IMG/VR virus record: IMGVR_UViG_3300007735_000801 | Length of the DNA: 64,000 bases | Strand: one strand, 5' to 3' | Source: a virus | In this document: one piece after another, positions 1-64,000 of the stretch | Layout of the letters: each line of letters begins with the position of its first letter | Numbering within the stretch: the first letter of the stretch is position 1 | Made by a program: the position numbers and the translations under genes | Notes under the pieces: model-generated | The model's database searches: none | What the model was told of the DNA's origin: nothing | What the model saw: only the letters and a program-made list of their open reading frames with translations

Positions 1-24
1 TAATCTCGATTTCTATGGTGTCAA
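1..24 (-). promoter_or_regulatory. sigma70-type early promoter (-35 TTGACA at 19-24; -10 cut by window edge)
   Basis: Minus strand reads TTGACA-CCATAGAAATCGAGAT-TA..., same spacer signature (AAATCG) as the other early promoters. Confidence 0.7.
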
Positions 25-40
25 GTGGTAAATCAAATAA

Positions 41-229
41 TTATAAAATTTCTTCAACTTCGTCTAGCCAACATTCGTTGTTAAATGACAGATTAGAAGT
101 TAATTGCTTGGTCTGATCTGTTACTTCGGCAACGATCCATTCGTTGTCATCTTCAGGGTTTGCATCACATTCAATGATGATATGAAGTCTGATTTTCTTT
201 GGTATATTATTATTTGGTGTATTGTTCAT
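41..229 (-). CDS. hypothetical protein
   Basis: ORF in a compact operon; ATG at 229 overlaps the upstream stop (ATGA). Confidence 0.6.
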   Translation of the reverse strand: MNNTPNNNIPKKIRLHIIIECDANPEDDNEWIVAEVTDQTKQLTSNLSFNNECWLDEVEEIL

Positions 230-459
230 ATTGTAGTCCACGGATATGCCCATTTTTGCAATTCGATTTGTTCAGCCACAAACAGTTTAAGTTTGCGTGT
301 GCTTACCAATAGTGTGCCTCTGTTGTGATGAGTGAGTTTGTACATCCTCACCTTTTTGCCATTCGGCGTTGAGAACATAATAACAGATTTTATTTTCAAG
401 AATTTCCATCCTTGCTGTTCAAGCAATGTCCTGCATAATTTCACACTAAGTTCAGTCAT
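226..459 (-). CDS. hypothetical protein
   Basis: 77 aa ORF overlapping its neighbours in the operon. Confidence 0.6.
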   Translation of the reverse strand: MTELSVKLCRTLLEQQGWKFLKIKSVIMFSTPNGKKVRMYKLTHHNRGTLLVSTRKLKLFVAEQIELQKWAYPWTTI

Positions 460-982
460 GTTCTAGACTCCTAAGAAAATCATTGAACTCCATGTCAGAC
501 TCCATCTTCGCAAAGTGTTCTTTGTGCGAGTCTGCGAAATTGGTTGCGGCATCAACGCCCAGTCTGTCAAGATAAACTTCCAATAGTTTGGGCAACAACT
601 TGATTCCCTGATCTGTCATCTTAGCACCTTTGGCATAATTCTCGGCTTCTGAAATAACTTGCCAGTTCACAGGATGATCCAAGCCGCCACGCACAATGGG
701 AATAATGTGATCTAGGTGATACTTTACTCCAGTCATCTCTTGGAGTTTAACACACAAATTTGCAAGTTCGTTTCGATATGCTTTTTCTTCAGAAGTTAAT
801 ACAATAATCATTTTGCTTCTCCTAATTGCGTTTGCTTTGCTTTTCCATGTTCTAACCTTGACAGGATTTGCCCTGCGATACTCCGCAGAACGATTCAATG
901 TTATCTGTTTATTTTTTAAGTACCATTTTCTACTTTGAATAGCATGGTATTCTTTATTTTTTTGTGGATCAGCGTATGTCAT
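452..982 (-). CDS. HNH endonuclease
   Basis: YHLDHIIPIVRGGLDHPVNWQVISEAENYAKG is an HNH motif; basic N-terminal helix. Confidence 0.85.
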   Translation of the reverse strand: MTYADPQKNKEYHAIQSRKWYLKNKQITLNRSAEYRRANPVKVRTWKSKANAIRRSKMIIVLTSEEKAYRNELANLCVKLQEMTGVKYHLDHIIPIVRGGLDHPVNWQVISEAENYAKGAKMTDQGIKLLPKLLEVYLDRLGVDAATNFADSHKEHFAKMESDMEFNDFLRSLEHD

Positions 983-1203
983 TGGATCATGTTCTCCGCT
1001 TTGTATACAATACCAACCAAGAACTTAGCCGCATCACAGGCGGCAATGAATTGCAGTTGATTATACTCCTTTAGATTCCGTGCATTATCCTTTGCCTGTG
1101 CAATAGCCGCCGACTCTTGTGCTTCAATGATTGCAAGAGTCTTGTTGCGAGCATTACGCAATTTGGTGAATTGATCATCTAAAACGCCATCATACTCTTT
1201 CAT
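979..1203 (-). CDS. hypothetical protein
   Basis: Coupled ORF in the minus-strand operon. Confidence 0.6.
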   Translation of the reverse strand: MKEYDGVLDDQFTKLRNARNKTLAIIEAQESAAIAQAKDNARNLKEYNQLQFIAACDAAKFLVGIVYKAENMIQ

Positions 1204-1400
1204 TATGCAATCTCCTGTAATTCTTTGTTTGTTATCTCTAGTTGTTCACACTTGCCACCGATCCATGCCATGCCGATCAGGTTCTTGAATGCTTCGACTG
1301 TGATGTCGATGCGATCTTTGGTGTGTTCGGGTGGTGTAAGCACGATGCCGATGTTTACGATGAAATCCTCAGACATGGTTGTTGGTTTTGTGTCGCTCAT
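1203..1400 (-). CDS. hypothetical protein
   Basis: Coupled ORF (start/stop overlaps). Confidence 0.6.
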   Translation of the reverse strand: MSDTKPTTMSEDFIVNIGIVLTPPEHTKDRIDITVEAFKNLIGMAWIGGKCEQLEITNKELQEIA

Positions 1401-1786
1401 GATGTGATTATAGACTCGATTTGTTGTGCTGTCAAGCGATAAAACGAATCTTTCTTGGAATTAACAGAATATATTTCCACAGTAGACGGCACTTTATCAC
1501 GCACCACTTCTGCTGAGAATACGGTTTCATTACGGATTGTATCATAGATGTTGGCTTCGCCTGTTGGCAAACCATTGCGTAACATATTGACTGCCATCTT
1601 GGTTGCCCATTTCTCTGCCTCTGCTCGTGTCGCAAAGGTTTCGTGTGCCTCCAATTCCTCTGCGTCATCGCTGAATGGATTGCAGTATGTGCCTTCATAG
1701 CGTGTTGGTGCGACTGGGTTTCGACGATTTTGTGTTTGATTGCTCATGCTAGTTAAACGATTTGGTTTGGAGTTTGTGACAGCCAT
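1397..1786 (-). CDS. hypothetical protein
   Basis: 129 aa ORF (start may be at the internal MSNQ). Confidence 0.65.
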   Translation of the reverse strand: MAVTNSKPNRLTSMSNQTQNRRNPVAPTRYEGTYCNPFSDDAEELEAHETFATRAEAEKWATKMAVNMLRNGLPTGEANIYDTIRNETVFSAEVVRDKVPSTVEIYSVNSKKDSFYRLTAQQIESIITS

Positions 1787-1789
1787 TTT

Positions 1790-2179
1790 CTATAATTTGG
1801 AAATCTTGTACCAATTCGCCATGAGAATGGTGAAAGAATCTTTCTGTGTCTTGCAGTATTGTGTGAAATGCTGAATACCATCCGTACTGTAAAGATCAAG
1901 TTTAAGTTTCTTGTAATCTTCCCATGATATGATCCAGTATTTTCCTTTATGGTACTGCATGATTCCCTTAAATACAGTTTCATGAGTTAAGAAGTATTTG
2001 TGAGTGTCAGGTTTTTGTTTGTTGTGAACAATAACCCAACGCACACATTTACCATCACGCCTGACAAGTTGACGAAGGAATACTTTATGTTTTCCGTGTT
2101 CAAATTTTCCTGTCATCAGACAGATTAGAGAGCCAAATTGTTCGTATATTTTAGGAGATTTCATTTTAATTTCTTCCAA
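1790..2179 (-). CDS. hypothetical protein
   Basis: 129 aa basic ORF in the operon. Confidence 0.6.
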   Translation of the reverse strand: MEEIKMKSPKIYEQFGSLICLMTGKFEHGKHKVFLRQLVRRDGKCVRWVIVHNKQKPDTHKYFLTHETVFKGIMQYHKGKYWIISWEDYKKLKLDLYSTDGIQHFTQYCKTQKDSFTILMANWYKISKL

Positions 2180-2489
2180 AAATCTTATTAAGAAGATCGG
2201 CTTGTTTTAAGATTTCGTGATTTTGTATCATATTAAAATACTGACGCACACATTCTGTTTGATTCTTGCCAACGGCAATTCCAATTTGTTTATCATCGTA
2301 CATTACAGGAGAATGATATTTACTTCCTGACTTGTACATTCCGTGTATTTTGCAGGGAGTTACCCAATTATTAGGTGTTACCATTTTCCAACGCCACATG
2401 GTTGGAGATACTTTTTGTGTTTCCAGCCACTTCACGCAAGAGAATGGGGACTCTCCTTCTAATACGGTTCTACGCCATCGATCTTTCAT
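2166..2489 (-). CDS. hypothetical protein, K-x-S-x-T-x-W-x-W paralogue family
   Basis: KVSPTMWRW motif shared with adjacent ORFs. Confidence 0.65.
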   Translation of the reverse strand: MKDRWRRTVLEGESPFSCVKWLETQKVSPTMWRWKMVTPNNWVTPCKIHGMYKSGSKYHSPVMYDDKQIGIAVGKNQTECVRQYFNMIQNHEILKQADLLNKIFGRN

Positions 2490-2806
2490 AGTGTAACTTT
2501 CTCCTGATGCTTGTAGTATTCAACCACTCGCATCACAGTATCGTGTATCGTCTTGCCGCCGATTGGTTCTTGTCTTGTATCATGTCCAAAAGTATTCCAC
2601 AGATTAGGAATTGATACTATATACGAACACTTCAAAGCATTTGGTTTGGGGCATTTCACCATTGTGCCGCTGAATGTATATGATCTAGCACTTTCTCCAA
2701 TTTCGTATTCGTCATAAATCCACTCCCATTCTGTTGCGGATAACTTGCAAATTGATATAAAGTATACTCCAGTAGTAGTGCCATGTTTTTTTGATCTCCA
2801 TTTCAT
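2486..2806 (-). CDS. hypothetical protein, tandem paralogue of 2803-3117
   Basis: MKWRSKKH..GVYFISICKLSATEWEWIYDEY..TIHDTVMR; RBS AGGAG and ATGA overlap. Confidence 0.75.
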   Translation of the reverse strand: MKWRSKKHGTTTGVYFISICKLSATEWEWIYDEYEIGESARSYTFSGTMVKCPKPNALKCSYIVSIPNLWNTFGHDTRQEPIGGKTIHDTVMRVVEYYKHQEKVTL

Positions 2807-3117
2807 AGTGTTGCTTTCTCCTCTTGCTTTTGCCAATTCACAAATCGCATCACAGTTTCGTGTATCGTCATACCTCCGAACATAAGGTCGGGTGTGTCCT
2901 CTCCAAAAGTTTTTACAGGATTAGGAATTGTGATTATGTGAGTGACACAATCAGATATTCTTGGATATTTCTTGATTGTGCCTTTTGCAGAAAATGTGCC
3001 ACCTTCAGAATCGTATTCGTTATATTGCCACTCCCATTCTGTTGGGGATAACTTGAGAATTGCTACAAAGTATACACCTTTATCAGTTGCGTGTTTTTTT
3101 GCTCTCCAATTACTCAT
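2803..3117 (-). CDS. hypothetical protein, tandem paralogue of 2486-2806
   Basis: MSNWRAKKH..GVYFVAILKLSPTEWEWQYNEY..TIHETVMR. Confidence 0.75.
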   Translation of the reverse strand: MSNWRAKKHATDKGVYFVAILKLSPTEWEWQYNEYDSEGGTFSAKGTIKKYPRISDCVTHIITIPNPVKTFGEDTPDLMFGGMTIHETVMRFVNWQKQEEKATL

Positions 3118-3215
3118 TTGATGCAGTTCCTTATAATGTACAGCCAAAAACAAAATCCTAGACTCCAAACAATTACTCTGCCAACCACCACGATCCAGTC
3201 GTATTTGTCTTTCAT
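3114..3215 (-). CDS. small membrane peptide
   Basis: MKDKYDWIVVVGRVIVWSLGFCFWLYIIRNCIK, ATGA-coupled on both sides. Confidence 0.5.
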   Translation of the reverse strand: MKDKYDWIVVVGRVIVWSLGFCFWLYIIRNCIK

Positions 3216-3466
3216 ATTTCTATCCCATATCTTAAATCCATAAACCGTTGAACCACACGGAACTGCGTTTCTTCTACCACAGTTCCAATACCCCAGTTTG
3301 GAGTACGACTGCGTATCTCGTAATAGTGTGGACTGAACTTTTCCATTGTGTTCGCATGAAACACACCGTTGTGGAGGAATACTGTCCATTGCCAACTTGT
3401 CCTGCTGATCTTCACAATCCGCAGAGTGCCGCCCTTTACTTTGATTTCTCGTGAGTATTGTTTCAT
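3212..3466 (-). CDS. hypothetical protein (probably leaderless), paralogue family
   Basis: ATG 6 nt after the TACAAT -10 box; KISRTSWQW motif. Confidence 0.65.
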   Translation of the reverse strand: MKQYSREIKVKGGTLRIVKISRTSWQWTVFLHNGVFHANTMEKFSPHYYEIRSRTPNWGIGTVVEETQFRVVQRFMDLRYGIEI

Positions 3467-3472
3467 GGTGTG

Positions 3473-3501
3473 ATTGTATAGTGAAAGGTTTATCGTGTCA
3501 A
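3473..3501 (-). promoter_or_regulatory. sigma70-type promoter TTGACA-N17-TACAAT
   Basis: Near-consensus hexamers with an AT-rich upstream tract. Confidence 0.8.
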
Positions 3502-3709
3502 GTGGAAAACCAAATAAATTTAATAATTTTAATCTAATAGTTCGGGTGCAATAATCATCATTCCGACCAACAGAATGATACAGACTACGACGATGGCGGC
3601 AATCAATATCATGTTCCGTCCTCGTAGAAGATGGCATTCAGGATGAAAGACAAGCATCCCAACGCAAGGTAGGCAACCACAACCCAACACATAAACTTAT
3701 ACGCTAACT

Positions 3710-4132
3710 CTAACATAATACTTTCTCCTGTAATCCTAAACTTATTTTCTGATCCAACACATTGTGTTTCATCCAACGACTCCTGACAATATATCTGATT
3801 ACAGTAGGAACTAGACGCTTGCCCTTTGTGCCACACTCTGTGTCGAGCATGATCCAGTCCCTTTCCGTACCAATACAGCCCCACAACTCCTTGATGGTGT
3901 AGCGATTAGTATAGAATCTGCCTTCTTCTGCCATATCCATGATGTCAACATACCAAACGCCATCTTGCAGAACGGCATGACCACGATAGAAGGTGTAGTC
4001 CCATACGCCATACTCATCAGGTTGCTCTGCCTTTTCCTGATAAGTCCATTGCCACAGCGCATCATGGTGTTTCACACGATTGGCTTGAAATTCATCGCCA
4101 CACTTCAGAGTCTTTATGATACGGTCTTTCAT
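3710..4132 (-). CDS. hypothetical protein
   Basis: 140 aa ORF with RBS AAGGA; WQWTY motif weakly resembles the paralogue family. Confidence 0.65.
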   Translation of the reverse strand: MKDRIIKTLKCGDEFQANRVKHHDALWQWTYQEKAEQPDEYGVWDYTFYRGHAVLQDGVWYVDIMDMAEEGRFYTNRYTIKELWGCIGTERDWIMLDTECGTKGKRLVPTVIRYIVRSRWMKHNVLDQKISLGLQEKVLC

Positions 4133-4138
4133 AATAAT

Positions 4139-4387
4139 TTAATCCTTTCGTTTCTTGCCATGCTTCTTTCTGTTGTAACACGCTGAATGGTATCTCCAAC
4201 ATCCACCACTATTTTCCACAGAGATTTCCGTGTCAATATAGATTTGTTTGCCGCATTCGTCGCACTCGTATCCTGCACATTCGGCGCAAGCCCATCCGTC
4301 ATCGCTTGGAATACGATTCACGAACTTGCCGTAGGGAAATGCGGTACTTGATCCGCAATGCACACATGGGTCGATTGTGTTGCTCAT
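4139..4387 (-). CDS. small zinc-finger protein
   Basis: CxxC (CVHC, CAEC, CDEC) and HxxC motifs. Confidence 0.65.
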   Translation of the reverse strand: MSNTIDPCVHCGSSTAFPYGKFVNRIPSDDGWACAECAGYECDECGKQIYIDTEISVENSGGCWRYHSACYNRKKHGKKRKD

Positions 4388-4758
4388 GTTGGCTCTTTGT
4401 AGTCTGTTATGATGTCTGATATGGTAAGTTGTCGTTTTATATCTTCCACGGCTTCACTCGGAGTCATGCCGTGTCCGACCATGCCTTCAATTTTGCCTAC
4501 AGAGTACGCTTCACGCTTACGCCTAGCAATGTAGGACACACTCTGTCGAACACGATAATAATCGCCAAGTCCTTGATCGGTACATTGCTCCACTTCCCAA
4601 CGGAGTCGATTCACCGCACTTTCTTCGGTTGTGCCGTGTCCGACTAGATCATCATGCTCTAAAGACTCGGCAAGGAATGTGGTAACCTTTACGATATCAA
4701 AACCGTAGGTGTCGCTGAACACATTGTCATCGGGGTATGGGTAAGATTTGTCGATCAC
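4384..4758 (-). CDS. protein with two HicB-N-like (G-x-G-x-T-x-x-[ES]-A) repeats
   Basis: LVGHGTTEESAVNRL and MVGHGMTPSEAVEDI; GTG start at 4758 with GGAGG RBS. Confidence 0.55.
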   Translation of the reverse strand: MIDKSYPYPDDNVFSDTYGFDIVKVTTFLAESLEHDDLVGHGTTEESAVNRLRWEVEQCTDQGLGDYYRVRQSVSYIARRKREAYSVGKIEGMVGHGMTPSEAVEDIKRQLTISDIITDYKEPT

Positions 4759-4922
4759 TTGAATGCCTCCGATAACTGAATGTACTTCCATTCTTCGCCG
4801 TCGAGTCTGTCGTGCCAACACACTTCCTCTACGGCTTGCTCTGTGGGGTAGGCAGAGTGGGGTTGCCATTCACCCCAAATACGACTCTCCTCATCCAATC
4901 TGCGAACTAATAATAAAAACAT
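4755..4922 (-). CDS. small acidic hypothetical protein (55 aa, not in the ORF track)
   Basis: MFLLLVRRLDEESRIWGEWQPH...LSEAFK; TAATG and GTGA overlaps with neighbours. Confidence 0.5.
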   Translation of the reverse strand: MFLLLVRRLDEESRIWGEWQPHSAYPTEQAVEEVCWHDRLDGEEWKYIQLSEAFK

Positions 4923-5221
4923 TATTTGCCACCTTTCTCTGTAAGTTGTCGATTAAGATCATGCAATGCACCTTCACGAGTATCTCCACGACCTACGCAG
5001 TCGTTCTCTCCGTCTTGGAATGCTGAGAATACGGTGACTGGCTTGACCCGAACTACGCAGTCCTGCCATACGATAGGGTCTGTGACATTGCGATTCCATT
5101 GCCTGACGGCTTCACGCAGGTTGGCTTCGGCTTCAAACGAAGTGCCGCCTGTGCCAACCAAGCCATCCTCTTGTCGTGCTTCAAAACCGATGTGTTGGGT
5201 GATGTGTTGTGTGATTTCCAT
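4922..5221 (-). CDS. protein with two HicB-N-like repeats
   Basis: LVGTGGTSFEAEANL and CVGRGDTREGALHDL. Confidence 0.55.
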   Translation of the reverse strand: MEITQHITQHIGFEARQEDGLVGTGGTSFEAEANLREAVRQWNRNVTDPIVWQDCVVRVKPVTVFSAFQDGENDCVGRGDTREGALHDLNRQLTEKGGK

Positions 5222-5269
5222 GATGTGTAAACGCTTTCTTGGTTAGGGTGTGACAGAATAAAAAGAAAA

Positions 5270-5719
5270 TTATCGGTTTTGCTCGTAAGAGTTGTGGTGA
5301 AGGTGAAGTTCGGTGCGCCAATCATAGGTGGCAGGATCATTACCGTCCCAATGACCATCATTAACAGTAACACCACAGCGACGATCCATGAGTCGTGCTT
5401 CCTGTTGGGCTTCACTCCCATCATAGGGATTAACACCATAAAAGTCTGCAAGGCGGCGTGTGGACTCCTCTTGATTCAGGATCATGGTGTCAGCCTCTAC
5501 CTCTGCCACCGCAGTCCACATGAGGCGGCAACAAGCCATGTCTAATTCGTCGGTAAACCAATAGAGTACATCACGAAACAGGCGATCTGTGCCAAAGCGG
5601 AATACCGCTTTACAGTATCCGTCACCATCATGTCCTGCTGAGTGCAGGGGACGAAGGCGAGCATTGCGACTGGCAAAGGTCTGGGCGAAGTCAGCGTACT
5701 GTGCGAGTGTTGGAGTCAT
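5270..5719 (-). CDS. hypothetical protein (first gene after a cassette promoter)
   Basis: RBS AAGGATAC, 5' hairpin and promoter directly upstream. Confidence 0.75.
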   Translation of the reverse strand: MTPTLAQYADFAQTFASRNARLRPLHSAGHDGDGYCKAVFRFGTDRLFRDVLYWFTDELDMACCRLMWTAVAEVEADTMILNQEESTRRLADFYGVNPYDGSEAQQEARLMDRRCGVTVNDGHWDGNDPATYDWRTELHLHHNSYEQNR

Positions 5720-5747
5720 TGGGTATCCTTGAGTGGGGTGCGATTTT

Positions 5748-5798
5748 GGCGAACATTCGCCGTTTTGAGCATCTTAACCTCGATTTTCACGGTGTCAA
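5748..5798 (-). promoter_or_regulatory. cassette promoter TTGACA-N16-TAAGAT plus 5' hairpin
   Basis: -35 at 5793-5798, -10 at 5771-5776, hairpin GGCGAA-TG-TTCGCC. Confidence 0.8.
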
Positions 5799-6102
5799 AT
5801 GGTAATTGAAGATTTTTAAAAGATTTTTATCGTGTCAGATAGGAAATAGTGGGGCGAAATGGGGCGAAGTGGGGCTGGGATAGGATATGTGGAGTTTTAG
5901 CGTAAAACAGGGGTAAGAGTCTGTGCCTCAACTCGCATCCCCCAACAGCCCTCTCAGAGGCTCTCAGATGCCCTAGGAACTGTCCGTAGCCTTTTTCCCG
6001 CCATCAGCACCCCCCAAGCGTGGACAACGCCCTGCGGCTTTAGATACGCTCTGCCACGATCTGAGGAATCTGAGGAATCTGTGAAATTATTTAATTTTTC
6101 TC

Positions 6103-6130
6103 TTGACTTCTCCGAAATCGGTGGTATACT
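6103..6130 (+). promoter_or_regulatory. plus-strand promoter TTGACT-N16-TATACT, convergent with the array
   Basis: Near-consensus hexamers, AAATCG in the spacer, AT-rich upstream tract; no ORF downstream. Confidence 0.7.
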
Positions 6131-6244
6131 TGGAGCAGACGCAGAGGTGCTACGGCTGTCCTCTGAGCGCACCGAGTTATGGGCGGCTGTGGCGTTGGGT
6201 GGCAACTATCAACAGGCGAGTCCGATAACTGGAATAATAATAAA

Positions 6245-6472
6245 ATAATAAAGCCTCATTCGGTGGCTCTAAGTCAGAGTCGAATGAGGCTCATGGCAGG
6301 GTGTGGCAGACACCTTGCCTGAACTGGGATTTATACCCCGCCTGACACTTTTCCCCCTGTTGAGGGTACTAGGCGAACAACGCAGGGTGAACAGGTGTTG
6401 CTGACACCCATGACAGAGCAGATAGGTGTTGTTTATAAGCACTCACCTACAAGGTTTTTGTATTCGTGTCAT
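6245..6472 (-). ncRNA. candidate structured non-coding RNA (about 225 nt)
   Basis: Lies between a consensus promoter (6479-6506) and a terminator (6252-6291); only a 9-codon ORF; several complementary stems. Confidence 0.6.
6252..6291 (-). terminator. intrinsic terminator
   Basis: AGCCTCATTCG...CGAATGAGGCT stem followed by a T-rich tail on the minus strand. Confidence 0.75.
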
Positions 6473-6478
6473 GCCCCT

Positions 6479-6506
6479 ATTATACAGCCGATTTCCACCG
6501 TGTCAA
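6479..6506 (-). promoter_or_regulatory. promoter TTGACA-N16-TATAAT
   Basis: Perfect consensus hexamers. Confidence 0.9.
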
Positions 6507-6682
6507 GTGGAAAATTAAATTATTATTGTGCAGTCCGATAACTTAGCCGTCCCATAACACCCCCTGCAACTATCAACTGGCGACGCAAAGTCCGATAACT
6601 TGCGGCGAAATAATAATAAATAAAAAACCCCCCTGCCGTTTTACGGGCAGAGGGGTCAGACCTTTCAAAGATCGTCAGGGGA

Positions 6683-7660
6683 TCAGGCGTTCACCGCCAT
6701 CCACGCTTCAGCCTGAGCGTAGGCTTTCTCCTTGATGGTCGAGCCGACCCCGAACAGGTTCGACTCCAAACGCAGGGAGTCATTGCTGTCCTCACCCTTC
6801 ACAGTACGCTCATGATCCACCCATTGGGTGATCGCATTCACAGCCGACCACAGGCTACCCGCAGACCGCATACCTGTCTGCTTTGTGTCAACCCAAAGGT
6901 TGGTACGCCACGCATCCAACACCTGCTCGTAGCGAGTATTGCCACGCCCTGATGCCTTTGGAGTTCCGTTCATGGAGTTATACACCTCCTGAAAGAACAC
7001 ATCCGCACTAGCCGTAGTCACTTCACGCTGTGCCAAACTGTTGCAGAACTTAGTGAAAGACTCAGCCTGTCCCATTCCTGCTTCAACCCATTCCTTGATC
7101 ATGCCAAACCGTGCTTTCGAGCCTGATCCGTGACGAATGGATGCCGAGTCAGCCTTGCCCTTCATACCCGCCAAAGCCATCATGAAAGTGTTCATGCAGA
7201 CAATGCGTTGAGCATTCAAGCCAAGTGTGGTAGCCCAACTCGTATCATGGCTAGTACCAATAAAAAAGTTATTATTAACCACATCACGAGGATCGCCGCC
7301 AATGTTCACCTGACCCAAGTCAACTTGGAAGAAGACTCGTTTGCCATTGTTGATTGAACCCACTTGGGTGCAACTAGTACCGCTGAAGTTAGTGATCTCA
7401 TAGCAGAGATCAGCCAACTCATGGTTCTGAATGGAAGTGTAGCCTTCCTTTGCAACAGCAAACACAAAGCCTGTGTCCTCACGCACAATCGCCCTGTAGT
7501 CACCGCCTGAGTACGCCGCACCGTCAGCACCGCAAGCCACGATAGGCAAGGTGGAAACCTTCCAATCCAAACCTGCCTTCCGCATCATGGAAATCGGGTC
7601 AGCCGTCAAGTTAGCCTTGTCAGCATCAGTAGCATTGTAAAGTTGAATCGTAGAAGCCAT
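6683..7660 (-). CDS. DUF932 family (phage/plasmid-like) protein
   Basis: AGLDWKV, AIVREDTG, YTSIQN, TSHD, RIVCMNT, IRH and GSLWSAVNAITQWVDH motifs. Confidence 0.85.
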   Translation of the reverse strand: MASTIQLYNATDADKANLTADPISMMRKAGLDWKVSTLPIVACGADGAAYSGGDYRAIVREDTGFVFAVAKEGYTSIQNHELADLCYEITNFSGTSCTQVGSINNGKRVFFQVDLGQVNIGGDPRDVVNNNFFIGTSHDTSWATTLGLNAQRIVCMNTFMMALAGMKGKADSASIRHGSGSKARFGMIKEWVEAGMGQAESFTKFCNSLAQREVTTASADVFFQEVYNSMNGTPKASGRGNTRYEQVLDAWRTNLWVDTKQTGMRSAGSLWSAVNAITQWVDHERTVKGEDSNDSLRLESNLFGVGSTIKEKAYAQAEAWMAVNA

Positions 7661-7691
7661 TCGAGTATCTCCTGAAAGAGTTAGTGAGAAT

Positions 7692-7749
7692 TGTCAGCAG
7701 GAACTTCCTGCCGACACGCCGATTGTACGCTCAATTTGCACGGTGTCAA
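7692..7749 (-). promoter_or_regulatory. cassette promoter TTGACA-N16-TACAAT plus 5' hairpin
   Basis: -35 at 7744-7749, -10 at 7722-7727, hairpin 7692-7716. Confidence 0.85.
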
Positions 7750-7941
7750 ATTGAATTTGCAATTTTTTAAAATATTTTTATATCCTTTATATCGGCGCAA
7801 GATAGAGTCCGATAACATAGCCGAGTCCGATAACCCCTGCGACTATCAACACGCCGCCCCCTGAGTCCGATAACTCAGGGACGGCAAAAACCCCCCTGCC
7901 CTGTTGGGGGCAGAGGGGGCTGTCACACCCGTGATTGGTGT

Positions 7942-8424
7942 TTACTTCTTCATGTACTCCGTGATGTAGCCGCTGATCGTTCCGTCACCGTTCACAATGC
8001 CCTTGCCATAGGCTTCGATCAGCCACGCCATCGCCTCAGCAATCTTGTTCAACTGCTTCACATTCAGCGTGTCCATGAACTCCTTCGCCGCCCACCCTGT
8101 CATTTCGTCACCGCTATGGCTGAACACAACCAACTTCATACCAATATGCGACGAATAGAACTCAGGGAAAATCTCCATCGAGATGTTCTCAGGAGAGCCT
8201 TCGAATGTCTTGCCGAACAACTCGTTGTCAGGATCACAGGCGAACTTAAACCCATCCTGATTAGCGTTGTCCTTCAAGAGTAACACTTCGCCAACCTCAT
8301 CGCCAATGAATCCGTCCAACCCTGCGTTGGCAGGGGCTTCAAGCATATTCACCACATGGTTGTACATTCGTGAAGCGATTGACTTCTTGTTTGCCATAGT
8401 ATTGATGTCTGTGAGTGAGAACAT
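7942..8424 (-). CDS. hypothetical cassette protein
   Basis: RBS AAAGG, own promoter, terminator near 7887-7919. Confidence 0.8.
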   Translation of the reverse strand: MFSLTDINTMANKKSIASRMYNHVVNMLEAPANAGLDGFIGDEVGEVLLLKDNANQDGFKFACDPDNELFGKTFEGSPENISMEIFPEFYSSHIGMKLVVFSHSGDEMTGWAAKEFMDTLNVKQLNKIAEAMAWLIEAYGKGIVNGDGTISGYITEYMKK

Positions 8425-8452
8425 GAGTAGCCTTTCTGAAAGAGTTGAGTGA

Positions 8453-8505
8453 GTGTCAGCACCTTGCCGACACCGTCATTATGGGGTCGATTTTCACCGT
8501 GTCAA
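8453..8505 (-). promoter_or_regulatory. cassette promoter TTGACA-N16-CATAAT plus 5' hairpin
   Basis: -35 at 8500-8505, -10 at 8478-8483. Confidence 0.8.
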
Positions 8506-8624
8506 GTAAAATATTAAATTATTTTTTTCTTTAAAGAAATCCGCAGAGTCCGATAACCACTGCGACTATCAACAACCGTCCCGCTCACCCAACAAGGGGA
8601 GCAGGAGCGGTTGCCCTCTTTAGA

Positions 8625-8894
8625 TTATTTGGCGAACAGTCTGCCGCTGATGCGTTGCCGCCTACGCTCAGCCGCCTCCTCAGGCGTACCCTTGCTGTCC
8701 TCGATCTGAATGCGAACATCACGCAACTGACGCTCCAAGTACTCCACCTGTTCACCCAACTCACGCCGAACCGATGCTCCGAAACTTCCCTCCTCAGCCA
8801 TAGCGTCATAGGGAACATTCGCAAGGTCATCCAAGCGAGTCAGACAATCCTTGAGTGTATTCTCAAGCCACCCCAACCTGACTAACAGATTCAC
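8625..8894 (-). CDS. hypothetical coiled-coil protein
   Basis: GTG start overlapping the upstream stop (GTGA). Confidence 0.65.
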   Translation of the reverse strand: MNLLVRLGWLENTLKDCLTRLDDLANVPYDAMAEEGSFGASVRRELGEQVEYLERQLRDVRIQIEDSKGTPEEAAERRRQRISGRLFAK

Positions 8895-9241
8895 GCCGCA
8901 CCCCCTTCGTTGACAAAGGCGGTATTCTTGCATTGGTAGCGAACACCACCACGGAAATACGGCATATCGAATGTGGATTCAAATGTGGGAGGTGAACACT
9001 TGTTCACCACCTCTTTGGTACGGCAATTACGCCACCCTGCCATGTATGCCCCCATGCGATTGAGCAGTTCACGCTTGCTGACATGACCATGCGTCAGCAC
9101 ATCCACTTCCGCAGACCCGACATAGTCCACTAACGACACCTTACCAAACGACCCAAACGATATGCCGTATGCTTCGCCTGTGTGCAGGTTGAGTGTGTCG
9201 CAGAACTGCTTCACTTGCATTTTTGTGATTCGAGTACCCAT
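8891..9241 (-). CDS. hypothetical phage protein
   Basis: RBS AGGAG; RITK..LN..GHVSKRELL pattern. Confidence 0.75.
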   Translation of the reverse strand: MGTRITKMQVKQFCDTLNLHTGEAYGISFGSFGKVSLVDYVGSAEVDVLTHGHVSKRELLNRMGAYMAGWRNCRTKEVVNKCSPPTFESTFDMPYFRGGVRYQCKNTAFVNEGGAA

Positions 9242-9273
9242 TGTTAGTTGCTCCTAAAGAGGTTCAGTATCCA

Positions 9274-9323
9274 CGGCAACCCTGCCGCTGTGTAGATTCT
9301 ACAGCCGATTTTCACCGTGTCAA
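9274..9323 (-). promoter_or_regulatory. cassette promoter TTGACA-N16-TAGAAT plus 5' hairpin
   Basis: -35 at 9318-9323, -10 at 9296-9301. Confidence 0.85.
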
Positions 9324-9496
9324 ATTAAATCTTAAATAATTATTTGACCAATAACTCCTAGAGTCCGATAACCCCTGCGACTATCAACACGACGAAAAAT
9401 ACCCTCCCCGAAGGGAGGGCGAGGCGAACCTCTTTGTTGTTTGAAGAAGTAGGGCGGGGTAGCCCCGTGGCTTGCCCCGCCGCACCCTCTTTGTAC

Positions 9497-9772
9497 TTAC
9501 ACCTTCGTAGCCTTACCTTGCGCCCATTGGGCGAGGCGAGCATACGAAGCCTTACGCAGGCGATTAGTTACCCACTTGTCGCTCTTTGGGTAGAAGCGAT
9601 TCGCATAGCCGCAGGCAGTCGCACCCTGCTCCAAGACAAAGCGGCAACCCTCATCATCGCTTGCACCGACCAACGCAAGGGCTTCGGCATTGTGCAGACG
9701 GCGTGGGTGTTGGGCAACCTCATGAGCAAACGCTACTCCCGCAGTTGACAAGTTAAGTGTTGAGTTTTCCAT
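9497..9772 (-). CDS. hypothetical cassette protein
   Basis: RBS AAAGGATAC, own promoter and terminator. Confidence 0.8.
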   Translation of the reverse strand: MENSTLNLSTAGVAFAHEVAQHPRRLHNAEALALVGASDDEGCRFVLEQGATACGYANRFYPKSDKWVTNRLRKASYARLAQWAQGKATKV

Positions 9773-9806
9773 AATCTAGTATCCTTTCATTAAGAGTTTA
9801 GTGAGT

Positions 9807-9857
9807 GTCAGCACCTTGCTGACTGCCGCATCATAAAGCCAATTTGCACCGTGTCAA
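9807..9857 (-). promoter_or_regulatory. cassette promoter TTGACA-N16-TATGAT plus 5' hairpin
   Basis: -35 at 9852-9857, -10 at 9830-9835. Confidence 0.85.
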
Positions 9858-9986
9858 ATGGAAAATTAAATTATTTTCGAGTCCGATAACTTACGAGTCC
9901 CATAACCCCTGCGACTATCAACACCGAAGCCTAGCCGCCCCGAAGGGCGGCAGGGACGAATCCTTTTCGGCGTTGGGGTTATCGGC

Positions 9987-10532
9987 TCATGCGTGTCCCC
10001 CCCTGATGGCGCACCAAATCACCGCTTGCGTTGCGGCGTTGCTCCATCCCATGCCAACCGCAACCGCAGTTACTGCCGACGCTAGGGCAAAGTATTTGCC
10101 CTTGCTTAGACTCTTGCTAGAGTCTAGCCCCGCCGCTTTCACCATCCAAGTGTCCACCACCACCGCCGCCATATCCCCCGCAATTGCACGGGCAAAGGCG
10201 TTGGTCTTTAATCCCTTCAACGCCGCAAATCCAAGGCGAGTACTCGCTTGCGCCATGCGCAAGTTATTCCGCAATCCCTTAGGCTTGCCACCCATTGCGA
10301 ATAACAAGGCTTGCGCCTTATTATTATTCCACTTATTGCGTGGACTGAATGAGGATACAACGGATGCCGCCACTTCCAATGTCCAAGGCGTAATTGTCGT
10401 AAGGTGAATAGCGAAGGCTTGCGCTTCGCAGTACCATGCCAAAGCATCCGCCAAGGCTTGTCCCTTGAGGGACTGCGCCAAGGTAGCGTACTTGGAAGTG
10501 GCGGATTCAAAGAGTTTAGTATTGAGTTTCAT
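9987..10532 (-). CDS. HhH-GPD glycosylase-like phage protein (DUF7178-like)
   Basis: SFSPRNKW..N, GLKTNAF, VVVDTWM and QAVIW motifs. Confidence 0.6.
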   Translation of the reverse strand: MKLNTKLFESATSKYATLAQSLKGQALADALAWYCEAQAFAIHLTTITPWTLEVAASVVSSFSPRNKWNNNKAQALLFAMGGKPKGLRNNLRMAQASTRLGFAALKGLKTNAFARAIAGDMAAVVVDTWMVKAAGLDSSKSLSKGKYFALASAVTAVAVGMGWSNAATQAVIWCAIRGGHA

Positions 10533-10566
10533 GATGGTATCCTATAAAGAGTTTAGAGTAAGATTA

Positions 10567-10617
10567 GGCAACGGCGTTGCCATGCGTCGATTGTAAGGTC
10601 GAATTTCACCGTGTCAA
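10567..10617 (-). promoter_or_regulatory. cassette promoter TTGACA-N16-TACAAT plus 5' hairpin
   Basis: -35 at 10612-10617, -10 at 10590-10595. Confidence 0.85.
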
Positions 10618-10785
10618 ATTAAATCTTAAATTATTTTTCTTTAAAGAAAAAAATTATTATCAGGACCTTGGCGACTATCAACATTTGGTGAAGTCCGATA
10701 ACCATGGCAACTATCAACAGGCGCAAAAAGATCAGCAGGGTAGCCCCGTGGCTTGCCCTACTGATCCCTCTTTGTTGCGTTGTCT

Positions 10786-11001
10786 TTACTTCACGCTTAC
10801 CACCACGCCTTGATCATCAACCTTTACCGTGGCGTACCAACTGTGTGGCGCAGGATACTGTGGACCTTCCACACAAACCGTTTCACCGTATACCGTGCTA
10901 CTTCCCATCGGACTTGGTTGCCACACTCCGACTTTCACGCCTTGCGCAATCGCTTCTTTGAATTGCTTCTTTGTCTTGTAGTTTGTCGTGCAGTAAGCCA
11001 T
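10786..11001 (-). CDS. conserved small phage protein
   Basis: MAYCTTNYKTKKQFKEA..VEGPQYPAPHSWYA; RBS AAGGATAC. Confidence 0.8.
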   Translation of the reverse strand: MAYCTTNYKTKKQFKEAIAQGVKVGVWQPSPMGSSTVYGETVCVEGPQYPAPHSWYATVKVDDQGVVVSVK

Positions 11002-11032
11002 TTGAGTATCCTTTATTAAAGAGTTGAGTGAT

Positions 11033-11082
11033 ATGGCAGAGTTGCCATGCGTCGATTGTACAGTCGATTTCCATCGTGTCAA
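11033..11082 (-). promoter_or_regulatory. cassette promoter TTGACA-N16-TACAAT plus 5' hairpin
   Basis: -35 at 11077-11082, -10 at 11055-11060. Confidence 0.85.
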
Positions 11083-11242
11083 ATTAAATCTTAAATAATT
11101 TATTGTCCAATAACTACTGTGACTATCAACATTCACAGAGTCCGATAACCCTGGCGACTATCAACAGGCGAAAAATTTTCAAAAATTCTTTAAAGAAAAA
11201 CCCACCCGCCAAACTTACGGCGGGGGGTTTCTTTTTTGCTCT

Positions 11243-11593
11243 TTAGTAGTGAGGGTCTCGATAAGTGTCTCGGAAGCCAACCGAAACGTATTGTCCACCC
11301 GTTGTCTTCCATCGACCATTGCTTCGCAGTTTTACTGTGATTGGACTTGCGCCTTCCACGGTCTCGTAGGTTTTTACCTTCTCGCTACCTTCGCCACCCG
11401 AAACGTCCCAAACGACCCGATCATGTGTCATCGTGAATTGCGTAATCTGTCCCTTGCGCTTGCCACTCTTGGCAAAAGTAACGCTTGTAACCGTGCAACC
11501 GTAGCGATCCGTCCACCACAATTCGGTGGCAGGACCACCGACAAAGGGAGCAGGCATTCCGTCGATCATGTTCGCATAAACGTAGTTGATCAT
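11243..11593 (-). CDS. conserved hypothetical phage protein
   Basis: PFVGGPAT..TDRY..RSNGRW..G.RDTYRDPHY pattern; RBS AAAGGA. Confidence 0.8.
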   Translation of the reverse strand: MINYVYANMIDGMPAPFVGGPATELWWTDRYGCTVTSVTFAKSGKRKGQITQFTMTHDRVVWDVSGGEGSEKVKTYETVEGASPITVKLRSNGRWKTTGGQYVSVGFRDTYRDPHY

Positions 11594-11622
11594 TTCAATC
11601 CTTTCAAAGAGGGGAAGTGAAA

Positions 11623-11672
11623 TCGGCAACGTGCCGACATCGTCAGTATGGAGCCAATTTTTACCGTGTCAA
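11623..11672 (-). promoter_or_regulatory. cassette promoter TTGACA-N16-CATACT plus 5' hairpin
   Basis: -35 at 11667-11672, -10 at 11645-11650. Confidence 0.8.
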
Positions 11673-11872
11673 ATTAAATCTTAAATTTATTTCAAATTAT
11701 TTTTCTTTAAAGAAAAAAAAAATTATCGGACCCTGGCGACTATCAACATTCACAGAGTCCGATAACACATGGCGACTATCAACATCCGCTCCCTGGGGAG
11801 GGGAGGGATGCTGGAGATCAGTCTGGGTATCATCCCCATCCACTCCCCCGAAGGGGAGGGATGGGGGAACTC

Positions 11873-12187
11873 TCAACCTCCCATGCAGGTTGGGAAGTAC
11901 CGTCGCATCACATCCATCGACTTCGAAGTTTCAGGATCAGTCGATTTCAGGAGGGCGGCGATTTCGAACTGTGGAACCTCAACTACAAATTCTTTGTGGC
12001 AGGTTCCTGCTTCTTGAGTGAGCCAAGCGTTGATGTGTTTGGTGGTTGTGCGTGAGTACCTTTCCTTGGCACGAACAAATCCAAAGTCCCGTACAAACGC
12101 CGCTACGGGAGTCGAGTACGATACGAACACAGTCGCATTTGTGAGGGTTAGAGTCATTTGGTTGTTTCCGAGAGATGTAATCTTCAT
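11873..12187 (-). CDS. conserved hypothetical phage protein
   Basis: SYSTPVAA..YSRTTTKHINAWL motif; RBS AAAGGATAC. Confidence 0.8.
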   Translation of the reverse strand: MKITSLGNNQMTLTLTNATVFVSYSTPVAAFVRDFGFVRAKERYSRTTTKHINAWLTQEAGTCHKEFVVEVPQFEIAALLKSTDPETSKSMDVMRRYFPTCMGG

Positions 12188-12221
12188 GGCTAGTATCCTT
12201 TCAAAGAGGGGAGAGTGAGCA

Positions 12222-12272
12222 TTGGCAACCCTGCCAACAAGAGCAGTATGGAGTCAATTTGCACGGTGTCAA
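12222..12272 (-). promoter_or_regulatory. cassette promoter TTGACA-N16-CATACT plus 5' hairpin
   Basis: -35 at 12267-12272, -10 at 12245-12250. Confidence 0.8.
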
Positions 12273-12486
12273 ATTAAATTCTCGATTTTCGTTCTTTAAA
12301 GAAAAAAATATTTTGTCCAATAACCTTGGCGACTATCAACATTTGGTGAAGTCCGATAACAGGTGGCGACTATCAACATGCGAAAAAAAAGACCGCCCCC
12401 TCGGAACTCCACGGAGGGGGGGACTTCTCTTTTGCTTGGTAGAAGTAAGGCGGAGCAGCCCCATGGCTTGCTCCGCCGCACCCTCT

Positions 12487-12729
12487 TTAGTCCTTTTCCT
12501 TGAATGTGTTATTTGCCATGAAAACTTGAAGTGATGGCAACGCCTCAATCAAGCGTATCCATTGACCCTTGTACAGGGTCACGGGAAACCGACCCAAGCC
12601 ATATACGCTCAAAGCACCCTTCTCGGACACCTTGAAGCCGATTGCCTTCACCTTGGATGCCGCCGCCTCCGCCGCCGCCGCTTTGAGTGCGGCATTCTCC
12701 GCCATTAACATTTCTAGTTGACTTGCCAT
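12487..12729 (-). CDS. conserved small protein (KVSEKGALSVYGLGRFPVTLYK family)
   Basis: Recognisable conserved-hypothetical motif after a coiled-coil N-terminus. Confidence 0.8.
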   Translation of the reverse strand: MASQLEMLMAENAALKAAAAEAAASKVKAIGFKVSEKGALSVYGLGRFPVTLYKGQWIRLIEALPSLQVFMANNTFKEKD

Positions 12730-12759
12730 TTCTGACCTTTCTGAAAGAGTTGAGTGTCA

Positions 12760-12810
12760 TCGGCAACCCTGCCGACAAGAGCAGTATGGAGTCAATTTCC
12801 ACCGTGTCAA
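12760..12810 (-). promoter_or_regulatory. cassette promoter TTGACA-N16-CATACT plus 5' hairpin
   Basis: -35 at 12805-12810, -10 at 12783-12788. Confidence 0.8.
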
Positions 12811-12948
12811 ATCAAATTCTCAATTTTCGTTCTTTAAAGAAAAAAAATATTATCAGGACGTTGGCGACTATCAACAATGCCAGAGTCTGATAACCTCTGG
12901 CGACTATCAACATCCGCTCCCCTGGGGAGGGGAGGGATGCTGGCGAGC

Positions 12949-13287
12949 TCACCGACCAATTTCACCTTCGCCCTTTCCCCAATCTTTGTGCGCCTCATAC
13001 GCTTCCAGCTGAGGATCAGAATCCTCACCCCATCGTGCATCCAAAGCTCGCTCAACCATTGCGCCGCAATATTCTTTAACCTGCTTGAGAGTCTTGAATT
13101 CTTTGGCGATTTCATCAGCTCCCCAACATTCCACGATGCTGTCGCCACCACGCTCATAGTTTCGTTCACACATATCGTAGACTGAATCAACAAATGCAAT
13201 TTGTTCATTTGTTGGGTTGGATTTGGCAATCCATCGGTTGAGTGTTGCGCCATTATCATCAGTAAAGTTTCTTGATTTCATGTCCAT
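12949..13287 (-). CDS. hypothetical acidic cassette protein
   Basis: RBS AAAGG; own promoter and downstream hairpin. Confidence 0.8.
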   Translation of the reverse strand: MDMKSRNFTDDNGATLNRWIAKSNPTNEQIAFVDSVYDMCERNYERGGDSIVECWGADEIAKEFKTLKQVKEYCGAMVERALDARWGEDSDPQLEAYEAHKDWGKGEGEIGR

Positions 13288-13338
13288 TTGTAGTGCCTTT
13301 CAAAGAGGGGTTTTTAAAGAGTAAACGAGTGAGCGTGT

Positions 13339-13367
13339 ATTATACCAAATTGTGTATTAAATGTCAA
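13339..13367 (-). promoter_or_regulatory. promoter TTGACA-N17-TATAAT (no 5' hairpin)
   Basis: Perfect consensus hexamers. Confidence 0.85.
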
Positions 13368-13464
13368 ATGAAATTCTTAATTTTCGTTCTTTAAAGAAAA
13401 AAAAAATATTATAGGACCCTGCGACTATCAACATCCGCTCCCCCGAAGGGGAGGGATGTGGCGA

Positions 13465-13647
13465 TCAGTCTCGATTCCATCCGAAGTACTCCCTCTCTTC
13501 CAGAGGGATTGGAGCAGCCACTTGGGGCTTGGGCTCTCCATACTTGGCGAGCCTTCGCTCTCGCCTCGTCAGAGGAACTTCCACTTCCGCCTTTGGTTGG
13601 GGGGGCTGTTCGCCCCCCCTTCCGCTTCTTCGTCCTCTAGGACTCAT
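13465..13647 (-). CDS. small hypothetical protein
   Basis: ATGA-coupled to the Csx16-like gene. Confidence 0.55.
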   Translation of the reverse strand: MSPRGRRSGRGGEQPPQPKAEVEVPLTRRERRLAKYGEPKPQVAAPIPLEEREYFGWNRD

Positions 13648-13979
13648 ACTTCACCCCCCGCCTTCATGACCACGTAGGTATTGAAACCTTGGAAGGCTTC
13701 CCTAACTTCTTCGATACCCAATTCTTTCCCACGTTGATCGGGGGTGAGTTGTAAAGTGGCTTCCGTTACGCTTGCGGCGAGTGCCGCAAGGTGGAGGGGA
13801 AGAACGCCCAACACATTCTTGCCCGTTACAAGGGCGGCGGTGGCATGGGCAACCACAGGCGTGGTGGCATCAAATGCGCCACGCTCAATCAAGAATTCGA
13901 CCAATCCTGTGTGGCGAGTTACAATCAGATCAATCAGTACGACGGGGGGATTTGTTGACGAGCAATCGACGATACGCAT
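13644..13979 (-). CDS. csx16: Csx16-like (Cas_VVA1548 family) putative cyclic-oligoadenylate ring nuclease
   Basis: IVTRHTGLVEFL, VAH, VLGVLPLHLAA and QRGKELGIEE follow the Csx16 motif order and spacing; RBS AAAGGA. Confidence 0.75.
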   Translation of the reverse strand: MRIVDCSSTNPPVVLIDLIVTRHTGLVEFLIERGAFDATTPVVAHATAALVTGKNVLGVLPLHLAALAASVTEATLQLTPDQRGKELGIEEVREAFQGFNTYVVMKAGGEV

Positions 13980-14008
13980 GAGTAGATCCTTTCAAAGAGG
14001 GGAAGTGA

Positions 14009-14059
14009 TATGGCGAAGTTGCCATGCGTGAAGTATACACTCGATTTCCACGCTGTCAA
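14009..14059 (-). promoter_or_regulatory. cassette promoter TTGACA-N16-TATACT plus 5' hairpin
   Basis: -35 at 14054-14059, -10 at 14032-14037. Confidence 0.85.
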
Positions 14060-14243
14060 ATGGGGGAGTCCTGTCCGAACAGTACACAGCGTTATGGGAC
14101 TCCCACGAGCCTCCTGGGGCTAGCACACATACCTGCAAGACTCCAAGGACGGCAGAGGACGGCAAACCACGCAGACCCCCCCCACCCCCATACCCCCCTA
14201 TTCGATTCCTGAGGATCCCCCCTCTCTAATTTTTTTTTTTTTT

Positions 14244-14251
14244 TATAAATA
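14244..14251 (+). promoter_or_regulatory. T4-type late promoter TATAAATA
   Basis: Exact consensus 4 nt before the GTG; equivalents at 14802, 15282, 15667 and 18762. Confidence 0.75.
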
Positions 14252-14255
14252 TATC

Positions 14256-14795
14256 GTGCTATCCTTTAAACAACATATAACGGAATCTTTACATATTCAC
14301 CCTTCTCCAGATGATCCTCATGATGTAGCAAAGTCCAATTTTACTTACGGAAAAGTTATCAAGAATGATATGATGGATACAGATAAATTAATTGGAGGAA
14401 TTAGTGATACCGATAAAAAAGAACAAGAACGAGTCTCAGATTTAGTTGCAAAAATGTCTAACCCTAAAACTGGTCATATCTCCAGACTAATTGTAGACAC
14501 TGGTGGAAATGTGCTGGAAGGACAACATCGTCTTTCTGCAGCAAGACAACTAGGACATAAAAAAGTTCCAGTTACGATTATAAAGGATTTAAGTTCTGGA
14601 TTTGATGTTTCTAAAATTGAAAAAGAAATTTCCGCAAAAGGGTATCACCCAGATCACGTACACCAAATAACACACCAAATACTAGACATGATTCACACAT
14701 CAGGTTCTCCTGGCAAAGCATTATCTTCCTATGAATTTCCTCAAGGTCACGAAGCGGCATTCATTGCAGGATTGAATGCGGCTATTCCTCAATAA
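14256..14795 (+). CDS. putative internal head protein with ParB/Srx-like domain
   Basis: N-terminal MLSFKQHITE (capsid-targeting-like); LIVDTGGNVLEGQHRLSAARQLGHKKVPV. Confidence 0.75.
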   Translation: MLSFKQHITESLHIHPSPDDPHDVAKSNFTYGKVIKNDMMDTDKLIGGISDTDKKEQERVSDLVAKMSNPKTGHISRLIVDTGGNVLEGQHRLSAARQLGHKKVPVTIIKDLSSGFDVSKIEKEISAKGYHPDHVHQITHQILDMIHTSGSPGKALSSYEFPQGHEAAFIAGLNAAIPQ

Positions 14796-14813
14796 TATTA
14801 TTATAAATATTGT

Positions 14814-15290
14814 ATGCTATCCTTTATTCACTACTTGGTGGAAACTGTTGTGCCACATGGTTCCGACCATTACCTGCCACCAGAACCTGGAACCACTCCT
14901 ATTCCAGAAGGTCATGTCAGACTATATCACCAAACATCAGCGGAAAATATTTCCAGCATAATCAAGACTGGTTTGAGTATTGGACACGCAAGAGGCATAG
15001 AAGGACCAAAATCCATATACGCAGACCGAACTGGATTCTATGGATCTCCTGGATCCAGACCCACTATTGAATTTTCTGTGCCTGCCCATAAATTTGATTC
15101 TCCGTTTGTTCTGCAAGACGTACCTCCTGAATCGTTTATTGCGGTTCATCTGCCTTGGCACACTCAAGCCAGATACATCGGCAGAGATCCTGATTTGCTG
15201 AAATCTGCAAAGGCAGGAGAACTAGATCATTTGCTGGATCAACCAGACTACGGACCTGCCATAAGATACCATAAAGGAAAAACTAAATAA
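14814..15290 (+). CDS. putative internal head protein, ADP-ribosyltransferase-like
   Basis: MLSFIHYLVE; RLYHQTSAENISSIIKTGL..SIY motif. Confidence 0.65.
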   Translation: MLSFIHYLVETVVPHGSDHYLPPEPGTTPIPEGHVRLYHQTSAENISSIIKTGLSIGHARGIEGPKSIYADRTGFYGSPGSRPTIEFSVPAHKFDSPFVLQDVPPESFIAVHLPWHTQARYIGRDPDLLKSAKAGELDHLLDQPDYGPAIRYHKGKTK

Positions 15291-15294
15291 TATT

Positions 15295-15660
15295 ATGCTA
15301 TCCTTTATTCGCTATCTGACAGAAGCCAAATCCAGATACCCTGATGTTCCTTTTTTACACCCTGGTCATCTACCAGAGACTCACCCTCTCTACAATTACG
15401 CAGAAGAGAATCATTTTCGCTGGGTTACTCCTGATGGCTACGGTGTGGAAAGTGTTACTGGTGGTGGTCGTGGAGTTTTCGGTCCAGGTCATACAGGACA
15501 GTACACTGACGGCGACACCTATATCGCAGACGCAGAAAGTGATGCTCACGCCAGAGCCATTATTCGGCAACACCGAACACTTTCAAATCCTCTGTTAGGG
15601 TATCCTAACCATAAAGGGCACCGAGCTGCTGTGGAAGCAGAAGCCGTAAAAACTAAATAA
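15295..15660 (+). CDS. putative internal head protein
   Basis: MLSFIRYLTE N-terminus; late promoter upstream. Confidence 0.7.
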   Translation: MLSFIRYLTEAKSRYPDVPFLHPGHLPETHPLYNYAEENHFRWVTPDGYGVESVTGGGRGVFGPGHTGQYTDGDTYIADAESDAHARAIIRQHRTLSNPLLGYPNHKGHRAAVEAEAVKTK

Positions 15661-15681
15661 TATTATTATAAATATGGTACC

Positions 15682-18078
15682 ATGAAGCCTTTTATTGAAT
15701 ATCTGGTAGAAGATAATGATACCCTAGACTATGCTGTTCTATTAGAATCCATCTTGGATGAGCTTCCCCCAACACATCTAGGTGACCATCCTGAACTGGA
15801 AAAAATTACTTCTGAATTCGGTGTTACTAGATTTAAATACACCAATCCTGAACATAAAATCGTAACTCACATAGGATCCGAAGATGACACAGATTCTGGT
15901 ATTTATGATATAGACGTAGGTGTCAATAGAAATTATGATAATACAGGATCCACAACACCAGTTGATAATAGCCACATAATAAGAATTGCTCGTGACCACC
16001 TACACGACTTCATTACTAAAGTGAAACCAAAAGTAATGCGTTATTCTACACCTGATCCAAAAAGGCATATGCTTTATCAACTTATTGCCAGACAATATCC
16101 AGAAGTTCAATTCGTAAACACAGAACCCCGTCTTAATGACGATAAAAAAACAAGTCGGATAAAGGGTATATTATTTAAAGGTTCTGGAGATGATGCAATA
16201 TCAACATTAAATAACACATCAAAAACACAAGATTTTAATCCAACTCATACTGCAGCACAACATTCTGATCCAGCAGTTGCTCTAGCAGCTTTGGCTCATA
16301 AAGACGCAGACAAAAGAACTACTCATGGTGCATCAGAACATAAAGATCCAGCAGTTGCTCTAGCAGCTTTGGCTCATAAATATTCAAACGAATATACAAC
16401 TCATGGTGCAGCAAGTCACAAAGATCCAGCAGTTGTTATGGCGGCTTTGGCTCATAAAGACGCAGATTTTAGAACAACTTACTACGCAGCACAACATCCA
16501 GATCCAGCAGTTGCTCTGGCAGGTTTGGCTCATAAAGCGGCAGATAACGGAACAACTCAATCTGCAGCACGTCATTCTAATCCAGCAGTTGCTCTAGCAG
16601 CTTTGGCTCATAAAGACGCAAATAAATATACAACTGAATATGCAGCAAGTCACAGAGATCCAGCAGTTGCTCTAGCAGCTTTGGCTCATAAAGACGCAAA
16701 TAAAATGACAACTCAAGCTGCAGCACAACATTCTGATCCAGCAGTTGCTCTAGCAGCTTTGGCTCATAAATATTCAAACGAATATACAACTCATGGTGCA
16801 GCAAAACACAAAGATCCAGCAGTTGTTATGGCGGCTTTGGCTCATAAAGACGCAGATTTTACAACAACTTGTTACGCAGCAAATCATCCAGATTATGAAG
16901 TTGCTATGGGAGCAATAAACCACAAACATGCAAATTCTTCAACAATCAGGGTTGCGGCAAGTAATCCTAACCCAGCAGTGGCTGCTGCTGCTATAAATCA
17001 TCGTTATGCTCAATATGATGCACTTGATTTTGCATCAAGGCATCCAAATCGTGCAGTATCACTAGCAGCAGAGCAAAAACTTAACGATTTACATTCAAAA
17101 AGTTTGTCAGAATCGTATTCCGCTGGAAAAATTAAGCCTTTTCTTAAATATTTAACCGAAGAGGACCTTACTCTGGAGTATCACGACACTCTGAACCCTA
17201 AAATTTGGGACGGAGACGAGTTAAAACCAGAAGTTCAGGCTAAATTGCTGCAGATTGCCAAGAAATGGGCAACATTTGCAAAGATTCCAGACTTCGCCAT
17301 CACAGACATCATCCTGGTTGGCGGAAATGCCAATTACAACTGGACAAAATTCTCGGATCTTGACCTACATGTCGTCGTAAATCGTGAAGATCTGGCTGAT
17401 TGCCCTGATTTGCTAGACGATTATCTGCAAAATAAAAAACAATTATGGGCTTTGGTGCACGACATCACGATTTACGGTCACGATGTGGAGCTTTACGCTC
17501 AAGACAAGGAGACTCCTTACCCAAAAAAGCAAGGAGTCTACAGCGTTAAGGATAAAAAGTGGATTGCACAGCCAAAACACGAAGCGGTTGACTTTCGTGG
17601 ACCAGCTTTACTCGCAAAAGTGAAGCAATATACGGAAAGAATTGACACCCTGATCTCTACGAATGCGGAAGATGAGAGTTTTTCCAAATTAAAAGAAAAA
17701 TTCAAGAATATGCGCTCCTCAGGCTTAAAAAAAATCGGGGAATTCTCTATGGAAAACTTATTATTCAAAGAATTACGAAATCGTGGAGTAATTGACAGGA
17801 TGACTAAGTATTTACAGTCACGACTAGACCAAAAATTGAGTCTGAATGAGGATTATGATTTTCAAATTCAGATTCACAACAAAAAAACCAACGAATTGGT
17901 TGGAGTGAAGCAACTTAGTAGCCAAACAAAAACCGACGCAATGGGTACAGGTCTTCGAGGTTTGCAATTAGCTAAACATAATTTTAAATCAGAATATCCT
18001 GCGGCAGGTGATGTGGCAGATCATCACTTTTCTATAAGATATCCACACGATAGCAGTTGGATCACTCCAACCAGTTAA
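15682..18078 (+). CDS. putative internal head polyprotein: helical repeats plus Pol-beta-type nucleotidyltransferase
   Basis: MKPFIEYLVE; 26-aa repeats; LVGGNANYNWTKFSDLDLHVV nucleotidyltransferase motif. Confidence 0.8.
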   Translation: MKPFIEYLVEDNDTLDYAVLLESILDELPPTHLGDHPELEKITSEFGVTRFKYTNPEHKIVTHIGSEDDTDSGIYDIDVGVNRNYDNTGSTTPVDNSHIIRIARDHLHDFITKVKPKVMRYSTPDPKRHMLYQLIARQYPEVQFVNTEPRLNDDKKTSRIKGILFKGSGDDAISTLNNTSKTQDFNPTHTAAQHSDPAVALAALAHKDADKRTTHGASEHKDPAVALAALAHKYSNEYTTHGAASHKDPAVVMAALAHKDADFRTTYYAAQHPDPAVALAGLAHKAADNGTTQSAARHSNPAVALAALAHKDANKYTTEYAASHRDPAVALAALAHKDANKMTTQAAAQHSDPAVALAALAHKYSNEYTTHGAAKHKDPAVVMAALAHKDADFTTTCYAANHPDYEVAMGAINHKHANSSTIRVAASNPNPAVAAAAINHRYAQYDALDFASRHPNRAVSLAAEQKLNDLHSKSLSESYSAGKIKPFLKYLTEEDLTLEYHDTLNPKIWDGDELKPEVQAKLLQIAKKWATFAKIPDFAITDIILVGGNANYNWTKFSDLDLHVVVNREDLADCPDLLDDYLQNKKQLWALVHDITIYGHDVELYAQDKETPYPKKQGVYSVKDKKWIAQPKHEAVDFRGPALLAKVKQYTERIDTLISTNAEDESFSKLKEKFKNMRSSGLKKIGEFSMENLLFKELRNRGVIDRMTKYLQSRLDQKLSLNEDYDFQIQIHNKKTNELVGVKQLSSQTKTDAMGTGLRGLQLAKHNFKSEYPAAGDVADHHFSIRYPHDSSWITPTS
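16252..17070 (+). repeat. 78-bp (26-aa) tandem coding repeat, about 10.5 units
   Basis: AAxHxDPAVALAALAHKxAxxxTTxx repeated. Confidence 0.95.
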
Positions 18079-18744
18079 TTATTTCTGATTGTATGCCGTA
18101 TCAATTGCTTTGTAATAGGCAGGATCTTGTTGACGTGAAGCATTGCGCCAATATTGAAGAAATCTTTCACGATCTTGTGGCGACATTTCCTTGGTGTCGT
18201 CAATCTTCAGTTCACGCATCTTGCCACGCATCACACCAACCGCCATTTGTTGATACGCTTTATGGTATTTTTCATCACTCAACGTACCACAACCACCAGG
18301 ACCACATGCGTCTCCTATCTTTACGTTTCCTAACATTCTTTTTCCTTGTGCCACATATTGGTTTACGTAATCTTCCTGTCCTGTAAACAGATCTGGATAA
18401 TTCTTTAAAAAACCAGCAGCAGTGGACTTGGTGATTTGAACTGGACCGTAGGCAGTGGATTTACCTGTTTTATCTTTGGTTCTGATATAGTGGGCTTGGT
18501 TATAGTCTAGAGCATTTCCAATATCAGTTCCTCGGTGTTCTCCAGCAACAAGAGCCTGATATAATTTTATATTATGTTCGCCGCCAAAGTGAGCATACGG
18601 ATCCACTACTGGAGCAACTTCAGTGGTTGGAGTAGCTGGAGGTGCGGCTGGTGGTGCCTGGGCTCCACCAGCCATTATACTACCAGCCAAAGCAAAGGGA
18701 GCCAACATAGAACCTTCTTGAAGATATTCGATAAATGATTTCAT
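18079..18744 (-). CDS. putative internal head protein, lytic transglycosylase-like
   Basis: MKSFIEYLQE; ALVAGEHRG..STAYGPVQITKSTA lysozyme/SLT-like motifs. Confidence 0.65.
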   Translation of the reverse strand: MKSFIEYLQEGSMLAPFALAGSIMAGGAQAPPAAPPATPTTEVAPVVDPYAHFGGEHNIKLYQALVAGEHRGTDIGNALDYNQAHYIRTKDKTGKSTAYGPVQITKSTAAGFLKNYPDLFTGQEDYVNQYVAQGKRMLGNVKIGDACGPGGCGTLSDEKYHKAYQQMAVGVMRGKMRELKIDDTKEMSPQDRERFLQYWRNASRQQDPAYYKAIDTAYNQK

Positions 18745-18776
18745 ATAAAGTATATATTTAACATAAATAATGGTGT

Positions 18777-19148
18777 ATGAAACGATTCTCACAATACCTG
18801 ACCGAAAACGCTTTAACCGAATCCCATATTCAGAATTTTATTGATTTTGCCAGCAATCATCTTGGTTTACAGAACAAGCCAAAGATTGACTTGGTTCATG
18901 AGCGAGACGGTACTATGACTACTGCCAGCTACTGCCCAGAGACCAAAATTATAAAAGTATACGCAAAGGGTAGAGCTGGCTTTGATGTTTGTCGTAGTAT
19001 TGCTCATGAACTGGTTCACGCTGATCAGCAAGAAAAAGGCGAATACTTGGACGGTGAAACTGGTTCGGATTGTGAAAATCACGCTAACTCTATGGCTGGT
19101 AAAATTGTTCGTCTGTACGGTAAACAATATCCAGACTTCTACGAGTAA
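18777..19148 (+). CDS. putative internal head protein, HExxH metallopeptidase
   Basis: MKRFSQYLTE; SIAHELVH..ENHAN. Confidence 0.75.
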   Translation: MKRFSQYLTENALTESHIQNFIDFASNHLGLQNKPKIDLVHERDGTMTTASYCPETKIIKVYAKGRAGFDVCRSIAHELVHADQQEKGEYLDGETGSDCENHANSMAGKIVRLYGKQYPDFYE

Positions 19149-19151
19149 GTA

Positions 19152-19760
19152 ATGGCAAAGCCTAAAGCTTCAAAAAATCCACCATCAGGAAATAAAACTC
19201 CCGATGGTTCTATCATTCAAATTAATAATGTATTAGTTCCTGTATCTTTAAACGACCAATTAAAAAAATTAAAGCTGGACGCAGAATCTAAGATAAAGGC
19301 TGCTAATCAAGCGCAATCAGAAGTATTCAAGGGAATGAGTTCTTCTGAAGAGCAAGAGAGCGACCAAGAAACCCAACTAGAAGACAGAATTCAGTGGCTT
19401 AAAGATCGTATCATAGAAGATCGGGAAATAAAAGAAAAAGAAAAAAAAGCGGTAAAGGAAAAAAAACTCAAGAAGATTGAGATCAATAATCCTTCACCTT
19501 CCGAAATAACTTCAGAATTAGGTAAAGGAGTCTGTACTGTATGGTTTGGCAGAAAGACTTATCCGCAAGGAGTTACCAGACGCATGACCTGTACATTGGA
19601 TGAATCCAAATTTGATGGTAAGTACAGAGGACAATCCCCAAGCCGATCAAGAAAACCTGGTCTTATTCCTGTTTGGGATTTGGATGCCAGTAATTGGAGA
19701 AGTTTTTATCTGGGTAGTGTAACTCGTCTTGTTAGAAACGAAGAAACGGATGTAGAATAA
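19152..19760 (+). CDS. WYL-like/SH3 (DUF2693-like) domain protein
   Basis: TRRMTCTL..IPVWDLDASNWRSF C-terminal motif. Confidence 0.7.
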   Translation: MAKPKASKNPPSGNKTPDGSIIQINNVLVPVSLNDQLKKLKLDAESKIKAANQAQSEVFKGMSSSEEQESDQETQLEDRIQWLKDRIIEDREIKEKEKKAVKEKKLKKIEINNPSPSEITSELGKGVCTVWFGRKTYPQGVTRRMTCTLDESKFDGKYRGQSPSRSRKPGLIPVWDLDASNWRSFYLGSVTRLVRNEETDVE

Positions 19761-19961
19761 ATGGAGGATGTTCCTATGTTTGATCCTAAGTCCAAAGAAG
19801 TTTTGTTAAAAGCTTGTGAGCATCTTGCGAAATCTTCGGAAAACGCAATTGACGAATACGAACTATATTTGTTAGACGAAACTGATTGGCGCAAGCTAGC
19901 CAAGGTCATGACACGTCTTCGTTCCACTCTGGCACAATATTATGCTGCTGGTGGCAAATAG
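19761..19961 (+). CDS. hypothetical protein
   Basis: 66 aa ORF in the operon. Confidence 0.6.
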   Translation: MEDVPMFDPKSKEVLLKACEHLAKSSENAIDEYELYLLDETDWRKLAKVMTRLRSTLAQYYAAGGK

Positions 19962-19965
19962 CATT

Positions 19966-19993
19966 TGACTTGGTCTGAATACGTGATATATTA
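19966..19993 (+). promoter_or_regulatory. promoter TTGACT-N16-TATATT for tRNA-Leu
   Basis: Hexamers end 7 nt upstream of the tRNA. Confidence 0.7.
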
Positions 19994-20000
19994 GTATTAC

Positions 20001-20073
20001 GAGACGGTAGACCAACGGCAGAGTCAAGACACTTAAAATGTCTGTAGTGTGGGTTCAACTCCCACTCGTCTTA
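20001..20073 (+). tRNA. tRNA-Leu(TAA), short variable arm, no encoded CCA
   Basis: Acceptor GAGACGG/TCGTCTT, anticodon arm AGACA-CTTAAAA-TGTCT, T arm GTGGG-TTCAACT-CCCAC. Confidence 0.85.
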
Positions 20074-20096
20074 TTAAAAAATATTTTAAAGATTAC

Positions 20097-20124
20097 TTGA
20101 CTTCTTGATTTTAGGTGGTATAAT
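20097..20124 (+). promoter_or_regulatory. promoter TTGACT-N16-TATAAT
   Basis: Near-consensus hexamers upstream of the HTH gene. Confidence 0.8.
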
Positions 20125-20198
20125 TACTTATCGTAATGAATTGAAACGGACACAATTCATATTAAACATGGTCCGAATTTTAACAGAAAGGTTACTAT

Positions 20199-20483
20199 AT
20201 GATTACTTCTCCTCGTCGTCCTGCAACCAAGATGCAAAAGGTTATTTCGTATCTTGCTACAGGTAAGACACTCACTGCGCCTGAGGCTCGTTCTCGTTTT
20301 GGTGTGGCTAATCTTCGTGCAACAATCAGCGATATTCGTGATGTTGTCGAAGCTTTTGGCAACTGGCAAGTTATTCGTGAAACCAGTTCAACTGGCAAGA
20401 CACGATACGCCATGAAGGACACGTACAAGGGCATGCGAAAGATGGGTTTCCATAAGAACGGAACTCGTTTCACGATTCGCTAA
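20199..20483 (+). CDS. winged helix-turn-helix DNA-binding protein
   Basis: VISYLATGKTLTAPEARSRFGVANLRATISDIR. Confidence 0.8.
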   Translation: MITSPRRPATKMQKVISYLATGKTLTAPEARSRFGVANLRATISDIRDVVEAFGNWQVIRETSSTGKTRYAMKDTYKGMRKMGFHKNGTRFTIR

Positions 20484-20573
20484 AGATACTTTTGAGTGGT
20501 TACTTTTTATTATGGGGATGCATTGGTAAAACAATGCATCTCTTTTTCGGAATAAATAAAGTGGAGGTTCAAT

Positions 20574-20798
20574 ATGGAACAACTATTTTACGCTAAAGCA
20601 AACATTAGTGGTCGTGATGTGGATCTAGTGTTTACTGAATCACAAATTTTGGATGGGGTTAAACTTGCAATGTCTAATTGTGAATTAGTCTGTGAGAGTA
20701 ATCCTGGTAATTGTTGGACAATGGAAAAGCCACAAGGATGTTCTTTGTGGAAGAAAATGTTTAATCTTTGCGGATGCAAAGAAGAAAAGAAAGATTAA
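20574..20798 (+). CDS. hypothetical protein
   Basis: GGAGG RBS; TAAATA upstream. Confidence 0.65.
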   Translation: MEQLFYAKANISGRDVDLVFTESQILDGVKLAMSNCELVCESNPGNCWTMEKPQGCSLWKKMFNLCGCKEEKKD

Positions 20799-20799
20799 T

Positions 20800-21114
20800 A
20801 TGGAAACTTTGATTATTCGTGTAAAGACTGGTGAAGATGTTTTGTGTCGTGCAACTAAGAATGATGGCGGTTATCTGGTTCAAGATGCTATGGCACTTGT
20901 TCCTACTCCAGATGGTCGTCTCGCATTTGTTGGCTGGATGCCGTTTGCAAACACAAAGGATGGTATTCAGATTCCTTCAGATTTTATCTACATGACACTG
21001 AAACCAGAAGCTAGTATTGAAACTCAGTATATGGGATTCAAGAGTGGTCTTGTAAGTCCACCACAAAAGAATGTGGTTGGTCCAGGCGGTCTGCATCTCG
21101 TAGGAGCACCGTAA
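20800..21114 (+). CDS. conserved T4-like hypothetical protein (Sm-like)
   Basis: IIRVKTGEDVL..WMPF pattern. Confidence 0.7.
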   Translation: METLIIRVKTGEDVLCRATKNDGGYLVQDAMALVPTPDGRLAFVGWMPFANTKDGIQIPSDFIYMTLKPEASIETQYMGFKSGLVSPPQKNVVGPGGLHLVGAP

Positions 21115-21127
21115 CTAAAAAGACTTA

Positions 21128-21202
21128 ACACTCGTAGCTCAGTTGGATAGTAGCAGCATTTTTCTAAAGTGCAGGTCATTGGTTCGAATCCAATCGGGTG
21201 TG
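21128..21202 (+). tRNA. tRNA-Arg(TCT)
   Basis: ACACTCG/CGGGTGT acceptor, GCATT-TTTCTAA-AGTGC, ATTGG-TTCGAAT-CCAAT. Confidence 0.85.
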
Positions 21203-21233
21203 TTAAAATGTCTTAGAATATATATATCTAAGT

Positions 21234-21599
21234 ATGAAAAAGCAATGTAAAATCTGTAATGAATTAAAGGATACTTCTTGTTTTTATAAAAGACCAGACA
21301 GAAAAAAGAATCAAGAACATTCATATTGTAGAGAATGTTTTAATATTTATTGTATCGAAAGATGGAAACAAAAAAGATTGGATGCATTAGTTTATAAAGG
21401 CGGAAAATGTTCCGAATGTGGTTATAATGAATGCAATGCTGCTTTAGAATTTCATCATTTAGATCCGTCGAAAAAAGAATTTGATTGGTCAAAAATGCGT
21501 CTAAGAAGTAAAATAAATATTACAAAAGAGTTGGATAAATGTATATTGTTGTGTTCAAATTGTCACAGAAAATTACATTATAATAAAGAAAATAAATAA
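21234..21599 (+). CDS. HNH endonuclease
   Basis: YKGGKCSECGY..LEFHHLDP..LLCSNCHRKLH. Confidence 0.85.
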   Translation: MKKQCKICNELKDTSCFYKRPDRKKNQEHSYCRECFNIYCIERWKQKRLDALVYKGGKCSECGYNECNAALEFHHLDPSKKEFDWSKMRLRSKINITKELDKCILLCSNCHRKLHYNKENK

Positions 21600-21604
21600 A
21601 CACT

Positions 21605-21799
21605 ATGGAAATAACATTTATAATTTTTGCAACATTACTTATCGTATTACAAGGTATACAGTTATACCTATATGGGTATGAGAATGGTTATATAAGGAGT
21701 ACAGAAAATGAAAAACAAAATGCCAGAAAACTACATTCCAGGTCACGCCTACAAACAAGGTCACCAAGCAAGATTAAGCGGAAGAGATATGCCCGATAG
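21605..21799 (+). CDS. small membrane protein
   Basis: Hydrophobic N-terminus, basic tail. Confidence 0.5.
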   Translation: MEITFIIFATLLIVLQGIQLYLYGYENGYIRSTENEKQNARKLHSRSRLQTRSPSKIKRKRYAR

Positions 21800-21917
21800 T
21801 GGAAATGTCGGAGTGTATTGGGACGAATATCGTGCTGGCTGGTTTGATGCTGATCGTGGTATAATTGAGTCTGCTCGTAAAGATATTTCAGAAAATAAAC
21901 AATTTTTACAGGATTAA
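21708..21917 (+). CDS. small protein, weak Rmf-like pattern
   Basis: AYKQGHQARLSG..YRAGWFDA. Confidence 0.45.
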   Translation: MKNKMPENYIPGHAYKQGHQARLSGRDMPDSGNVGVYWDEYRAGWFDADRGIIESARKDISENKQFLQD

Positions 21918-21921
21918 TGAC

Positions 21922-22215
21922 ATGATAGATAAACATTTTACGGTTGACGGAGTGTCTGCGGTTACTCATGAGCGAAAGCCAATAATTAGAGTATATCGAG
22001 ATCCTCATTGTTCTGGAGCAATGCTGGCATCAGTCGACAACATGAACACAGAAGAAGCAATTGATGGATACACTTATAGTGAATTAGTTTCTATTCGTAA
22101 TACGTTAAATGAAGTTCTTAATCATATTGATGTTCAGGAAACTATTGCCGAGTATAATGCAAGCTTTCCAAAGTCATTAGAACTCGACGAATGGGGAACT
22201 GCTTCGTCGGATTAA
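21922..22215 (+). CDS. hypothetical protein
   Basis: ORF with AGGA RBS. Confidence 0.6.
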   Translation: MIDKHFTVDGVSAVTHERKPIIRVYRDPHCSGAMLASVDNMNTEEAIDGYTYSELVSIRNTLNEVLNHIDVQETIAEYNASFPKSLELDEWGTASSD

Positions 22216-22218
22216 CCT

Positions 22219-22344
22219 ATGAGTAGTAAACATGATGCAGGCAAAGGTGATGTTTATCGTCCTGTCGATAAAGCAAAGTTTGCTAAAAACTGGGACATGA
22301 TATTTAAAAAAAAGAAACCTAAGAAAAAACCCAATACCAAATAA
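22219..22344 (+). CDS. small conserved phage peptide (41 aa, not in the ORF track)
   Basis: MSSKHDAGKGDVYRPVDKAKFAKNWDMIFKKKK. Confidence 0.6.
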   Translation: MSSKHDAGKGDVYRPVDKAKFAKNWDMIFKKKKPKKKPNTK

Positions 22345-22506
22345 AGGAATTGTTCATGACTGATCCAAGAGACAGACAAGTTTTACTAGCAGTAATGCAA
22401 GAAATTAATAATATTAGTACAAATTATATTGTATTAAATAAAAGATTAAAAGAATTGCAGTCTCAAGTAAAAGATTTTCTCCAGCAATCCAATCAAGGAA
22501 ACCCTA

Positions 22507-22761
22507 ATGTTCCGTCTACACATTGATATTCCTTTGTCGGATAACGAATCAGAATCCGCACAAACTGCCAAGGCTATTATTGCGTTACTAGAACACAAGG
22601 TGCATCCTAGCAGAAATATATTTGCAGTTGACGTTATTAACTATCGATTAGGTAATGATCAGGATCGTCAAAAATCCAATTACCTAATTAAGAACCAGAA
22701 TGGTCATGTGGCAAATAAAAAACTTAAAATTAACTTGACAACGGAAAATCAGGATGTATAA
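22507..22761 (+). CDS. hypothetical protein
   Basis: AAGGA RBS; 84 aa. Confidence 0.65.
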   Translation: MFRLHIDIPLSDNESESAQTAKAIIALLEHKVHPSRNIFAVDVINYRLGNDQDRQKSNYLIKNQNGHVANKKLKINLTTENQDV

Positions 22762-22762
22762 T
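22735..22762 (+). promoter_or_regulatory. promoter TTGACA-N16-TATAAT for tRNA-Ile
   Basis: Perfect hexamers ending 8 nt upstream of the tRNA. Confidence 0.85.
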
Positions 22763-22770
22763 TCTCTTAT

Positions 22771-22842
22771 GGGATGTACGTGCCTGGTGGCGCAGGATTG
22801 CTTATAACGATCTACCGCAGGGTTCGACTCCCTGGCATCCTA
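22771..22842 (+). tRNA. atypical tRNA-Ile(TAT)
   Basis: GGGATGT/GCATCCT acceptor, GATTG-CTTATAA-CGATC, CAGGG-TTCGACT-CCCTG; non-canonical D arm. Confidence 0.7.
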
Positions 22843-23081
22843 TTATGAACGACACACAAAATAAAATCTGTAAAGAACTAACGTCTAAAATCGTTTCCTA
22901 TTTGCAACACTCAGGAGTTCAGATGACTCCTCAACATGTGAATGGTATATTTGCTATTTGTAGTTCTCTATACGGCAAAAATAATAAAATGCCGTTAGTG
23001 CCTAAAAAAGTAAAAGTAAAACGTCTCGAATCTTAAATTACTGTTTGATTTAACAACGGGCTATGCCCAAGAAAGGTTACT

Positions 23082-23594
23082 ATGCGTAATAATGTTTTTT
23101 TTAGTTTGTTTGGTATTACTAGTGTGGTGTTTGGTGTGTTTACATTGGCTGCAAGTTATCCGTCTGGTTTGAGTTATACCCTGTTTGGGATTGGTGCGAT
23201 GCTTATGTTGACTGGTGTTGTGTTTGAGACAATGAATTATATGCAACAAAATTTCTATAATAAATTTGAGACCCTTGGTCGCAATACTGATGACATGATT
23301 AGTGATTTGCAGAGAACGTTTAATGCTTCTCAGCAACAAACCAATCAGACTGTTCAGAGAAATTTTGAATCAATTCAGCACCGCATTGTAGAAGAGGTTC
23401 GTAATATTCATCTGCAAATGGAGTCTCTTGAAGTATCAAAGCATAATCTGTTTGATGAGATGGATAGCCGTCTGACTGATCTTGCGGTTGAAGTAGACGC
23501 TGCTATTACGAATAGAGACGATTCTGATGATGAGGGATATTTCCCATCACCATCAAAGGGATCTCGTAAGTGCTGTGCCACAAAGAAGAGTTAA
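23082..23594 (+). CDS. membrane protein with two TM segments and a coiled coil
   Basis: Hydrophobic N-terminus; GAAAGG RBS. Confidence 0.7.
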   Translation: MRNNVFFSLFGITSVVFGVFTLAASYPSGLSYTLFGIGAMLMLTGVVFETMNYMQQNFYNKFETLGRNTDDMISDLQRTFNASQQQTNQTVQRNFESIQHRIVEEVRNIHLQMESLEVSKHNLFDEMDSRLTDLAVEVDAAITNRDDSDDEGYFPSPSKGSRKCCATKKS

Positions 23595-23601
23595 ACACTC
23601 A

Positions 23602-23674
23602 GGTCCTATAGATTAACTGGCTAAATCACTGCCCTTTCAAGGCAGCTATCTGGATTCGAGTTCCAGTAGGATCA
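23602..23674 (+). tRNA. tRNA-Glu(TTC)
   Basis: GGTCCTA/TAGGATC acceptor, CTGCC-CTTTCAA-GGCAG, CTGGA-TTCGAGT-TCCAG. Confidence 0.85.
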
Positions 23675-23940
23675 TTCAAGGAGATACTAATATGAACCCA
23701 TGGATAGCATTTTTTCTCGGAGTAATTATGTGTCAGTTGATTGCCATTGGATATATGATATGGGATATGAGGAGATTAAAATAATGGATAATAATGATAC
23801 ATTTATGAATATTTTTAAATATTGTATAATTTTTTGGGTTTCGTTAATGCTACCAATAATGTTTGTGCTACTGACTGTTACCACCTATGATATGTTTCGT
23901 ACATTGATTGCAGAACGAAAATATATTAAAAAGGAAAAAA

Positions 23941-24219
23941 ATGAGTCACATGAGCGAAAAAGCAATTGATGAGATGAATGAATTAAACAATCTTCGTACA
24001 GAGAATGCTGTCCTGCGTGGAGTGAATCAAGTTCTTCGTTCATTGGTTCATGATAAATTTAAAACCAATGAATGGAACTGTGCAGGCATTCCGAAGTGGG
24101 AAGGGTTCAAACAGGATGATTGGAAGACTGGAGACACCAAAGAATTCTTAGGTCTTACAGACGCTGAAGTAGATACTCTAGATAAATGGATGGAAGAGAA
24201 TAAAGATAAAGGCGAATAA
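23941..24219 (+). CDS. hypothetical protein
   Basis: AAGGA RBS before MSHMSEK. Confidence 0.6.
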   Translation: MSHMSEKAIDEMNELNNLRTENAVLRGVNQVLRSLVHDKFKTNEWNCAGIPKWEGFKQDDWKTGDTKEFLGLTDAEVDTLDKWMEENKDKGE

Positions 24220-24267
24220 TCGCTCACGACACTTTGTCGTGAGAAGTGTCGTGAGAAAAGAAAACAA

Positions 24268-24681
24268 ATGAGTAACAAAAATGTTGAAAAATGCCACACT
24301 GTGATAATGATTCATGGTCAATGCAAAAATGAATGGTGTTATGCATACGGTATCTGTGCCTTGTGTAAAAAATGTGACAACTGTTGCCAATGTGCTTACT
24401 TGCCTTGCCAAAAATGCATTTGTGATGCGTGTAATGAACAGATGAGTAAGGACACAATTAAAACAGATGATCAAGATATTTGGAACAGACTTCACGATGA
24501 ACTATATGAGCGAAGAACCGCCATGACAGAAATGTCTGAACAGATTACAAAACTCCGCAATGAGCGTGACGAAGCAAGGCGATTCTACTGTTCTGAAAAT
24601 TCTCTACCACACGGTACTTCTGCTGAAAATGTAGCCAAGTGCATGGGTTGGGATTGCTACAAGAAAGACGAAACAAAATGA
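24268..24681 (+). CDS. Cys-rich hypothetical protein
   Basis: Cys cluster followed by ERDEARR..GWDC. Confidence 0.6.
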   Translation: MSNKNVEKCHTVIMIHGQCKNEWCYAYGICALCKKCDNCCQCAYLPCQKCICDACNEQMSKDTIKTDDQDIWNRLHDELYERRTAMTEMSEQITKLRNERDEARRFYCSENSLPHGTSAENVAKCMGWDCYKKDETK

Positions 24682-25253
24682 GTAAAACAACATTCTTAAT
24701 CGGTTGCACACATTTTGGACACGACAAGATGTATAAGTTTCTCAATAATGACGGCACAAAAGTTCGTCCATTCGAAAACGCTAAAGAAGGTGATGCTGTC
24801 ATGCTTGAGCGTTGGAACAGCGTTGTTGGCGTTAACGACAAGGTGTATGTGCTTGGTGATGTTGCGGTTACAAGCGAGTCCCTGTCTATCTTAAAGAAGT
24901 GCAACGGCAAGAAGATTCTGATTCAAGGAAACCACGATAATCTGAGTGTTTCCGAGTATATGAAATACTTCAAGGACATTCGTTCTTCTCATAAATTAGA
25001 TGGTGAAATATTATCACACATTCCTATTCACCTTGATTCCCTATGGAGAGAAAAAAAGAATAAAAATTGGTTGAATATTCATGCTCACCTTCACCAAAAG
25101 TACGTAACATTGCCACCTAATCCTATACAGATGATAAATGGTATGCGATCTGAGGATCCTCGTTACTTCTCTGTATGTGTTGAGCGTATTGGATATAAAC
25201 CAATTAGCATTGATGAAATTCGGAACTTGACAAACCCCAAATCGGTGGTATAA
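24678..25253 (+). CDS. calcineurin-like metallophosphoesterase
   Basis: THFGH, LGD, GNHD, LSHIP and HAHLH motifs (first metal Asp appears replaced by Cys). Confidence 0.85.
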   Translation: MSKTTFLIGCTHFGHDKMYKFLNNDGTKVRPFENAKEGDAVMLERWNSVVGVNDKVYVLGDVAVTSESLSILKKCNGKKILIQGNHDNLSVSEYMKYFKDIRSSHKLDGEILSHIPIHLDSLWREKKNKNWLNIHAHLHQKYVTLPPNPIQMINGMRSEDPRYFSVCVERIGYKPISIDEIRNLTNPKSVV

Positions 25254-25254
25254 T
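25227..25254 (+). promoter_or_regulatory. promoter TTGACA-N16-TATAAT, leaderless uvsE
   Basis: ATG 6 nt after TATAAT. Confidence 0.8.
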
Positions 25255-25260
25255 TAAATC

Positions 25261-26190
25261 ATGATCAGACATTTAGGATATGCTTGCCAGAACCTGTCAC
25301 TACAAACAGGCAGAAAATTATCTGAGCGTATACAAACCAGTAGAACTATTCGTATGAAGAACTTTACCCTGCAACGAGCAGGTGAACTTGCTGTTAGGAA
25401 TAGTGCTGACCTTCTGCCTATTCTTAAGTGGAATGCCAAAAACAATATTAAATTTTTTCGTATTGGCAGTGATATATTTTCGTTTATGGATCATGCCGAT
25501 CTTGCCTATACTCTAGATGATTTAGACTCAAATCATCGCACAAAAATTATTCAAAATTTTGCTGAAGCAGGAGCGTTTGCACAGGCTAATGGTATGCGCC
25601 TATCTTGTCATCCTGGACCGTATACCTGCCTAGCCTCTCCTAATCCGAGCATTGTAGAGAAGAGTATTACCAGTCTGCGTATGCATTCGCTGATTGCTGA
25701 TCTGTTAGGTTACGGCGAAGAGTTTGCCATCAACATTCATGTGGGCGGAGTATACGAAGATAAGGCGGCTACAGCAAAACGATTTGTCCAAGTATACCGA
25801 CAGTTGACACCACTCTTGCAGAGACGACTCACTCTAGAAAACGACGATAAAGCCTCTATGTGGAGCATACAGGAGTTGTACGATCTTGTTCATCAGGATT
25901 GCGGTGTGAAACTAGTACTAGACATTCATCATCACAAGTTTTGCCAAGGCGGCAATACTCTAGAAACTGCTGCCCAATTAGCGTTCTCTACTTGGGTAGG
26001 ATTTTCAGAAATTCCAAAGATACACTATTCAGAGTCCAAAGCCAACTCACGACCACAAGCCCACTCCGACTATCTAAAAGAAAGTATTCCAGTATTGTGC
26101 AACGATACCGAATACGATGTAATGATTGAAGCAAAATCCAAAGACCTAGCCCTACTACACTACAAGAAAGAGATACTCAATGAACGATGA
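25261..26190 (+). CDS. uvsE: UV DNA damage endonuclease
   Basis: LGYAC, FFRIGSD, RLSCHPG, INIHVGG, RLTLENDD, LDIHHH, HYSE, AHSDY, MIEAKSKD. Confidence 0.95.
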   Translation: MIRHLGYACQNLSLQTGRKLSERIQTSRTIRMKNFTLQRAGELAVRNSADLLPILKWNAKNNIKFFRIGSDIFSFMDHADLAYTLDDLDSNHRTKIIQNFAEAGAFAQANGMRLSCHPGPYTCLASPNPSIVEKSITSLRMHSLIADLLGYGEEFAINIHVGGVYEDKAATAKRFVQVYRQLTPLLQRRLTLENDDKASMWSIQELYDLVHQDCGVKLVLDIHHHKFCQGGNTLETAAQLAFSTWVGFSEIPKIHYSESKANSRPQAHSDYLKESIPVLCNDTEYDVMIEAKSKDLALLHYKKEILNER

Positions 26191-26386
26191 ACCAGTCGAT
26201 AAGTTACTTAGTCCACTTGCAGAAAAAGTTGTTACTGACTATGCAACAGAATTTTTAAAAACTGTAGATGCCATAGAAAATCCTTCCGAGAACAAAAAGG
26301 TAATGGATCTTAGAGGATACGCTAAAGAATTTTTAGATTATATTAACAAACTAGAAGATAAGGATCAAGGAGACGAACACCCGTGA
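26180..26386 (+). CDS. hypothetical protein
   Basis: Coupled ORF. Confidence 0.6.
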   Translation: MNDEPVDKLLSPLAEKVVTDYATEFLKTVDAIENPSENKKVMDLRGYAKEFLDYINKLEDKDQGDEHP

Positions 26387-26781
26387 ACAAGACACCATTT
26401 GGATACTCATATTATCTTGATATGTACGACTGCAGAGAGGGAGCAGCCGATGACTTGGAACTCCACTATAGGTTCCTAGAACGAGTTGTGGACAAGATTG
26501 GAATGACTCGTATGTCACAGCCTGTTGTGATGCACGGTCCTACTAAAGATGGTGATGAAATCTATCCTGACAAGGCAGGAGTAAGTGGCTGGGTTCCTCT
26601 GATTGAGAGTGGTATTCAGATTCACTCCATGGAGCCTAAACGTTTTATTACCCTGGATGTATATTCCTGCAACAAGTTTGACTGTGAAATTATTTACAAT
26701 TACGCTAAAGAATGCTTTGGGTTTACCGACTCAGAACACAATTTCTTTGTGCGTGGCAGAAACTACGGAAGTATCAAATGA
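26383..26781 (+). CDS. speD: S-adenosylmethionine decarboxylase proenzyme-like
   Basis: GVSGWVPLIES-GIQIH..TLDVYSC. Confidence 0.8.
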   Translation: MNKTPFGYSYYLDMYDCREGAADDLELHYRFLERVVDKIGMTRMSQPVVMHGPTKDGDEIYPDKAGVSGWVPLIESGIQIHSMEPKRFITLDVYSCNKFDCEIIYNYAKECFGFTDSEHNFFVRGRNYGSIK

Positions 26782-27086
26782 CTCTACCACACGAAGAAGT
26801 AAACAGTCTGAAAGAAACACGCAAATTTCTGGTTCAATTGATGACTAGCAAACCTGCAGCACCGAAGTGGATTCGCCAACGAGCATCGAGTTTGCTTAAA
26901 CATTTTCCTTGGGAGTATAATGGAGTAAATCTTATTCCTATGGATGAACTGTATCCAGAACTGTACATAGGGTTTGAAGAAAAGACCTATGCCAAAGCAG
27001 ACAAACGCTACGATGAGATGGTTCTCAAAACGGGCAAGAAGGTTATGAAGAAATACAAGAAAGCCCTGAAGAAACTAAAGGACTAA
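26778..27086 (+). CDS. BPSL0761-like hypothetical protein
   Basis: MTLPHEE..FL..PKWIRQRA..LKHFP. Confidence 0.65.
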   Translation: MTLPHEEVNSLKETRKFLVQLMTSKPAAPKWIRQRASSLLKHFPWEYNGVNLIPMDELYPELYIGFEEKTYAKADKRYDEMVLKTGKKVMKKYKKALKKLKD

Positions 27087-27204
27087 ATACAGATCTTGAA
27101 TGCGATTCGGGGGTTGTTCTTATTATGTGGGAAAAGCAGAGATGCATCCTATCAGTAAGAATTCACTGAAAGAGCAGCCCTCGAATCACATTCACCAACA
27201 CACC

Positions 27205-27594
27205 ATGTCTAACCTATTCGACAATTTTGATGACATGGTTGATGCACCAAAAAAGACCTGCATTTATTGCAAAGAAGAAAAGTCTTGTCGTGAATTTCCC
27301 AAGCATATTCAACACAAAGATAGATTAGACACAAGATGTAGATCCTGTATAAAAACTCAAAGTCAGTTAAGAGCAGTGCTTCACAAACAAGCACCACCCA
27401 AGCCAGATGTGTGTGAGTGTTGCGGAAAACCAACTGCTAAGTTTTGTTTGGATCACGACCACAAGACACTAAAGATTAGAGGATGGCTGTGTGATCCGTG
27501 TAACACAGGTATTGGAAAACTTGGAGACACTTTAGAAGGAATTGAAAAAGCTTTAAATTATTTGAAAGCGCATAAACAAAAGGAGACCGAATAA
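27205..27594 (+). CDS. endonuclease VII-like HNH protein
   Basis: CECCG..LDHDH..IRGWLCDPCNTGIGKLGD. Confidence 0.85.
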   Translation: MSNLFDNFDDMVDAPKKTCIYCKEEKSCREFPKHIQHKDRLDTRCRSCIKTQSQLRAVLHKQAPPKPDVCECCGKPTAKFCLDHDHKTLKIRGWLCDPCNTGIGKLGDTLEGIEKALNYLKAHKQKETE

Positions 27595-27989
27595 TGCAAA
27601 TTAATAAAAAATTAGAATACCTAGCAGAACAAGCAAAGCTTCGATTAACCTATCGAGCACAAGGATTATCAGAAGAACATATCGACCAACTTCTTGCTGG
27701 TAAAGCAAAGGATCCTGCTCCTCCTGTGGACTCAAAGAATTTCTTCTGTACTTCACGATACAACCAACCTCGTTACTACGACCTGTTGCCTAATGGAGAC
27801 ATTCTACTATACGGCAAGAGCGAGTTTGTTCGTCAAGGAGAAGGCATGTTTGACTTTGAGGGAGGACCATTCATTATGGCTGGTGATCCTCTAATGTCGG
27901 ACTCTGGTACTATTGGCGTTGTTGCGGATGTTGTGTTTCACGACGAAGGTCCTGAAGGATTCACTTGTTGTCGCATTACTTTAAAATAA
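27594..27989 (+). CDS. hypothetical protein
   Basis: AAGGAG RBS; FDFEGGPFI motif. Confidence 0.7.
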   Translation: MQINKKLEYLAEQAKLRLTYRAQGLSEEHIDQLLAGKAKDPAPPVDSKNFFCTSRYNQPRYYDLLPNGDILLYGKSEFVRQGEGMFDFEGGPFIMAGDPLMSDSGTIGVVADVVFHDEGPEGFTCCRITLK

Positions 27990-28002
27990 TACATAATATA
28001 CT

Positions 28003-28395
28003 ATGGAAAATATTAAAGAAGAATTAAGACAAATGATTAAAGATAAAATCTTATCCACCATTATGGAAGGTAAGAAATCCGAGAAACCTGTTCACGCTCC
28101 TCGTGGTGCTTCTAAGCAAAGACCAAAGAAGTGGAACAAAGGTGTGAAGTCTGGTTCTGAAGGAAAGAAAGAAAGACAAGAAGGCAAGAAGGAAGCCGCT
28201 GAAATGTACGAAGCGTCTGGTCCTTCTGATGGACAGATTCTTACTGATCTTATTCAAAGAGAAGCACAAAAATTAGCAGCCAACCCTAAACCTACTTCAC
28301 GTGGACCATCGGTACACATCAAGGATTTAACTGCGGAAAAAGACTTACTTCCTCGTTTTAAATCACTAATGTCAAAGTATAAAAAGCCTAAATAA
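28003..28395 (+). CDS. basic hypothetical protein
   Basis: 130 aa Lys-rich ORF. Confidence 0.65.
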   Translation: MENIKEELRQMIKDKILSTIMEGKKSEKPVHAPRGASKQRPKKWNKGVKSGSEGKKERQEGKKEAAEMYEASGPSDGQILTDLIQREAQKLAANPKPTSRGPSVHIKDLTAEKDLLPRFKSLMSKYKKPK

Positions 28396-28507
28396 CTATG
28401 ATCGGGCAAAGGATAGTGCCAGTGCGAACTGCGCTATTCATGCTAAAAAGGAACCGCTACCTTTCGACCATCGTAGTTCAAAAAGAGGCAGCAATGCCTC
28501 TTTTTGA
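28394..28507 (+). ncRNA. candidate small structured RNA with terminator
   Basis: After CTAAATA; closing stem AACTATGAT/ATCGTAGTT, GCGA-capped hairpin, terminator 28478-28507. Confidence 0.45.
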
Positions 28508-28640
28508 TTCTAGAGACAATATACATGAATGAACCCCTCCCAAATCACTCCTAACGTCTAGGAACGCTCCAGAATCGATTCTAGAGCCTTACAGGGCATG
28601 CTAGCCCCTAACACTAACAGCAAGAAAGCGACTTTATATT

Positions 28641-28961
28641 ATGCGTATATACCACAAATTTAAACGATGGATTGGCAAGAAGATGATTGACCGAGGATTT
28701 GACATTCTGCTCAGTATGGACGAAAAGGATTGGAACCCGAAAACCAACAAATACAGCGGTTCCATCAAGCAGGTTAAATATGCGATAGGCTTCTGGATGA
28801 CCACCTTGGGCATCAAGGCTGAAACCAAAGCCTTGGACAAGTTGAATTGGCCTGGCTTCGAAGACAACAAGTACTTTGACAAGAACTTCTACATCAAGAA
28901 GCCTATACGAAAACCACGCAGAAAGCCTTCGGAAGACTCAGACAACGAACCAATGCTTTAA
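28641..28961 (+). CDS. hypothetical protein
   Basis: 106 aa ORF. Confidence 0.65.
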   Translation: MRIYHKFKRWIGKKMIDRGFDILLSMDEKDWNPKTNKYSGSIKQVKYAIGFWMTTLGIKAETKALDKLNWPGFEDNKYFDKNFYIKKPIRKPRRKPSEDSDNEPML

Positions 28962-28964
28962 TTA

Positions 28965-29447
28965 TTAAGCAAGATTTCTTGGAGCATTTGGTCCTGGTGT
29001 GTATGTTGCTATGTGTCTATTAGATCCGTCACGAACAATCCGCATAGCGTGAGTTGGATCCGTAATGCTAAATCTTCCTGACTTAATGTGTTGTACAACA
29101 GCTATATTCATGTTTTCACTGTCAGCTTCATGCATTGCTGCCGCATGCGCTTGTCTTTCGTCATGGGGAATGAGATCATCATTCACATCAATTGCTGGGT
29201 TTGCTGAAGTAAAATATTGACCAGCATTATGCCTTGATACTTCCCCTGTTTGTAGAGAGGATGCTCTATTATCACCAGCTCCTGGTTTTATCGTTTGTAA
29301 TTCTGGTGTACCATCACTCCAGTCACGCTTTCCCCATCCCCACGTAGTATTTAATCCTTTTAAAGCTGGATCTCTTTTGGATTCATTAATAATTGGTTTT
29401 TTAGAGAATGAGTTTAAATGATTGAGGAAGTTGGTGAAATTGTTCAT
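28965..29447 (-). CDS. hypothetical protein, possible internal head protein
   Basis: MNNFTNFL..IINE leader resembles a protease-cleaved propeptide. Confidence 0.6.
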   Translation of the reverse strand: MNNFTNFLNHLNSFSKKPIINESKRDPALKGLNTTWGWGKRDWSDGTPELQTIKPGAGDNRASSLQTGEVSRHNAGQYFTSANPAIDVNDDLIPHDERQAHAAAMHEADSENMNIAVVQHIKSGRFSITDPTHAMRIVRDGSNRHIATYTPGPNAPRNLA

Positions 29448-29466
29448 ACCATTATCTATAATAACA

Positions 29467-29496
29467 AAGCTCCCACCGTCACAGGTGGGAGCTTTG
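29467..29496. terminator. bidirectional terminator-like hairpin
   Basis: AAAGCTCCCACC-GTCACA-GGTGGGAGCTTT. Confidence 0.75.
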
Positions 29497-29523
29497 CTTT
29501 GTAAAAACTTTAATTCGTTTTCT

Positions 29524-29658
29524 TTACTTTACTTGTTTAACTCGTTTGACTGGGACTTTGGGATTAGTAATTTTCTTTATTTTTGTTAGAATCTTCTTGA
29601 TCTTAGATTTAACTTTGGTAAGAACTCGTTTAATTAGGGTTTTGAGCTTGGTTATCAT
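29524..29658 (-). CDS. 44-aa highly cationic amphipathic peptide (not in the ORF track)
   Basis: MITKLKTLIKRVLTKVKSKIKKILTKIKKITNPKVPVKRVKQVK; ACTAAATA 4 nt upstream, hairpin downstream. Confidence 0.6.
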   Translation of the reverse strand: MITKLKTLIKRVLTKVKSKIKKILTKIKKITNPKVPVKRVKQVK

Positions 29659-29766
29659 ACTGTATTTAGTAAACTTGTATTTTCTATAGATACTAGTGTA
29701 TCCGATTGATTAAGGGTTAATCTATTCATTATTAGAGTATATTAATTAACTATTAGGGAAAAACGA

Positions 29767-30123
29767 ATGATCGACAAACTTCTTGGACTTCAAAATCAAC
29801 TTCGTGTCTACCACTGGCAGACCACTAGCTATTCCGAACACAAGGCTCTAGGCAAGGCTTACGAAGCCCTAGACGCATCCATTGACGCTTTTGTAGAGAC
29901 CTGGATGGGCGTACACGGCAAAGTGTCTGTGGCGGGTGGTATTCGTATGACTCTCCTAGACTATGCTTCGGATGGTGTCACAAAGCTGTTAGAGCAAGCC
30001 ACCGAATTCTTCACCACTGGTGAATTAGGTTCTGCCTTGAACGGTAATACGGATCTTGCGAATATTCGAGACGACATGCTGAGTACAGTTAATCATACCA
30101 AGTATCTCTTGACTCTTAAATAA
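29767..30123 (+). CDS. ferritin/Dps-like protein (DUF5856-like)
   Basis: QNQLRVYHWQTTSYSEHKALG..D.FVE..IRDDML..KYLLTL. Confidence 0.8.
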   Translation: MIDKLLGLQNQLRVYHWQTTSYSEHKALGKAYEALDASIDAFVETWMGVHGKVSVAGGIRMTLLDYASDGVTKLLEQATEFFTTGELGSALNGNTDLANIRDDMLSTVNHTKYLLTLK

Positions 30124-30149
30124 ATATTTTTTAGCAACAAAGTTCTTGT

Positions 30150-31943
30150 CTAGCAACAGTTGCAAAATGACACATAAGGTACGCATGTACCACAACCACT
30201 ATCTGTTTCGTCAAGCGAACACCCATACGCTCTCAATTTAGTAACAACATCGTAATGAGCAACAAGATTAGTTACAATAGGACCAGGAGGAACTCTTTGT
30301 ATTGGTGTTGAAATTCTGGTGTATGTTTTAGTATATGTTGATGTGCATCTTGGACCAAGCGTATCATTAATTATAGTTTCAGTCATTGAAACAGGTGCTT
30401 CTCCAGCACCACAAGTGTGATAATAACCATAGCTCTCAGTCACTCTGGTCCACTTGTAATCTCCCACAAAAGTATCCATTTCAATTTCAAATTGAGGTCT
30501 ACAGAAGGGACAATCTGTGGAGACTTTTCTGTCCTTACAAGAAAGTGTGCCAGTTGCGTTTTGTCCAAATTTTGACTGACAACTTTGACTGGGGCTGCTA
30601 CAATTTGGATTAAAGAGTGAACAGGTACAATCAGGAAGACTAGATTCCTCAGTAGTTAATTCATAATATTCGTATATAGTGCAAAACCTTTCCTCACAAG
30701 GAGCAAGACAAATATTACCATCGCAGGTTGTACCAAGACCTTTGAAATCTCCCAATTTAGTTGCTTGTCCATCAGAACCATATTCCGTAAAATTATCACA
30801 TTCGCATTGAGTGGTATTATCGATACACTCTATTCCAACCCAGTCAGGACATGGATCCTCTTCTGTTGGTGTTCCTGCTATTGAAACACAACAAGCACCA
30901 CGACATCCAATAATTCCTGTAGCTCCTGCTGTGGTTAAATTACAATCACCTGATTCAGTCCAAATCCAATCTCCTCCAGTTTTGCCAGAATAACCAGTAA
31001 TAGGATCTCTAACAGCATCCCAACTTTTTGCATTTTTATTTGCACATTCACATTCTGTTATGTTACTAATACAATCACATACATGTCTTTTTGATCTAGT
31101 GGAATTTCCTATAGAAGGTGCCAAACTAGTATTAGAAGAAGGAGGAACAAAGAATTCACTCGAAGGGTCTGAGGAGCAGGCTGTTTCGGGACCTGATTCA
31201 TCACTACTAAAAAATTCTCGTAAATCACAATAAAAATTAGGATTATTAGCTGAAGCCTTTCTGATATCTCGCCAAGAAGCGTGTTTGGTGCCATTTCGCA
31301 CTAAACCCAAATAAGATGTTTTAACCTTGTATATAAGTCTATATTTAGATTCAGCAGGAAATTGTGGATCACATTCTTTAGTGAAGTCAATGTCTTTATC
31401 AGTGATCGAAGGATCAATATATCTATTCAGTATATCATTGCCGCCTTGTCCAAAATAATAGTCAATAATAGTGTTGGTGTATTCGGTTTTACTCTGACAA
31501 CCTGGAGCACCACATAAGTCTTCAGTCCTCTCATAGTAAAAAAGATCAGTTCTGTATAATTTACAAAAACCTGGTGGAACATCATCTCCAGGATCATCTT
31601 GATCTTCAGGATAATTTGAACCACACATAGTTTCTGAACATTCTGCTTTATCTGGGTCTTCGCAGGTAGTGGGGGCACCATAAAGAGTCCAAGTTGCTTT
31701 TTGTTGACCTAAAATATTATAAGAATCACATTCACTTTTAGTTATTTCTTTAATACAATCAATTTTTTCAAGATATTCTCCTGAAGATGAAGAGGGATCA
31801 TTTGGATATACGTAACCCTGGACACAACAATTGCCAAGAGCTTCGATATAGCAACAAGTTCCTGTTGCACCGCTTGTATTTCCGCTTCCATCGGGAAAAA
31901 AACAAGTAATTCCTTTACAGCAACATGATCGCATATATGTCAT
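30150..31943 (-). CDS. Cys-rich virion-associated protein
   Basis: Many Cys, GTCC/GNCC/GACC motifs. Confidence 0.7.
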   Translation of the reverse strand: MTYMRSCCCKGITCFFPDGSGNTSGATGTCCYIEALGNCCVQGYVYPNDPSSSSGEYLEKIDCIKEITKSECDSYNILGQQKATWTLYGAPTTCEDPDKAECSETMCGSNYPEDQDDPGDDVPPGFCKLYRTDLFYYERTEDLCGAPGCQSKTEYTNTIIDYYFGQGGNDILNRYIDPSITDKDIDFTKECDPQFPAESKYRLIYKVKTSYLGLVRNGTKHASWRDIRKASANNPNFYCDLREFFSSDESGPETACSSDPSSEFFVPPSSNTSLAPSIGNSTRSKRHVCDCISNITECECANKNAKSWDAVRDPITGYSGKTGGDWIWTESGDCNLTTAGATGIIGCRGACCVSIAGTPTEEDPCPDWVGIECIDNTTQCECDNFTEYGSDGQATKLGDFKGLGTTCDGNICLAPCEERFCTIYEYYELTTEESSLPDCTCSLFNPNCSSPSQSCQSKFGQNATGTLSCKDRKVSTDCPFCRPQFEIEMDTFVGDYKWTRVTESYGYYHTCGAGEAPVSMTETIINDTLGPRCTSTYTKTYTRISTPIQRVPPGPIVTNLVAHYDVVTKLRAYGCSLDETDSGCGTCVPYVSFCNCC

Positions 31944-31952
31944 AATAAATTT

Positions 31953-32867
31953 TTATAAAGTTATATTTGGCAACGTATTAGCAAACGACGAATTATTAAC
32001 TAAAGTTGGTATAAACGTACCACCTCTAAGATCACATTGATATTTAGTGCTATTATTAAACTGAATACCATTTATTAGGCAGGTATTTAAAACGGTATCT
32101 GTTATATCTACAACTAAATTTGCAGAAGTATTATTCGATTTAATGTACAAATTAACTATTGAAGGTGACCCTATTAAATTTTCTGAAATTGCTGATTGTT
32201 TTAATTCTATTATATTTTTACCATTTAATATTGAAGTACCAATAACATCGTATCTTGTTGAATTATTTTGCGAATTTGGATTAACTACTTCAATAACGTC
32301 CCCTGCAATTATTCCTAATTTTTCTAAAGAATTATTTCCAATACCTGTTGGTGATGCCAATGCGTATCGTTTGGTTGATGCGTTTTGACCTAAAGTAACA
32401 CCACTTGTTATTTGTGGTGTATCAATAAAATATGTACCATAATAGATATCGGTTGATGTACTCTTATCTGTTGTGGAATTTACTGTAGCAAACACATAGT
32501 TATTTTTAAATTCGGAAAATGTTAAGCTGGAAGATAGGTCTGCTTCTAATGCTTTAGCTTCTTGTAAATAAGAACCACCACTTAAAGTAATACCACTAGT
32601 TTGATTTAGTCCAGCAAAAAAACTTTTGAGAAAAGTCTTGTCGCTGAAAGAAGCAAGACTATAATCCAAAATAACTTTGTTTACTGAATTTTCAGTGTAA
32701 AAAACTACATTTGGTTTTGATGTCAGAGTGGAGGTATTCTTATATAATTCACTTTCGTAATTAATAAATTGAAGAAAGTAAAAAATATCTGATCTGGCTA
32801 GCGTATACACCACTCCAGGAGTAGTGTTTTGGCTAACCGAACCACTTTTTGTATTTCGGACAGACAT
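31953..32867 (-). CDS. putative virion structural protein
   Basis: S/T/N-rich, in an operon with structural-type genes. Confidence 0.6.
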   Translation of the reverse strand: MSVRNTKSGSVSQNTTPGVVYTLARSDIFYFLQFINYESELYKNTSTLTSKPNVVFYTENSVNKVILDYSLASFSDKTFLKSFFAGLNQTSGITLSGGSYLQEAKALEADLSSSLTFSEFKNNYVFATVNSTTDKSTSTDIYYGTYFIDTPQITSGVTLGQNASTKRYALASPTGIGNNSLEKLGIIAGDVIEVVNPNSQNNSTRYDVIGTSILNGKNIIELKQSAISENLIGSPSIVNLYIKSNNTSANLVVDITDTVLNTCLINGIQFNNSTKYQCDLRGGTFIPTLVNNSSFANTLPNITL

Positions 32868-32871
32868 ATAA

Positions 32872-34125
32872 TTAGGTTGCTATGTACGTAAATGTAGCCG
32901 ATCCTGCAGTAACACCAAACGACACTGTATTCAAGTTATTAGATTCGATAAACAATATTTCGCCACTACCCAGAGCGTAAGTACTATTTGTTGTACCATT
33001 TCCTTGAATATTAATATCAATTGCAGATTTGTTCTTTACCGTAATACCAGTTTTAAGAGTTTGTGAACTCAGAGTTACCGTATTACCAAGAGTCAGACCA
33101 AGAGTTCTGGTTCCTGTATAAACCGTGCTTGGGCGTGTAATGGTAGTAATCTGTGTCTGAACAACAGTTCCAGTAAGACCACCACCATTCATGGACTTAC
33201 TAATATTTTCTGTATTAGTAATCAATGAGCTTAACTTGGAATCTACAGTTAAAATATTTGTATTAACTGATTCTAGATTTACTGCAACTGTTCCGTCTAC
33301 CACAACCTTGTTGCTCAAAGCTCCAGCATCCGTTACAATGACTACTGGGATTGCTTTAGAGGCTCCTTGAGTACCTACTACACGAACTTCTGGACCAGCA
33401 GTTGCCCCAGCAATATAGAACGGAGACGATTGACTGACACCAACCACGGCACTTACGCTGATTGTGGCAGTGATACCAGCACCAATAATATTAACGTTTA
33501 ATGCGCCACCAGAAGATCCAAGAGAATTACCGCTGCCGTCTCTTAGCATCACAGGAATATATGTGCCTCCTGCGCTGTTGTAGATTGCAATAGTATCATA
33601 ATTTTTGTTGGATGGAGGCAGATAAGAAACCGACACTGTGCTTCCAGTAATTGATACACTGTCTGTTGCAAAAGCCAGTCTGCGACCACCAGTAATACCG
33701 ATAGGGTTGATCAAGGAGAATGTGCTTCCGCCGTAAATCGTGATACCATTTGGAATATTAACATTTCCAGTAATACCCAATAATACACCATTGGTTGTTC
33801 CTTGAACATTACCATTGATCTGTACTTGAGCATAGCTAGAATTGGTAGTACCGCTAATAACCAAAGGAACGGCGGTAGAGCCAGATAATCCGTTTATAAT
33901 CTTGAAATTACCAAGACCACCAACACTACCAGTGATTCCTATGGTGGCAGTGGCTAGTCTGATGTCTACGGGAAGTGGATTACTTGTGGTAACTCTGTTT
34001 GAGGCAGCAGTATCTCCCCAAGCAATCTTACTTACTTGAAAATGACTACTGTTTACGTAATCGGTGGCAATAGCAGCGGTAGTTCCTGTAACATCAACAA
34101 TTAGATTCGGGTCTGTATCGGGCAT
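32872..34125 (-). CDS. putative virion structural/fibre protein
   Basis: G/T/S/V-rich beta protein; GGAG RBS. Confidence 0.65.
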   Translation of the reverse strand: MPDTDPNLIVDVTGTTAAIATDYVNSSHFQVSKIAWGDTAASNRVTTSNPLPVDIRLATATIGITGSVGGLGNFKIINGLSGSTAVPLVISGTTNSSYAQVQINGNVQGTTNGVLLGITGNVNIPNGITIYGGSTFSLINPIGITGGRRLAFATDSVSITGSTVSVSYLPPSNKNYDTIAIYNSAGGTYIPVMLRDGSGNSLGSSGGALNVNIIGAGITATISVSAVVGVSQSSPFYIAGATAGPEVRVVGTQGASKAIPVVIVTDAGALSNKVVVDGTVAVNLESVNTNILTVDSKLSSLITNTENISKSMNGGGLTGTVVQTQITTITRPSTVYTGTRTLGLTLGNTVTLSSQTLKTGITVKNKSAIDINIQGNGTTNSTYALGSGEILFIESNNLNTVSFGVTAGSATFTYIAT

Positions 34126-34182
34126 TTATTTCTCCAAGTATTATTTGTATTATTCATGAAAGCTGTTATATATATGTGTACT

Positions 34183-34413
34183 ATGGTCCTATTTTTTGAT
34201 AATGAAACCCAAAATGATTTTTGTCGTCAGGTTGAGAAGTACGTAGAACAATGGAGTTCAACATATATAGATGCCGTCATCAGTGTATGTGAGTCCAAAG
34301 ATCTGCCTGTCGAAAGCGTAGCTAAATTTTTATCTAAGCCTATTGTGGAGAAAATCCAGCAAGAAGGCGAAAATTTGAATTTTCTACAAAAAACAACAAA
34401 ATTATTATTTTGA
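34183..34413 (+). CDS. 33: late-transcription coactivator gp33
   Basis: YIDAVISVCE..VESVAKFLSKPIVEKIQQE..LNFL; upstream of gp32. Confidence 0.85.
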   Translation: MVLFFDNETQNDFCRQVEKYVEQWSSTYIDAVISVCESKDLPVESVAKFLSKPIVEKIQQEGENLNFLQKTTKLLF

Positions 34414-34414
34414 C

Positions 34415-34442
34415 TTGACAACCTTGTTTTAGCCTGTATAAT
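34415..34442 (+). promoter_or_regulatory. promoter TTGACA-N16-TATAAT for gp32
   Basis: Perfect hexamers. Confidence 0.85.
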
Positions 34443-34465
34443 ATTCTTACAAAAGGAGATACTAC

Positions 34466-35341
34466 ATGTCATTTAAAGATTTGAAGAAGAATTCGTCGGA
34501 TTTCAGCAAACTCCAATCTGAATTGGAGAAGCAAAATAAAACTAACGATTACAAGGATGATCGTATGTGGCGACCAGTACTGGATGCAGCCAGTAACGGA
34601 TACGCCGTAATTAGGTTCTTGCCAGCAGTTCAAGGCGAGGACATTCCGTGGGTTAAGACTTACCAACATGCATTCCGTGGTAAGGGTGGCTGGTTTATTC
34701 ACAATTGCCCAACAACACTTGGTCAGAAGTGTCCAGTATGTGAAGGCAACAGTGAACTCTGGGCTTCGGGTACTGAAAGCGATAAGAATATTGCTCGTGA
34801 TCGTAAGCGTAAGCTTTCGTACACTTCTAATATTTTGATTGTTGAAGATCCAGCAAGTCCACAAAACAAGGGTAAGGTATTCTTGTTTAAGTACGGAAAG
34901 AAGATCTTCGACAAGATTCAAGAACAAATGAATCCTGAATTTGCAGACGAATCAACAGTCAATCCGTTTGACTTTTGGAAGGGTGCTAATTTCAAGTTGA
35001 AGGTTCGTAAGGTTGAGGGTTATGTGAATTACGACAAGAGTGAGTTTAGCGCAGCATCTGCTTTGTTTGATGGTGATGATGCTAAGATTGAAGCCTTGTG
35101 GAACAGTCAGTATCCACTGAAGCCCTTTGTTGATCCAAAGGAATTCAAGTCATACGCAGAACTCAAGGTGAAGCTTGTGGATGCCCTTGGCGGCAATCTT
35201 CGTAGTGAAGCAGGTGAAGAGGATACATTTGAGTCAGACACAAAGGCTCGTCAAACAACATCATCTCGTCGTTCTGCCCCCAAGCAGGAAACCGAAGACG
35301 TTGATGTTGATACGTATCTTAAGTCACTTGGTGATGAGTAA
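34466..35341 (+). CDS. 32: single-stranded DNA-binding protein gp32
   Basis: DDRMWRP..NGYAVIRFLPA, HAF, CPTT..CPVC, YGKKIFDKI, NPFDFWKGANFKLK. Confidence 0.97.
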   Translation: MSFKDLKKNSSDFSKLQSELEKQNKTNDYKDDRMWRPVLDAASNGYAVIRFLPAVQGEDIPWVKTYQHAFRGKGGWFIHNCPTTLGQKCPVCEGNSELWASGTESDKNIARDRKRKLSYTSNILIVEDPASPQNKGKVFLFKYGKKIFDKIQEQMNPEFADESTVNPFDFWKGANFKLKVRKVEGYVNYDKSEFSAASALFDGDDAKIEALWNSQYPLKPFVDPKEFKSYAELKVKLVDALGGNLRSEAGEEDTFESDTKARQTTSSRRSAPKQETEDVDVDTYLKSLGDE

Positions 35342-35366
35342 TAATTCAGAGTTGTCTGAGTTAAAA

Positions 35367-35392
35367 GAAACCCCCAGCAATGGGGGTTTTTT
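35367..35392. terminator. bidirectional terminator
   Basis: AAACCCCCA-GCAA-TGGGGGTTTTTT between convergent genes. Confidence 0.8.
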
Positions 35393-35393
35393 A

Positions 35394-36092
35394 TTATGCT
35401 ATATTTGCTCTCCAACTAGGCATTTGTTGGTAATCACGACGTAATCCACTAAGAAAATCTGTACTAATACTAGTTACGCTTTGATTGTTATTAGTAACAT
35501 TAGCAGAAGAAGCATTCACTTGACCCTGACCTTGATTTTGGCTTAGATCTCTTGCGTCTTTTAGGTTGTTGGCACCAGCAATCATACTCATAACTTTTGC
35601 AGTTTTTGATTCTATATCACCAATACTACTACGATTAAATGCTGCAGATTTAGCTTGCGCTAATGCTTCCGTAAACGATACTTCTCTCTGTCTTGGTGCA
35701 GGATTTTGTCGTTTAGGAGCTAGATCTTGATCCTGCTTAGGACGACCATACCTTCTTCGTAATAAATCTCGTTCTCTTTCTTTATTAGATTTTTCCAATT
35801 TATTTTGATCTAAATCTAATTCTTTTTCATGAAATTTTTTCATTTCAGGAAGTTGTGTGGGTGTAAAATGAGCATTGTTAGTTTTAGGTTGGCTTTTTTG
35901 CTGCGGATCTAGATTTAAAGGTTGGCTTTTTTGCGTATTTAAATTTTGTTCTTTATCAGATTTTTCAACTTTACTTGGTTCTAAATCTAATTCTTGTTGG
36001 TCAAATTTCTTCATTTCTGGAAGTCTTACAGACATAAAATAGGTATCACTTGTTTCAAGTTTTTCTTTTTCTTCTTTTTGTGGATTTATCAT
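35394..36092 (-). CDS. hypothetical baseplate/tail-associated protein with internal duplication
   Basis: LPEMKKF..ELDL..EKS twice; coupled to gp26-51. Confidence 0.65.
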   Translation of the reverse strand: MINPQKEEKEKLETSDTYFMSVRLPEMKKFDQQELDLEPSKVEKSDKEQNLNTQKSQPLNLDPQQKSQPKTNNAHFTPTQLPEMKKFHEKELDLDQNKLEKSNKERERDLLRRRYGRPKQDQDLAPKRQNPAPRQREVSFTEALAQAKSAAFNRSSIGDIESKTAKVMSMIAGANNLKDARDLSQNQGQGQVNASSANVTNNNQSVTSISTDFLSGLRRDYQQMPSWRANIA

Positions 36093-36985
36093 TAGAAGCT
36101 CATTTCTGTGGTATTATTTAGTCTGTTGGTTTCTTCTTTTAAGTGATTTCTGATTTGTTCCAAGTAAACAGTTCGTTCCCAAGGAATCATGGTTTCTATC
36201 TCATCTAGGCTGTAATGATGATGATACTTCATTTGGAAGTTTTGGCGATAGTATAAATCTAGCGTCAAGTGATCAAAAAAAAAATTTATAAAATTAAACA
36301 GACCCTTTATCTTTATTTGTCTGGTTACACCGTCAGAAGTCTTGTAATCTGAAGATACTTGAATAGACGGCAAAGAATCAAAGTATTCAATGATCATATT
36401 AAATTGCTGTGGTGTTAGATTTTGTATAAACTCTACAATTTCCTTCTCTGGCTTGTCTTCGCAATTGATTACTTCTTTTTGTGTTTGAATTTGCTTCAGA
36501 CAAGAAGCAACATAGGAATAAATTTTATCAGAATTTGTATTATAGTCTGGATACTTTATCAGGGTTTTAATTGTTGGGGGAGACATAATCAATAATAGAT
36601 TATTATTAATTTTTATTTTTGGGCTACTTTTAGGCTTATTTATTTTTATATCATTCAGAATATTGATCTTCAATATAGCATCTTCCCCTGTATCTGGGCA
36701 TTTAATGCTAAAAGATTCAATTTCTCCTAATGATTTGGCTCTTAGTAGCAAGAAGGCATGTTCAAAATCAGCAATACTTGATTCTTTGGCAACAAACCCG
36801 TCAAAGCAAGAATTAATAATATTCATTAAAGTTTTAAGAACACCAGTCTTGTCGTCAGAGTCTTTTACCAGTAAAAGAGACTTTTCTTCCAAAACAATCA
36901 TAGGTCTGAAACACACAGATTTGCCAGACACCAGGGTTTCGCAATATTGAGGAAATGATGAAGTTATTAGATCTTTTAGAGCCAT
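36092..36985 (-). CDS. 26: baseplate hub assembly protein, gp26 fused in frame to gp51
   Basis: FRPMIVLEEKSLL, LLLRAKSLGE, CP (gp26); YYRQNFQMKYHHHYSLDEIETMIPWER (gp51). Confidence 0.85.
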   Translation of the reverse strand: MALKDLITSSFPQYCETLVSGKSVCFRPMIVLEEKSLLLVKDSDDKTGVLKTLMNIINSCFDGFVAKESSIADFEHAFLLLRAKSLGEIESFSIKCPDTGEDAILKINILNDIKINKPKSSPKIKINNNLLLIMSPPTIKTLIKYPDYNTNSDKIYSYVASCLKQIQTQKEVINCEDKPEKEIVEFIQNLTPQQFNMIIEYFDSLPSIQVSSDYKTSDGVTRQIKIKGLFNFINFFFDHLTLDLYYRQNFQMKYHHHYSLDEIETMIPWERTVYLEQIRNHLKEETNRLNNTTEMSF

Positions 36986-36995
36986 AGTATAAACC

Positions 36996-37577
36996 TTAAG
37001 TAATTGTATAATATCTATACATCATATCAACAATAAGAGTTAGATATTGGTTTGGTGTATCATTACTGAATTGAGTAGGAATAATTTGCTTTGGATAGGC
37101 ATCGTATAGTGTAATAGTTTTAACTACATTATCATTTTGATCTAGTGCTTCTATTTCAAGTGTTCCTACAATATCAGTGAAATATTGCACTCTGGTAGAA
37201 TTTTTATTTGTATTACCTGTGTTAAGAAACAAAGCATTAATCCAAGAATCAAAAAAAGATCTAATATTCCATTTTTTATCTACTATGAATTCTATGATAT
37301 ATCGATCATCATAGTTTCGTCGAATTGGTATGCTGATTGGTGGACCAGAAGGAGACATTGTGTCTTCGTAAAATATGATAGATTGTGAAGGAGTCTGTAT
37401 ATTTGAAGCAAATACCGTAAATGCTGTGGGAGCAATCTTTGATCCTCCAGGAATACTAGTAGGAGGTAATATATCGATACGAAAACGATTAGATTTTTGA
37501 AATCCAGATGCAGTTGAAAATGCAGTAATTAGTGTAGTAATATCTGATTTTTGTGGACTTTGAGGATTGTTTGGCAT
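36996..37577 (-). CDS. tail-tube-fold protein (gp54/gp19-like)
   Basis: NRFRI, RSFFDSW and LYDAYP motifs. Confidence 0.75.
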   Translation of the reverse strand: MPNNPQSPQKSDITTLITAFSTASGFQKSNRFRIDILPPTSIPGGSKIAPTAFTVFASNIQTPSQSIIFYEDTMSPSGPPISIPIRRNYDDRYIIEFIVDKKWNIRSFFDSWINALFLNTGNTNKNSTRVQYFTDIVGTLEIEALDQNDNVVKTITLYDAYPKQIIPTQFSNDTPNQYLTLIVDMMYRYYTIT

Positions 37578-37578
37578 G

Positions 37579-38010
37579 TTATGCTCGGAATAAGTTATCT
37601 TCTGTTAAAATCTTAAAGACCCAGCCTCGTTCTTTGCAATATATTTCTGCAGCCTTCCATTTGCATGTATTAGTTTCGTAGGTAATACATTCATTCAGAT
37701 GTGCTCTTTTGTTCTTTTTTGGTGTTGGTTTCACTGTTTGTTTTTTTGGTTTGATTTCTACTACGTAAGTTTCTATGATTCCGTCTTTAACTGCCTCAAA
37801 TAAAAAATCTGGGTAGTATTGGTGTAATTGTTTATCTATAGTAGATAGGTAAGGAATCTTCAATTCTTCGCTACACCAGCGAATAATATTTTCATTTTGG
37901 TCTAAATACTTACAAAACTTGCGTTCCCAGTTAGATCGACAAACAATGTTGTCGGCATTGCCTACATATTTAGACACAAATTCTGGTTTATATTTGGTTT
38001 TGTATGCCAT
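37579..38010 (-). CDS. 4: head completion nuclease gp4
   Basis: MAYKTKYKP..KYVG..RSNWERKFC..SEE..YYPDF..EIKP. Confidence 0.92.
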   Translation of the reverse strand: MAYKTKYKPEFVSKYVGNADNIVCRSNWERKFCKYLDQNENIIRWCSEELKIPYLSTIDKQLHQYYPDFLFEAVKDGIIETYVVEIKPKKQTVKPTPKKNKRAHLNECITYETNTCKWKAAEIYCKERGWVFKILTEDNLFRA

Positions 38011-38034
38011 AATCCCAACTATATATCTATACAA

Positions 38035-38808
38035 ATGCCAGTAGAATTTACATTTCCACCAAATACCCCTAATAATAATAGGAATTTTCATCAAGACATT
38101 CCTGTTTGGATGAAGTTTTATTGTGCCGATTATAGTACATTTGCTGGAAACCGAACTAGAGATAGTGTTACAAGTAGAGCATACGTAACTCTGACAATTC
38201 CTTATCCACAACAGCATAATACTTTAAATTCTCAAAATTATCAAGCAGGCGGAAGTTTAAACGTTAGGGCAATAGAAAAAGGAATTCTTGGTAATCTAAT
38301 AGGCGAACAGATTGCTGCAACAGCAGAATTAGCCAATAGTTTTTTTAGTGGTGGTGGAGTTTTGCGATTTGATCACTTTGAATCTATTCTTAGTCCAGGA
38401 GCTAGAAGAACTCATACATTTAATATCAATCTAATTTCAAAAAGCGAAGAAGAATCGTTTCAAGCTAATAAAATAGCTTTATGTTTTCAGACTAATGTGT
38501 TTCCTGTAGCACTAGACAATTATTTAACCATGCGACATCCGCCTTTGTGGTATTTTAAAAGTATAGTTACCGACATACGTGCCGATCCAGGAGACGAAAT
38601 TCAAACTGCCTGGGATGGTCAGCCTCTACCTTGTGTTTTGCGAACTGTGGATATTAATAGATCACCAATTTTAAATACTCCATTTATCGGATCAGATTTT
38701 AAACCAGTAGCACTTAACATTAAATTATCGTTTATTGAACTGGAACCAGCTCTTCAAAAGGGAGACGGATCATTGAACATTATAAGTCGTTCAGAAAGGT
38801 TGGCTTGA
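38035..38808 (+). CDS. 48: baseplate tail-tube cap gp48-like
   Basis: RTHTFNINL..SEEE, PCVL, LSFIELE; synteny. Confidence 0.75.
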   Translation: MPVEFTFPPNTPNNNRNFHQDIPVWMKFYCADYSTFAGNRTRDSVTSRAYVTLTIPYPQQHNTLNSQNYQAGGSLNVRAIEKGILGNLIGEQIAATAELANSFFSGGGVLRFDHFESILSPGARRTHTFNINLISKSEEESFQANKIALCFQTNVFPVALDNYLTMRHPPLWYFKSIVTDIRADPGDEIQTAWDGQPLPCVLRTVDINRSPILNTPFIGSDFKPVALNIKLSFIELEPALQKGDGSLNIISRSERLA

Positions 38809-38814
38809 CCTTAA

Positions 38815-40617
38815 ATGTTTGAATATTTTCCTAAAATTCAATATAATTTTGACGGAATTACACAAACAGTAACCAATATATTCAAATCCGTCAATGTTAC
38901 AGTAGACCAACAAGATAATGTAACAACAAGCACCACAATCCCTGGAGAAAGACCAGACCAATTGTCAGCAAGATTGTTTAACCGAACTGATTACTTTTGG
39001 TCTTTATTTTTAACTAATGGCATTAAAAATCCATTAAGGGAATGGGCACAATCACAGGATAGTTATACGGCACAGATTGAAAAGGAATATGATGGCTGGT
39101 ATTATCAGTTTGCAAATACCTCTAATTATCTTCCAGGTGTTACTGCCTATCAAGATATTAGTAAAATCGATGCGTATCAGGGAGTAGATCTAACTGGCAT
39201 TAGTGTCGGAGATTTAATCATTTACGAAACAGGAACTGGACCATTTTCCGTTAAGTGCTTGGGTGCTGGTGGAGTTACTTCTTCTGCTGATTGCGGTAGT
39301 CCTCAATTCGGGCAAAGCCTAATACCAGATAATTTTAATAAACAACAAGACGTAGTTCAGGTTTCTGCTGGAGATTACTTTACAGCATGTCTAGATTCTA
39401 AAGGATACATCTATGTTTGGGGCAAAACTCCATCTTTAAGTTCTGCTAAATTTACTCAAAATGATCGTTTGTATTCATCTAAAGACGGCAGATATTCTTT
39501 CATAGATGCTACTGGAGAAAATCTTATAGCAGTTTTAGACGGATCATTAGTCTGTTTTGGTGGCTGTACTGCGTTCAATACTAACTATTCTGGTCAGACA
39601 GGAATAGTGAAAACTTCGTGGACTGCTCGTGGTGTTAGTGGTGGTGTTGCTATTAAATCTGATGGTACGGTAGTCGATTTTGGTTTAAATGGTCCTACTG
39701 GCGTTACCCTAAATGATATAGCATGTGGATACGAATTTTGTGTTGGTGTTTTAGGAAATACAAGAGGTGTTACGGTTTGGGGTAGTAACACCTATAATCA
39801 AAAATCTATTCCAGGCGTAACAGGGGTTACGGCTATTGCTGCTGGATTTGGTCATGCATTAGCAGTAACTGATGATGGTACTGGTTATGGTTGGGGATTA
39901 AATACTAATGGTCAAACCACAATTCCTTCTTCTGGTTATGCTTCTGTTTCTGCGGGATTTAGGCATTCTGCTGGGTTAAAAACTAACGGAAGCTTGGAAG
40001 TATGGGGCAGCATAACCACATACAGTAAAAATAGTGGTTGCACAGGAATAACACAAACAGTAAGTGCCACAGGATTAACAGGTGCCTTTTCTCGGATATC
40101 TTCAGGTAACGATCATATAGTACTCAAGGGCTCAGGAACAAATTACAAATATACTGGTGTTGTTGATTCGGTAGATCCTGTATACAAAAGAATCTTTGTA
40201 AAAGCTTACCAATTCACACAAGCAACGCCAATATTATTAGACGATCCTTCAGGAACTATTGTTTCTTTTTGGAGACTTAATACTAACGGTAGATATGGAG
40301 AAATAAAAACTATCCAGCATCAATTATTAACTATTGGAAAATATTTAGATTCTACCATTTATGTTGACCAAGCAGGTTTAATTTTAGATCCAGTTGCAGG
40401 AAATAATTGGCAATCTATTTATTTGGTGGATCACCAAACGCCAGACACTAATGAGTCATTTATAACCCCAAGAAAACAATTATTAGATATAGATCTATAC
40501 AACAAAACTCAAATTGATCATTTAAACAAAGATCAAATTGTGTTACTAAAAGAACAGATAGGTAATTCCTTACTTACGGATGATGTTATAAATATAAAAA
40601 CAAGTGAATTAATATGA
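38815..40617 (+). CDS. 53: baseplate wedge gp53 with inserted RCC1-like repeats
   Basis: YFPKIQY, GERPDQLS..YFW..N..NPLREW; VSAGDYF, IACGYEF, IAAGFGH and VSAGFRH repeats. Confidence 0.8.
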   Translation: MFEYFPKIQYNFDGITQTVTNIFKSVNVTVDQQDNVTTSTTIPGERPDQLSARLFNRTDYFWSLFLTNGIKNPLREWAQSQDSYTAQIEKEYDGWYYQFANTSNYLPGVTAYQDISKIDAYQGVDLTGISVGDLIIYETGTGPFSVKCLGAGGVTSSADCGSPQFGQSLIPDNFNKQQDVVQVSAGDYFTACLDSKGYIYVWGKTPSLSSAKFTQNDRLYSSKDGRYSFIDATGENLIAVLDGSLVCFGGCTAFNTNYSGQTGIVKTSWTARGVSGGVAIKSDGTVVDFGLNGPTGVTLNDIACGYEFCVGVLGNTRGVTVWGSNTYNQKSIPGVTGVTAIAAGFGHALAVTDDGTGYGWGLNTNGQTTIPSSGYASVSAGFRHSAGLKTNGSLEVWGSITTYSKNSGCTGITQTVSATGLTGAFSRISSGNDHIVLKGSGTNYKYTGVVDSVDPVYKRIFVKAYQFTQATPILLDDPSGTIVSFWRLNTNGRYGEIKTIQHQLLTIGKYLDSTIYVDQAGLILDPVAGNNWQSIYLVDHQTPDTNESFITPRKQLLDIDLYNKTQIDHLNKDQIVLLKEQIGNSLLTDDVINIKTSELI

Positions 40618-42758
40618 TATCAAATACTGAAATTAATTCTCCAAATATAACAATTACTAGTATAGGTATTCGTAATAGCTTTGGTGTAGATTTTCAGATA
40701 TTTCCAAGAAATAATAGCACTGGTGTAAGTGATGAATCTTTTTTATTAGACGAACTAACAATTAAAGAAGATATGTTTTCGGAAGCTGTATTTGGATCAA
40801 TAAGCTTTTTTGATTCTTCATATATTGTTGATCAATTAAATTTAACTAGTTCTTTAGATAGTGTTTATTTTAAACTAAATGCGTTTGATACTAATCATGA
40901 ATATAGAATATTGGACGTAAATGTTGCATCAGACCTTGCCAGCAAACAAGTACACGGTCCTATTGGCACTGTAAACAAAGTAACCATACGATTTTCTTCT
41001 GATTCGTTTATTAATAAAAATTTTGATACTTTGTTTGATGCAAATTATATTGGAAAAATTTCAAAAGGTTCTGGTTCAGAGTCAGGAACACTATCCACAC
41101 CACCAGGCTTTGACCAAGCAGAATACCAAACACACGAAGCTAAGATGCAGGGGTTTGTTCAGCATTTAATGGAAAAGTATAATTCAACAATAGGTATTGC
41201 TGGTCAAAAACCTCTAAATGCTGATGATACCCATAATGATATTTGGGTAAAGACCGAGAATTTCTTTTATCCTTTATTTAAAATAGGAAATAATTTACGT
41301 ATTTCTCAATTAATGAATTATGTTTGTGAATATGCTTGCTACAAAAAGAATCCTAAAGCTGTTAATTTTTTCTTTTGGGAAGATACTCAAAAATGGAATT
41401 TTAAATGCATTGAATCTCTGCTATCAGATCCGAATAATTTTAAAGGATATTATAATTTAGCAGGAGATAGAGGTCAAAGTGAAAATTATTCAGATACTAT
41501 AGTTGCGATGGAAGTTATTAGTGATACTTCTCCTTTGAAATTGTATGATGGTGGTGCTGCATTTAGTGAATATATTAGAGTAAAACCTGATTGGGGAAAT
41601 CCGTATCGTGGATTTGTAGACAGCACAAACAGTCTTCTTCGTGAACAAGTAACTTATAATTATAAAGACGCTGCGGGTACCAATACTGCTGAAGGTGGAT
41701 GGAAAAGAATTGCACCATGTTCTCCATTTACTGATTTTATTTTAAACAAATACAAAACAAAACAGGACTATGGAACTGTCAGAATTTCTGATTTAAATTA
41801 CGGATTTTACAGTAATGCCTATAACGCAAAAGACCTTCCTTGGTGGAATTATTACGATTTTAGTTCTCCGCATGGCTATTTAGGTGATAAGATGGCATTA
41901 CCCGAAGCAAGTGGTGGATACGATATTCATAATAAACGTGATTTGTTTGATAAACATCCAGGATCCAAAGAAGTTTCTAGAATTGATTCTGAATATTGGC
42001 AAGCACAATATGATTTTTGTGAATTACCTGGAGCATTTCTCAGAACAATTTATAAAGATATTAAATGGGCATTAACTGAAGCTAGAACATTTTATGCTGA
42101 AGCCAAAGCAGCAAAAAAATTATGGGACGTTTATCGTAATGTTATTTGTTGTGATTCTGCTTCTAGTTCAAATGGTAGTTTTTTTGCCATTCTTACTAGT
42201 GCAGAGGAAGTAACTGCTGGTCCTCCAGGAGGCGTATATCGTTATGATTGGAGACAAATTGAATTATGGCCTCGATCAGAAGTAGATAAAATATCAGATA
42301 CATCTTATGAAATTATAGAATCTAAAAATATACCTTATCATTTTGTTTTTATTAGCTCAAAAAAGCATGCTAAAGGTAGCGATGCGTATAATTTAAATGA
42401 ACTTTTAAATTCTTATATTCCTACAAGCAAAGAAAAAGGGAATAAGACTTTAACTATGGGACCTGGTATATCTGTTCCTACTAATACTATGAGTTATAAA
42501 GATAGAGAAGATACAACTTCATATCCAAAACATTTTTCGATGATGCCTATTGGTGAATATTTAGTATCAGAAAAAGGAAGTTGCGATCCTTCAAGATATT
42601 ATAGTGGTCAAATTGTACAATTACAGGCAGTATCTCCTGATTCTATGTCAAACATTAAAGGTTTTACTACTGGTTCTAACAAACAAAAATCTAAAATTTA
42701 TGTGTTTGATGCACAAAATGCTCATGATGGTATTTGTGGAAAATGTTCGGGAGATTAA
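40614..42758 (+). CDS. baseplate hub protein, N-terminal part (gp27-like)
   Basis: IKEDMFSEAVFGSISFFDS, FFFWED..NFKCIESL; position after gp53. Confidence 0.65.
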   Translation: MISNTEINSPNITITSIGIRNSFGVDFQIFPRNNSTGVSDESFLLDELTIKEDMFSEAVFGSISFFDSSYIVDQLNLTSSLDSVYFKLNAFDTNHEYRILDVNVASDLASKQVHGPIGTVNKVTIRFSSDSFINKNFDTLFDANYIGKISKGSGSESGTLSTPPGFDQAEYQTHEAKMQGFVQHLMEKYNSTIGIAGQKPLNADDTHNDIWVKTENFFYPLFKIGNNLRISQLMNYVCEYACYKKNPKAVNFFFWEDTQKWNFKCIESLLSDPNNFKGYYNLAGDRGQSENYSDTIVAMEVISDTSPLKLYDGGAAFSEYIRVKPDWGNPYRGFVDSTNSLLREQVTYNYKDAAGTNTAEGGWKRIAPCSPFTDFILNKYKTKQDYGTVRISDLNYGFYSNAYNAKDLPWWNYYDFSSPHGYLGDKMALPEASGGYDIHNKRDLFDKHPGSKEVSRIDSEYWQAQYDFCELPGAFLRTIYKDIKWALTEARTFYAEAKAAKKLWDVYRNVICCDSASSSNGSFFAILTSAEEVTAGPPGGVYRYDWRQIELWPRSEVDKISDTSYEIIESKNIPYHFVFISSKKHAKGSDAYNLNELLNSYIPTSKEKGNKTLTMGPGISVPTNTMSYKDREDTTSYPKHFSMMPIGEYLVSEKGSCDPSRYYSGQIVQLQAVSPDSMSNIKGFTTGSNKQKSKIYVFDAQNAHDGICGKCSGD

Positions 42759-42772
42759 TAGGAATATAAAAT

Positions 42773-43726
42773 ATGAGCAAATTAATTAAAACTTTTACAT
42801 TTTCTAAAGATGATTATGGTCCGATTGGTTCTAGTACTGAAAAAACATATGATGTTATTTTAAATAAGGATTCTTCTGGAAATTTTGAAATTAATGATTT
42901 AGGACCTTGTATGAATCCTAATGGTTATGTTTCAAATGTTGATTGTCCAGAAAGCGATCTTCTGTGTAATTGTCCAAAAGAACTAAAACCAAATCAACCA
43001 GAACCATCTGATATATCTCTAGAAAACTTAAAATATAATACTAATGAATGTAATTTAATAATAAAAAATCTTTCTAATAGATGGTTTGGAATTGATTATT
43101 TTAATCCATCATGTTCTTATAATTGTACTGATATTAAAATTGAAGGTAGTTCTTCTTCTGGGTTTACGGGTATTAATGGTGGTGGTGATACTAGTTCTGG
43201 TTCTAGTGGAGGAGATTCTGGTTCTGGTGAAGGAGATTCTGGTCCTGCAGACCCAGACAATGCTCCAATAAGATTATTATATAAAGGAGAACAATTTCCT
43301 TCAGAATTGTCGGGTTCGTCTGGTGAAGGCTCGTCTGCTGGTAGTTCATCTACTGCAGGTTCGTCTGCTGGTCCTAATTTTAAACATTATCTGGAATACT
43401 CTAAAACAAATGCTACTTTTTGGAACACTCCTAAAGAAACGCCACTCTATCGAAAAGCCCAAACCGCCCTATTAACGTATCAGCGAATAAAAATTGTTGT
43501 GAATGGGGATTTTGATATAAAGCCAGGCAATATTGTAGGCATAAACATGCCGACTCCAGAAATGCGTAATATAAGAGAAACAAGATTTTATGGAAAGTGG
43601 ATGGTTTACAAAAATGAACACATAATTACTAGCCAAAAGCACTCCATGATTTTATACCTAATGAGGGATGGTAATTATCACAATCCAAATCAAGTATTCA
43701 ATATAAACATAGAAAAGAAGGTATAA
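42773..43726 (+). CDS. baseplate hub protein, C-terminal part
   Basis: IVVNGDFDIKPGNIV..P..GKWMV..HII..LMRD; G/S linkers. Confidence 0.6.
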   Translation: MSKLIKTFTFSKDDYGPIGSSTEKTYDVILNKDSSGNFEINDLGPCMNPNGYVSNVDCPESDLLCNCPKELKPNQPEPSDISLENLKYNTNECNLIIKNLSNRWFGIDYFNPSCSYNCTDIKIEGSSSSGFTGINGGGDTSSGSSGGDSGSGEGDSGPADPDNAPIRLLYKGEQFPSELSGSSGEGSSAGSSSTAGSSAGPNFKHYLEYSKTNATFWNTPKETPLYRKAQTALLTYQRIKIVVNGDFDIKPGNIVGINMPTPEMRNIRETRFYGKWMVYKNEHIITSQKHSMILYLMRDGNYHNPNQVFNINIEKKV

Positions 43727-44118
43727 TGAACACAACAGTCACAAGATTTACAGACATAGACTTTCTTCTTACTAAAAACGACTTAACAAATGACGTAAAT
43801 ATTAAGTATGATGCTAATGCTATCTCACAATCTATAAAAAATATCATACTAACTACACAAAAAGAAAAACTATTTTCTCAATTTTTTGGTGGAAATGCTT
43901 ATGATTTAGTGTTGAGTTCTCCTTCTCCTTTGGATATTGCCAGTAAACGATCACTTTTTGCAGCTGCTATAAAAAATAACGAACCAAGAGTCAATGTTCA
44001 GAGTATAAATATTACGGATTCGGGAGAAGGTGGTTGGCTTATAAAGGTATTATATCGCACAACTTACAATCAAACTAACCCTCTTAATACACAACAAATT
44101 GTAACAATATCACTATAA
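43726..44118 (+). CDS. 25: baseplate wedge gp25
   Basis: FTDID, AISQSIKNIILT..EK.F..FG, NEPRV. Confidence 0.9.
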   Translation: MNTTVTRFTDIDFLLTKNDLTNDVNIKYDANAISQSIKNIILTTQKEKLFSQFFGGNAYDLVLSSPSPLDIASKRSLFAAAIKNNEPRVNVQSINITDSGEGGWLIKVLYRTTYNQTNPLNTQQIVTISL

Positions 44119-44131
44119 TAAGAAAATAAAA

Positions 44132-45847
44132 ATGGCAAATCCTAAAATAAACATATCTTCTCTTACTTTTGATGACATTAAAACCTCGTTAAAAGCCTAT
44201 TTAAATAATCCAACCCTAAATCCTCAGTTTGTTGGTTATAATTTTGATGGATCTGCCTTAAATACCCTGTTGGATATCTTTTCTTACAACACACTATTTT
44301 ATTCTTTTTACAGTAACATGATTGCCAATGAAACCTTTTTGAGTACTGCTAGCCTAGAAAGCAGTATTGTTTCTTTGGTAAAGCCGCTAGGATATTTGGT
44401 TCCAGGCAAATCATCAGCTAAAATTCAGTTAAACGTGTCTCCAGCTTCTGGTAGTGTTACCGTTAATCCTTATTCTACTGTATTTACTGGGTTTAGTCCT
44501 TCTGGAGCTTCCTATTTGTTCTACTCCACTGAAGAAGTTTCGGTAGCCTCTGAGACCGATTTAAGCATATATGAAGCAAAATCTGTTGTCAACAATCTAG
44601 AAGTAACTGTTGATATCACGGAACAAAAGGTATTTTTAGGGAATACCAATGTTGATATTAATACTTTAACAGTAAAGGTTAATGACGTTGCCTGGACAAA
44701 GTATAATACGTTTCAGAGCAATCCAGGATCCGAAGGTACGGTTTATTTTCTAGATAGAACTTCTGGTGGTTTTTATATTATATTTGGTAAAAAGACTATT
44801 AATGATTATCAAACAACCTTTGGTAAAACTATAGCAGAAACAGATGTAGTAACAGTATCCTATCTTATTCCTTCTGGTGCTGGTGCAAACAATATTAATT
44901 CTGTCACTAATACTAATCTGGTAGTAAACAGCACAATACCGTCTATTGGTGGTGCAGATGGTGCAGATCTAGATTTGGTTAAATTCTTTGCTCCCAAGAT
45001 GTTTGCTGCTAATGATCGTGCAGTTACCAGAGACGACTATTACGGAGTATTGTTTAATTCCGACGTTCTTCCAACCAGTATTACCACACAAGATCAGGTG
45101 AATGTATGGGGCGGAGAAGAAGCGGATCCTCCAGCGTATGGAAGAGTATTTGTTTCTTTTGCAGACGAAACCTTGGATAAAACAACGCCATCAATTCAGA
45201 AATGTATGGAATTTTTAAAAACTAAAAGTGTTGTTACTGTTATTCCAGAATATGTGGAACCTCAATTAATAACAGTAAATTTAAATATACTTCTTGGAAA
45301 TGCTAGAACAACACAATTAATACCAATTCAAAACACTATCAACGACTTCTATAATACCACGAAAACATTTAACGACAGCATTAATATGGGTGATATTGTG
45401 GACCTGATCTCTTTAGGATTATACCCAAACGTAACTAGCATGTATCTAGAATCTGCCTCATTGGTATTAGAAGTCTACAGTTCATCGGTATCAAAAAATG
45501 TATATTTTAAAAATGAATTTGCTTCTGTGACTAGTATTTTACCAGTAGGATCTGCAGTATATTCAGGCAGTTTCTTGTATAACGGAAACACAATTATTCT
45601 GAAGGATAAACCAACCATATTTGATGAAAACAATTTTGGTTTAGAGGGCGAACTTCACGGATATTCTGGTACTACTGATGTTGGTGTTCTCGGATATGTG
45701 AATTACGTTTCTGGTTATGTCACTATAGACGCTAACGTTCTTCCAACATCAACAACTACATCTATTACGGCAATTCCAAAATATCCAGATAACATTGTAA
45801 TCAAGAATGAATTTGTATTAATAGCAAACACCACAGTAAGAATATAA
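44132..45847 (+). CDS. 6: baseplate wedge gp6
   Basis: FDDIKTSLK, YNFDGSAL..LLD..YNT, NETFL.TA, RAVTRDDY, WGGEE..PPAYGRVF. Confidence 0.93.
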   Translation: MANPKINISSLTFDDIKTSLKAYLNNPTLNPQFVGYNFDGSALNTLLDIFSYNTLFYSFYSNMIANETFLSTASLESSIVSLVKPLGYLVPGKSSAKIQLNVSPASGSVTVNPYSTVFTGFSPSGASYLFYSTEEVSVASETDLSIYEAKSVVNNLEVTVDITEQKVFLGNTNVDINTLTVKVNDVAWTKYNTFQSNPGSEGTVYFLDRTSGGFYIIFGKKTINDYQTTFGKTIAETDVVTVSYLIPSGAGANNINSVTNTNLVVNSTIPSIGGADGADLDLVKFFAPKMFAANDRAVTRDDYYGVLFNSDVLPTSITTQDQVNVWGGEEADPPAYGRVFVSFADETLDKTTPSIQKCMEFLKTKSVVTVIPEYVEPQLITVNLNILLGNARTTQLIPIQNTINDFYNTTKTFNDSINMGDIVDLISLGLYPNVTSMYLESASLVLEVYSSSVSKNVYFKNEFASVTSILPVGSAVYSGSFLYNGNTIILKDKPTIFDENNFGLEGELHGYSGTTDVGVLGYVNYVSGYVTIDANVLPTSTTTSITAIPKYPDNIVIKNEFVLIANTTVRI

Positions 45848-45850
45848 AAT

Positions 45851-46939
45851 ATGTTTTTCTTATTTAATAAAAATATTCCGAATAAAAATTATGCGGTTAA
45901 TATTAATGTATCTGGAATAGATGCTGAAATAATCACAGCAAGTATTAGATCTACCGCTCAAGAGATTTATAATTTTTATACTCCAACTCAACAAATTACC
46001 ACATCCTGTCATTATCCGTTAAACATTGCAGAATTATTTCCGTATTGGTTGCAAAAAGAGAGTGCCAATACCACGAGTCTAATTACCCTAACTGAAACAT
46101 ACTACCAGTGGTTAAACTGTAACACGCAAGACATTAATGAGGTAAGCTTTCTTCGTTTAGAAGACCTTACAGACTTAGAACAAATGCCAGGGAATTATGT
46201 AAAGCATTTAGCCAACACCTATTTAAACGCTTTACCGTCTGAGTTTATTAATAGTGAAGATTATACTGAAGGTATTATTGATGAAAGTAAAGTAAGAAAT
46301 TTAATAGACAACGTAAAAGTCAACCTTTATGCTCGTAAAGGTACAGATGAAAGTTTTAAATTTGTAATAAATGAATTATTTGACATAGATCCTGACAGAA
46401 TTACAGTTTCTTATCCTAAGAAATACGTAATGCGTCTGAATAGTGGTCGATTTGACGGAATGTCTGATAATTTATCGGATATGACCGACAGTTATTTGAA
46501 TTATTCTGTTATTTATGATGCAAATAATCTGTGGCAAGATTATTCTTATGTAGTTAATGTGTCTGGATTGACTGCAGAAAGTTACGAAACCACAGTTCGA
46601 CCCCTATTACATCCAGCAGGAACCGTTGATTTTTATCAAACCAGACAAGACATTTTTAATAATTTACAGGATTCTATTGTTATTGGAAAAAATGAAATAC
46701 CAATTATAAAAAATTATCGAGGGTATACTCTTGGTTCTAGCGAGTCTCTTGCTGTCTGTTATGCTGGATTTACTTCTGCTCCAACATACACATTCCCAAC
46801 ATGGGATCAAGAAATTTATGATAAATACTATATTGGCATGACTTTTGGCATGATAAATATAGAAGACTTTCTATTGTTATCTCCGATATCAGGCTATACC
46901 TATGCAAACGAAACACGCAGCGTCACTACTTGCCCATAA
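45851..46939 (+). CDS. 7: baseplate wedge gp7-like
   Basis: YYQWL, LYARKGT..SF, WQDYSYV, LLHPAG. Confidence 0.8.
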   Translation: MFFLFNKNIPNKNYAVNINVSGIDAEIITASIRSTAQEIYNFYTPTQQITTSCHYPLNIAELFPYWLQKESANTTSLITLTETYYQWLNCNTQDINEVSFLRLEDLTDLEQMPGNYVKHLANTYLNALPSEFINSEDYTEGIIDESKVRNLIDNVKVNLYARKGTDESFKFVINELFDIDPDRITVSYPKKYVMRLNSGRFDGMSDNLSDMTDSYLNYSVIYDANNLWQDYSYVVNVSGLTAESYETTVRPLLHPAGTVDFYQTRQDIFNNLQDSIVIGKNEIPIIKNYRGYTLGSSESLAVCYAGFTSAPTYTFPTWDQEIYDKYYIGMTFGMINIEDFLLLSPISGYTYANETRSVTTCP

Positions 46940-46957
46940 CTAAAAGAATAATCCACC

Positions 46958-48331
46958 ATGACACAACCCAACTTATCAAACTTAACACTACAACAAGTAC
47001 CAAAAGAATTATTCTTGATCCTAGGCGGAAACAGAACACCAATTGATGATGGTTTTGATCCTCATGCAGACGCTGCTATTGCTCAAAGAATTCCAGAAAA
47101 CAAGAGATGTTTGGTTGCAAACAACAATATATGGCAAGCAGGAAAAATCTATACTCCCTGGACATTGGAAGCTACACAAAATTATTATGTTTTAAATCAA
47201 AGTAATAATATAGTGTATTTGTGTGTAGGCGATAATTCTAATAATGTAATAAACGGAACAGTGCTTACTTCTGCCGTTATTCCAAACCATACTACTCCCA
47301 CAGTAACTCTTTATGATGATGGTTACAGCTGGTTGCCTTTATTTAAAGTTGATCCTAGTCAGTATACCTTTATTAATAAAACAGATCTTCCTTTGTATGA
47401 CATTTCCGTGAAACAAGAATATACTACCTTTGCAGAAAAATACGAACCTCTTTGTGGATCAGGAGTTACTAGTTTTGGTTGTTGCTGTTTATATTTCAAA
47501 GATCCAAGCACAGACGAAATAACCAACGAAGTATATCTTCAGGGTGATCTAACTAATGAAACTATATTTTCTGATTGTTATGAATGCCAAAAACTGGCTG
47601 ATAATTTAGATCGTCAGGCTATATTTTTAAGAGGCTTGACTGCTGGTGGTATTACCACAAGCAATACAGGAGAAAATCCTTTATGTGCTGCTACCACTAC
47701 CATAAAAACTTTATCAGAAGAATTAACAGAAAATAAAAATACTTTTACTCCAGGCAGCAGTAACGAATTTGCAGTAAAACTATTGTCTGAATTTTCGAGT
47801 ACTAACGGTGTTATGACTGCTCGTATTGATTTAACTAATCTGACACTAGCTCAACGAACACTCTCCAGTTCAAATCCAATTGTCTCGATTATAGATCCTA
47901 TTGGTTCTGGTGCTAGTGTACAGTTAAAAACCAATCAAATTGGTGTCAATTCCTACGAAGTCTACGGAATTGAAACATCCGCATATGGTAAAGATTATTT
48001 ACTTCCAGATCTTCTGATTAGTGGAACCACTGCAGGAAACCCATTAAATACCGCAATTACTCTATTTACGTTTCCTGATAATATTTTTGAAAGTACAGAG
48101 GTTTTAGTTCCTGGACAAAGGTATAAAATTAATTCCACCATACTAAGTACAGATATTTCCAGTGTTTCTGGAATCGACAACATAAATAAGTATGGTATTC
48201 TTGCTAATCCAGGATTTACTTCAGAAAATGGATCAGCTCAGTTTGTACAAAATAGCGCAACAACTACTACTTTGGAATATCGTGTATTCCTTGGTCTTAA
48301 ATCAGATTTTCCGTTGTGCACGAATGCATAA
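46958..48331 (+). CDS. 8: baseplate wedge gp8-like
   Basis: WQAGKIY, YYVLN..VYLC, P.HT..DGYSW. Confidence 0.75.
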   Translation: MTQPNLSNLTLQQVPKELFLILGGNRTPIDDGFDPHADAAIAQRIPENKRCLVANNNIWQAGKIYTPWTLEATQNYYVLNQSNNIVYLCVGDNSNNVINGTVLTSAVIPNHTTPTVTLYDDGYSWLPLFKVDPSQYTFINKTDLPLYDISVKQEYTTFAEKYEPLCGSGVTSFGCCCLYFKDPSTDEITNEVYLQGDLTNETIFSDCYECQKLADNLDRQAIFLRGLTAGGITTSNTGENPLCAATTTIKTLSEELTENKNTFTPGSSNEFAVKLLSEFSSTNGVMTARIDLTNLTLAQRTLSSSNPIVSIIDPIGSGASVQLKTNQIGVNSYEVYGIETSAYGKDYLLPDLLISGTTAGNPLNTAITLFTFPDNIFESTEVLVPGQRYKINSTILSTDISSVSGIDNINKYGILANPGFTSENGSAQFVQNSATTTTLEYRVFLGLKSDFPLCTNA

Positions 48332-48339
48332 GGACTAAT

Positions 48340-48768
48340 ATGGCAAACACAGATCCAGTCAAAAGTATAAATCTTTCTCCAACTAGCTATGCTACGCTTA
48401 ATGCTTCACAAACAGCTCGCAATTCAAATGCAGGAAATTATCAAGTATTTTCTACCCTAAGAAAAACTAGTAATGGAAAAATTACATATTCTAATACAGC
48501 TGATCAGTCATGCACCCAAACTGGTTTAGTTGCTTATGTAACTGATATTCCTGGTGCTATAAATCTTGGTGATACGTGGATTATTGGTGGGGAATCATAC
48601 GAAGTCAAATGGATAGAACCTGTTCCTGTTATCGATAAAACCAAAGGAAAATATGTGTCTACTGGTGTTCTGGATTTTGGAATATCTACTGGAGGAATAT
48701 CTGGTGGTGCTACAGGATCAGTAAAAGCATACAACTTCGATATTAGCATAAATACATTCACAGGATAA
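48340..48768 (+). CDS. structural protein (possibly a detached gp8 C-terminus)
   Basis: AAGGA RBS; position between gp8 and the DUF4815-like gene. Confidence 0.6.
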   Translation: MANTDPVKSINLSPTSYATLNASQTARNSNAGNYQVFSTLRKTSNGKITYSNTADQSCTQTGLVAYVTDIPGAINLGDTWIIGGESYEVKWIEPVPVIDKTKGKYVSTGVLDFGISTGGISGGATGSVKAYNFDISINTFTG

Positions 48769-48780
48769 AAATAACCACAA

Positions 48781-49524
48781 ATGAGCATACCAGAACCATT
48801 TAAATCAGGATTTCCACTCAAATCTAACCCATTTCGAAGTAGAATCGAATCTCAGATAAACACTGCAAAAAATTATTATGCAGTAGCTTTTCGTCCTGGT
48901 TTTCCCCTGCAAGCTGCAGAACTTAACGAAATGCAAGAGATTTTTTACGTTCAGCAGACTTTGACTCAAACCATGATGTCTTCTTGGCTCACCAAGGTGA
49001 TATTTGATGCTCAAGCTGGTGGTTCGGTAGAGGGTCCAGGTTGGGATGGTTGCACTCCTCTCAATCCTAATCTTATTAATAATTTGTCTAGTGGCACAAT
49101 CACCTTATATGTTCTTCCAGGTTGGTACTTGGTGAAGAGTAGAGATTTTAATGGTGGTCTTGGTGTTTGGGTATATAATCCAGAAGAGCTTCCGTTGATT
49201 CAAAATTTTTCTAATACTTCTGCGGAAAGTACTACTGGTTATTACGGAATAAGAGTAAAACCAATAACTATTTCCTGTACTTCCACGGTTCCTGCAGGAA
49301 CTAATGAAGATAATTCCATTCAGGATCAAACCAATATTAATGTAATTAATGGTCCATGTGGTGCTTCTCGCCTGCAATTAAAAATTATGGGATTCGGACA
49401 CAGCTCTACCGTTGCTACAGGAGAAACTTTTCTTCCAATCTGTTCAGCAATTAATACTCCATCAAGCGCAGAAGTAAATTTTATAAACAATTATCAAATT
49501 TTCAGACAAGATTATATTACTTAA
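48781..49524 (+). CDS. DUF4815/VrlC-like virion protein (short)
   Basis: NYYAVAFRPGFPLQAAELNEMQ. Confidence 0.75.
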   Translation: MSIPEPFKSGFPLKSNPFRSRIESQINTAKNYYAVAFRPGFPLQAAELNEMQEIFYVQQTLTQTMMSSWLTKVIFDAQAGGSVEGPGWDGCTPLNPNLINNLSSGTITLYVLPGWYLVKSRDFNGGLGVWVYNPEELPLIQNFSNTSAESTTGYYGIRVKPITISCTSTVPAGTNEDNSIQDQTNINVINGPCGASRLQLKIMGFGHSSTVATGETFLPICSAINTPSSAEVNFINNYQIFRQDYIT

Positions 49525-49547
49525 CAACAACAGGATAATTACAAAAA

Positions 49548-51932
49548 ATGCCAACGCCAATCACATCTCTAGCTACTACTGACACGTTTAATACGTGGTT
49601 TAACTCCACCAATACAGTTATAACTGCATTGAATGGTATTAGTATGTACAAAGGATTTGCTGGAGATGGTGTTAGTATCACTTACGATACATCTGGTAAC
49701 TATACATTTAGTCATTCAAATACGGTGACTACTGGAGTAACATTTAACGGAAGTGTTTTATTCAATGGCGCAGTTTCGTTTGCTGGTGCTGCTCCTTCAA
49801 TTTCTTCCACCACAATCAGTATTTCTCCTGCAGTCGCAGGCTTGACTTCTGGTAATATCGTAACTACACATCCTACGTTAGGATTGACTTTAGCAAAAGC
49901 AGATAGTGCAAGCACATCTGAAGTTATGGGTATTGTTGTAGCTCAATCTGCTTCTGCCACAACAGTCGCTGTTAGTGGATCAGTCAATAATACAGTATTC
50001 AGTAATACAATTAGTAATGCATTAGGAATTTCTGGTGCCACATTAACCACTGGACAAGCCTACTTCTTGAGTCCAACTGTGGCTGGTGGAATCACAACAA
50101 TTGAACCAAACACATTTGGTCATGTTTCTAAACCTATTTTGCTAGGTATTACAGGTAGTGCTGGTTCCATACTTCCGTATCGTGGCATCATTATTGAAGG
50201 TATTAGTGCTGGTATTACTGCGGAATTAGATAATAAAGTAATTGTTGAAGTAGATTTTAGTACTAATCCTGCTGGATTTACTACTAGTAATCAGGTTAAA
50301 GTAGGAGATACTTTTTGTGTTGTATACGATAACGGTGATTCGTTTGTTCAATTATTGAGTAATTACGGAAATTATAAACTTGCAGGAAAATTAAATTCCT
50401 CTTCTGGTATTAATTGTTTTGTTCCTGATATGTCTACTGGATTCAGCAATTCAATAGGTGATTTGCTTGGATCTAATTTTTTCGGTCTAGTTAGTAAGGT
50501 TATTACTACCACAGCAACAAAATATATTTTAGAAATTACTACTGTTGGTGGATCCTTTAATTGTAATATTGCTGATTTAGATTCTAGTTTTTATAGTTCG
50601 TCTACAGATACTGGTTCCTATTCTCTTTTTGTAGATACTACTTCAGGGTTAATGGGTCTTATTCCAAATTTATATTCTAACTCAATAGATTATAAGTTTT
50701 TAGACCTTATTAGATTAGATGCAAGTACTGCAAAAATAGTTCTAAGTAAAACACAGAATACCAGAGATCTTGGTACGTATGGTTCTTCTTCTGCATTTAC
50801 TAGTTTTGCTGCATTTGGTGGAGGTGGAGGATCAAATAGCGGAGAATATGATAATCTAATTCCTAATGGCACATTCAGTATTTGGCAGAGAAACGCAACA
50901 TCATTAACTGCTGGTAACTTAAACACATACAGTACACCAGTTGCTGATCGCTGGTTTGTTGTTAAAAATGGTATTACTGGAACAACTGCTTCTATTTCCA
51001 GACAAGAATTTTCTTCGGATCAAACCTCAGTTCCAGGATCTCCGTTATACTATGTTGATTGTAAGTTCCAGTACACACAACCAAGTAGTTTAGACAAACG
51101 ACCAAAACTAGAAAACATTCAGAAGGAAGCACGGCTTCTTCAGAATCAAAATGCTACTATTAATTTCTGGGCAAAGTCCACAATTGATGGATCTACTCTG
51201 GATGTAGTCTATAATCGATACAGAGACGCATACACCACTACTGCAGGCGTTACTACAGATCTAGCTAATCGTGTATTAGTTGGTACTGGTGGTGTAACTC
51301 TCACTACCTTCTGGTCGGAATATGTTTACACCTTCCCTGTCAGTACTTGGGGAACTACATTAGGAGCAACCCAAAGTGGTTGGTTTGCTGTAGGATTTGA
51401 ATTCCCAAATTCCACTACCACTATTAGTCTTGCACAAGTTCAATTAGACTTTAACGGAAACACTGGATCTGTATTTTATGTGAGTCCAACCGCCGAACTA
51501 GAGCGATGCAAACCTTATTATCAAAGAACTTATGATCTGGGACAAACTGCAGGATATGCTGGAAGTTCCACAAATAACGAAAAAGTATTGCAATTAGCAA
51601 ATCTAAATTCACAAACAATTTATTTTGTTGATTTCCCAGTAGAAATGGTCAGCAGTCCAACCATTTCCTTGTATGCACCAAACGGAATATTAGGTGATGC
51701 TTATAATATGAATTCAGGAAAAAATATGGCAAGTTCAGATGCTACAACAGTTTCGTATCCATGGACAACAACTACATTTACACGTGTCAGTAGTTCTTCA
51801 TCTTACGGAAATATTTCTGTTGGCTCTACTAGTAAAAAGGGAATGGAAATTTCCATACTTAATGGAGCAGCATCTTTGGATGCATTAAAGTTCCATTATG
51901 TTGCAGATTCAGATTTAAGTTTAAACGTATAA
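49548..51932 (+). CDS. tail fibre/baseplate-associated protein
   Basis: TDTFNTW..TN N-terminus; NLIPNGTFSIWQR..ADRW carbohydrate-binding-like domain; ELERCKPYYQ. Confidence 0.75.
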   Translation: MPTPITSLATTDTFNTWFNSTNTVITALNGISMYKGFAGDGVSITYDTSGNYTFSHSNTVTTGVTFNGSVLFNGAVSFAGAAPSISSTTISISPAVAGLTSGNIVTTHPTLGLTLAKADSASTSEVMGIVVAQSASATTVAVSGSVNNTVFSNTISNALGISGATLTTGQAYFLSPTVAGGITTIEPNTFGHVSKPILLGITGSAGSILPYRGIIIEGISAGITAELDNKVIVEVDFSTNPAGFTTSNQVKVGDTFCVVYDNGDSFVQLLSNYGNYKLAGKLNSSSGINCFVPDMSTGFSNSIGDLLGSNFFGLVSKVITTTATKYILEITTVGGSFNCNIADLDSSFYSSSTDTGSYSLFVDTTSGLMGLIPNLYSNSIDYKFLDLIRLDASTAKIVLSKTQNTRDLGTYGSSSAFTSFAAFGGGGGSNSGEYDNLIPNGTFSIWQRNATSLTAGNLNTYSTPVADRWFVVKNGITGTTASISRQEFSSDQTSVPGSPLYYVDCKFQYTQPSSLDKRPKLENIQKEARLLQNQNATINFWAKSTIDGSTLDVVYNRYRDAYTTTAGVTTDLANRVLVGTGGVTLTTFWSEYVYTFPVSTWGTTLGATQSGWFAVGFEFPNSTTTISLAQVQLDFNGNTGSVFYVSPTAELERCKPYYQRTYDLGQTAGYAGSSTNNEKVLQLANLNSQTIYFVDFPVEMVSSPTISLYAPNGILGDAYNMNSGKNMASSDATTVSYPWTTTTFTRVSSSSSYGNISVGSTSKKGMEISILNGAASLDALKFHYVADSDLSLNV

Positions 51933-51941
51933 GGATAATAA

Positions 51942-53075
51942 ATGGCTAATTCTTCCAGTTCACAAAATAGCAGAGTCTTTGCCCCATATGTTGTGTTGGC
52001 ACAAGATACTTCACGTCTTTTCATCACCATAAAGACAGGAGAAGGTTATAGTATTGCTAGCGGTATTACTGCTGGAGATGTTATTCGATTTAATCCTCAA
52101 TATGCTGCAGCGGGTATAACTGGACAATATGTTAAATCACAAGCTAATACCGACGAAAATGCTGAAGTTGTTGGTATTGTTGAAAGCAAAGCAAATAATA
52201 TTTACACCGTTGTTACACATGGTTCTATTTTATATCCTGCTAGTCGTTTGACTGGAATTTGCGGAGCTGGTGGTGGTCTTGACATTCTATTTTTAGATTA
52301 TAATGTTGCTGGTGGATTGACAGGAACTATCGATCTTAGCACTACTGGGGAAAAGATTATTAAACCAGTGTTTCAGATAGCTCCTCATAGCACATATAAT
52401 GGATTAGTAGTAAACTACATTGGCTATAAGACAGGAAATGCAGCTACAGTATCATCAAATCCAACAGGTGCTGGAAATGTTCAATATGTTAATGCTAGCG
52501 TTACTCCTGCCAGTAATTGGTTGGAAGTTAGTGTAGACCGAACAGTTCAGGTTGCAATGTTTTCTGATTTGTATGGAGTTTACGGAAAAACAAATGGTCC
52601 TTTCACTGAAAAGATTACTGTGACATCTACACCATCCAGTGCATTAATTGGTAGAACAATATACCAATTAAGTGGTGGTAGTCAAATAAACACAGGTACA
52701 ATTACGAGTGTTGATACTGGTAACAAATACATTTACGCACAAAAAGTTTCAAATGCATCATTGATGACTGTTCCTGGAACAGTCTATGTTGCTACTAGCG
52801 GATCTGGGCAATTATTTTCAGCAACAGCATCAGAAGTTTATGAATTTACTGTTCCTGCTGTTGTTAGTAGTAATGTGATAACTCAAAATTCATCTCCATT
52901 AATTCCTTATGTAGAAACAACTAACACATCTACCGTTAGTGTGCCTGGAGCATTAAGTGTTACATCAATGAGCGTATCTGGAATTTTAGAATTAGGTGAC
53001 ATAACAGATGTAGAAACTCGCATTAATACTATGCAATCCCAAATTGATACTATAAATGCTAGGTTAAACCTCTAA
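51942..53075 (+). CDS. virion structural protein
   Basis: AEVVGIV module shared with the preceding gene. Confidence 0.7.
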   Translation: MANSSSSQNSRVFAPYVVLAQDTSRLFITIKTGEGYSIASGITAGDVIRFNPQYAAAGITGQYVKSQANTDENAEVVGIVESKANNIYTVVTHGSILYPASRLTGICGAGGGLDILFLDYNVAGGLTGTIDLSTTGEKIIKPVFQIAPHSTYNGLVVNYIGYKTGNAATVSSNPTGAGNVQYVNASVTPASNWLEVSVDRTVQVAMFSDLYGVYGKTNGPFTEKITVTSTPSSALIGRTIYQLSGGSQINTGTITSVDTGNKYIYAQKVSNASLMTVPGTVYVATSGSGQLFSATASEVYEFTVPAVVSSNVITQNSSPLIPYVETTNTSTVSVPGALSVTSMSVSGILELGDITDVETRINTMQSQIDTINARLNL

Positions 53076-54448
53076 TGAAAATTATTGGTTCTAGTGTAGC
53101 TAGTTCAGTAACTTCCTACTTTTCAGCTACAGGACCAACTGGTCCTACTGGTCCAACTGGTCCTACAGGACCCGCTGGATACGGACCAACAGGACCAACT
53201 GGTTCTAATATTATTGGAATCACATTAGTTAATCGTTTTTTAGTAACTACATTTTCTAATGGTTCTACTTATTCTACTCCTGTGCAAGTATATGGTGCAA
53301 CAGGAAATGCATCTTACCTATTAGGGGTTTCTAATATAGGAACTGGTGTTAGTTTAGGTTATGGTGTTACTGGAACCAATTTACAAGTAAGACCTATAAG
53401 ATTTGTTAGTACTGCTAACACATCATTTTCAGTATCTGATCAGACAAATTTTGTGGATGTTAATTTTCAAATTAATAGTCCTGGAGTAACACTAGTAAAC
53501 TCTAGTTCAACAGAAAGAAATTTAATAAAATTTAATTCTTCTGGAGTTCTACAAAGAGTCTCTAATACCTTTGGCATAACCCTACCACTAGATCCAACTA
53601 ATGTTGGTGTGCAATCTATTGGTTTTGTAAACGCAAATATTTTTGAAATTGTTCGTGGTGGTGGATGGACAGGTTCCACAGGAGGTGGTTCAACAGGCGC
53701 AATTGGTTGTACTGCCACAGTTGTAGGAATTACCTGTACGATAGATCCTACTTTCAGAGAATTTGATGGTCAAATGTATGGTTCTAGTTCTCGTGTATTT
53801 GTTACAGATTTCCGTGGAAGTACTGGAACAATTGTTGTTAACAATCCACCAAACGATAATAAGGTTTATGGATTTGATTTGCTTCTTTCTGGAGCATTAA
53901 ATCCTCAATTAATTTCTAACAGATTTAGCTCAAACATTAAATGGTCTCTGAACAGAGCACCATGTTTTAGTTTTGATGGAACTACTTGTGATATGAAAAT
54001 ATCATTTTTTGGCTTAGGTGGAACCACAGCTTGGTATGCTTCAGCAATCCCAACATCATCTCGATGTACTGATGTTAAGATGTTTGATTCTAATTGTGTT
54101 TCTCCTAATACATTTACCTCTGGAAGTTCTACCTTTAAAGAATTGGGATTCACTGGAGCTTGTTGTAAGGCTGATGGAACCTGCGAAGAAACCTATGCAG
54201 AAAATTGTGTAGGATTCTTTCACGGCATTGGTACTACTTGCGGAACAACATATGACTCTATTTGTGACAAAGTAGGAGCTTGCTGTGTTCTTGATGTAAC
54301 GTATAATTGTTATGATTACCTGTCTTGCACAGATTGCCTGGCTCTAGGAATATCTGGTTCTGTAACCACTCAGTTCGCAGGAAAATATACTACATGTGCT
54401 GATGTGGATTGTAGTATTCTTTACGACAACTACTATAATTTCTTATAA
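53075..54448 (+). CDS. collagen-like fibre protein with GACC repeats
   Basis: (GPT)n N-terminus; GACC C-terminus. Confidence 0.75.
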   Translation: MKIIGSSVASSVTSYFSATGPTGPTGPTGPTGPAGYGPTGPTGSNIIGITLVNRFLVTTFSNGSTYSTPVQVYGATGNASYLLGVSNIGTGVSLGYGVTGTNLQVRPIRFVSTANTSFSVSDQTNFVDVNFQINSPGVTLVNSSSTERNLIKFNSSGVLQRVSNTFGITLPLDPTNVGVQSIGFVNANIFEIVRGGGWTGSTGGGSTGAIGCTATVVGITCTIDPTFREFDGQMYGSSSRVFVTDFRGSTGTIVVNNPPNDNKVYGFDLLLSGALNPQLISNRFSSNIKWSLNRAPCFSFDGTTCDMKISFFGLGGTTAWYASAIPTSSRCTDVKMFDSNCVSPNTFTSGSSTFKELGFTGACCKADGTCEETYAENCVGFFHGIGTTCGTTYDSICDKVGACCVLDVTYNCYDYLSCTDCLALGISGSVTTQFAGKYTTCADVDCSILYDNYYNFL

Positions 54449-54461
54449 CTAATATAGAATC

Positions 54462-57374
54462 ATGGCTATTCAAGGATCCAGTTTAATTACTATTAAAGCC
54501 CTAGACGGCTCTTTGTCGTTTGTTGGGTTTTCGGGACCTACTGGTCCAACAGGACCGACAGGACCAACAGGCGGAACAGGAACTACTGGAGCCACTGGTA
54601 ATGGTGTCAGCTTTATTCGGAAAATAAACTCTGACGGAATCACGGTATTTCTTATAAACGGAACCGCAATCAGTGTTACTGGATTGACTGGTAATAGTCC
54701 GTTGCCTGCTGATTTTGCAGCAAATCCTTATAGTGTTGTTGGATCTACTGGCACCACATCATTATCTTTCAATGTTGGTGGTGTTGTTTCAGGTTTAACG
54801 GCATCATTTAAACCAATAAGAGGTTTAGCTGGTCTCAGTTTAACTTATTCTGGAAGCGATTTAATATTTAGAGGAATAACTAGTAGTTCTGGTTTTGGTG
54901 TAACCAATGCAGTCTTATATTCTGCTGGAAATACAGCGGCTCCTTTGGTTGATTCGTCTGGATTAAATACAATATTTCGTTATGAAACCCATACTGCTGG
55001 CTCTACAACACAACCTGTTGCTGTGGCAACAATATCTAAATTTCTACAAGGCAAAAATTCCGCAGGAATCACTAATATTAATTTGGTTGAAGTGAGCGGT
55101 ATTACTGCATACATTAAAACTTTTGCAGATACTTCAGTAAATTCTTTTTATACAAATTCTGGAATATGGTATAATAAACAGTGGTATAATAGTTCCTATA
55201 AAGATGTTAAAGCAACATTAACGCCTGCTACTGCTGTACAGAATAGTGGTGTAACATCTAATACTAATATTGTTTTCCGAACTCAAAACACTACTCCGTT
55301 TGCTTTACAGGAATATGGTTCGTGTTGTTTCTGTAGTAGCGGAAAGCAGTGTTTGGATTACGTTACTAGGTCCTATTGCTCTAGTGTAAGTGGAACATTT
55401 TCGACAACTCTATCCTGTAATATACGAAAAAATAATGGTGATTCTGGTTGTTATGCATCTATTGGTGCATGTTGTATCAATGGTACTTGCGTAGAAACAT
55501 CTCAATCACAATGCGAATCTTATGGTGGAGTTTTTGAAACAGGAAAGACTTGTTTTAATGCTACATCATGCAGACTTAATAGTTTTTTAATTTTTTATGA
55601 TGGCGAAGAAGCTAAATTAGATGCTATGACAAATCCTGATAATGATTTTAGTCATATGACTTGGCGGCAAAATGTTCCAGAACTTGATGCTATTGGTGCA
55701 CGGCGTATGCCATTTACTTGTGGTGCGGATCCTTGGTGGTTGACTACACAAAAATTTCGTGTAAATACAACAACTCCTAATAATGGATTAAACTGGAGAG
55801 GATATTATGGTGCTGGATTACCTGGTACTTGTCCAGACAGTAGATGGGCTCATTGCTTTCAGAAAATAACAGAAGGTTTAGACGTACAGGCGTTTAATTA
55901 TGTAACACAAGACGAAATTGATTGGATGGCACAAGCATTAGTGCTTCAGGGTGTTACCTCAACTAGTTCTGAATATATTTATTTAAATTGGCACGAAGAC
56001 TATAGAGATTTTTCTCTTTTTCCTGGAATGACTGGTCCTACTGATAATGTTCATATAGTGAATATATCTGGTCAAAATATACAATTGCCACGAGCTGTAA
56101 TGAGTGAAAACAATACAGGAAGAACAGAAAAACAAAATCATTTAGAATTTGGTAAATATATTGGTAGTTTGCTTACGGGTGGTACTGGATCTGACGGAAA
56201 ATCATTTAATGGTTTAAAACATTATTTTCCTAAATGTTTGTTTGGTTTTTATAATCATCCTACTTGGGGTTATTATTTTCCTTCAGGAACACCTTATTGG
56301 ATCATGACAGGAACAAGGGCACAGATACTCAATTCCATGAATGTTGCTGCTGATGCATTTGTTAGTTATTTGCAGGCTGGAAATTATGCTATAGATTTAC
56401 TAATGCCTAGTGTATACACTGCACTCAATAATCCAGATGCTAATGCAGAAAGATCAAAACAAGCAGTAGAATTTTGTAATATTATCAACGATAAACTTGC
56501 TGAACTTGGAGTAGAAAGAAAACTAATAATTCCTTGGATTTCTCCACAACACGACACAATATCTACTGGGGGTCCTTATACTTCGGGAAACGGAAACGTA
56601 TGGACACCACCAAGCACACAAATGACTAGAGATGAAATGCAAAGTCATATGATTGATCCTATAGTTAAGGCTGGAGCCGATGGAGCAACTATATGGATTG
56701 GTAGTGGATATAGAGCAACATTAGCTATGGGTAGAGATACTAGATATTGGCTTAAAGACGCAAATGGCAATTATACTGGTGCTCGAAGTGATTACGTAGG
56801 AGGTTCAGAAGATGCTACTCCACAATCCAATTGGCAAAAGTGGTTTTATCTACATCCTGGTGGAACAACAGCTGGTATAAATCAATGGTCTGATAAAACT
56901 ATGTTAAGACATTCTATAGCTGCCCATTACACATGGACAAAAGAACCTGAACTTATGGGTATAACTGGAAATCGGTGGTGGCCCGAAATGCCTACAAAAT
57001 ATGTTCCAGCAGCATGGATGCCATTACATTCACCTTTGAAAGATTTTAAAATTACTGGTCAAACTGCACCATACGGAAATCGAGTAGTGCCTTGTCCTGG
57101 ATCTACATCTCCTGATTCAGTAATGTCTATAGTTGTTGAAGTATTAGGTGGTGTGAAAAAAGATTTAGTAGAAGTGTTTATAGATAGATGGAATTTTAAT
57201 TTAGATGGTGGATTTCAACAGGGCGGGTTAGGACAGGCATCGTTTACTAGTTTTGTACCAGTATTAGACGATGATGCTGTTAAACGTATTGCCGAACCAA
57301 AACCTTCAAATATCTCTGATATGAATTCGTTTTATGCACTAGTTGACGAAAATGCAATACACGGAGTCACTTAA
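54462..57374 (+). CDS. collagen-like fibre protein with GACC repeats and a glycoside-hydrolase-like domain
   Basis: (GPT)n; GSCC/GACC; FPKCLFGFYNHP, DLLMPSVY, AGADGATIW. Confidence 0.75.
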   Translation: MAIQGSSLITIKALDGSLSFVGFSGPTGPTGPTGPTGGTGTTGATGNGVSFIRKINSDGITVFLINGTAISVTGLTGNSPLPADFAANPYSVVGSTGTTSLSFNVGGVVSGLTASFKPIRGLAGLSLTYSGSDLIFRGITSSSGFGVTNAVLYSAGNTAAPLVDSSGLNTIFRYETHTAGSTTQPVAVATISKFLQGKNSAGITNINLVEVSGITAYIKTFADTSVNSFYTNSGIWYNKQWYNSSYKDVKATLTPATAVQNSGVTSNTNIVFRTQNTTPFALQEYGSCCFCSSGKQCLDYVTRSYCSSVSGTFSTTLSCNIRKNNGDSGCYASIGACCINGTCVETSQSQCESYGGVFETGKTCFNATSCRLNSFLIFYDGEEAKLDAMTNPDNDFSHMTWRQNVPELDAIGARRMPFTCGADPWWLTTQKFRVNTTTPNNGLNWRGYYGAGLPGTCPDSRWAHCFQKITEGLDVQAFNYVTQDEIDWMAQALVLQGVTSTSSEYIYLNWHEDYRDFSLFPGMTGPTDNVHIVNISGQNIQLPRAVMSENNTGRTEKQNHLEFGKYIGSLLTGGTGSDGKSFNGLKHYFPKCLFGFYNHPTWGYYFPSGTPYWIMTGTRAQILNSMNVAADAFVSYLQAGNYAIDLLMPSVYTALNNPDANAERSKQAVEFCNIINDKLAELGVERKLIIPWISPQHDTISTGGPYTSGNGNVWTPPSTQMTRDEMQSHMIDPIVKAGADGATIWIGSGYRATLAMGRDTRYWLKDANGNYTGARSDYVGGSEDATPQSNWQKWFYLHPGGTTAGINQWSDKTMLRHSIAAHYTWTKEPELMGITGNRWWPEMPTKYVPAAWMPLHSPLKDFKITGQTAPYGNRVVPCPGSTSPDSVMSIVVEVLGGVKKDLVEVFIDRWNFNLDGGFQQGGLGQASFTSFVPVLDDDAVKRIAEPKPSNISDMNSFYALVDENAIHGVT

Positions 57375-57400
57375 ATCTTACTAAATAAAGCAGAACTCTT

Positions 57401-60400
57401 ATGCCAACAATTATAGGAAACAGCACAATATTTGGTATAGGTGGTAATACTGGATCTACTGGTAATACTGGTAATCCTGGTCCTACTGGTGCTAGAGGTA
57501 ATCTTGGTTCTACTGCTGGTCCTACTGGCGGTACTGCAGTTTATATTAGTACCGTTACATTCGATTCTGCCAGAAACAGATTAACGTTTGTTGGATCTAA
57601 CGGAACCAATCTTTCTGTTTTGGAAGGATTTACTGGATCTACTGGCTATTATTCTGATTCCAGAGGAATATCTGCCACTATAGCTGCTGGGTATCTTTCT
57701 GGTTTGTCAGGCATTATTGGCGGAAATACTTTTCAATTTTTAGGAATTTGCGGAGCTGGAACCTTAATATCATCTCTATCTACAGACAAAACAGAAATTT
57801 TAATAACTCCAAATGTTTTGGCTAGTTCCCCTTCTTACGGATCCACTCTACCAAATAATTATATTGCTTACACTACTTCTTCTTTTTCCGCAACCACAAC
57901 TAAAATTGGTGTTACAGGCACAAACTCTATTTTATCTTTTGGTCTAACAGCTGATAATGGAGCCACTGGTAATTCTGTAAAAGTATTTACTGATTTCAAT
58001 GAAATTTATTTTGGTATAACTGGAGGAATTACTTTAGGATTTAGTGGAGGAGTTTCTTTAAATTCTGTTGTAACTGGATATGATGCTGGTGGATTGGTTT
58101 TAGATTTAACCAAGTACACCACATACAAAACTACTGCACCAATTGGCATTACGGCATTTACTTCAAGTAGCGATACAGGAGCAATTCAAGCTTATACTTT
58201 CTTTATTGAGGGTGCTGAAGTCTGGAATTTTCCAAAGAATGTGTATTTTGAAAATACTAATTCAGGAATTTGTGGTTACGGATTCTTGGACGGAATGAAT
58301 ATTGTTCACTTGTGGAGCGATAATGCAGGACTTACATTTAATGCTGCATTTGTTGCTCGTGGTATAGGTGAAGCAAATAGCACAGTATATACTTCTCAGA
58401 TTGGTTCTTGTTGTTATTCTGCTGGCACCACTTGTTTAGACTATACGACTCTAAGAGACTGTAATCTTCTTGGTGGTAATTTTAATCCCTTAAAGCCATG
58501 CTCACAAACTTGTATAGAAATTGGATCTTGTTGCAGCGAAAATACTTGTTACGAAAATACACCAAAAAGTGTTTGTGAGGAAATTGCAGGAACATATAGT
58601 ATAGGACCTAATTGCACTAGTGCTGTGTGCGGAGTAAAAACTTATGATTTAATAATTACAGAATTAGCAGATCCTTTGATATTAAAAACTGTAAATAAAT
58701 TATTTACTGCTACAATTCGAACCACAGATACCGATCCTGTTTTTGTTAGCTTTCCTTCTGGTGTTGTATCAAACACCAGTGAAAGTTTTAATGCATTTTA
58801 TGCAATATTGCCAAATCAAACTATTATTAGTGATATGACAGGGTTGACTAACGGAACCACTCTTGGGTTTTATTTTGACAACACAAATACTCCAACTATT
58901 TCTGGAGCTTTAGGAACACTTCCTATATTGTTGCAAGACACAAATAGAGACACACAAAAAGTAAAAAATATAGATGTTGTTTATAGACCAGAAGGATCTG
59001 GGTGTGGTGGTTGTGTTAGTGCATTTCAGATTGCTGGAGGATTTTCGACTGTTCGATATTGTAATGATTGTTATACGATAAATTCATCAGGTCTTCAACA
59101 ATTTAGTCGAGTACAAACTCAAAGTGGAACAATTAATTTTTGTATTGCTAGTTCTGGATGTGGGTTTACTCTATCAGTAAATTGTATTAATGTTGATGAA
59201 GTTATAGATTTAGACGACTGCAAAATAACTGGTGCTAATATTGACGATAATTCCTTATTATGTCCTCATAGAGAATATAAATTTTTAGATAATAATTGTG
59301 TTGGATGTGAAAATTCAGCTAAACCGTATTTGTCTTTAGCTCATACTCATTGTAAGGGAGCAACTTTAGATGGTGGAGTAACATCTGGTTATTATTATAC
59401 TTATAATTTTAATAATGAAATGTACGGATATTTAAATGATGCAGGAATTACTGCTATTGCTGATATAAGCAAAATAGAAAAAGGTTTAAAGTCTGCAATA
59501 TCAAACAGCAAAAAAAATAATAAACCATTACTTTACAATAAAGACAACATGCTAACTGGTATTACTTATACTAATTATGCCACCTGTTGTCCAGTAAATA
59601 ATACGCCAGATATTGTTTTAGATTTTTCTGCTGGTAGAAGAATTTTTGTGTATCAAATACAAGTTGTAAGAAGAACTGGTTGGAATGGTCATGTGGAAGG
59701 TGAATGGGGTACTGGTGGTTTAGGTATGAGTACTAAAGGATCTCCATGCAACGGTGTAGATGGAATGTGGGATTATTATTATGCACTGGTATCTACTGAA
59801 GTAGATGCTACAGACAGTATTATGCCACCACCAATTAATAGTTGCATGACTATAATACCTTTTGCAGAAATAGCAGAAGGAATAATAAAAAGAGATTGTA
59901 CGTTTGAATCCATAGTAAATGTTAGTAATTTGTTCTATTTTAATTTTCTCGGAGAAATAGTAAACGGCACAAATGACGTTAAATTAAATAATGGTAAACT
60001 TGTATGGAATAATAATCCTACTTGGTTTAGTGACTATAGATTTTTCCAAAGTGAGGTTTTTCAAGGTTATCCTGCATCAGGTTTGAATTATTATTCTCAT
60101 ATTTTTCATAAAACAATTGGCAATTTTACAACAACCCTTAAAAGAAATAATGAATTTCGTAGATATTTTTGGGGTCCTGGATACTGTAATGGTGGTGATT
60201 TTGGTACAGTTTTATGTTCTAATACTGTACAAAACAGATGTATATTAAGTTCATCTATTGGATTTTCTAATAGTATAAAAACTAATCCCGATATTCTAGA
60301 TAATTTGTGTTATTTTGGTTATTCTCATGCAATAGAACTGTTTGTGGCTTCTGATCCAGATACTGGTATTCCGATTGAAATTACCCCTACGTTATACGAC

Positions 60401-61156
60401 ATACAACCAAACGGAAGCTGGATTAAAAATACTACTGCTTGGTTATTTGTTTCTAGATTAGATACTATATTTGATGGTAATGAAGGTGATTGTATGGAGT
60501 GTTTAGGAAGAGGAATGCCAGCAATAAGATCAGGAACAACATATCCGTTATCTCAAAATATAAATATAGATAGTTTATTTTATGTTTATTATAATGGAGA
60601 TGTTAATCTTGATGCAAAGCCTATACAAATAACAGAAAAATATACTACACATTTAGACCCTGCTTCGGTAACCATACCAGAATTAGATTTTACACACACA
60701 TATTCCATTATTAATAATAACATAACTTTAAATTTGGAATTATCTGAATTTGTAAAATTAGGAGCCTGGGAAATAGACAAATACGAATGGGTATATTGGT
60801 GGGAATTACCTAATGGTCAGTATTCCTCAATAATTACATGGAGTGAATTGGGTCAAGATTCATTTGAATTGTATCAGAGTACTGCTTCTATGGATAGCAC
60901 TATGTTAAAAGTATACAACGAAATTGAAGGTCAAAAACTTCTCAGATATGTTGTAGTTCATGTTTTATTCACCGCAAGAATGATACAAAGTACTTATAGA
61001 GGACAAGAAGTTAATAAAATAATTAAGATTTATCTAGATACTCCTAGTTCTTTGGTACCACAATCAACCATACAAAATAAAAAAATAAATAACCAATGCG
61101 TTGCCATAGATTGTTCTGGTATTGAATTTTATTGTTCTGGGTTAAAGGACTGCTAA
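57401..61156 (+). CDS. large collagen-like Cys-rich fibre protein
   Basis: GxTG triplets, GSCC repeats. Confidence 0.75.
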   Translation: MPTIIGNSTIFGIGGNTGSTGNTGNPGPTGARGNLGSTAGPTGGTAVYISTVTFDSARNRLTFVGSNGTNLSVLEGFTGSTGYYSDSRGISATIAAGYLSGLSGIIGGNTFQFLGICGAGTLISSLSTDKTEILITPNVLASSPSYGSTLPNNYIAYTTSSFSATTTKIGVTGTNSILSFGLTADNGATGNSVKVFTDFNEIYFGITGGITLGFSGGVSLNSVVTGYDAGGLVLDLTKYTTYKTTAPIGITAFTSSSDTGAIQAYTFFIEGAEVWNFPKNVYFENTNSGICGYGFLDGMNIVHLWSDNAGLTFNAAFVARGIGEANSTVYTSQIGSCCYSAGTTCLDYTTLRDCNLLGGNFNPLKPCSQTCIEIGSCCSENTCYENTPKSVCEEIAGTYSIGPNCTSAVCGVKTYDLIITELADPLILKTVNKLFTATIRTTDTDPVFVSFPSGVVSNTSESFNAFYAILPNQTIISDMTGLTNGTTLGFYFDNTNTPTISGALGTLPILLQDTNRDTQKVKNIDVVYRPEGSGCGGCVSAFQIAGGFSTVRYCNDCYTINSSGLQQFSRVQTQSGTINFCIASSGCGFTLSVNCINVDEVIDLDDCKITGANIDDNSLLCPHREYKFLDNNCVGCENSAKPYLSLAHTHCKGATLDGGVTSGYYYTYNFNNEMYGYLNDAGITAIADISKIEKGLKSAISNSKKNNKPLLYNKDNMLTGITYTNYATCCPVNNTPDIVLDFSAGRRIFVYQIQVVRRTGWNGHVEGEWGTGGLGMSTKGSPCNGVDGMWDYYYALVSTEVDATDSIMPPPINSCMTIIPFAEIAEGIIKRDCTFESIVNVSNLFYFNFLGEIVNGTNDVKLNNGKLVWNNNPTWFSDYRFFQSEVFQGYPASGLNYYSHIFHKTIGNFTTTLKRNNEFRRYFWGPGYCNGGDFGTVLCSNTVQNRCILSSSIGFSNSIKTNPDILDNLCYFGYSHAIELFVASDPDTGIPIEITPTLYDIQPNGSWIKNTTAWLFVSRLDTIFDGNEGDCMECLGRGMPAIRSGTTYPLSQNINIDSLFYVYYNGDVNLDAKPIQITEKYTTHLDPASVTIPELDFTHTYSIINNNITLNLELSEFVKLGAWEIDKYEWVYWWELPNGQYSSIITWSELGQDSFELYQSTASMDSTMLKVYNEIEGQKLLRYVVVHVLFTARMIQSTYRGQEVNKIIKIYLDTPSSLVPQSTIQNKKINNQCVAIDCSGIEFYCSGLKDC

Positions 61157-61157
61157 A

Positions 61158-62396
61158 ATGAGTATTCAATTTAGAGCAAGAACTATAAGTACAACTGTTG
61201 AAGCACATACGCCACCAATTAGTGGCGATTCTACTACTGGTTGGTGTTGTGGTGGAGGTAAAAATGCATTATCTTCTAAACCTGAATGTGATGCTGCTGG
61301 TGGTTATTTTTTATCTGGTCAGACTAACAGAGACGCATGTCCTTCTTGCGTTGCTGGTTTTGCTCCAAATTTTGGATCATTAGGATCATGTTGTCATTAC
61401 GAAAAACAAAACGGATTTTATACATTATTTTGTGCGGATGTATATTCAGACTTTGAGTGTGCAGATTTGCACCAAGGAAAAGAAGAAGGTCTTCGGTATC
61501 AATTTAATCCGAATGATACTTGCCAAGGATCCACTGCAGGAAATTCGGTTTGTGAAGTATCTAGTACTCCTTTCGGAAATTGTTGCACTCAAAACGTAGA
61601 CGGAACTGTGGATTGTTCGATTACATTCCAATCTGAGTGTTCTGGTTTTTGGTCTTACCCTGTAAACGGTATTTTGTCTTGTGTGGATTCTACTCCATGT
61701 TCTGGAGTTTATTTCACAAGTATTGCTGGAATCACACCCAGAGCTTCATTAACTACATTGCAAAATTCGACAAATTATATTCAAACTCTACCAGCAACAC
61801 CACAAATTTATCAAGGTGGTTTGTATGTTGGCATATTTAAACCAGGATCTCCTATTAATACTAAAGGAGTAACGTTATACGGAAGTCCATATACAGGAAA
61901 CGCAAATCAATACGTCTCAAGAGGAAATGGAATAGGAACTTCAGAAAAGAGTTGGATATTGGTTGCTGCTACTAAAGATTATTTCTACCTTCCAATGAAT
62001 TCAGAAAGTTTGGCTGGAAGCACAATGAGTACCTCTATTTACGACGGACTTCTTAATACTTATGGTACGGAATCCAGTAAAGCTAATGTGTATTATTCTT
62101 TGGATACTTACAGCTTAAATGGTTTTGATGATTGGTATCTGCCTAGCCAAGAGGAATTAGCATTTTATTTCCAAAATGTAGAGTATGGGTTTGCGCTGGA
62201 TAAACAGTACACAAAACTTACAGAAGGTCCTTATATGACTTCTACAGTGTATGATAATGGCATTCAAAACTTTAATAATACATATTTTGTGTATTCTCAG
62301 AATGCAGCACAATTTACCTACGGAAATGTTAATCTTGTTTCCAGGAATATTCCATTAAATATTCGTTTATTTCGAAGAATTTACTTGGATTCGTGA
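61158..62396 (+). CDS. Cys-rich virion protein with DUF1566-like C-terminus
   Basis: GWCC/GSCC/GNCC; YQGGLYVG; NGFDDWYLPSQEEL. Confidence 0.7.
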   Translation: MSIQFRARTISTTVEAHTPPISGDSTTGWCCGGGKNALSSKPECDAAGGYFLSGQTNRDACPSCVAGFAPNFGSLGSCCHYEKQNGFYTLFCADVYSDFECADLHQGKEEGLRYQFNPNDTCQGSTAGNSVCEVSSTPFGNCCTQNVDGTVDCSITFQSECSGFWSYPVNGILSCVDSTPCSGVYFTSIAGITPRASLTTLQNSTNYIQTLPATPQIYQGGLYVGIFKPGSPINTKGVTLYGSPYTGNANQYVSRGNGIGTSEKSWILVAATKDYFYLPMNSESLAGSTMSTSIYDGLLNTYGTESSKANVYYSLDTYSLNGFDDWYLPSQEELAFYFQNVEYGFALDKQYTKLTEGPYMTSTVYDNGIQNFNNTYFVYSQNAAQFTYGNVNLVSRNIPLNIRLFRRIYLDS

Positions 62397-62430
62397 TATA
62401 TAAATATATACATTATTAGGAGTTTATATT

Positions 62431-62997
62431 ATGGGATGCGGATGCAATAAAAACAAACAAAATCAACAACCTGCTGCAGAAGGTGAAACGCCAGTTTCTC
62501 CAAATCTGGAATTCAGAAAAGAATCTAATCCTCAAGACATTAAGGGACTTCTTTCTCGTAAGATAGGAATGGTTCAAAGCTTTGCTTCGGCTCTAGTAAG
62601 TCGTGGCTTAAGTGATCAAAAAATTAACAAATCAGCAAAACAACTCCGAGCAATTAGTTGTTTTGGTAACAAGCATCTTGGAGGACAACTTCCTCCTTGC
62701 GAGTATTTGAAAGACAGCGAAACACCAGGAAAGTTCTTTTGTGGTGGCTGTGGTTGTGGAGATAAGCCACACACATGGTTGACTATTGAAGGTGAGGAAT
62801 ACAGCAAGTTGGATTATCCCAAGCTTACCTGTCCGCTCCATATGCCTGGATTTAGTAATTACGAAGCAAGCAAGCCAGACGAATCAGTTTCTCCGATTAC
62901 TCGACGTTATTATATTGAACAGATTGATTTTGGTGAAGTATTAAGATTAAATGTTACTTTGCCTGAAAAACCCCAAGATCCTCCAAAACCAGAATAA
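62431..62997 (+). CDS. Cys-motif hypothetical protein
   Basis: MGCGCNK, CGGCGCGD, CP; TATAAATA and GGAG upstream. Confidence 0.7.
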   Translation: MGCGCNKNKQNQQPAAEGETPVSPNLEFRKESNPQDIKGLLSRKIGMVQSFASALVSRGLSDQKINKSAKQLRAISCFGNKHLGGQLPPCEYLKDSETPGKFFCGGCGCGDKPHTWLTIEGEEYSKLDYPKLTCPLHMPGFSNYEASKPDESVSPITRRYYIEQIDFGEVLRLNVTLPEKPQDPPKPE

Positions 62998-63036
62998 CGT
63001 AAATTAATTTTGCCATAAATACTATAAAGGGATCCT

Positions 63037-63837
63037 ATGGCAAAACCTACTTCAAGAGAAACATTAATTCAGTACAGTCTCAGACAATTGGGTTCTCCAG
63101 TTGTCGAGATCAACGTAGATTGGGAACAATGCGAAGATCGTCTAGACGATGCCCTTCAATACTTTACAGAGCGTCATTTTGATGGTGTGCAAAAGGTATT
63201 TTTTAAATATCAATTAACCCCTACCGACATAACCAATAGGTACATTCCTACTGAAGATATTGTGTCTCCAAATGAAGTAGACGGTCCTACAGGCAAACAA
63301 ATTGTTTCTATTGTTAAGGTTATGCAGTTTGGAATGTTTGCAAACATTAATATGTTTGATGTTCGCTATCAACTAGCTTTATCAGATTATTTTGGTATGA
63401 ATCGAAATCTTGGTGGAAATGCCTCTATGGGATTGGCTGCATACGATAGTACCAAAAGATATATTAAATTGATTGAAGATTTATTTCAGCCAGAAAAGGC
63501 TATTGAATTTAGTAAAGTTACTAATAGATTATACTTAGATATGCAGTGGAGTACTGAAGTTGTGGCTGGAGATTGGTTGGTAATACAGGCTTATGCAGCA
63601 TTAGATCCAAATAAATTTACTGAAATTTTTGATGATCGTTATCTCAAGCGATACGTTACTGCATTAATCAAACGCCAATGGGGAGCTAATATGGCAAAGT
63701 TTGATGGTGTAGCCCTTCCTGGTGGTGTTGTAATGCGAGGTGGACAGATTCAAAACGAAGCTGCTGGCGAAATTGAACGAATTGAAGAAGAAATTAAACG
63801 TGAATATGAACTTCCTATCGATTTCATGACAGGATAA
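63037..63837 (+). CDS. 13: neck protein gp13
   Basis: YSLRQLGSPVVEINVD..Q.EDR.DDALQYF.ERHFDG, KRQWGAN..KF.GV.LPGGV. Confidence 0.96.
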   Translation: MAKPTSRETLIQYSLRQLGSPVVEINVDWEQCEDRLDDALQYFTERHFDGVQKVFFKYQLTPTDITNRYIPTEDIVSPNEVDGPTGKQIVSIVKVMQFGMFANINMFDVRYQLALSDYFGMNRNLGGNASMGLAAYDSTKRYIKLIEDLFQPEKAIEFSKVTNRLYLDMQWSTEVVAGDWLVIQAYAALDPNKFTEIFDDRYLKRYVTALIKRQWGANMAKFDGVALPGGVVMRGGQIQNEAAGEIERIEEEIKREYELPIDFMTG

Positions 63838-63838
63838 A

Positions 63839-64000
63839 ATGGCAACGAATCCATATTTTAAAAAGGATTATTCTGGAGAACAGGATGTCCTTGAAGATCT
63901 TACAATTGAACTCATTAAAACTATGGGTCGAGATATGTATTATATTCCTAGAAATATTTTAGATATGGACATAATATTTGGAGAAGGTCTTCAAGTCAAT
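63839..64000 (+). CDS. 14: neck protein gp14 (5' part, runs off the window)
   Basis: MATNPYF..EQDVLEDLTIELIKTMGRDMYYIPR. Confidence 0.9.
   Translation, partial: MATNPYFKKDYSGEQDVLEDLTIELIKTMGRDMYYIPRNILDMDIIFGEGLQVN

Follow-up and report, generated by a model that had tools for sequence, protein, structure and literature searches.

A cassette array of the promoter/stem-loop type with a conserved two-box lattice in a freshwater T4-like phage

Within the 64,000-nucleotide stretch of viral DNA analysed here (the window), thirteen contiguous units on the minus strand form an array, whose anatomy confirms the one proposed by an earlier sequence-only reading. Judged by its organisation, the locus is a PeSL-type (promoter/stem-loop) hyperplastic region, a kind of array already known, to which a lattice of two short motifs, boxes A and B, is added. 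Very probably it is a hyperplastic early-gene region whose PeSL-type cassettes are reshuffled and homogenised by recombination at their junctions, and we hold the explanation as a whole, array and box lattice together, to be probable. The window encodes a baseplate wedge gp6-like protein and other T4-type tail genes, and its sequence points to an uncultured freshwater T4-like myovirus distant from T4. GC3 is 0.41-0.68 in the array versus 0.17-0.26 in the structural genes, and the array is GC-rich in a distant relative too. No T4-type late promoter motif was found inside the array; this absence and the host-type promoters suggest that the array is expressed early. The two ends of the region are as follows.

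5270..5719, minus: 149-aa ORF (gene cluster g3), opening a run of syntenic genes (g3, g5, g6 and further) that lacks boxes and extends downstream, from the comparison of relatives
14060..14255, no strand: G-rich conserved boundary between late genes (plus strand, TATAAATA at 14244) and the array, 82-84% identical to loci L003 and L030, with an inverted box B

Promoters, leaders and cargo of the units

Each of the 13 positions previously given for -35 boxes corresponds to the low end of a minus-strand TTGACA hexamer, followed after 16 nt (17 nt in one case) by a -10 element (TAnnnT or CATAMT). An 18-nt extended promoter consensus fits 12 of the 13 sites with at most one mismatch and has no match outside 5783-14061. 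As predicted sigma-70 promoters, the 13 sites score at 10 to 12 of the 12 consensus positions.

14032..14059, minus: promoter 1, TTGACA-N16-TATACT
13339..13367, minus: promoter 2, perfect TTGACA-N17-TATAAT, differing in spacer sequence, leader without hairpin
12783..12810, minus: promoter 3
12245..12272, minus: promoter 4
11645..11672, minus: promoter 5
11055..11082, minus: promoter 6
10590..10617, minus: promoter 7
9830..9857, minus: promoter 8
9296..9323, minus: promoter 9
8478..8505, minus: promoter 10
7722..7749, minus: promoter 11
6479..6506, minus: promoter 12, perfect TTGACA-N16-TATAAT
5771..5798, minus: promoter 13

The leader hairpin described in that reading was recovered as a 5-11 bp fold within the first ~20 nt of 11 out of 12 leaders, and is kept across 26 distinct stem sequences; its CTCTTT-plus-Shine-Dalgarno leader was found in 10-11 units. 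The proposed terminators held in part: a strong hairpin precedes every box cluster, but 5 of the 12 hairpins lack a T-run. The box lattice stands between this hairpin and the AT tract that precedes the -35 element, and the junction element ends on its 3' side, as PeSL elements do, with a Shine-Dalgarno site plus start codon. The units carry the following cargo.

13644..13979, minus: cassette 1, 111-aa ORF, Csx16 family (Cas_VVA1548, Pfam PF09652)
13465..13647, minus: cassette 1, second ORF, a basic 60-aa product whose frame overlaps the stop codon upstream
12949..13287, minus: cassette 2, 112-aa acidic ORF, this window only
12487..12729, minus: cassette 3, 80-aa ORF (g7), 3' hairpin with conserved loop (12457-12469)
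11873..12187, minus: cassette 4, 104-aa ORF (g9), phrog_5643 of no known function
11243..11593, minus: cassette 5, 116-aa ORF, this window only
10786..11001, minus: cassette 6, 71-aa ORF (g17)
9987..10532, minus: cassette 7, 181-aa ORF (g4), DUF7178 (Pfam E 1.3e-22; phrog_3842)
9497..9772, minus: cassette 8, 91-aa ORF (g1)
8625..9241, minus: cassette 9, a 116-aa ORF (g8) at 8891-9241 plus another frame that ends at 8625 and probably starts at a GTG overlapping the first stop at about 8895
7942..8424, minus: cassette 10, 160-aa acidic ORF (g2), present in most relatives
6683..7660, minus: cassette 11, 325-aa ORF (g0), DUF932 / TIGR03299 'phage/plasmid-like protein'
6250..6472, minus: ncRNA candidate that has a terminator of its own; identity 87-98% across 7 relatives

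The Csx16-family ORF matches Pfam PF09652 with an E-value of 5.5e-17 and 62.2 bits (cut-off 25), and NCBIfam TIGR02620 with just 17 bits (cut-off 46.35); cA4 is degraded by the Csx16 ring nuclease (bioRxiv 10.1101/2024.09.24.614671). For the cassette 11 ORF, the Pfam DUF932 E-value is 2.1e-31 and the NCBIfam score 164.9 bits (cut-off 110.7). The anti-defence role earlier ascribed to the array has a candidate in this single Csx16-family cassette; DUF932 and DUF7178 are families without assigned function and the remaining ORFs gave no informative matches. The accompanying idea of a first-transferred region found no support and is at odds with T4-type biology. The ncRNA candidate has no match in Rfam, and in some relatives an ORF is inserted between the promoter and its sequence.

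The box lattice

Box A (GTTGATAGTCGC) occurs in 17 copies in the window for 1.09 expected, all on the minus strand between 6202 and 13432. Box B gives 26 matches in the window for 6.8 expected, and the array accounts for about 20. A third array-specific motif is the 12-bp palindrome TTCTTTAAAGAA, with 7 exact copies for 0.7 expected.

13408..13432, minus: box cluster A, inverted B
12849..12911, minus: box cluster A, B, A, inverted B
12315..12377, minus: box cluster A, B, A, B
11722..11783, minus: box cluster A, B, A, inverted B
11105..11165, minus: box cluster A, B, A, B
10656..10718, minus: box cluster A, B, A, inverted B
9881..9922, minus: box cluster A, B, B
9346..9388, minus: box cluster A, B, B
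8548..8573, minus: box cluster A, B
7807..7874, minus: box cluster B, A, B, B
6533..6599, minus: box cluster B, A, B, B
6202..6229, minus: terminal box cluster B, A, then degenerate inverted B
8527..13398, no strand: the seven palindromes TTCTTTAAAGAA at junctions, six between boxes and promoter and one (11186-11197) upstream of its box cluster

The boxes were described as polar, which proved right for box A, strictly one-way across loci (112 forward, 0 reverse), and wrong for box B, a fifth of which is inverted (139 forward, 34 reverse; in the window at 14091-14100, 13408-13417, 12849-12859, 11722-11731 and 10656-10666). Successive boxes follow each other with a step of 16-19 bp, at 1 to 6 copies per joint, and in about 62 of 70 junctions the cluster follows the hairpin at a distance of 0-9 nt. 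The promoter-proximal box B starts 32-34 bp from the -35 element in 18 junctions, including those of the very divergent L028 group; the other distance classes are 36, 43, 51-52 and 67-68. The 16-19 bp step does not correspond to whole helical turns, and the distances to -35 are only partly in helical phase. The two ends of the array deviate: box A is missing upstream of the first unit (14059), and some ~400 bp separate the last promoter (5798) from its boxes.

Both boxes are present in every relative, even in the L028 group, which differs in base composition as well as in its genes and promoters. All 5 box A copies of a relative 153,850 bp long fall inside the array. Among 185,579 reference genomes, the A-B pair was not found beyond one chance match, which is evidence against a host regulon.

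Next to the array, the ORF at 14256-14795 is predicted by structure modelling to combine a ParB-N/Srx fold with a helical domain (pLDDT 88). As a candidate box binder it found no support: 25 viral loci with its relatives carry no boxes, and the box-bearing relative shows no homologue.

Exchange between relatives and the nature of the boxes

Relatives were checked for a fixed gene order and content, and the exchangeability claimed for the cassettes was borne out: about 22 freshwater contigs show gain, loss and reordering at the same locus, which adjoins the same backbone genes in spite of the differing cassette sets and orders. In one two-gene deletion, the crossover lies within the hairpin/box A/box B stretch. 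Constraint was measured as pairwise identity over the orthologous junction preceding DUF932 in 8 loci, and amounts to 0.95 for the boxes, 0.75 for their spacers, 0.66 for the AT tract, 0.51 for the promoter, 0.90 for the hairpin and 0.95 for the leader. The additional box layer that had been noted as foreign to the PeSL model is real and under constraint. The promoter module is uniform inside a genome and different between genomes, even before the same gene: the median of the best 30-nt match is 25/30 among different cassettes of one locus, versus 17/30 for orthologous cassettes in different loci and a background of 16/30. In loci L006 and L011 the promoters are of a Mot-box-like class.

PeSL arrays were described in the T4-type phages RB49/phi1, T4/PST and KVP40/nt-1 (Arbiol et al. 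2010, PMC2839356; Comeau et al. 2014, PMC4122927); mini-circles that arise when neighbouring elements recombine belong to that model. The present array shares with them the T4-type phage, the hyperplastic region with small genes of no known function, a composite junction with stem-loop (a putative terminator here), AT-rich tract, host-type promoter, Shine-Dalgarno site and start codon, the coincidence of junctions with insertions, deletions, replacements or reordering between related phages, and a promoter consensus that varies by phage group, a Mot-box-like class included. It departs from them by 30-100 bp of conserved boxes between stem-loop and AT tract, an additional hairpin at the 5' end of the transcript and within it, the contiguity of all 13 units, promoter modules swapped between phages ~80-89% identical in flanking DNA, and a GC3 far above that of the backbone. 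Invariant box islands, genome-specific promoter modules and a GC-rich array are features beyond the PeSL model.

The KorB operators of plasmid RK2 are an upstream operator array acting on many promoters of one mobile element, and Tus-Ter is a polar protein roadblock terminator. Like the former, our array repeats a short motif upstream of many promoters at variable but discrete distances; like the latter, it has box A strictly oriented beside terminators. Unlike both, its motifs are non-palindromic and the box-binding protein is putative, the ParB/KorB-fold neighbour not co-occurring with the boxes. Integron arrays are also made of tandem exchangeable single-gene cassettes with a conserved element per joint, but here the ORFs tested include no integrase, attC-type structures are absent, and a promoter and a terminator come with each cassette. 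The host-takeover module of Bacillus phage SPO1 and the T4 internal-protein locus resemble our array in being dense runs of small early genes, every one behind a strong promoter, that adjoin genes for packaged proteins. They have no sequence relationship to it, and we know of no box lattice described for either. The T4 locus is cited in PMC4122927.

In the explanation that we favour, each unit would combine a hairpin acting as terminator, an AT-rich tract and a strong promoter of host type with an RNA hairpin at the 5' end and a shared leader with a ribosome-binding site; its cargo would be an ncRNA or else one or two small genes. Recombination between the repeated junctions would add, delete and reorder cassettes, and the same process would make the promoter module uniform within each genome. 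The lineage-wide two-box lattice, which abuts the upstream terminator and is placed at a few preferred distances to -35, may provide DNA sites for one putative sequence-specific protein, probably phage-encoded, that would control every cassette simultaneously, either activating from upstream or serving as an insulator/roadblock where strong promoters follow in tandem, and may also offer a conserved homology patch for cassette exchange. We infer both the binding of a protein and the direction of regulation, and we give about even chances to boxes that are protein sites and homology patch at once. The inverted copies of box B (34/173) favour recognition of double-stranded DNA. Because many junctions are paralogous or orthologous copies, shared descent, and not selection, accounts for part of the fixed spacing and orientation.

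Box A never being inverted and 5 of 12 hairpins lacking a T-run, the boxes may instead be transcribed and act in RNA. Placed just 3' of the hairpins in read-through transcripts, as the 0-9 nt offset would allow, A and B could be processing, 3'-end or decay signals, or targets of a trans antisense RNA (anti-A plus anti-B) from the following site.

6103..6130, plus: promoter-like site TTGACT-N16-TATACT directed across the terminal boxes in antisense; in 7 relatives both hexamers are invariant while the spacer varies

We find this unlikely: a fifth of the B boxes is inverted, the boxes sit beyond the T-run wherever there is one, the putative antisense RNA has no conserved fold, its anti-A would, as we read the sequence, mismatch most A copies, and the conserved ncRNA pairs no better with the boxes than with shuffled ones. 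Somewhat more doubtful still is a reading of the boxes as sites of an enzyme devoted to cassette movement, a site-specific recombinase or nuclease, in an integron-like platform where each cassette keeps its own promoter. They do lie exactly at cassette joints, the crossover of one deletion falls inside the A/B stretch, and a helper DNA-binding protein for PeSL exchange was raised by Arbiol et al. 2010 (PMC2839356). However, neither the array ORFs nor the flanking ORFs tested belong to an integrase, recombinase or homing nuclease family, joints hold 1-6 boxes instead of one defined core, no attC-like imperfect palindrome is present in the boxes, and homologous recombination of the T4 type, acting on patches of 30-50 bp, accounts for the data. 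It is very improbable that the boxes are functionless passenger repeats held uniform by junction-homogenising gene conversion; junctions are clearly homogenised within genomes, and duplication could hand down orientation and spacing, but conversion within genomes would let the boxes drift between genomes as the promoters do, while they are the same in all lineages and outdo their own spacers in conservation.

Implications for PeSL arrays

PeSL arrays are thought to let T4-type phages try out new host-interaction genes, and whether a specific protein aids their exchange has been debated as an open point since 2010. The present lineage gives a concrete way to approach it, with two invariant motifs that mark the joints and are more conserved than the accompanying promoters. 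The same genes behind at least ten different promoter modules make it a natural experiment, and the Csx16-like, DUF932 and DUF7178 genes, with the many relative-less cassette genes, are reasonable candidates for a counter-defence screen. A box-binding factor, if found, would tell a by-product of homologous recombination from a regulated, insulated platform. We tentatively suggest that the A/B lattice could consist of operators for a single dedicated protein of the phage, which may enter together with the DNA and would switch or insulate all early cassettes jointly, its sites doubling as exchange joints. If so, early genes would have in the lattice a 'plug-in platform' that stays in place when whole promoter sets change, and the replacement of these sets perhaps follows different hosts or escapes promoter-directed host interference.

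Boxes and hairpins at the cassette junctions

Boxes A (GTTGATAGTCGC) and B (GTTATCGGAC), the two short motifs repeated at the junctions of the early gene cassettes, are under constraint. At the orthologous junction preceding the DUF932 gene, compared over 8 loci, pairwise identity was 0.95 in the box columns against 0.75 in the spacers between boxes; the corresponding values were 0.66 for the AT tract, 0.51 for the promoter, 0.90 for the hairpin and 0.95 for the leader. The 17 copies of box A, for 1.09 expected, are confined to the stretch 6202-13432 and to the minus strand, and box B was likewise concentrated in the array. No box was detected outside the array, either in the window or in a 153,850-bp relative. 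The sequence-only reading had described the boxes as polar. This held for box A, with 112 forward and 0 reversed copies over 23 loci; strict polarity of box B was not borne out, five clear inverted copies being present in the window and 34 reversed for 139 forward copies over the 23 loci. The array also contains every one of the 7 exact copies of a third motif, the palindrome TTCTTTAAAGAA.

A strong hairpin lies ahead of every junction and the box lattice, with a step of 16-19 bp, abuts it, the first box being located 0-9 nt after the hairpin in about 62 of 70 junctions. The promoter-proximal box B begins 32-34 bp upstream of the -35 element in 18 junctions, those of the very divergent L028 group included, and further distance classes were found at 36, 43, 51-52 and 67-68. 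For a 12-bp box, the main class places the site centre near -62. Class I activators of well-studied bacteria bind at sites centred near -62, and by analogy box B in its main distance class would coincide with a class I activator position. Beside the hairpin, the lattice might act as a roadblock screening each strong promoter from read-through. Recognition at the level of double-stranded DNA is favoured by the inverted copies of B. An RNA-level role is possible given that box A is never reversed and that 5 of the 12 window hairpins upstream of junctions lack a T-run.

Three candidates were considered as source, partner or binder of the boxes. A host regulon was rejected, the A-B pair pattern giving a single chance match in 185,579 reference genomes; a literature search for the box strings returned unrelated primers only. 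Pairing with the candidate non-coding RNA of the array was rejected because duplex energies were no better than with shuffled boxes. The third candidate was the product of the late gene adjoining the array:

14256-14795, plus strand, late gene with a capsid-targeting-like N-terminus

Its model (pLDDT 88) displays a ParB-N/sulfiredoxin (Srx) fold and a four-helix domain; its match to Pfam ParB_N is below threshold (E 0.098) and no sequence match was found among solved structures. Relatives of this gene were recovered in 25 IMG/VR contigs, which vary in GC content; none of these 25 viral loci has boxes beside it, and no copy was detectable in the box-bearing relative. The fold is supported, yet this protein was rejected as the box binder for want of co-occurrence with the boxes.

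The hairpin proposed at the start of the leaders was recovered at the very 5' end of 11 of the 12 window leaders. Over all related loci, 40 of 60 distinct leaders form a simple hairpin of 5 bp or more, compared with 20% of shuffled leaders, and the 26 different stem sequences indicate that the pairing is kept, not the sequence. The CTCTTT leader element common to the units is positioned directly before the ribosome-binding site. We take it to resemble two elements, the translational enhancer of T7 gene 10 and, in rRNA antitermination leaders, the boxA, likewise preceded by a hairpin. It seems most likely to be a translational enhancer or the common operator of a translational repressor such as RegA. 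At the other end of the units, the stops of three unrelated cassette genes are directly followed by a 3' hairpin whose loop (AAGCCAYGGGGCT) is conserved, a hairpin also found in the related loci L003, L014, L026 and L033:

12457-12469, minus strand, AAGCCAYGGGGCT-loop 3' hairpin
10742-10754, minus strand, AAGCCAYGGGGCT-loop 3' hairpin
9461-9473, minus strand, AAGCCAYGGGGCT-loop 3' hairpin

Promoter replacement and cassette exchange

The 13 -35 positions proposed for the array are all TTGACA hexamers on the minus strand, followed by a -10 element after 16 nt (17 in one case), and an extended consensus reaching through the spacer is common to 12 promoters. Promoter modules are uniform inside one genome and differ from genome to genome, with at least 10 modules among the related loci, one of them without a TTGACA box and another with TTTGCTTT, which is similar to the T4 Mot box. 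Between different cassettes of one locus, the best 30-nt promoter match had a median of 25/30; for orthologous cassettes from different loci it was 17/30, near the background of 16/30. The TTGACA type persists in L003 and L030 at two promoters near the non-coding RNA, so that two promoter classes stand side by side. The cassette promoters of L006 and L011 carry TTTGCTTT(T)A, resembling the T4 MotA box, which suggests that the same cassettes may run from middle-type promoters in some lineages. A MotA search in one long relative gave no match and, the control genomes likewise giving none, is uninformative.

The same boxes were detected in one 153,850-bp IMG/VR contig (L003, L012) and in about 22 metagenome contigs. 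Promoter-pattern matches L001 and L002 and box-pattern matches L009, L015, L021-L023, L025 and L027 were discarded as chance singletons falling in coding DNA. L003 and L030 share the window's G-rich boundary next to the array, and a phrog_36119 gene is common to L028 and the window (798-aa neighbour). The array is joined to the same backbone in several contigs; it therefore occupies a fixed locus and is not an assembly artefact. A chimeric assembly behind the GC step was rejected, the independent contigs L003/L012, L030 and L028 bridging backbone and array.

The ORFs of the window and of the related loci were clustered (g-numbers) in order to compare cassette sets and orders.

Cassette orders and rearrangements (g0, DUF932; g2, acidic 160-aa ORF; g4, DUF7178)
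Window: two cassettes found in the window alone (2 ORFs in the first), g7, g9, window-only, g17, g4, g1, g8 with partner ORF, g2, g0, ncRNA
L003: g1, g7 with g14, g2, g0, g18 with ncRNA
L030: g1, g9, g8, g7 with g14, g2, g0, ncRNA
L010: g8 cassette absent
L033: g7 placed after g1
L006: g16 ahead of g0
L029, L011: g2 paralogue in front of ncRNA

Gain, loss and reordering of cassettes are thus seen in relatives, the outcome that the sequence-only reading had named in advance as supporting exchange at the repeats. The L010 deletion junction follows the g1 side of the window as far as the hairpin and the g2 side from beyond boxes A and B, the boxes themselves matching both parents.

Gene content, non-coding elements and phage identity

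The cassette 1 product is a putative member of the Csx16 family; enzymes of this family break down cA4, a signal molecule of type III CRISPR systems, and are seldom found in phages (bioRxiv 10.1101/2024.09.24.614671). DUF932/TIGR03299 and DUF7178 are mobile-element families of unknown function; their phage homologues come mainly from the heavily sampled actinophages. The other array ORFs had no informative match in profile searches; the structure model of g2 (pLDDT 57.5) was too poor for a fold search and its ESM Atlas matches were below 0.8 only. The anti-defence reading proposed for the array is thus plausible, with one gene, that of cassette 1, behind it.

Two non-coding stretches lie in or beside the array:

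6250-6472, minus strand, candidate ncRNA (about 220 nt) that has a terminator and a perfect promoter of its own
5800-6200, conserved non-coding DNA of about 400 bp, lying between two promoters that diverge, 6103-6130 on the plus strand and 5771-5798 on the minus strand

The candidate ncRNA shows 87-98% identity among relatives for about 78-89% in their flanking DNA, only 2 compensatory pairs, and no Rfam family, as for the region as a whole. An ORF lies between promoter and ncRNA sequence in L003, L016, L029, L011 and L031, so that a role of the sequence as a 3' UTR element is possible too. No conserved structure was found for a putative antisense RNA. The 5800-6200 stretch, possibly a replication origin or a regulatory region, shows CTGAGAG/CTCAGA repeats in either orientation and CGCCCCAYT three times as a direct repeat.

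The T4-type baseplate and tail families matched by large ORFs downstream of the array include gp6; its best matches (27-32% identity) are in cyanophages and Sinorhizobium phages. Late promoter motifs of T4 type (TATAAATA) occur on the plus strand only, ahead of late genes, one at 14244 directly adjoining the array. A megablast of the region matched no GenBank phage, none being close at the DNA level. We read the source as an uncultured, distant T4-like myovirus. The related contigs are all metagenome assemblies and their names, for instance a Trout Bog contig, suggest lakes. The window also encodes a UvdE UV-damage endonuclease (25261-26190, plus strand; Pfam E 1.2e-54). In L028 (7915-8000 and 10467-10560) and L020, TTAAC recurs every ~11 bp within the 45-70 bp separating two box A copies; TTAA-N7-TTAAC being the form of the alphaproteobacterial CtrA box, this is a possible host clue.

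Base composition and comparison with PeSL arrays

The GC content of the window is 0.46-0.52 from about 4 to 14 kb versus 0.32-0.42 elsewhere, and GC3 is 0.41-0.68 in array ORFs versus 0.17-0.26 in structural genes; in L028, the backbone is at 0.35-0.42 and the array at 0.53-0.64. The window has four tRNA genes:

20001-23674, plus strand, Leu-TAA, Arg-TCT, Ile-TAT and Glu-TTC, all reading A/U-ending codons

Such a set agrees with the AT-richness of the late genes and stands in contrast to the high GC3 of the early array. The cassettes may have been drawn from a GC-richer gene pool; alternatively, host-like codon use may persist in early genes, as the tRNAs of the phage, which read A/U-ending codons, would not yet have been made.

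Promoter-early stem-loop (PeSL) cassettes are defined by a stem-loop, an AT tract, a host-type promoter, a Shine-Dalgarno site and a start codon, tied to indels (PMC2839356, PMC4122927). The array junction broadly fits this definition, its association with indels included; a strong hairpin precedes each junction and an AT tract the -35 element, but the box lattice separates the two and 5 of the 12 window hairpins lack a T-run. The array differs from PeSL arrays in the added, constrained boxes A and B, in a promoter module uniform per genome and replaced between genomes, and in being GC-rich relative to the backbone. The interest of the array lies in the combination of an invariant box lattice, a wholesale replacement of promoters around this lattice and a strong step in base composition.

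Follow-up and report, generated by a model that had tools for sequence, protein, structure and literature searches.

Polar DNA boxes at the cassette junctions of an early-gene array in a distant T4-like freshwater phage as candidate operator-type docking sites

The variable region of an uncultured, distant T4-like freshwater phage holds an array of minus-strand genes in which the same two short words, designated here box A and box B, recur between one gene and the next. What purpose could these words serve? A sequence-only reading of the window (the entire 64 kb stretch of DNA that was analyzed) had envisaged a bipartite site, bound by a dimer or by two proteins, with three candidates: a Xer/dif-like core, an operator or enhancer 5' of the -35 element, and a polar loading or DNA-entry signal. 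The anatomy of the array and its comparison with relatives fit the second of these best. That the boxes are operator-type sites for a sequence-specific protein, which controls or insulates the tandem promoters and may also guide cassette exchange, has in our judgment about an even chance of being correct.

Anatomy of the array and its boxes

Each cassette consists of boxes, an AT-rich tract, a near-consensus sigma-70 promoter, a conserved leader, a single gene and a terminator hairpin. Together, the cassettes make up a PeSL-type (promoter-early stem-loop) array in the variable region of this myovirus, with a GC content of 48-51%, compared to 32-42% for the backbone. The 13 promoters (minus strand, 5771-14059; TTGACA, 16-17 bp, TAnAAT-like), one per cassette, have the first bases of their -35 hexamers at 14059, 13367, 12810, 12272, 11672, 11082, 10617, 9857, 9323, 8505, 7749, 6506 and 5798. 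A leader hairpin, also conserved, and a ribosome-binding site come after each of them, and the promoter at 5798 is without boxes. On the gene strand, the boxes lie 3' of the terminator hairpin of one unit and 5' of the promoter of the next; at every junction a GC-rich hairpin (minus strand, 6245-13465; predicted at -14 to -31 kcal/mol) stands immediately 5' of the first box. Boxes are missing from six further near-consensus early promoters that lie in the window but not in the array, hence they are tied to the tandem array and not to the promoter class.

Box A reads GCGACTATCAACA on the plus strand (TGTTGATAGT(C/T)(G/A)C on the gene strand). It has 16 matches at ≤1 mismatch, all on the plus strand between 6202 and 13433 (0.10 expected by chance; 0/100 shuffles gave 16), and a 17th with two mismatches at 6566-6578, which bears out the earlier count of 17 copies on one strand. 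Box B is AGTCCGATAAC, or GTTAT(C)GGAC(TC) on the gene strand, with 16 matches at ≤1 mismatch (0.74 expected), 15 of them on the plus strand. If any base is allowed at its middle position (GTTATNGGAC, gene strand), the count is 19 direct copies (6220-12894) plus a single inverted one (14091-14100). Four promoter-proximal variants in inverted orientation, GTCC(T)nATAAT (at 10656, 11722, 12849 and 13408), together with a degenerate copy at 6176-6185, likewise inverted, bring box B to about 25 copies, a few of them inverted, where about 20 had been claimed. All copies of both boxes lie in the gaps that separate the coding sequences of the array (6176-14100), and exact A or B is absent from the remainder of the 64 kb window. 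Their restriction to intergenic DNA of this 8 kb region thus holds, chance predicting fewer than one copy. A further element, the palindrome C (TTCTTTAAAGAA), occurs at several junctions.

Each box has sharp limits, is non-palindromic and contains a near-invariant core, 13 bp long in A and 10-12 bp in B. Information content, computed from 64 copies of A and 92 of B at nine loci, is approximately 2 bits at 13 positions in A and at 10 in B, and drops to 0.1-0.4 bits on either side. Box A is strictly polar, with all 64 copies in the same orientation relative to transcription. Neither box matched the consensus patterns of IHF, DnaA, CRP, FNR or Fis. As the array is transcribed from the minus strand, A precedes B on the gene strand: for 16 of the 17 A boxes, a B-type box comes after it in transcription order, 15-19 bp from start to start and most often 16. 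The facing GATA and TATC cores of the pairs, described previously, are indeed present, about 11 bp apart. Successive B boxes are 17 bp apart. The outcome is head-to-tail rows of two to five sites at a pitch of 16-18 bp, running from the terminator hairpin to the AT-rich tract of the next promoter, with spacers that differ in sequence and length. Box centers fall approximately 60-155 bp 5' of the predicted starts (near -62, -79, -95, -114 and -131), the -60 slot being held by palindrome C or a B box. The fixed distance to the -35 element could have been inherited from a common ancestor of the promoter modules, and it is therefore weak evidence for polymerase contact.

The junctions are given here in the direction of transcription, all on the minus strand. 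The right boundary (14064-14104), 5' of the first promoter (-35 at 14059-14054), is devoid of box A; an inverted B (14091-14100, plus strand) and a degenerate direct B (14073-14080) lie within an 8-bp inverted repeat (14064-14071 and 14097-14104), and this boundary is kept in relatives L057 and L021. Junction 1 (13387-13433; -35 at 13367) has A at 13421-13433, inverted b at 13408-13417 and C at 13387-13398. Junction 2 (12830-12912; -35 at 12810) has A at 12900-12912, B at 12885-12894, A at 12864-12876, inverted b at 12849-12859 and C at 12830-12841. Junction 3 (12292-12378; -35 at 12272) has A at 12366-12378, B at 12351-12360, A at 12329-12341, a B variant at 12315-12324 and C at 12292-12303. 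At junction 4 (11703-11784; -35 at 11672), with A at 11772-11784, B at 11757-11766, A at 11736-11748, inverted b at 11722-11731 and C at 11703-11714, an insertion between C and the -35 element moves the entire box set by about 10 bp. Junction 5 (11105-11197; -35 at 11082) has C at 11186-11197, 5' of the boxes, and then A at 11154-11166, B at 11140-11149, A at 11119-11131 and a B variant at 11105-11114. Junction 6 (10637-10719; -35 at 10617, DUF7178 gene) has A at 10707-10719, B at 10693-10702, A at 10671-10683, inverted b at 10656-10666 and C at 10637-10648. Junction 7 (9881-9923; -35 at 9857) has A at 9911-9923 and B at 9897-9906 and 9881-9890; junction 8 (9346-9389; -35 at 9323) has A at 9377-9389, B at 9363-9372 and a B variant at 9346-9355; and junction 9 (8527-8574; -35 at 8505, 160-aa gene) has A at 8562-8574, B at 8548-8557 and C at 8527-8538. 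Junction 10 (7807-7874; -35 at 7749, DUF932 gene) has B at 7865-7874, A at 7839-7851 and B at 7825-7834 and 7807-7816. Junction 11 (6533-6599; -35 at 6506), whose cassette has no clear protein gene, has B at 6590-6599, the A variant at 6566-6578 and B at 6549-6558 and 6533-6542. The left boundary (6176-6229), with B at 6220-6229, an A variant at 6202-6214 and the degenerate inverted B at 6176-6185, adjoins the last terminator hairpin (about 6245-6290), and no minus-strand promoter follows for the next ~400 bp.

Conservation of the boxes and exchange of cassettes

Ten related freshwater contigs use three unrelated core promoter types (TTGACA-16/17-TAnAAT; GTCACA...TATACT; and the extended -10 TGGTACAAT), and A and B are identical throughout. 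Among words common to the three lineages, the 9-mers of the boxes are repeated most often (for example, 40, 12 and 12 copies); any other shared 9-mer has at most four copies in at least one lineage. At the orthologous junctions 5' of the DUF932 gene and of the 160-aa gene, the boxes are kept while spacers and core promoters have diverged, and in a 153.8-kb relative they are confined to its array. Because the boxes are unchanged where the promoters of relatives are not, they are most likely docking sites for a putative DNA-binding protein. They are conserved beyond concerted evolution, and their sharp edges and variable spacers read as the signature of a binding site and not of a homology patch.

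The latter possibility, that no dedicated protein binds and that the boxes are the best-kept patches of a repeated regulatory module, preserved through gene conversion within each genome and selection for cassettes still able to enter any related array by homologous recombination, we regard as rather improbable. Conversion is active, as the promoter spacer is homogenized within each genome, and shuffling of PeSLs through homologous recombination is documented (PMC2839356, PMC4122927). However, homologous exchange would work poorly on islands of 10-13 bp separated by variable spacers, and selection for homology should retain long contiguous stretches and not two bounded words. Furthermore, promoters and spacers diverged between lineages and the boxes did not, and homology requires neither the strict polarity nor the preferred 16-bp offset.

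Cassette order and content vary among the relatives, whereas both flanks of the array are conserved; DUF932 is the sole gene present in the arrays of all three lineages. In differently ordered arrays, homology starts at the outer edge of box A. The 160-aa gene has three different upstream neighbors in six genomes, with similarity that begins exactly at box A, and in L050 a replaced cassette ends precisely at an A box. Alternative joins in virome contigs (8575>12383, 9389>13417, 11784>10725 and 6544>10692) have ends 0-6 nt from a box edge, and call for caution since these are short metagenome contigs with sides of 27-40 nt. The boxes also mark the sites of cassette swaps, as they are the only sequence common to all cassettes in all lineages. 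These boundaries, the restriction of the boxes to the array and its distinct GC content speak for recombination signals, with A and B recognized by a dedicated recombinase or helper that would move cassettes into and out of the array in an integron-like system for early, probably anti-defense, genes; a helper protein was raised as a possibility by the PeSL authors (PMC2839356). We nonetheless consider such signals unlikely. The 153.8-kb relative encodes no tyrosine recombinase, no recombinase was found among the window proteins scanned, and the boxes are not inverted repeats flanking a fixed crossover spacer. Breaks at box edges are also expected from ordinary homologous exchange, because homology ends there. 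Box conservation could alternatively be driven by recombination compatibility and not by transcription.

Signals in RNA, DNA handling and protein docking

We considered whether the boxes act in RNA, either as processing or antitermination signals in read-through transcripts or as targets of a small plus-strand transcript from a conserved promoter at 6103-6130, which has the left-boundary boxes in its path. Some upstream hairpins have a T-run and others adjoin box A directly. Read-through is plausible because a T-run is missing from some, and the predicted 6103 transcript would carry complementary A and B sequences. However, direct reading of the sequence indicates that A and B cannot pair into one helix, their complementary tetramers being in the wrong order, and pairing with the 6103 transcript would be non-contiguous since its boxes come in the opposite order to those at the other junctions. 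No Rfam family matched, and the inverted promoter-proximal B boxes are sensible for DNA and not for an RNA signal. Action in RNA is therefore very unlikely.

Polar signals for DNA handling (Chi-like protection, translocase or loading, a pause in DNA entry, or a Xer/dif-like core) are a still fainter prospect, largely refuted by the anatomy. Every A is on one strand, and the array adjoins a sharp compositional boundary at which two assemblies of relatives break. But the polarity is that of the genes, the boxes occupy set places within promoter modules and never occur within genes, and in G001 the break comes from an assembly overlap in a circular sequence and is not a demonstrated end. Across 185,579 species genomes the composite box pattern gave 38 single hits against roughly 90 expected (our own estimate), which is chance level. 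The loading or DNA-entry signal of the sequence-only reading is thus unsupported, as is a Chi-like signal. The same applies to the Xer/dif-like core, as the arms are not dif-like: they share GATA and two C's (6/13), at a spacing of 15-19 bp, and the 153.8-kb relative encodes no tyrosine recombinase, as noted above.

Operator-type docking sites accommodate the sharp edges, the 16-bp offset and the identity across promoter-divergent lineages, as does the bipartite site proposed earlier. Located at the outer end of the 5' regulatory module that each early cassette carries, the boxes would be read by one protein with two reading heads or by two proteins, and the bound protein would act on the entire array simultaneously. 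We favor a polar barrier combined with promoter control: the protein would halt polymerase leaking past the upstream terminator before it reaches the next, very strong promoter, and it might also, or instead, switch the early promoters off or on as a block. An activator should be unnecessary in the lineage of the window, as its promoters are near-consensus with AT-rich upstream tracts. The first promoter, with no unit upstream, has no A, and the last terminator has B-A though no promoter follows. This contrast is consistent with an inter-unit barrier, and it counts as one observation because the boundaries are orthologous. As for the putative protein, no DNA-binding family was found among the array proteins, and the DUF932 protein gave a confident structure model with no informative fold match. 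Two earlier candidates are weakened: the ParB-like gene (14256), which adjoins the array, is missing from a box-bearing relative, and the winged-helix family of the HTH protein (20199) is also present in a phage without box A.

Comparison with known systems

PeSL cassettes of T4-type phages are already known (Arbiol et al. 2010, PMC2839356; Comeau et al. 2014, PMC4122927), and the A/B boxes are an undescribed additional layer. As in the present array, each consists of a stem-loop terminator, AT-rich tract, sigma-70 early promoter close to consensus, Shine-Dalgarno sequence and small ORFan; tandem repeats of this unit occupy a hyperplastic region in a T4-like genome and are linked to gene insertion, deletion and reordering. 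The described PeSLs have the stem-loop immediately 5' of the promoter, with no further conserved words reported (PMC2839356, PMC4122927). In contrast, 30-110 bp of polar A/B boxes, better conserved than the promoter, intervene here between hairpin and AT tract, in DNA with GC far above the backbone.

The stoperators of cluster A mycobacteriophages are asymmetric, near-invariant 13-mers that recur many times in short gaps between genes and point in the direction of transcription; the L5 gp71-type repressor binds them as a monomer with two DNA-binding domains, and its elongation block is orientation-dependent (PMC9283540). Box A resembles them in being 13 bp, asymmetric and polar in 64/64 copies. 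Stoperators, however, are distributed genome-wide in temperate phages and serve an immunity repressor, whereas the array has two kinds of boxes at a single locus of a T4-like phage without integrase.

Integrons (attC/attI with IntI) share with the array single-gene cassettes at a fixed locus, a junction signal and an order that varies among relatives. Integron cassettes are mostly promoterless, and attC, located at the 3' end, is an imperfect inverted repeat on which a tyrosine recombinase acts in its folded, single-stranded form. The cassettes of the array each have their own promoter and terminator, their boxes are not inverted repeats, and an integrase was not found. The box pair is similar to XerCD/dif in its two ~11-bp elements, short spacer and left element ending in ATAA, but its arms, matching at 6/13 positions and spaced by 15-19 bp, are not mutual inverted copies, and there are at least 17 copies, all within promoter modules. 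Networks of two-site-type operators include the KorA/KorB operators of RK2 and the box A/box B of P1 parS, while the Sal-box/TTF-I sites of RNA polymerase I occur both past the end of the gene and immediately in front of the promoter that follows. The array has no sequence similarity to these systems and no ParB/KorB-type binder linked to the boxes. The logic is nevertheless alike, with two short words, variable in number and orientation, serving many transcription units, and polar protein barriers between strong tandem units, which prevent promoter occlusion, follow a logic that resembles that of the array.

Copy number, placement and the architecture of the cassettes

Two direct, non-palindromic words recur in the intergenic DNA of the array. 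Box A, read on the plus strand as GCGACTATCAACA, has 16 matches in the window at no more than one mismatch (6202-13433; 0.10 expected), all of them on the plus strand, and a seventeenth, more diverged copy lies at 6566-6578. Box B, AGTCCGATAAC, also has 16 matches in the window, 15 of them on the plus strand, against 0.74 expected. When its middle base is allowed to vary, box B occurs 19 times in direct orientation and once inverted (14091-14100); the set is completed by four promoter-proximal variants in inverted orientation and a degenerate inverted copy (6176-6185). Inversion is frequent in the promoter-proximal B boxes. The orientation of box A is the same in 64 of 64 copies over nine loci, with none inverted. 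The B-to-A distance is 16-24 bp. Every copy of A or B lies in a gap separating coding regions, and no exact copy of either was found outside the array in the 64-kb window. The counts, strand bias, variants and pairing given in the sequence-only reading are correct, as judged by these match counts, the placement in gaps and the lack of exact copies elsewhere.

The array genes (5.7-14.1 kb) are on the minus strand, and the order of parts is identical in every unit. In the direction of transcription, the stop codon of the preceding gene is followed by a GC-rich hairpin (-14 to -31 kcal/mol; a T-run may or may not be present) and then by box A, which reads TGTTGATAGT(C/T)(G/A)C on the gene strand. 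A B-type box, GTTAT(C)GGAC(TC), is positioned 15-19 bp after A, start-to-start (most commonly 16), and more A-B or B units often come next. Next comes an AT-rich tract (at seven junctions, the perfect palindrome TTCTTTAAAGAA lies within it), and after it a near-consensus sigma-70 promoter (TTGACA, 16-17 bp, TAnAAT), a conserved leader hairpin with a ribosome-binding site, and one or two small genes. The hairpin was upstream of the first box at 12 of 12 junctions in a scan that also took in terminator-like sites, and the row of boxes separates it from the promoter. Each of the 13 minus-strand promoters agrees with the consensus at 10-12 of its 12 positions and has a spacer of 16-17 bp. Relative to a transcription start that we infer to lie 35 nt farther downstream than the opening base of the -35 hexamer, the box centers fall near -62, -79, -95, -114, -131 and -155, the slot at -60 being held by either the palindrome or a B box. 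Two arrangements in which the boxes themselves would be promoter elements were rejected. With A as the -35 and inverted B as the -10 element of a second promoter, the spacing is inconsistent (12-16 bp); with A supplying a -10 element and B its MotA-like box at -30, only the B-A arrangements fit, and the junctions with a single A-B do not.

Six near-consensus sigma-70 promoters elsewhere in the window have an AT-rich upstream tract and no boxes. Two are on the minus strand, with -35 hexamers starting at 3501 and 5798, and four are on the plus strand, with starts at 20097, 22735, 25227 and 34415. Thus, the boxes belong to the tandem cassette array and not to early promoters generally. At the box-less promoter at 5798, the AT tract is preceded on its upstream side by a GC-rich, TTCGCCCCA-like word of 9 bp in three direct copies (5830-5880, minus strand); these may constitute a different regulatory site. 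No unit lies upstream of the first array promoter (14059), where a short inverted repeat contains one inverted and one degenerate B, and A is absent. At the other end, B-A still follows the last terminator (~6245-6290), with no minus-strand promoter for ~400 bp beyond, and these left-boundary boxes lie in the path of a conserved plus-strand promoter at 6103. The left-boundary arrangement is shared by three related loci (L021, L057 and L032). As the boundaries are orthologous, the pattern at the first promoter and last terminator in the relatives counts as a single observation.

Both edges of the array have further features. The plus-strand promoter at 6103 (TTGACT, 16 bp, TATACT with TG) reads toward the boxes of the left boundary and a bidirectional hairpin (6103-6300), and it is present also in L021, L007/L057 and L032. 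A small RNA predicted from it would be ~150 nt long, with A and B sequences inside and a predicted fold of z = -2.5. The cassette at 6250-6506 (minus strand) has a perfect promoter and a terminator and no convincing protein gene; it has no match in Rfam, it is kept in L007/L057, and a different, protein-coding cassette is in its place in L021 and L032. The right edge (14060-14330) is a sharp boundary with C-tracts, a ~15-nt T-run and a T4-type late promoter (TATAAATA). A box-bearing 153.8-kb IMG/VR relative, G001, both starts and ends at this edge. The ~155-bp overlap of its termini (L108:1-160 and the end of L021) points to a circular assembly that was opened at this position. The contig behind L057 starts ~150 bp from the same edge, which may be either an assembly-breaking sequence or a real genome feature.

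Conservation among relatives and exchange of cassettes

The window comes from a distant T4-like myovirus. It encodes a gp6-like baseplate wedge protein and has other baseplate genes and T4-type tail genes; these share 27-32% identity with proteins of cyanophage and Sinorhizobium phage. Searches of the phage collection at the DNA level, for near and for distant matches, returned no close relative among sequenced phages. The stretch occurs in sequencing runs of metagenomes and viromes from freshwater, lakes and rivers. The GC content of the array region (4000-14230) is 48-51%, compared to 32-42% in the remaining window, and identity to relatives is 92-95% in the backbone flanks but only 72-86% in the array. 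The array genes that match a known family are Csx16/Cas_VVA1548-like, DUF932 and DUF7178; the others belong to none. The first array gene (13644-13979, minus strand) matches Cas_VVA1548/Csx16 (PF09652, E 5.5e-17) with no CRISPR locus nearby, and its product is a candidate anti-defense ring nuclease. Two small HNH-type endonuclease genes lie at 452-982 (minus strand) and 21234-21599 (plus strand), one called by a weak Pfam HNH match and the other by eye from the H...N...H motif.

At least four boxes each were found in G001 (153,850 bp) and in nine metagenome loci, and in G001, as in the window, the boxes are in the array only. Three lineages can be told apart among these relatives, and their core promoters are unrelated: one has the TTGACA type found in the window, another a GTCACA...TATACT type, and the third an extended -10 type, TGGTACAAT. 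A and B are identical in all three. By far the most repeated 9-mers common to the three lineages are those of the boxes (for example, 40, 12 and 12 copies), and no other shared 9-mer exceeds four copies in every lineage. The information content is ~2 bits over the 13 positions of A and the 10 of B, and 0.1-0.4 bits just outside. At the junctions that precede the DUF932 gene and a 160-aa gene, which are orthologous among the relatives, the boxes, terminator and leader are kept, whereas the inter-box spacers and the core promoter have diverged. Conservation beyond that of the flanking intergenic DNA, on which the sequence-only reading had made its proposal depend, is thus seen at these junctions. 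The boxes are real, non-random, polar and more strongly constrained than the adjoining promoters. The 16-bp promoter spacer behaves in its own way: in a comparison of window positions 5798-13367 with the junctions of L014, L050 and L032, it is homogenized per genome. The window has a cggtgaaaatcg-type sequence and the relatives have the cactaaaaaatgg or the gactcgaaaatg type, and this genome-specific sequence points to concerted evolution of promoters within a genome.

Searches further afield were negative. The B-A composite had 38 matches in 185,579 species genomes, each of them single and in unrelated taxa, where we estimate roughly 90 by chance (18 fixed bases, 5 spacings, 596 Gb); single matches at chance level give no clue to the host. 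Neither boxes nor an analogous repeat family was found in L106, which carries a 38% relative of the 160-aa gene, and a full-text literature search with four box words returned only primers in unrelated papers. An action of the boxes at the RNA level is very improbable in our estimate. Rfam at permissive thresholds gave sub-threshold noise only; the RNA-library contigs, of unproven transcript origin, lie on gene bodies with none crossing a box, and are uninformative either way.

In L021 and L057, the DNA on either side of the array is conserved (identity reaches 92-95% over window positions 4001-4154), and the cassettes differ in number and order; content and order vary also in L050 and L014. 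The 160-aa gene has three different upstream neighbors among six genomes, and the similarity of all six starts exactly at box A. In L050, the end of a replaced cassette is exactly an A box. Alternative joins in virome contigs (8575>12383, 9389>13417, 11784>10725 and 6544>10692) end within 0-6 nt of a box edge. They come from short contigs and call for caution, and they represent alternative orders, not the mini-circles that would form if flanking elements recombined. Such break points are what one would expect if the boxes were signals where cassettes are exchanged, as a secondary or alternative role, which we consider unlikely. Homologous exchange would also place break points at the box edge, because homology between junctions stops there. 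That the boxes are purely a protein-free patch of homology is, in our view, distinctly unlikely.

Candidate binding proteins

Two proteins had been put forward in the sequence-only reading as possible partners of the boxes, and the case for each is weakened. The ParB-N-like protein at 14256 (179 aa) has a T4-type capsid-targeting N-terminus, lies downstream of a late promoter and has no relative in the PDB. It is absent from G001, where a different capsid-targeted protein takes its place, and since G001 has boxes, the ParB-N-like protein is unlikely as a conserved partner. A ParB/parS centromere or a KorB-type operator was rejected on the same ground and on the non-palindromic nature of the sites. 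A T4-like capsid-targeting decapeptide opens six otherwise unrelated proteins at 14256-19148 (e.g., MLSFKQHITE, MKPFIEYLVE and MKRFSQYLTE), the ParB-N-like protein included. The sets in the window and in G001 differ, and these proteins are likely packaged and injected together with the DNA.

The second protein, a small winged-helix protein (20199-20483), follows a strong early promoter that has no boxes, and it shows 90% conservation in G001; its position and this conservation would suit a delayed regulator. It has only a weak HTH_39 match, its atlas neighbors are HTH_39 clusters, and its single-sequence model (pLDDT 52) is too poor for a structure search. Homologues occur in many aquatic phage contigs that are devoid of boxes, including a 142-kb contig with no box A, so a link of this protein to the boxes is not specific. 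A zinc-ribbon ORF at 4139-4387 is another candidate. DUF932 is the only gene found in the arrays of all three lineages. Its model is confident (pLDDT 91.8); no Foldseek match was found at E <= 0.001, the best VIA Z of 6.6 is within the range of noise, no DNA-binding or recombinase fold could be assigned to the model, and a literature search returned nothing on its function.

Probable function of the boxes and comparison with known systems

The best-supported reading, to which we give an even chance, is that the boxes are operator-type sites for a sequence-specific DNA-binding protein that acts on tandem early units. The bound protein would serve as a polar barrier between units, as a common switch, or as both. 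A Xer-like role, or one in DNA entry or of the Chi type, is extremely improbable. The resemblance to a Xer/dif core suggested in the sequence-only reading does not survive comparison: A and the reverse complement of B share GATA and two C's (6 of 13 positions) and hence are not inverted arms, and the variable A-B spacing (15-19 bp) contradicts the fixed central region of 6-8 bp of a tyrosine-recombinase site. As to a cognate recombinase, PF00589 has no match in the 153.8-kb relative, with control genomes scoring 14 of 14; this result speaks to a phage-encoded enzyme and does not bear on a host Xer. Other known sites were also rejected. An integron attC is an imperfect inverted repeat on the 3' side of promoterless cassettes, served by an IntI integrase; it is contradicted by the presence of a promoter in each cassette, by the direct non-palindromic boxes and, in the 153.8-kb relative, by the failure to find an integrase. 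In a scan of 6100-14150 with the consensus patterns of common host factors, IHF, DnaA, CRP and FNR sites had 0 matches, and the matches to Fis sites coincide with no box.

The cassettes include the Csx16-like candidate ring nuclease and the DUF932 protein, and the boxes may therefore control both the timing of the first counter-defense genes and the acquisition of new ones. A more ambitious proposal, which we regard as quite unlikely, would make the array a self-contained cassette system of a lytic phage. Early, probably anti-defense genes would form a pool passed around between related phages; each would bring along its own promoter and terminator as well as a two-word signal, universal to the junctions, that a dedicated protein would read both for insulation or regulation and for catalyzing or guiding exchange. 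If true, the system would be a functional phage counterpart of the integron that does without the integron integrase.

By analogy, the closest functional counterpart of box A is the stoperator, the repressor site of cluster A mycobacteriophages. Both are asymmetric words of about 13 bp with many intergenic copies aligned with transcription (17 copies of box A in the window and 64 over the nine loci). The stoperator is bound by a monomeric two-domain repressor that blocks elongation in an orientation-dependent manner (PMC9283540). Membership in this class, which entails a phage repressor that blocks both initiation and elongation, cannot be claimed for box A in a T4-like phage for which no repressor came to light.

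T4-type phages keep fast-evolving accessory genes in arrays of small self-expressed cassettes whose regulation and shuffling are only partly understood. The promoter-early stem-loop (PeSL) cassettes of these phages are clustered in hyperplastic regions and are tied to modular shuffling (PMC2839356, PMC4122927). The present units resemble them in having a stem-loop, an AT-rich tract, a sigma-70 promoter, a Shine-Dalgarno site and a small ORFan gene each, and in occupying a hyperplastic stretch of a T4-like genome, where relatives (here L021, L057, L050 and L014) differ by indels and in cassette order. In contrast, the descriptions of PeSL cassettes have no counterpart of the A and B boxes (PMC2839356, PMC4122927). 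The array thus combines PeSL-type cassettes with an additional, conserved layer of recognition. The authors who described PeSL explicitly left room for a targeted recombinase or helper protein (PMC2839356), and junction words that are polar, sharply defined and better conserved than the promoters are the kind of target that a PeSL-associated protein would need.

Follow-up and report, generated by a model that had tools for sequence, protein, structure and literature searches.

In a 64,000-nt stretch of viral DNA (IMG/VR record IMGVR_UViG_3300007735_000801; "the window" below means this whole stretch), we identify on the minus strand of positions 6241-6472 what, on balance, we take to be a selectively maintained non-coding module made as an early RNA of about 220 nt. 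Comparison with its homologues shows that the module is real, non-coding and under selective constraint, and that it is probably an RNA. A functional RNA is the best reading of the element because it is constrained, does not code, holds a fixed 3' place in its transcription unit, has kept a promoter after gene loss, and varies in ways compatible with wobble pairing. The predicted layout is a short A-rich leader, a hairpin P1, a 120-nt near-invariant core, a hairpin P5 and an intrinsic terminator. In relatives that carry a gene at this site, the module would be made as the 3' untranslated tail of mRNAs for interchangeable genes. In the window's lineage, deletion of a 107-aa gene together with its leader set a perfect promoter directly on the module, and this arrangement would yield a stand-alone primary transcript. 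We infer that the module is transcribed, that RNA rather than DNA is the active form, and that the RNA acts in trans via a conserved protein or nucleic-acid partner. The element is, in our reading, a candidate functional phage RNA (or DNA site) outside known families.

Genomic setting and layout of the element

The window comes from a T4-like myovirus, with gp6-like and other baseplate wedge proteins, a gp32-type single-strand DNA-binding protein and four tRNAs; a blastn search found no relative of it at the DNA level among cultured phages. The upstream neighbour of the element is the gene for a DUF932 protein of 325 aa (6683-7660, minus strand), and a literature search on DUF932 returned nothing relevant to the element. 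In every relative that reaches far enough, the element lies one cassette downstream of the DUF932 gene. The features of the region are as follows.

6479-6506, minus strand: early sigma-70-type promoter, TTGACA-N16-TATAAT, 12/12 consensus match
6451-6472, minus strand: A-rich leader, including the start of a 9-codon mini-ORF (6472-6443)
6422-6450, minus strand: predicted hairpin P1, with a conserved GUAGG/CCUAY base and a replaceable distal part and loop
6300-6421, minus strand: near-invariant core, 11 of 123 columns variable, 93-98% identity to the window
6295-6319, minus strand: predicted hairpin P5 (GGCA, an A-C mismatch, GGUGU; loop CUGCC), which folds alike in all 7 complete homologues
6241-6290, minus strand: intrinsic terminator, a hairpin (6290-6253) with a U-rich tract (6252-6241), from the minimum-energy fold and compensatory pairs
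6200-6232, minus strand: cassette-junction boxes GTTATCGGACT and GTTGATAGTTGC that close the unit (families D6, D11 and D12; invariant in 7 relatives)
6103-6130, plus strand: promoter TTGACT-N16-TATACT, its -10 box preceded by TG; a copy from the early promoter family, inverted so that it faces the element

An earlier note on this DNA, made from the letters of the window, had described a perfect promoter here, and the 12/12 match at 6506-6479 bears it out. Three sites in the first 15 kb match at 12/12, this one among them, and it is a member of a repeated cassette family, its flanks being common to about 12 other early promoters; it is also 12/12 in the homologous loci L014, L006/L007 and L011. 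The transcription start predicted by the same note, near 6472, falls 7 nt past the -10 box, and the sequence beginning seven bases past that box reads ATGACACGAATAC. The leader opens with bases that derive from the 107-aa gene found in L008 and L010, namely its stop codon and 3' flank.

A terminator had been placed at 6252-6291, and the hairpin at 6290-6253 indeed folds, with two compensatory pairs in relatives; a simple hairpin scan overlooked it because of its long apical part. In L010 the two pairs are changed on both sides, with 100% and 97% of cells paired. Judged by this covariation, the terminator is functional.

On the 3' side of the terminator, the usual junction boxes are followed by a 400-nt gene-free node that contains invariant blocks, for example at 5960-5990. 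There is no coding sequence for 400 nt after the terminator, and the next gene beyond the node has its own promoter. Both hexamers of the plus-strand promoter at 6103-6130 are invariant in 7/7 relatives, and a transcript from it would run antisense to the element if it passed the hairpin that the two directions share. Antisense RNA over the element is possible since this hairpin lacks a U-tract in the plus-strand direction. The AT-rich upstream flank and the spacer words of this promoter, which lies in the node (5830-6200), are those of the minus-strand early promoters, inverted.

Homologues and the exchanged gene slot

We searched for homologues by way of the DUF932 protein, which gave one IMG/VR contig and ten close metagenomic loci. 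A scan of IMG/VR with two flanking proteins and four exact patterns, drawn from element and node, found only one related contig. The element is carried by L006/L007 (mutually identical), L008 (which is the contig also labelled L001), L009, L010, L011, L013 and L014; that of L013 is cut by the contig end, and seven complete homologues were available for the folding of P5. The alignment holds 8 sequences including the window, all from one narrow phage clade. Every locus long enough contains the element exactly once, and in all loci it is the last item before the terminator of its cassette. It is single-copy in the window and in a 154-kb relative, and an nhmmer search of the window and all loci with a profile of the core gave no additional copy, however divergent. 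The slot between promoter and element is occupied as follows.

Window, L014 and L006/L007: empty
L008, 3860-4183: 107-aa gene, with a diverged 109-aa homologue in L010 (4074-4403)
L011, 1172-1366: 64-aa gene
L009, 2531-2992, and also L013: 153-aa gene

The three slot genes are mutually unrelated ORFans. Their proteins (107/109, 64 and 153 aa) have no match in Pfam, and of 5.8 billion proteins only two are closely related to the 107-aa one. The 107/109-aa protein carries a QCHCC motif. In 5 of the 9 related loci, the element is the 3' untranslated end of a protein-gene cassette, and in all loci the common sequence begins at most about 15 nt upstream of P1.

The first nine transcribed bases of the window match exactly the end of the 107-aa gene of L008 (ORF 3860-4183): they comprise the last base of a Lys codon, the TGA stop and 3' flank, and the homologous flank is found in L010. 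Relative to L008, the window lacks about 400 nt that make up the 5' leader and the ORF, and it keeps promoter, module and terminator. Because the end of the 107-aa gene, its stop codon with the 3' flank, is retained, we regard the window's RNA-only cassette as a derivative by ORF loss. The deletion junction is identical in the window, L014 and L006/L007 (the DUF932 proteins of these loci are 94-97% identical to that of the window), which suggests a single deletion event in a common ancestor. The proposal that one cassette is dedicated to a non-coding RNA thus needs qualification: the element is non-coding, single-copy and conserved between promoter and terminator, but the cassette is a deletion derivative of one in which the element is a 3' UTR, as it is in those five loci. 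An apparent RNA gene can arise simply through the loss of an ORF upstream of a conserved 3' module.

Sequence constraint on the core

In the 8-sequence alignment, 11 of 123 columns vary in the core, as against 154 of 385 in the adjacent non-coding node of the same genomes. The node, non-coding DNA at 60-450 nt from the core, served as the baseline; pairwise identity is 93-98% in the core and 76-87% in the node. The segments that flank the core diverge as well, the distal part of P1 occurring in three unrelated versions and the linker before the terminator differing, and the terminator of L010 is only 74% identical to that of the window. At third codon positions of the DUF932 gene, identity to the window is 59-80% across relatives. 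In L007 the core is 96% identical, compared with 68% at DUF932 third positions and 65-76% at third positions of the downstream gene, and in L010 the core reaches 98% versus 60% at DUF932 third positions. In L014, L009, L008 and L011, the downstream 149-aa gene has 89-93% third-position identity to the window, so the neutral baseline in these loci is not far below the core. The case for selection, as read from these alignments, rests mainly on L007, L010 and the contrast with the adjacent node.

The 149-aa gene (5270-5719, minus strand) and the DUF932 gene (6683-7660, minus strand), only 1 kb apart, differ sharply in divergence: the four relatives with 89-93% third-position identity in the former have only 59-80% in the latter. 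Such mosaic divergence between neighbouring early genes points to recent exchange of sub-kilobase blocks, and part of the conservation of the core could reflect recent exchange, given this mosaic and the 89-93% values of the downstream gene.

Coding capacity

Between promoter and terminator, the window has ORFs of 9, 25, 26 and 57 codons. The 57-aa frame has a GTG start (6442-6269) and the 26-aa frame an ATG start (6411-6331). The earlier note had listed only the 9-codon ORF; it was right that there is no real gene, and it missed the longer frames (57, 26 and 25 aa), which we do not count as genes because they are broken by stops or indels in relatives. The 57-codon frame contains a TAA in L011, L007 and L013 and is shifted by indels in L008, L007 and L009, and in L010 there is a stop just upstream and the start codon is absent. 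The 26-codon ATG frame is shifted past residue 12 in L008 and L007. No conserved reading frame exists on either strand of the 8-sequence alignment, and the element lacks a third-position pattern of variation. The ATG of the 9-codon ORF (6472-6443) is the Lys-stop junction of the deleted gene, and this ORF is absent from L009, L011 and L013. A start at the predicted +1 would make the RNA begin with the leaderless AUG of this ORF, the UGA of which sits within the 5' arm of P1.

That the element encodes a small protein, be it from the 57-aa GTG, the 26-aa ATG or the 9-codon leaderless ORF, strikes us as barely credible. It has in its favour that these frames are open in the window and that the shortest would begin at the predicted +1. 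It is opposed by the in-frame stops, the shifting indels, the missing start in L010 and the lack of a third-position pattern, and the deletion created the ATG of the 9-codon ORF, which three loci lack.

Secondary structure

The consensus predicted by RNAalifold comprises P1, a four-way junction, two further hairpins and the terminator. Pairing with evolutionary support is confined to P1, P5 and the terminator. By the RNAalifold pair count, compensatory changes on both sides occur in the terminator only, at two pairs. Wobble-preserving transitions occur in P1, at the 46/124 pair and in P5. The UAGGUG/CACCUA helix proposed earlier survives as P1, though with a loop that comes in three versions; G-U to G-C and G-C to G-U changes keep the pairing on the minus-strand RNA only. 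P5 folds to one shape in all 7 complete sequences. In the type II sequences each of its arms is shorter by one base, the 5' arm by a G and the 3' arm by a C, as a paired loss, and one of its pairs runs through the series A-U (L007), G-U (L008) and G-C (L009). These changes represent few independent events, as they are linked on few haplotypes.

The core itself offers less to compare. Of its 35 predicted pairs, 32 never vary, two vary one-sidedly to wobble, and one (G127-C138) is broken in L009 and L010. About 8 of the 11 variable core positions fall in predicted loops, an outcome towards which the prediction itself is biased. When the homologues are folded singly by minimum energy, the central structure differs among them. 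Compared with shuffled sequence, the core without the terminator has a z-score of -1.79 on the transcribed strand and -1.62 on the opposite strand; the core fold is thermodynamically unremarkable, barely above shuffled sequence and equally so on both strands.

Several pairings that had been drawn from the window fare differently against the homologues. An outer helix AUGACA/UGUCAU cannot be general because its 5' partner is missing from L009, L010, L011 and L013. The cross-pairings GGGUGU/ACACCC and ACACCU/AGGUGU are disfavoured relative to local hairpins, since with them the lost G and the lost C would no longer be partners. The segments CCCU/AGGG and GGG/CCC are complementary as claimed, but they are invariant and thus without covariation, and one GGGG/UCCC pair is broken in 2 of the 8 sequences. 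The possible CGCCU/AGGCG pseudoknot holds in part, its terminal pair being lost in 3 sequences. The two-domain fold as a whole, which was to stand or fall by compensatory changes in homologues, is not upheld: the central domain shows none, there being hardly any variation in it.

Motifs inside the core

A 15-nt motif, GGTGTC-N-GC-N-ACACC, occurs twice on the minus strand, at 6394-6408 and at 6300-6314, where it overlaps P5; no further copy exists in the 64 kb with one mismatch allowed. As RNA, the twin motifs could form two 5-bp hairpins with similar pentaloops, and as DNA they could form two inverted repeats 94 bp apart. A TATAAAT box (6329-6335) followed after nine bases by the GGCA..UGCC hairpin reproduces the spacing of the -10 box and leader hairpin of other cassettes, and the GGCA..UGCC base of P5 resembles the +1 leader hairpins of those cassettes. 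No -35 box precedes the TATAAAT, and the promoter scan lists nothing there. The arrangement may have originated from a cassette junction; TATAAAT and P5 could alternatively be an unrecognised internal start. A UGCUCU stretch at 6420-6415 resembles the start of boxA.

Two further candidates were rejected. The first was a T4-type late promoter within the element: this phage has its seven TATAAATA sites in front of late genes, without exception on the plus strand, and what the element contains is TATAAATC in the minus-strand direction. The second was a perfect 13-nt complementarity between the core (6385-6397) and a minus-strand early mRNA (8745-8757), which is not conserved; it is kept only in the closest relative, L012, and is probably due to chance.

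Searches against known families

The earlier note could not assign the element to a known family, and our Infernal-type search of Rfam likewise leaves it unmatched. At gathering thresholds, Rfam 15 finds only three tRNAs in the whole window, and at E<=10 over 5900-6900 it gives no match that overlaps 6292-6472 on either strand. All four tRNAs found by ARAGORN lie at 20.0-23.7 kb, and around 6.3 kb it reports nothing. Searches by blastn against cultured phages, plasmids and E. coli genomes yielded only one chance match of 36 nt, and a single 20-mer from the invariant core, sought in 185,579 GTDB species genomes, gave three isolated chance matches, not in arrays. This result, for the one 20-mer, bears on a possible RNA anti-CRISPR that would mimic a solitary CRISPR repeat of the host.

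The functions proposed earlier were a decoy, an antitoxin mimic or a polymerase-binding RNA, and they find no echo in these comparisons. ToxI-like tandem repeats with a unit of roughly 34-36 nt are absent from 6253-6472, and there is no adjacent toxin-like ORF. The 6S RNA models give no match, and the predicted folds are branched or local hairpins rather than a rod.

Alternative explanations

What is conserved might be a DNA site acting in cis, either as twin GGTGT-N5-ACACC operators for a dimeric phage or host protein or as a replication origin or regulatory hub that takes in all 650 bp without genes, from the element through the node, with their converging promoters, junction boxes and AT tracts. 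We consider this unlikely, though it deserves serious weight: the primary sequence is conserved irrespective of predicted pairing, no other site in 64 kb has the palindromic motif of the twins, the two strands fold with equal stability, and the adjacent node adds invariant blocks along with a converging promoter that is itself invariant. The origin version gains from the use of promoter-derived non-coding transcripts by T4-type origins. A nearly invariant block of 120 bp is nevertheless long for operators, and neither iterons nor an AT-rich unwinding tract occur inside the element for an origin. The element also fills precisely the interval from stop codon to terminator in a transcription unit, and the G-U-preserving changes in P1 and P5 would give C-A mismatches if the other strand, or a cruciform, were what pairs. 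We give little credence to the element being a functionless leftover, that is, an old 3' UTR or a decayed promoter-leader-terminator kept similar through recombination during co-infection and serving as a homology arm only. Swapping of T4-type cassettes by composite motifs is documented (PMC2839356, PMC4122927), the divergence in this region is mosaic, and the TATAAAT, 9-nt spacer and GGCA..UGCC hairpin look like a -10 box and leader that lack a -35 box. This explanation, however, needs recombination boundaries exactly at the core in every lineage, since the P1 loop, the linker, the terminator and the node all diverge. L007 and L010 have diverged on both sides and yet keep a core that is 96-98% identical, and the ordinary cassette junctions of this phage do without the element.

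Less credence again goes to a cis-acting RNA signal, which would govern mRNA processing or stability or, as a put-like or riboswitch-like polymerase modifier, control read-through of the terminator. The element is always at the 3' end of its unit directly before the terminator, many cis regulators are built in this way, with a conserved sensor-like core ahead of a terminator, and P5 resembles the 5' leader hairpins of other cassettes. Yet the element is kept under a perfect promoter with no upstream gene in the window, L014 and L006/L007, and read-through would enter 400 nt of non-coding sequence before a gene that has its own promoter. The invariant core showed no alternative pairing with the variable arm of the terminator, and Rfam gives no match to a cis regulator. 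Within our preferred reading, an RNA that would act in trans, we incline to a platform for protein binding: predicted loops are as conserved in primary sequence as predicted stems, and there are two similar hairpin motifs. The conservation of loops and stems, together with a central fold that is not robust, also leads us to favour a partner-binding RNA over a simple base-pairing regulator. A bolder version, quite unlikely in our estimate, is that the core represents a new class of phage RNA with a complex, pseudoknotted tertiary fold and conservation at the level of aptamers or ribozymes; it would stay fixed at an early locus where all else is swapped because it binds or disarms a conserved host factor, and the antisense promoter, equally conserved, would be its off-switch. 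If this were true, the host factor, for example a component of defence or RNA decay, would be hit in the first minutes of infection.

Comparison with known systems

The two similar small hairpins on an early transcript and the boxA-like UGCUCU recall the put sites of HK022 and the nut sites of lambda. The element differs from these in that its hairpins are 94 nt apart rather than adjacent, the loops differ from boxB, and it directly precedes a strong terminator with nothing coding behind. Phage T4 itself makes the stable RNAs known as species 1 and 2, or RNAs C and D, which are non-coding, 120-140 nt long and of unknown function; they lie in the tRNA cluster and are processed from a tRNA precursor. 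The present element is set apart from this description by its distance of 14 kb from the window's tRNA genes and by its own early promoter.

Bacterial small RNAs derived from 3' UTRs, such as the CpxQ and SroC types, are closer in arrangement. Like them, the element shares the terminator of the upstream mRNA and is better conserved than its surroundings, lying between a stop codon and an intrinsic terminator with conservation beyond the neutral level, and its RNA could come from mRNA processing or, in the window, from its own promoter. Unlike CpxQ and SroC, it is conserved over 120 nt, far beyond a typical seed, and our analysis identified no seed, Hfq-type features, target or processing site.

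The early regions of T4-type phages have been viewed as stores of exchangeable ORFans that evolve fast; here, a non-coding block stays fixed among them. In these hyperplastic regions, genes are gained, lost and replaced between composite promoter/terminator motifs (PMC2839356, PMC4122927), and the units concerned have been described as promoter-early stem-loop (PeSL) cassettes (Arbiol et al. 2010, PMC2839356; Comeau et al. 2014, PMC4122927). The early region of the window is PeSL-like in being an array of small ORFans in which every gene has its own stem-loop terminator and a strong early promoter of the sigma-70-like kind. Promoter and terminator flank small variable genes, and the cassettes are polymorphic: the slot gene is inserted, deleted or replaced between close relatives, with a net difference of about 400 nt between the window and L008. 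The PeSL is, however, a short composite terminator/promoter motif, whereas here an extra, near-invariant non-coding block of 170 nt extends from the slot to the terminator. This block is absent from the other cassettes of this phage and, unlike a PeSL, it is kept when the gene is lost.

Follow-up and report, generated by a model that had tools for sequence, protein, structure and literature searches.

A Csx16-family gene in a cassette array of a T4-like phage, a candidate ring nuclease against type III CRISPR immunity

The window analysed here, a stretch of 64,000 nucleotides from a viral record of IMG/VR (IMGVR_UViG_3300007735_000801), belongs to a T4-like myovirus, with genes matching gp32 (PF08804, 157 bits), T4_baseplate (PF12322, 131 bits) and baseplate wedge subunits (phrog_219, 233 bits); four tRNA genes are present as well. 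An array of small genes occupies the minus strand from about 5.3 to 14.06 kb, and its outermost unit is a csx16-like (Cas_VVA1548) gene at 13644..13979, which starts with an ATG at 13979-13977, stops with a TGA at 13646-13644 and encodes a protein of 111 amino acids (P0001), a candidate cA4 ring nuclease. The open reading frame had been predicted from the nucleotide sequence with exactly these coordinates. No CRISPR-like repeat array is present in the 64 kb and no cas family was found among the window ORFs scanned, mainly the larger ones, in agreement with what had been claimed for this region.

The csx16 cassette opens with a sigma-70-type, early-type promoter at 14032..14059 on the minus strand (TTGACA-16 nt-TATACT), which agrees with the consensus at 11 of 12 positions, is one of the repeated D1/D6 promoters of the array and is 100% conserved in the relatives L065 and L066, described below; a strong promoter proper to the gene, at the outer end of the array, was part of the original prediction and is indeed found there. 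The 5' leader, at 13980..14031 of the same strand, contains an inverted repeat, ATGGC-N6-GCCAT (14010-14025), near the predicted transcript start, and a ribosome-binding site, AAAGGA (13987-13992), located 7 nt ahead of the csx16 ATG. The same leader recurs in other cassettes (repeat families D6 and D15), and its fold is not by itself unusually stable (z -1.2). The type of promoter suggests that csx16 is expressed early.

Immediately behind csx16 lies ORF2, a small ORF at 13465..13647 of the minus strand, which encodes 60 amino acids rich in Arg and Pro and whose ATG overlaps the csx16 stop codon (ATGA). The ORF2 protein, for which no family could be assigned, is 90-95% conserved in three relatives (P0259, P0260 and L065), where an in-frame indel occurs and the stop codon is retained, and it is more conserved there than Csx16 itself; at the nucleotide level, the ORF2 stretch is 93.8% identical to L065/L066, against 69.9% for the csx16 core. 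The stretch also folds into GC-rich hairpins and corresponds to a strongly structured RNA (fold z-score -4.4). It could encode a partner protein, possibly coupled translationally to csx16, or act as a structured 3' element, or do both. The cassette is closed by a junction at 13391..13464 of the minus strand, formed by a GC-rich hairpin (about 13432-13461), the box GCGACTATCAACA and a T run on the transcribed strand, with repeats of families D8-D10, after which comes the promoter of the next cassette (13367..13339, minus strand). Hairpin and T run would be consistent with a terminator, and a consensus terminator scan of 13200-14300 called none.

Comparison with Pfam revealed that the csx16 product matches PF09652 (Cas_VVA1548) with 62.2 bits and an E-value of 5.5e-17, the gathering cut-off being 25, and that the match spans residues 19-104 of the protein and positions 2-90 of the 91 in the profile, which is far beyond chance. 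The four motifs of the original prediction were all located, in the expected order, within residues 20-91: VTRHTGLVEFL at residues 20-30, VAH at 43-45, VLGVLPLHLAA at 55-65 and RGKELGIEE at 83-91. The phage protein is thus a genuine member of the Csx16 family that keeps its conserved residues, and the comparison with the Cas_VVA1548 profile, which had been proposed as a check, supports the assignment over nearly the full length of the model. In the Pfam scan at E <= 1, PF09652 was the sole match and DUF1874 was absent; the PHROGs search assigned the protein to no family. The NCBIfam equivalog model TIGR02620, which represents the cellular, CRISPR-associated type of Csx16 and has a cut-off of 46.35, gave 17 bits, below that cut-off.

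Conservation across the family falls on a small set of residues. T21, R22, H23, H45, R83, G84 and E86 are invariant in an alignment of the window protein, a Csx16 linked to Cas10 in a Rhodocyclaceae MAG (L052), gp03 of Methanobacterium virus Drs3 and the plasmid and viral copies, and the first three proteins also have G58, L60, P61, L64 and L87 in common. In an alignment of 117 sequences, R22, H23, G58, L60, P61, L64, A65 and G84 are invariant, and T21, H45, T72, R83, E86 and L87 are kept in at least 90%. It was the presence of His, Arg and Asp/Glu residues that marked Csx16 as a likely ring nuclease, and a partial similarity to DUF1874 has also been described (review PMC8284326).

The AlphaFold2 model of the protein, built from the 117-sequence alignment, has a pLDDT of 87.2 and a pTM of 0.77 and consists of strands alternating with helices. 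Its apparent top fold neighbours are AcrIII-1 and Crn2; Foldseek returned no match at E <= 0.001 against the PDB or the BFVD viral models. AcrIII-1/Crn2 (DUF1874; PDB 6SCF, 2J6B/2J6C and 8Y7G) is reportedly a viral cA4 ring nuclease acting as an anti-CRISPR (Athukoralage et al. 2020). Sequence searches of the PDB retrieved no DUF1874 chain and led instead to DARPins and ankyrin repeats (E 3.5e-4 with the single sequence, 3e-9 with the profile). An ankyrin identity was rejected as convergence: the scores arise from a 9-residue motif, G-x-(L/T)-P-L-H-L-A-A, summed over the repeats, each single stretch being insignificant alone, and the model has a strand, a loop, a short helix and a strand at that position in place of a helix hairpin. 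The branch motif G-V-L-P-L-H-L-A-A (residues 55-66) mimics the ankyrin consensus and is therefore a trap for automated annotation.

The conserved residues, the apparent fold neighbours, the phage-borne position without cas genes and the early-type promoter make an anti-type III ring nuclease the best available interpretation of the protein. Most probably it acts on cA4 and thereby weakens type III CRISPR signalling, a whole chain to which we assign a probability of about 60%. Family membership alone is much surer than this chain, in which the formation of a dimer, the binding and cutting of cA4, the early timing and the role as an anti-CRISPR are steps that we infer. Most likely, the host RNA polymerase would transcribe csx16 straight after infection from its own sigma-70-type promoter; by analogy with cellular Csx16 and AcrIII-1/Crn2, the product would then form a homodimer able to bind the cyclic tetra-adenylate (cA4) made by Cas10 and to cut it into linear products. 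CARF-domain effectors (Csx1/Csm6, Can1/Can2, Card1) would consequently stay inactive, and type III immunity would be blunted.

Precedents for such an activity are available. Csx16 degrades cA4 specifically and has been located in 68 type III loci; of 28,114 phage genomes, two contain it, and the commonest ring nuclease among them is AcrIII-1 with 36 (Hoikkala et al. 2025, PMC12409355); an anti-CRISPR role of viral ring nucleases is established for AcrIII-1 and proposed for Crn4b (PMC12830947). Conversely, the protein could bind cyclic oligoadenylate mainly as a sponge, with little or no cleavage, in the manner of Csx15, a related predicted ring nuclease that is a good cA4 binder and a very slow nuclease (PMC13148439), and binding and catalysis are inseparable from sequence alone. 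This is improbable, since the polar residues of the active Csx16 relatives (T-R-H, H45 and R-G-x-E) are retained here; moreover, Csx15 is not seen in phage genomes, and sponging has been argued to be a poor strategy against high signal levels (PMC13148439).

The only relative tied to a type III locus is the one from the Rhodocyclaceae MAG, a 98-aa ORF with 107.7 bits on TIGR02620, which lies about 7 kb downstream of cas10/cmr2 (211 bits), is followed directly by a gene with a Card1 endonuclease domain and is 32% identical to the window protein. When the same model was applied to eight other relatives of viral, plasmid or unknown context, seven scored 20-32 bits and one (L024) gave no match; Drs3 gp03 reached 45.3 bits. 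The viral branch is therefore separable from cellular Csx16 (17-32 against 107.7 bits), and it might degrade another signal, such as cA3, cA6 or a different cyclic nucleotide, acting against CBASS or a type III system not based on cA4; Crn4b of phages is active on both cA3 and cA4 (PMC12830947). We consider this slightly less probable even than sponging: the conserved residues are identical, no pointer to another ligand can be read in the sequence, and the Csx16 tested so far was cA4-specific even at a tenfold higher enzyme concentration (PMC12409355).

Searches for further homologues revealed a large family. A search with the single sequence gave 19 relatives, eight at 75-94% identity and the rest at 42-56%, and nine close homologues are intact. 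With a profile, 1,263 relatives were recovered from a collection clustered at 90%, and among representatives at 50% identity 2,590 clusters were found at E <= 0.001 and 1,696 at E <= 1e-10. The nearest clusters in the ESM Atlas, with 374, 293 and 56 members, are respectively 95%, 88% and 100% viral among the members with a taxon. A motif scan identified relatives with 34-68% identity on 50 IMG/VR viral contigs, 11 of which are at least 90% complete and four of which have terminal repeats; Cas10 of the Cmr2 or Csm1 type is found on none of the 50. Around csx16 these contigs show no relationship to the window phage or among themselves, and no conserved partner gene emerged from the 660 neighbouring ORFs, which group in clusters of at most four loci. 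Pfam comparison of the 140 nearest neighbours gave scattered phage genes and ORFans and no cas genes, and the longer open frames seen in the viral loci contain fusion partners in which no informative domain was recognised. A csx16 motif scan of one genome for each of 185,579 prokaryotic species returned two loci only. Among 50,697 deposited phage records, tblastn found a family member solely in Methanobacterium virus Drs3 (with P0040 as the query), and tblastn of the window protein, the L005 copy and P0095 against the same records gave no match.

The family is also present on plasmids. In PLSDB it was found on two Deinococcota plasmids, A. silvanus pMESIL02 (L053) and D. proteolyticus pDEIPR02 (L054), with no cas gene within 12 kb of either copy. 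One copy, 94 aa long, is embedded in a run of small genes that includes three SSB genes, and the other is a 671-aa fusion located directly after a genuine ankyrin-repeat gene; the neighbourhoods of the two contain small hypothetical genes in one direction, with SSB, ParB, Rad52, RNase H and RES genes. Within the Deinococcota as a whole, 6 of 301 genomes carry the family and three of these also have a Cas10 match, always on other contigs. Proteins with two Csx16 domains in tandem (about 200-320 aa) were observed as well, in Deinococcota (L056, L057 and L060), in P0124-P0133 and in others; they may be single-chain pseudo-dimers, because ring nucleases work as dimers.

A family of about 2,590 clusters mostly outside cas loci could also mean a broader function, and the role of the virus and plasmid branch could be unrelated to CRISPR signalling, with a host protein or another nucleotide as target and a resemblance to Csx16 that is only ancestral. 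The conserved and coupled 60-aa ORF2 hints at a two-part module, and SIRV2 gp37, a member of the AcrIII-1 family, has been reported in a preprint to confer its advantage by inhibiting a host lysine methyltransferase; according to the preprint, gp37 does not act as an anti-CRISPR in native infection because its expression falls in the middle or late phase. This explanation is unlikely, if the least unlikely of the alternatives weighed here: conservation is concentrated on the residues kept in the Cas10-linked enzyme, and the Deinococcota genomes with plasmid copies have type III Cas10 elsewhere, as expected for a counter-defence gene of a mobile element.

In a tree of 173 family members, the window protein falls in a well-supported clade of nine, viral sequences are scattered throughout, and the Cas10-linked protein of the Rhodocyclaceae MAG occupies a long separate branch; the tree is based on 98 columns, too few to resolve the deep branching or the donor. 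The phage protein is part of a large branch carried mainly by viruses and plasmids. Such a picture does not bear out the earlier view of the gene as a captured host off-switch, against which both the score of 17 bits, below the TIGR02620 cut-off of 46.35, and the separate position of the Cas10-linked Csx16 argue, and a recent capture of csx16 from a host is not evident.

The branch differs in several respects from the systems with which it can be compared. Unlike cellular Csx16, the window protein is not encoded beside cas genes, is phage-borne, has its own early-type promoter and carries the branch-specific motif G-V-L-P-L-H-L-A-A; unlike AcrIII-1/Crn2, it has no detectable sequence similarity to DUF1874 proteins, and its branch is known from uncultured viral contigs and plasmids, whereas AcrIII-1 is found in deposited phage genomes. 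Drs3 gp03 (YP_010355846.1), annotated as 'putative CRISPR-associated protein (Cas_VVA1548)', likewise stands alone, about 1.5 kb from the end of the genome; however, Drs3 is an archaeal virus, and gp03 is 35% identical to the window protein, has a very long branch in the tree and resembles the cellular model more closely.

The array of which csx16 is part has a regular construction. Small unrelated ORFs alternate with repeated junctions, which run from a GC-rich hairpin through conserved boxes and an AT tract to a TTGACA promoter and a leader hairpin. Between 5.7 and 14.06 kb the promoter block occurs eleven times, accompanied by junction repeats of several families, and a promoter scan confirmed the promoters. 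This architecture fits the PeSL (promoter-early stem-loop) cassettes, through which modules are shuffled in hyperplastic regions of T4-like phages (Arbiol et al. 2010, PMC2839356; Comeau et al. 2014, PMC4122927). As in those phages, a composite motif of terminator, early promoter and stem-loop recurs between unrelated short ORFs in a T4-like genome, and close relatives differ by the gain or loss of whole cassettes at these motifs. Differently from PeSL, the junctions of the window bear the extra conserved boxes GCGACTATCAACA and AGTCCGATAAC, and the whole array is far higher in GC3 than the rest of the phage: values range from 0.41 to 0.68 in the array genes, with 0.54 for csx16, against 0.17-0.32 in the late and core genes. 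Such a high GC3 suggests that the array is of foreign origin or has evolved separately. The overall GC content of 4400-14060 is about 50%.

The other cassettes include a DUF932 gene at 6683-7660 (minus strand, 110 bits) and a DUF7178 gene at 9987-10532 (minus strand, 81 bits), together with unnamed PHROGs and ORFans, and no known anti-defence function was found among the array genes scanned. The suggestion that csx16 supports reading the whole array as anti-defence thus finds no backing in the scanned cassettes, and the architecture is accounted for by known PeSL cassettes of T4-like hyperplastic regions. A homologue of the DUF932 gene was seen 8 kb from a csx16 homologue in the viral contig L001, and the cassettes at 11873-12187 and 12487-12729 have homologues close to csx16 in L037, L029 and L025. 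The Rfam scan of the array gave nothing beyond a sub-threshold match to sX13 in an inter-cassette stretch (11775-11877, minus strand; 26.5 bits against 50, E 0.083), which is probably due to chance. Outside the array, an ORF of 798 amino acids on the plus strand (15682-18078) contains about eight in-frame repeats of 78 nt (26 aa) at 16230-16869 and has a weak nucleotidyltransferase match, 18.7 bits, below the cut-off. Relatives of the phage itself were sought in IMG/VR with the flanking late gene at 14256-14795 and by megablast of 10 kb of the window, and none was found by either route.

The closest view of how the cassette evolves comes from two short metagenome contigs, L065 and L066, which carry a Csx16 protein 79% identical to that of the window. 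L066 retains the neighbouring cassette, a homologue of 12949-13287, whereas in L065 this is missing and csx16 is joined directly to the homologue of 12487-12729. In both contigs an extra ORF, encoding a hydrophobic peptide of 41 aa that begins MDFLYCTLICVV, lies between the promoter and csx16 (about 330-455 in L065, at the same place in L066), and it is missing in the window. These losses and gains of cassettes are direct support for shuffling of the PeSL type. When 13400-14190 is compared with L065 and L066, the non-coding flanks of the cassette are 90-94% identical, with 93-94% for promoter, leader and the 180 nt past the stop; near-identical flanks around an anciently diverged csx16 allele are what recombination at the cassette junctions would produce. 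In this respect the flanks resemble conserved modules, serving in recombination or regulation, that enclose an allele which has diverged.

Comparison with the 79% relative by the Nei-Gojobori method gave a dN of 0.18 and a dS of 1.9, which is saturated, corresponding to a dN/dS of about 0.1; therefore, the protein is under strong purifying selection. Its location in a compositionally foreign and fast-changing region, with a GC3 well outside the range of the core genes, could be expected also of a decaying passenger gene or a spurious ORF. That explanation is highly improbable: it is contradicted by the selection analysis, with its low dN/dS at saturated synonymous sites, and by the nine intact close homologues, the promoter and ribosome-binding site of the gene and the full-length Pfam match.

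Both the cA4 activity of Csx16 and its occurrence in phages were already known (2025, PMC12409355). What is new here is a large viral and plasmid branch missed by the curated cellular models, and the finding of csx16 in a PeSL-type cassette of a T4-like phage with a conserved overlapping 60-aa ORF2 behind it. Tentatively, since we think it possible but doubtful, the branch could be a distinct, virus-centred family of anti-type III ring nucleases, perhaps working with the coupled ORF2 in this lineage; its marks may be the motif G-V-L-P-L-H-L-A-A and sub-threshold scores on the cellular Csx16 model, and it may comprise thousands of clusters, mostly from uncultured viruses and plasmids. If this is true, the two phage genomes of the literature would greatly understate how common the viral Csx16 family is in bacterial viruses, and cellular Csx16 might even have been recruited from the virus branch, an origin of the kind proposed for AcrIII-1 and Crn2.

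To our knowledge, few anti-CRISPRs against type III systems have been described, and the only class among them directed at the signal, and not at the Cas proteins, is that of the ring nucleases. The DNA of T4-like phages is often modified, which blunts the DNA-targeting CRISPR types, so that RNA-sensing type III would be the type that these phages most need to overcome. The practical gain would be modest, namely a compact candidate for switching off type III tools and diagnostics based on cA4. If the phage protein is active, models tuned on cellular sequences miss, or mislabel as 'CRISPR-associated', a gene that belongs mainly to mobile elements, and csx16 would be a possible marker for phages whose hosts use type III signalling; in that case, as the 50 viral contigs, the plasmids and the roughly 2,590 clusters suggest, viruses of bacteria would commonly use Csx16-type enzymes as a counter-defence.
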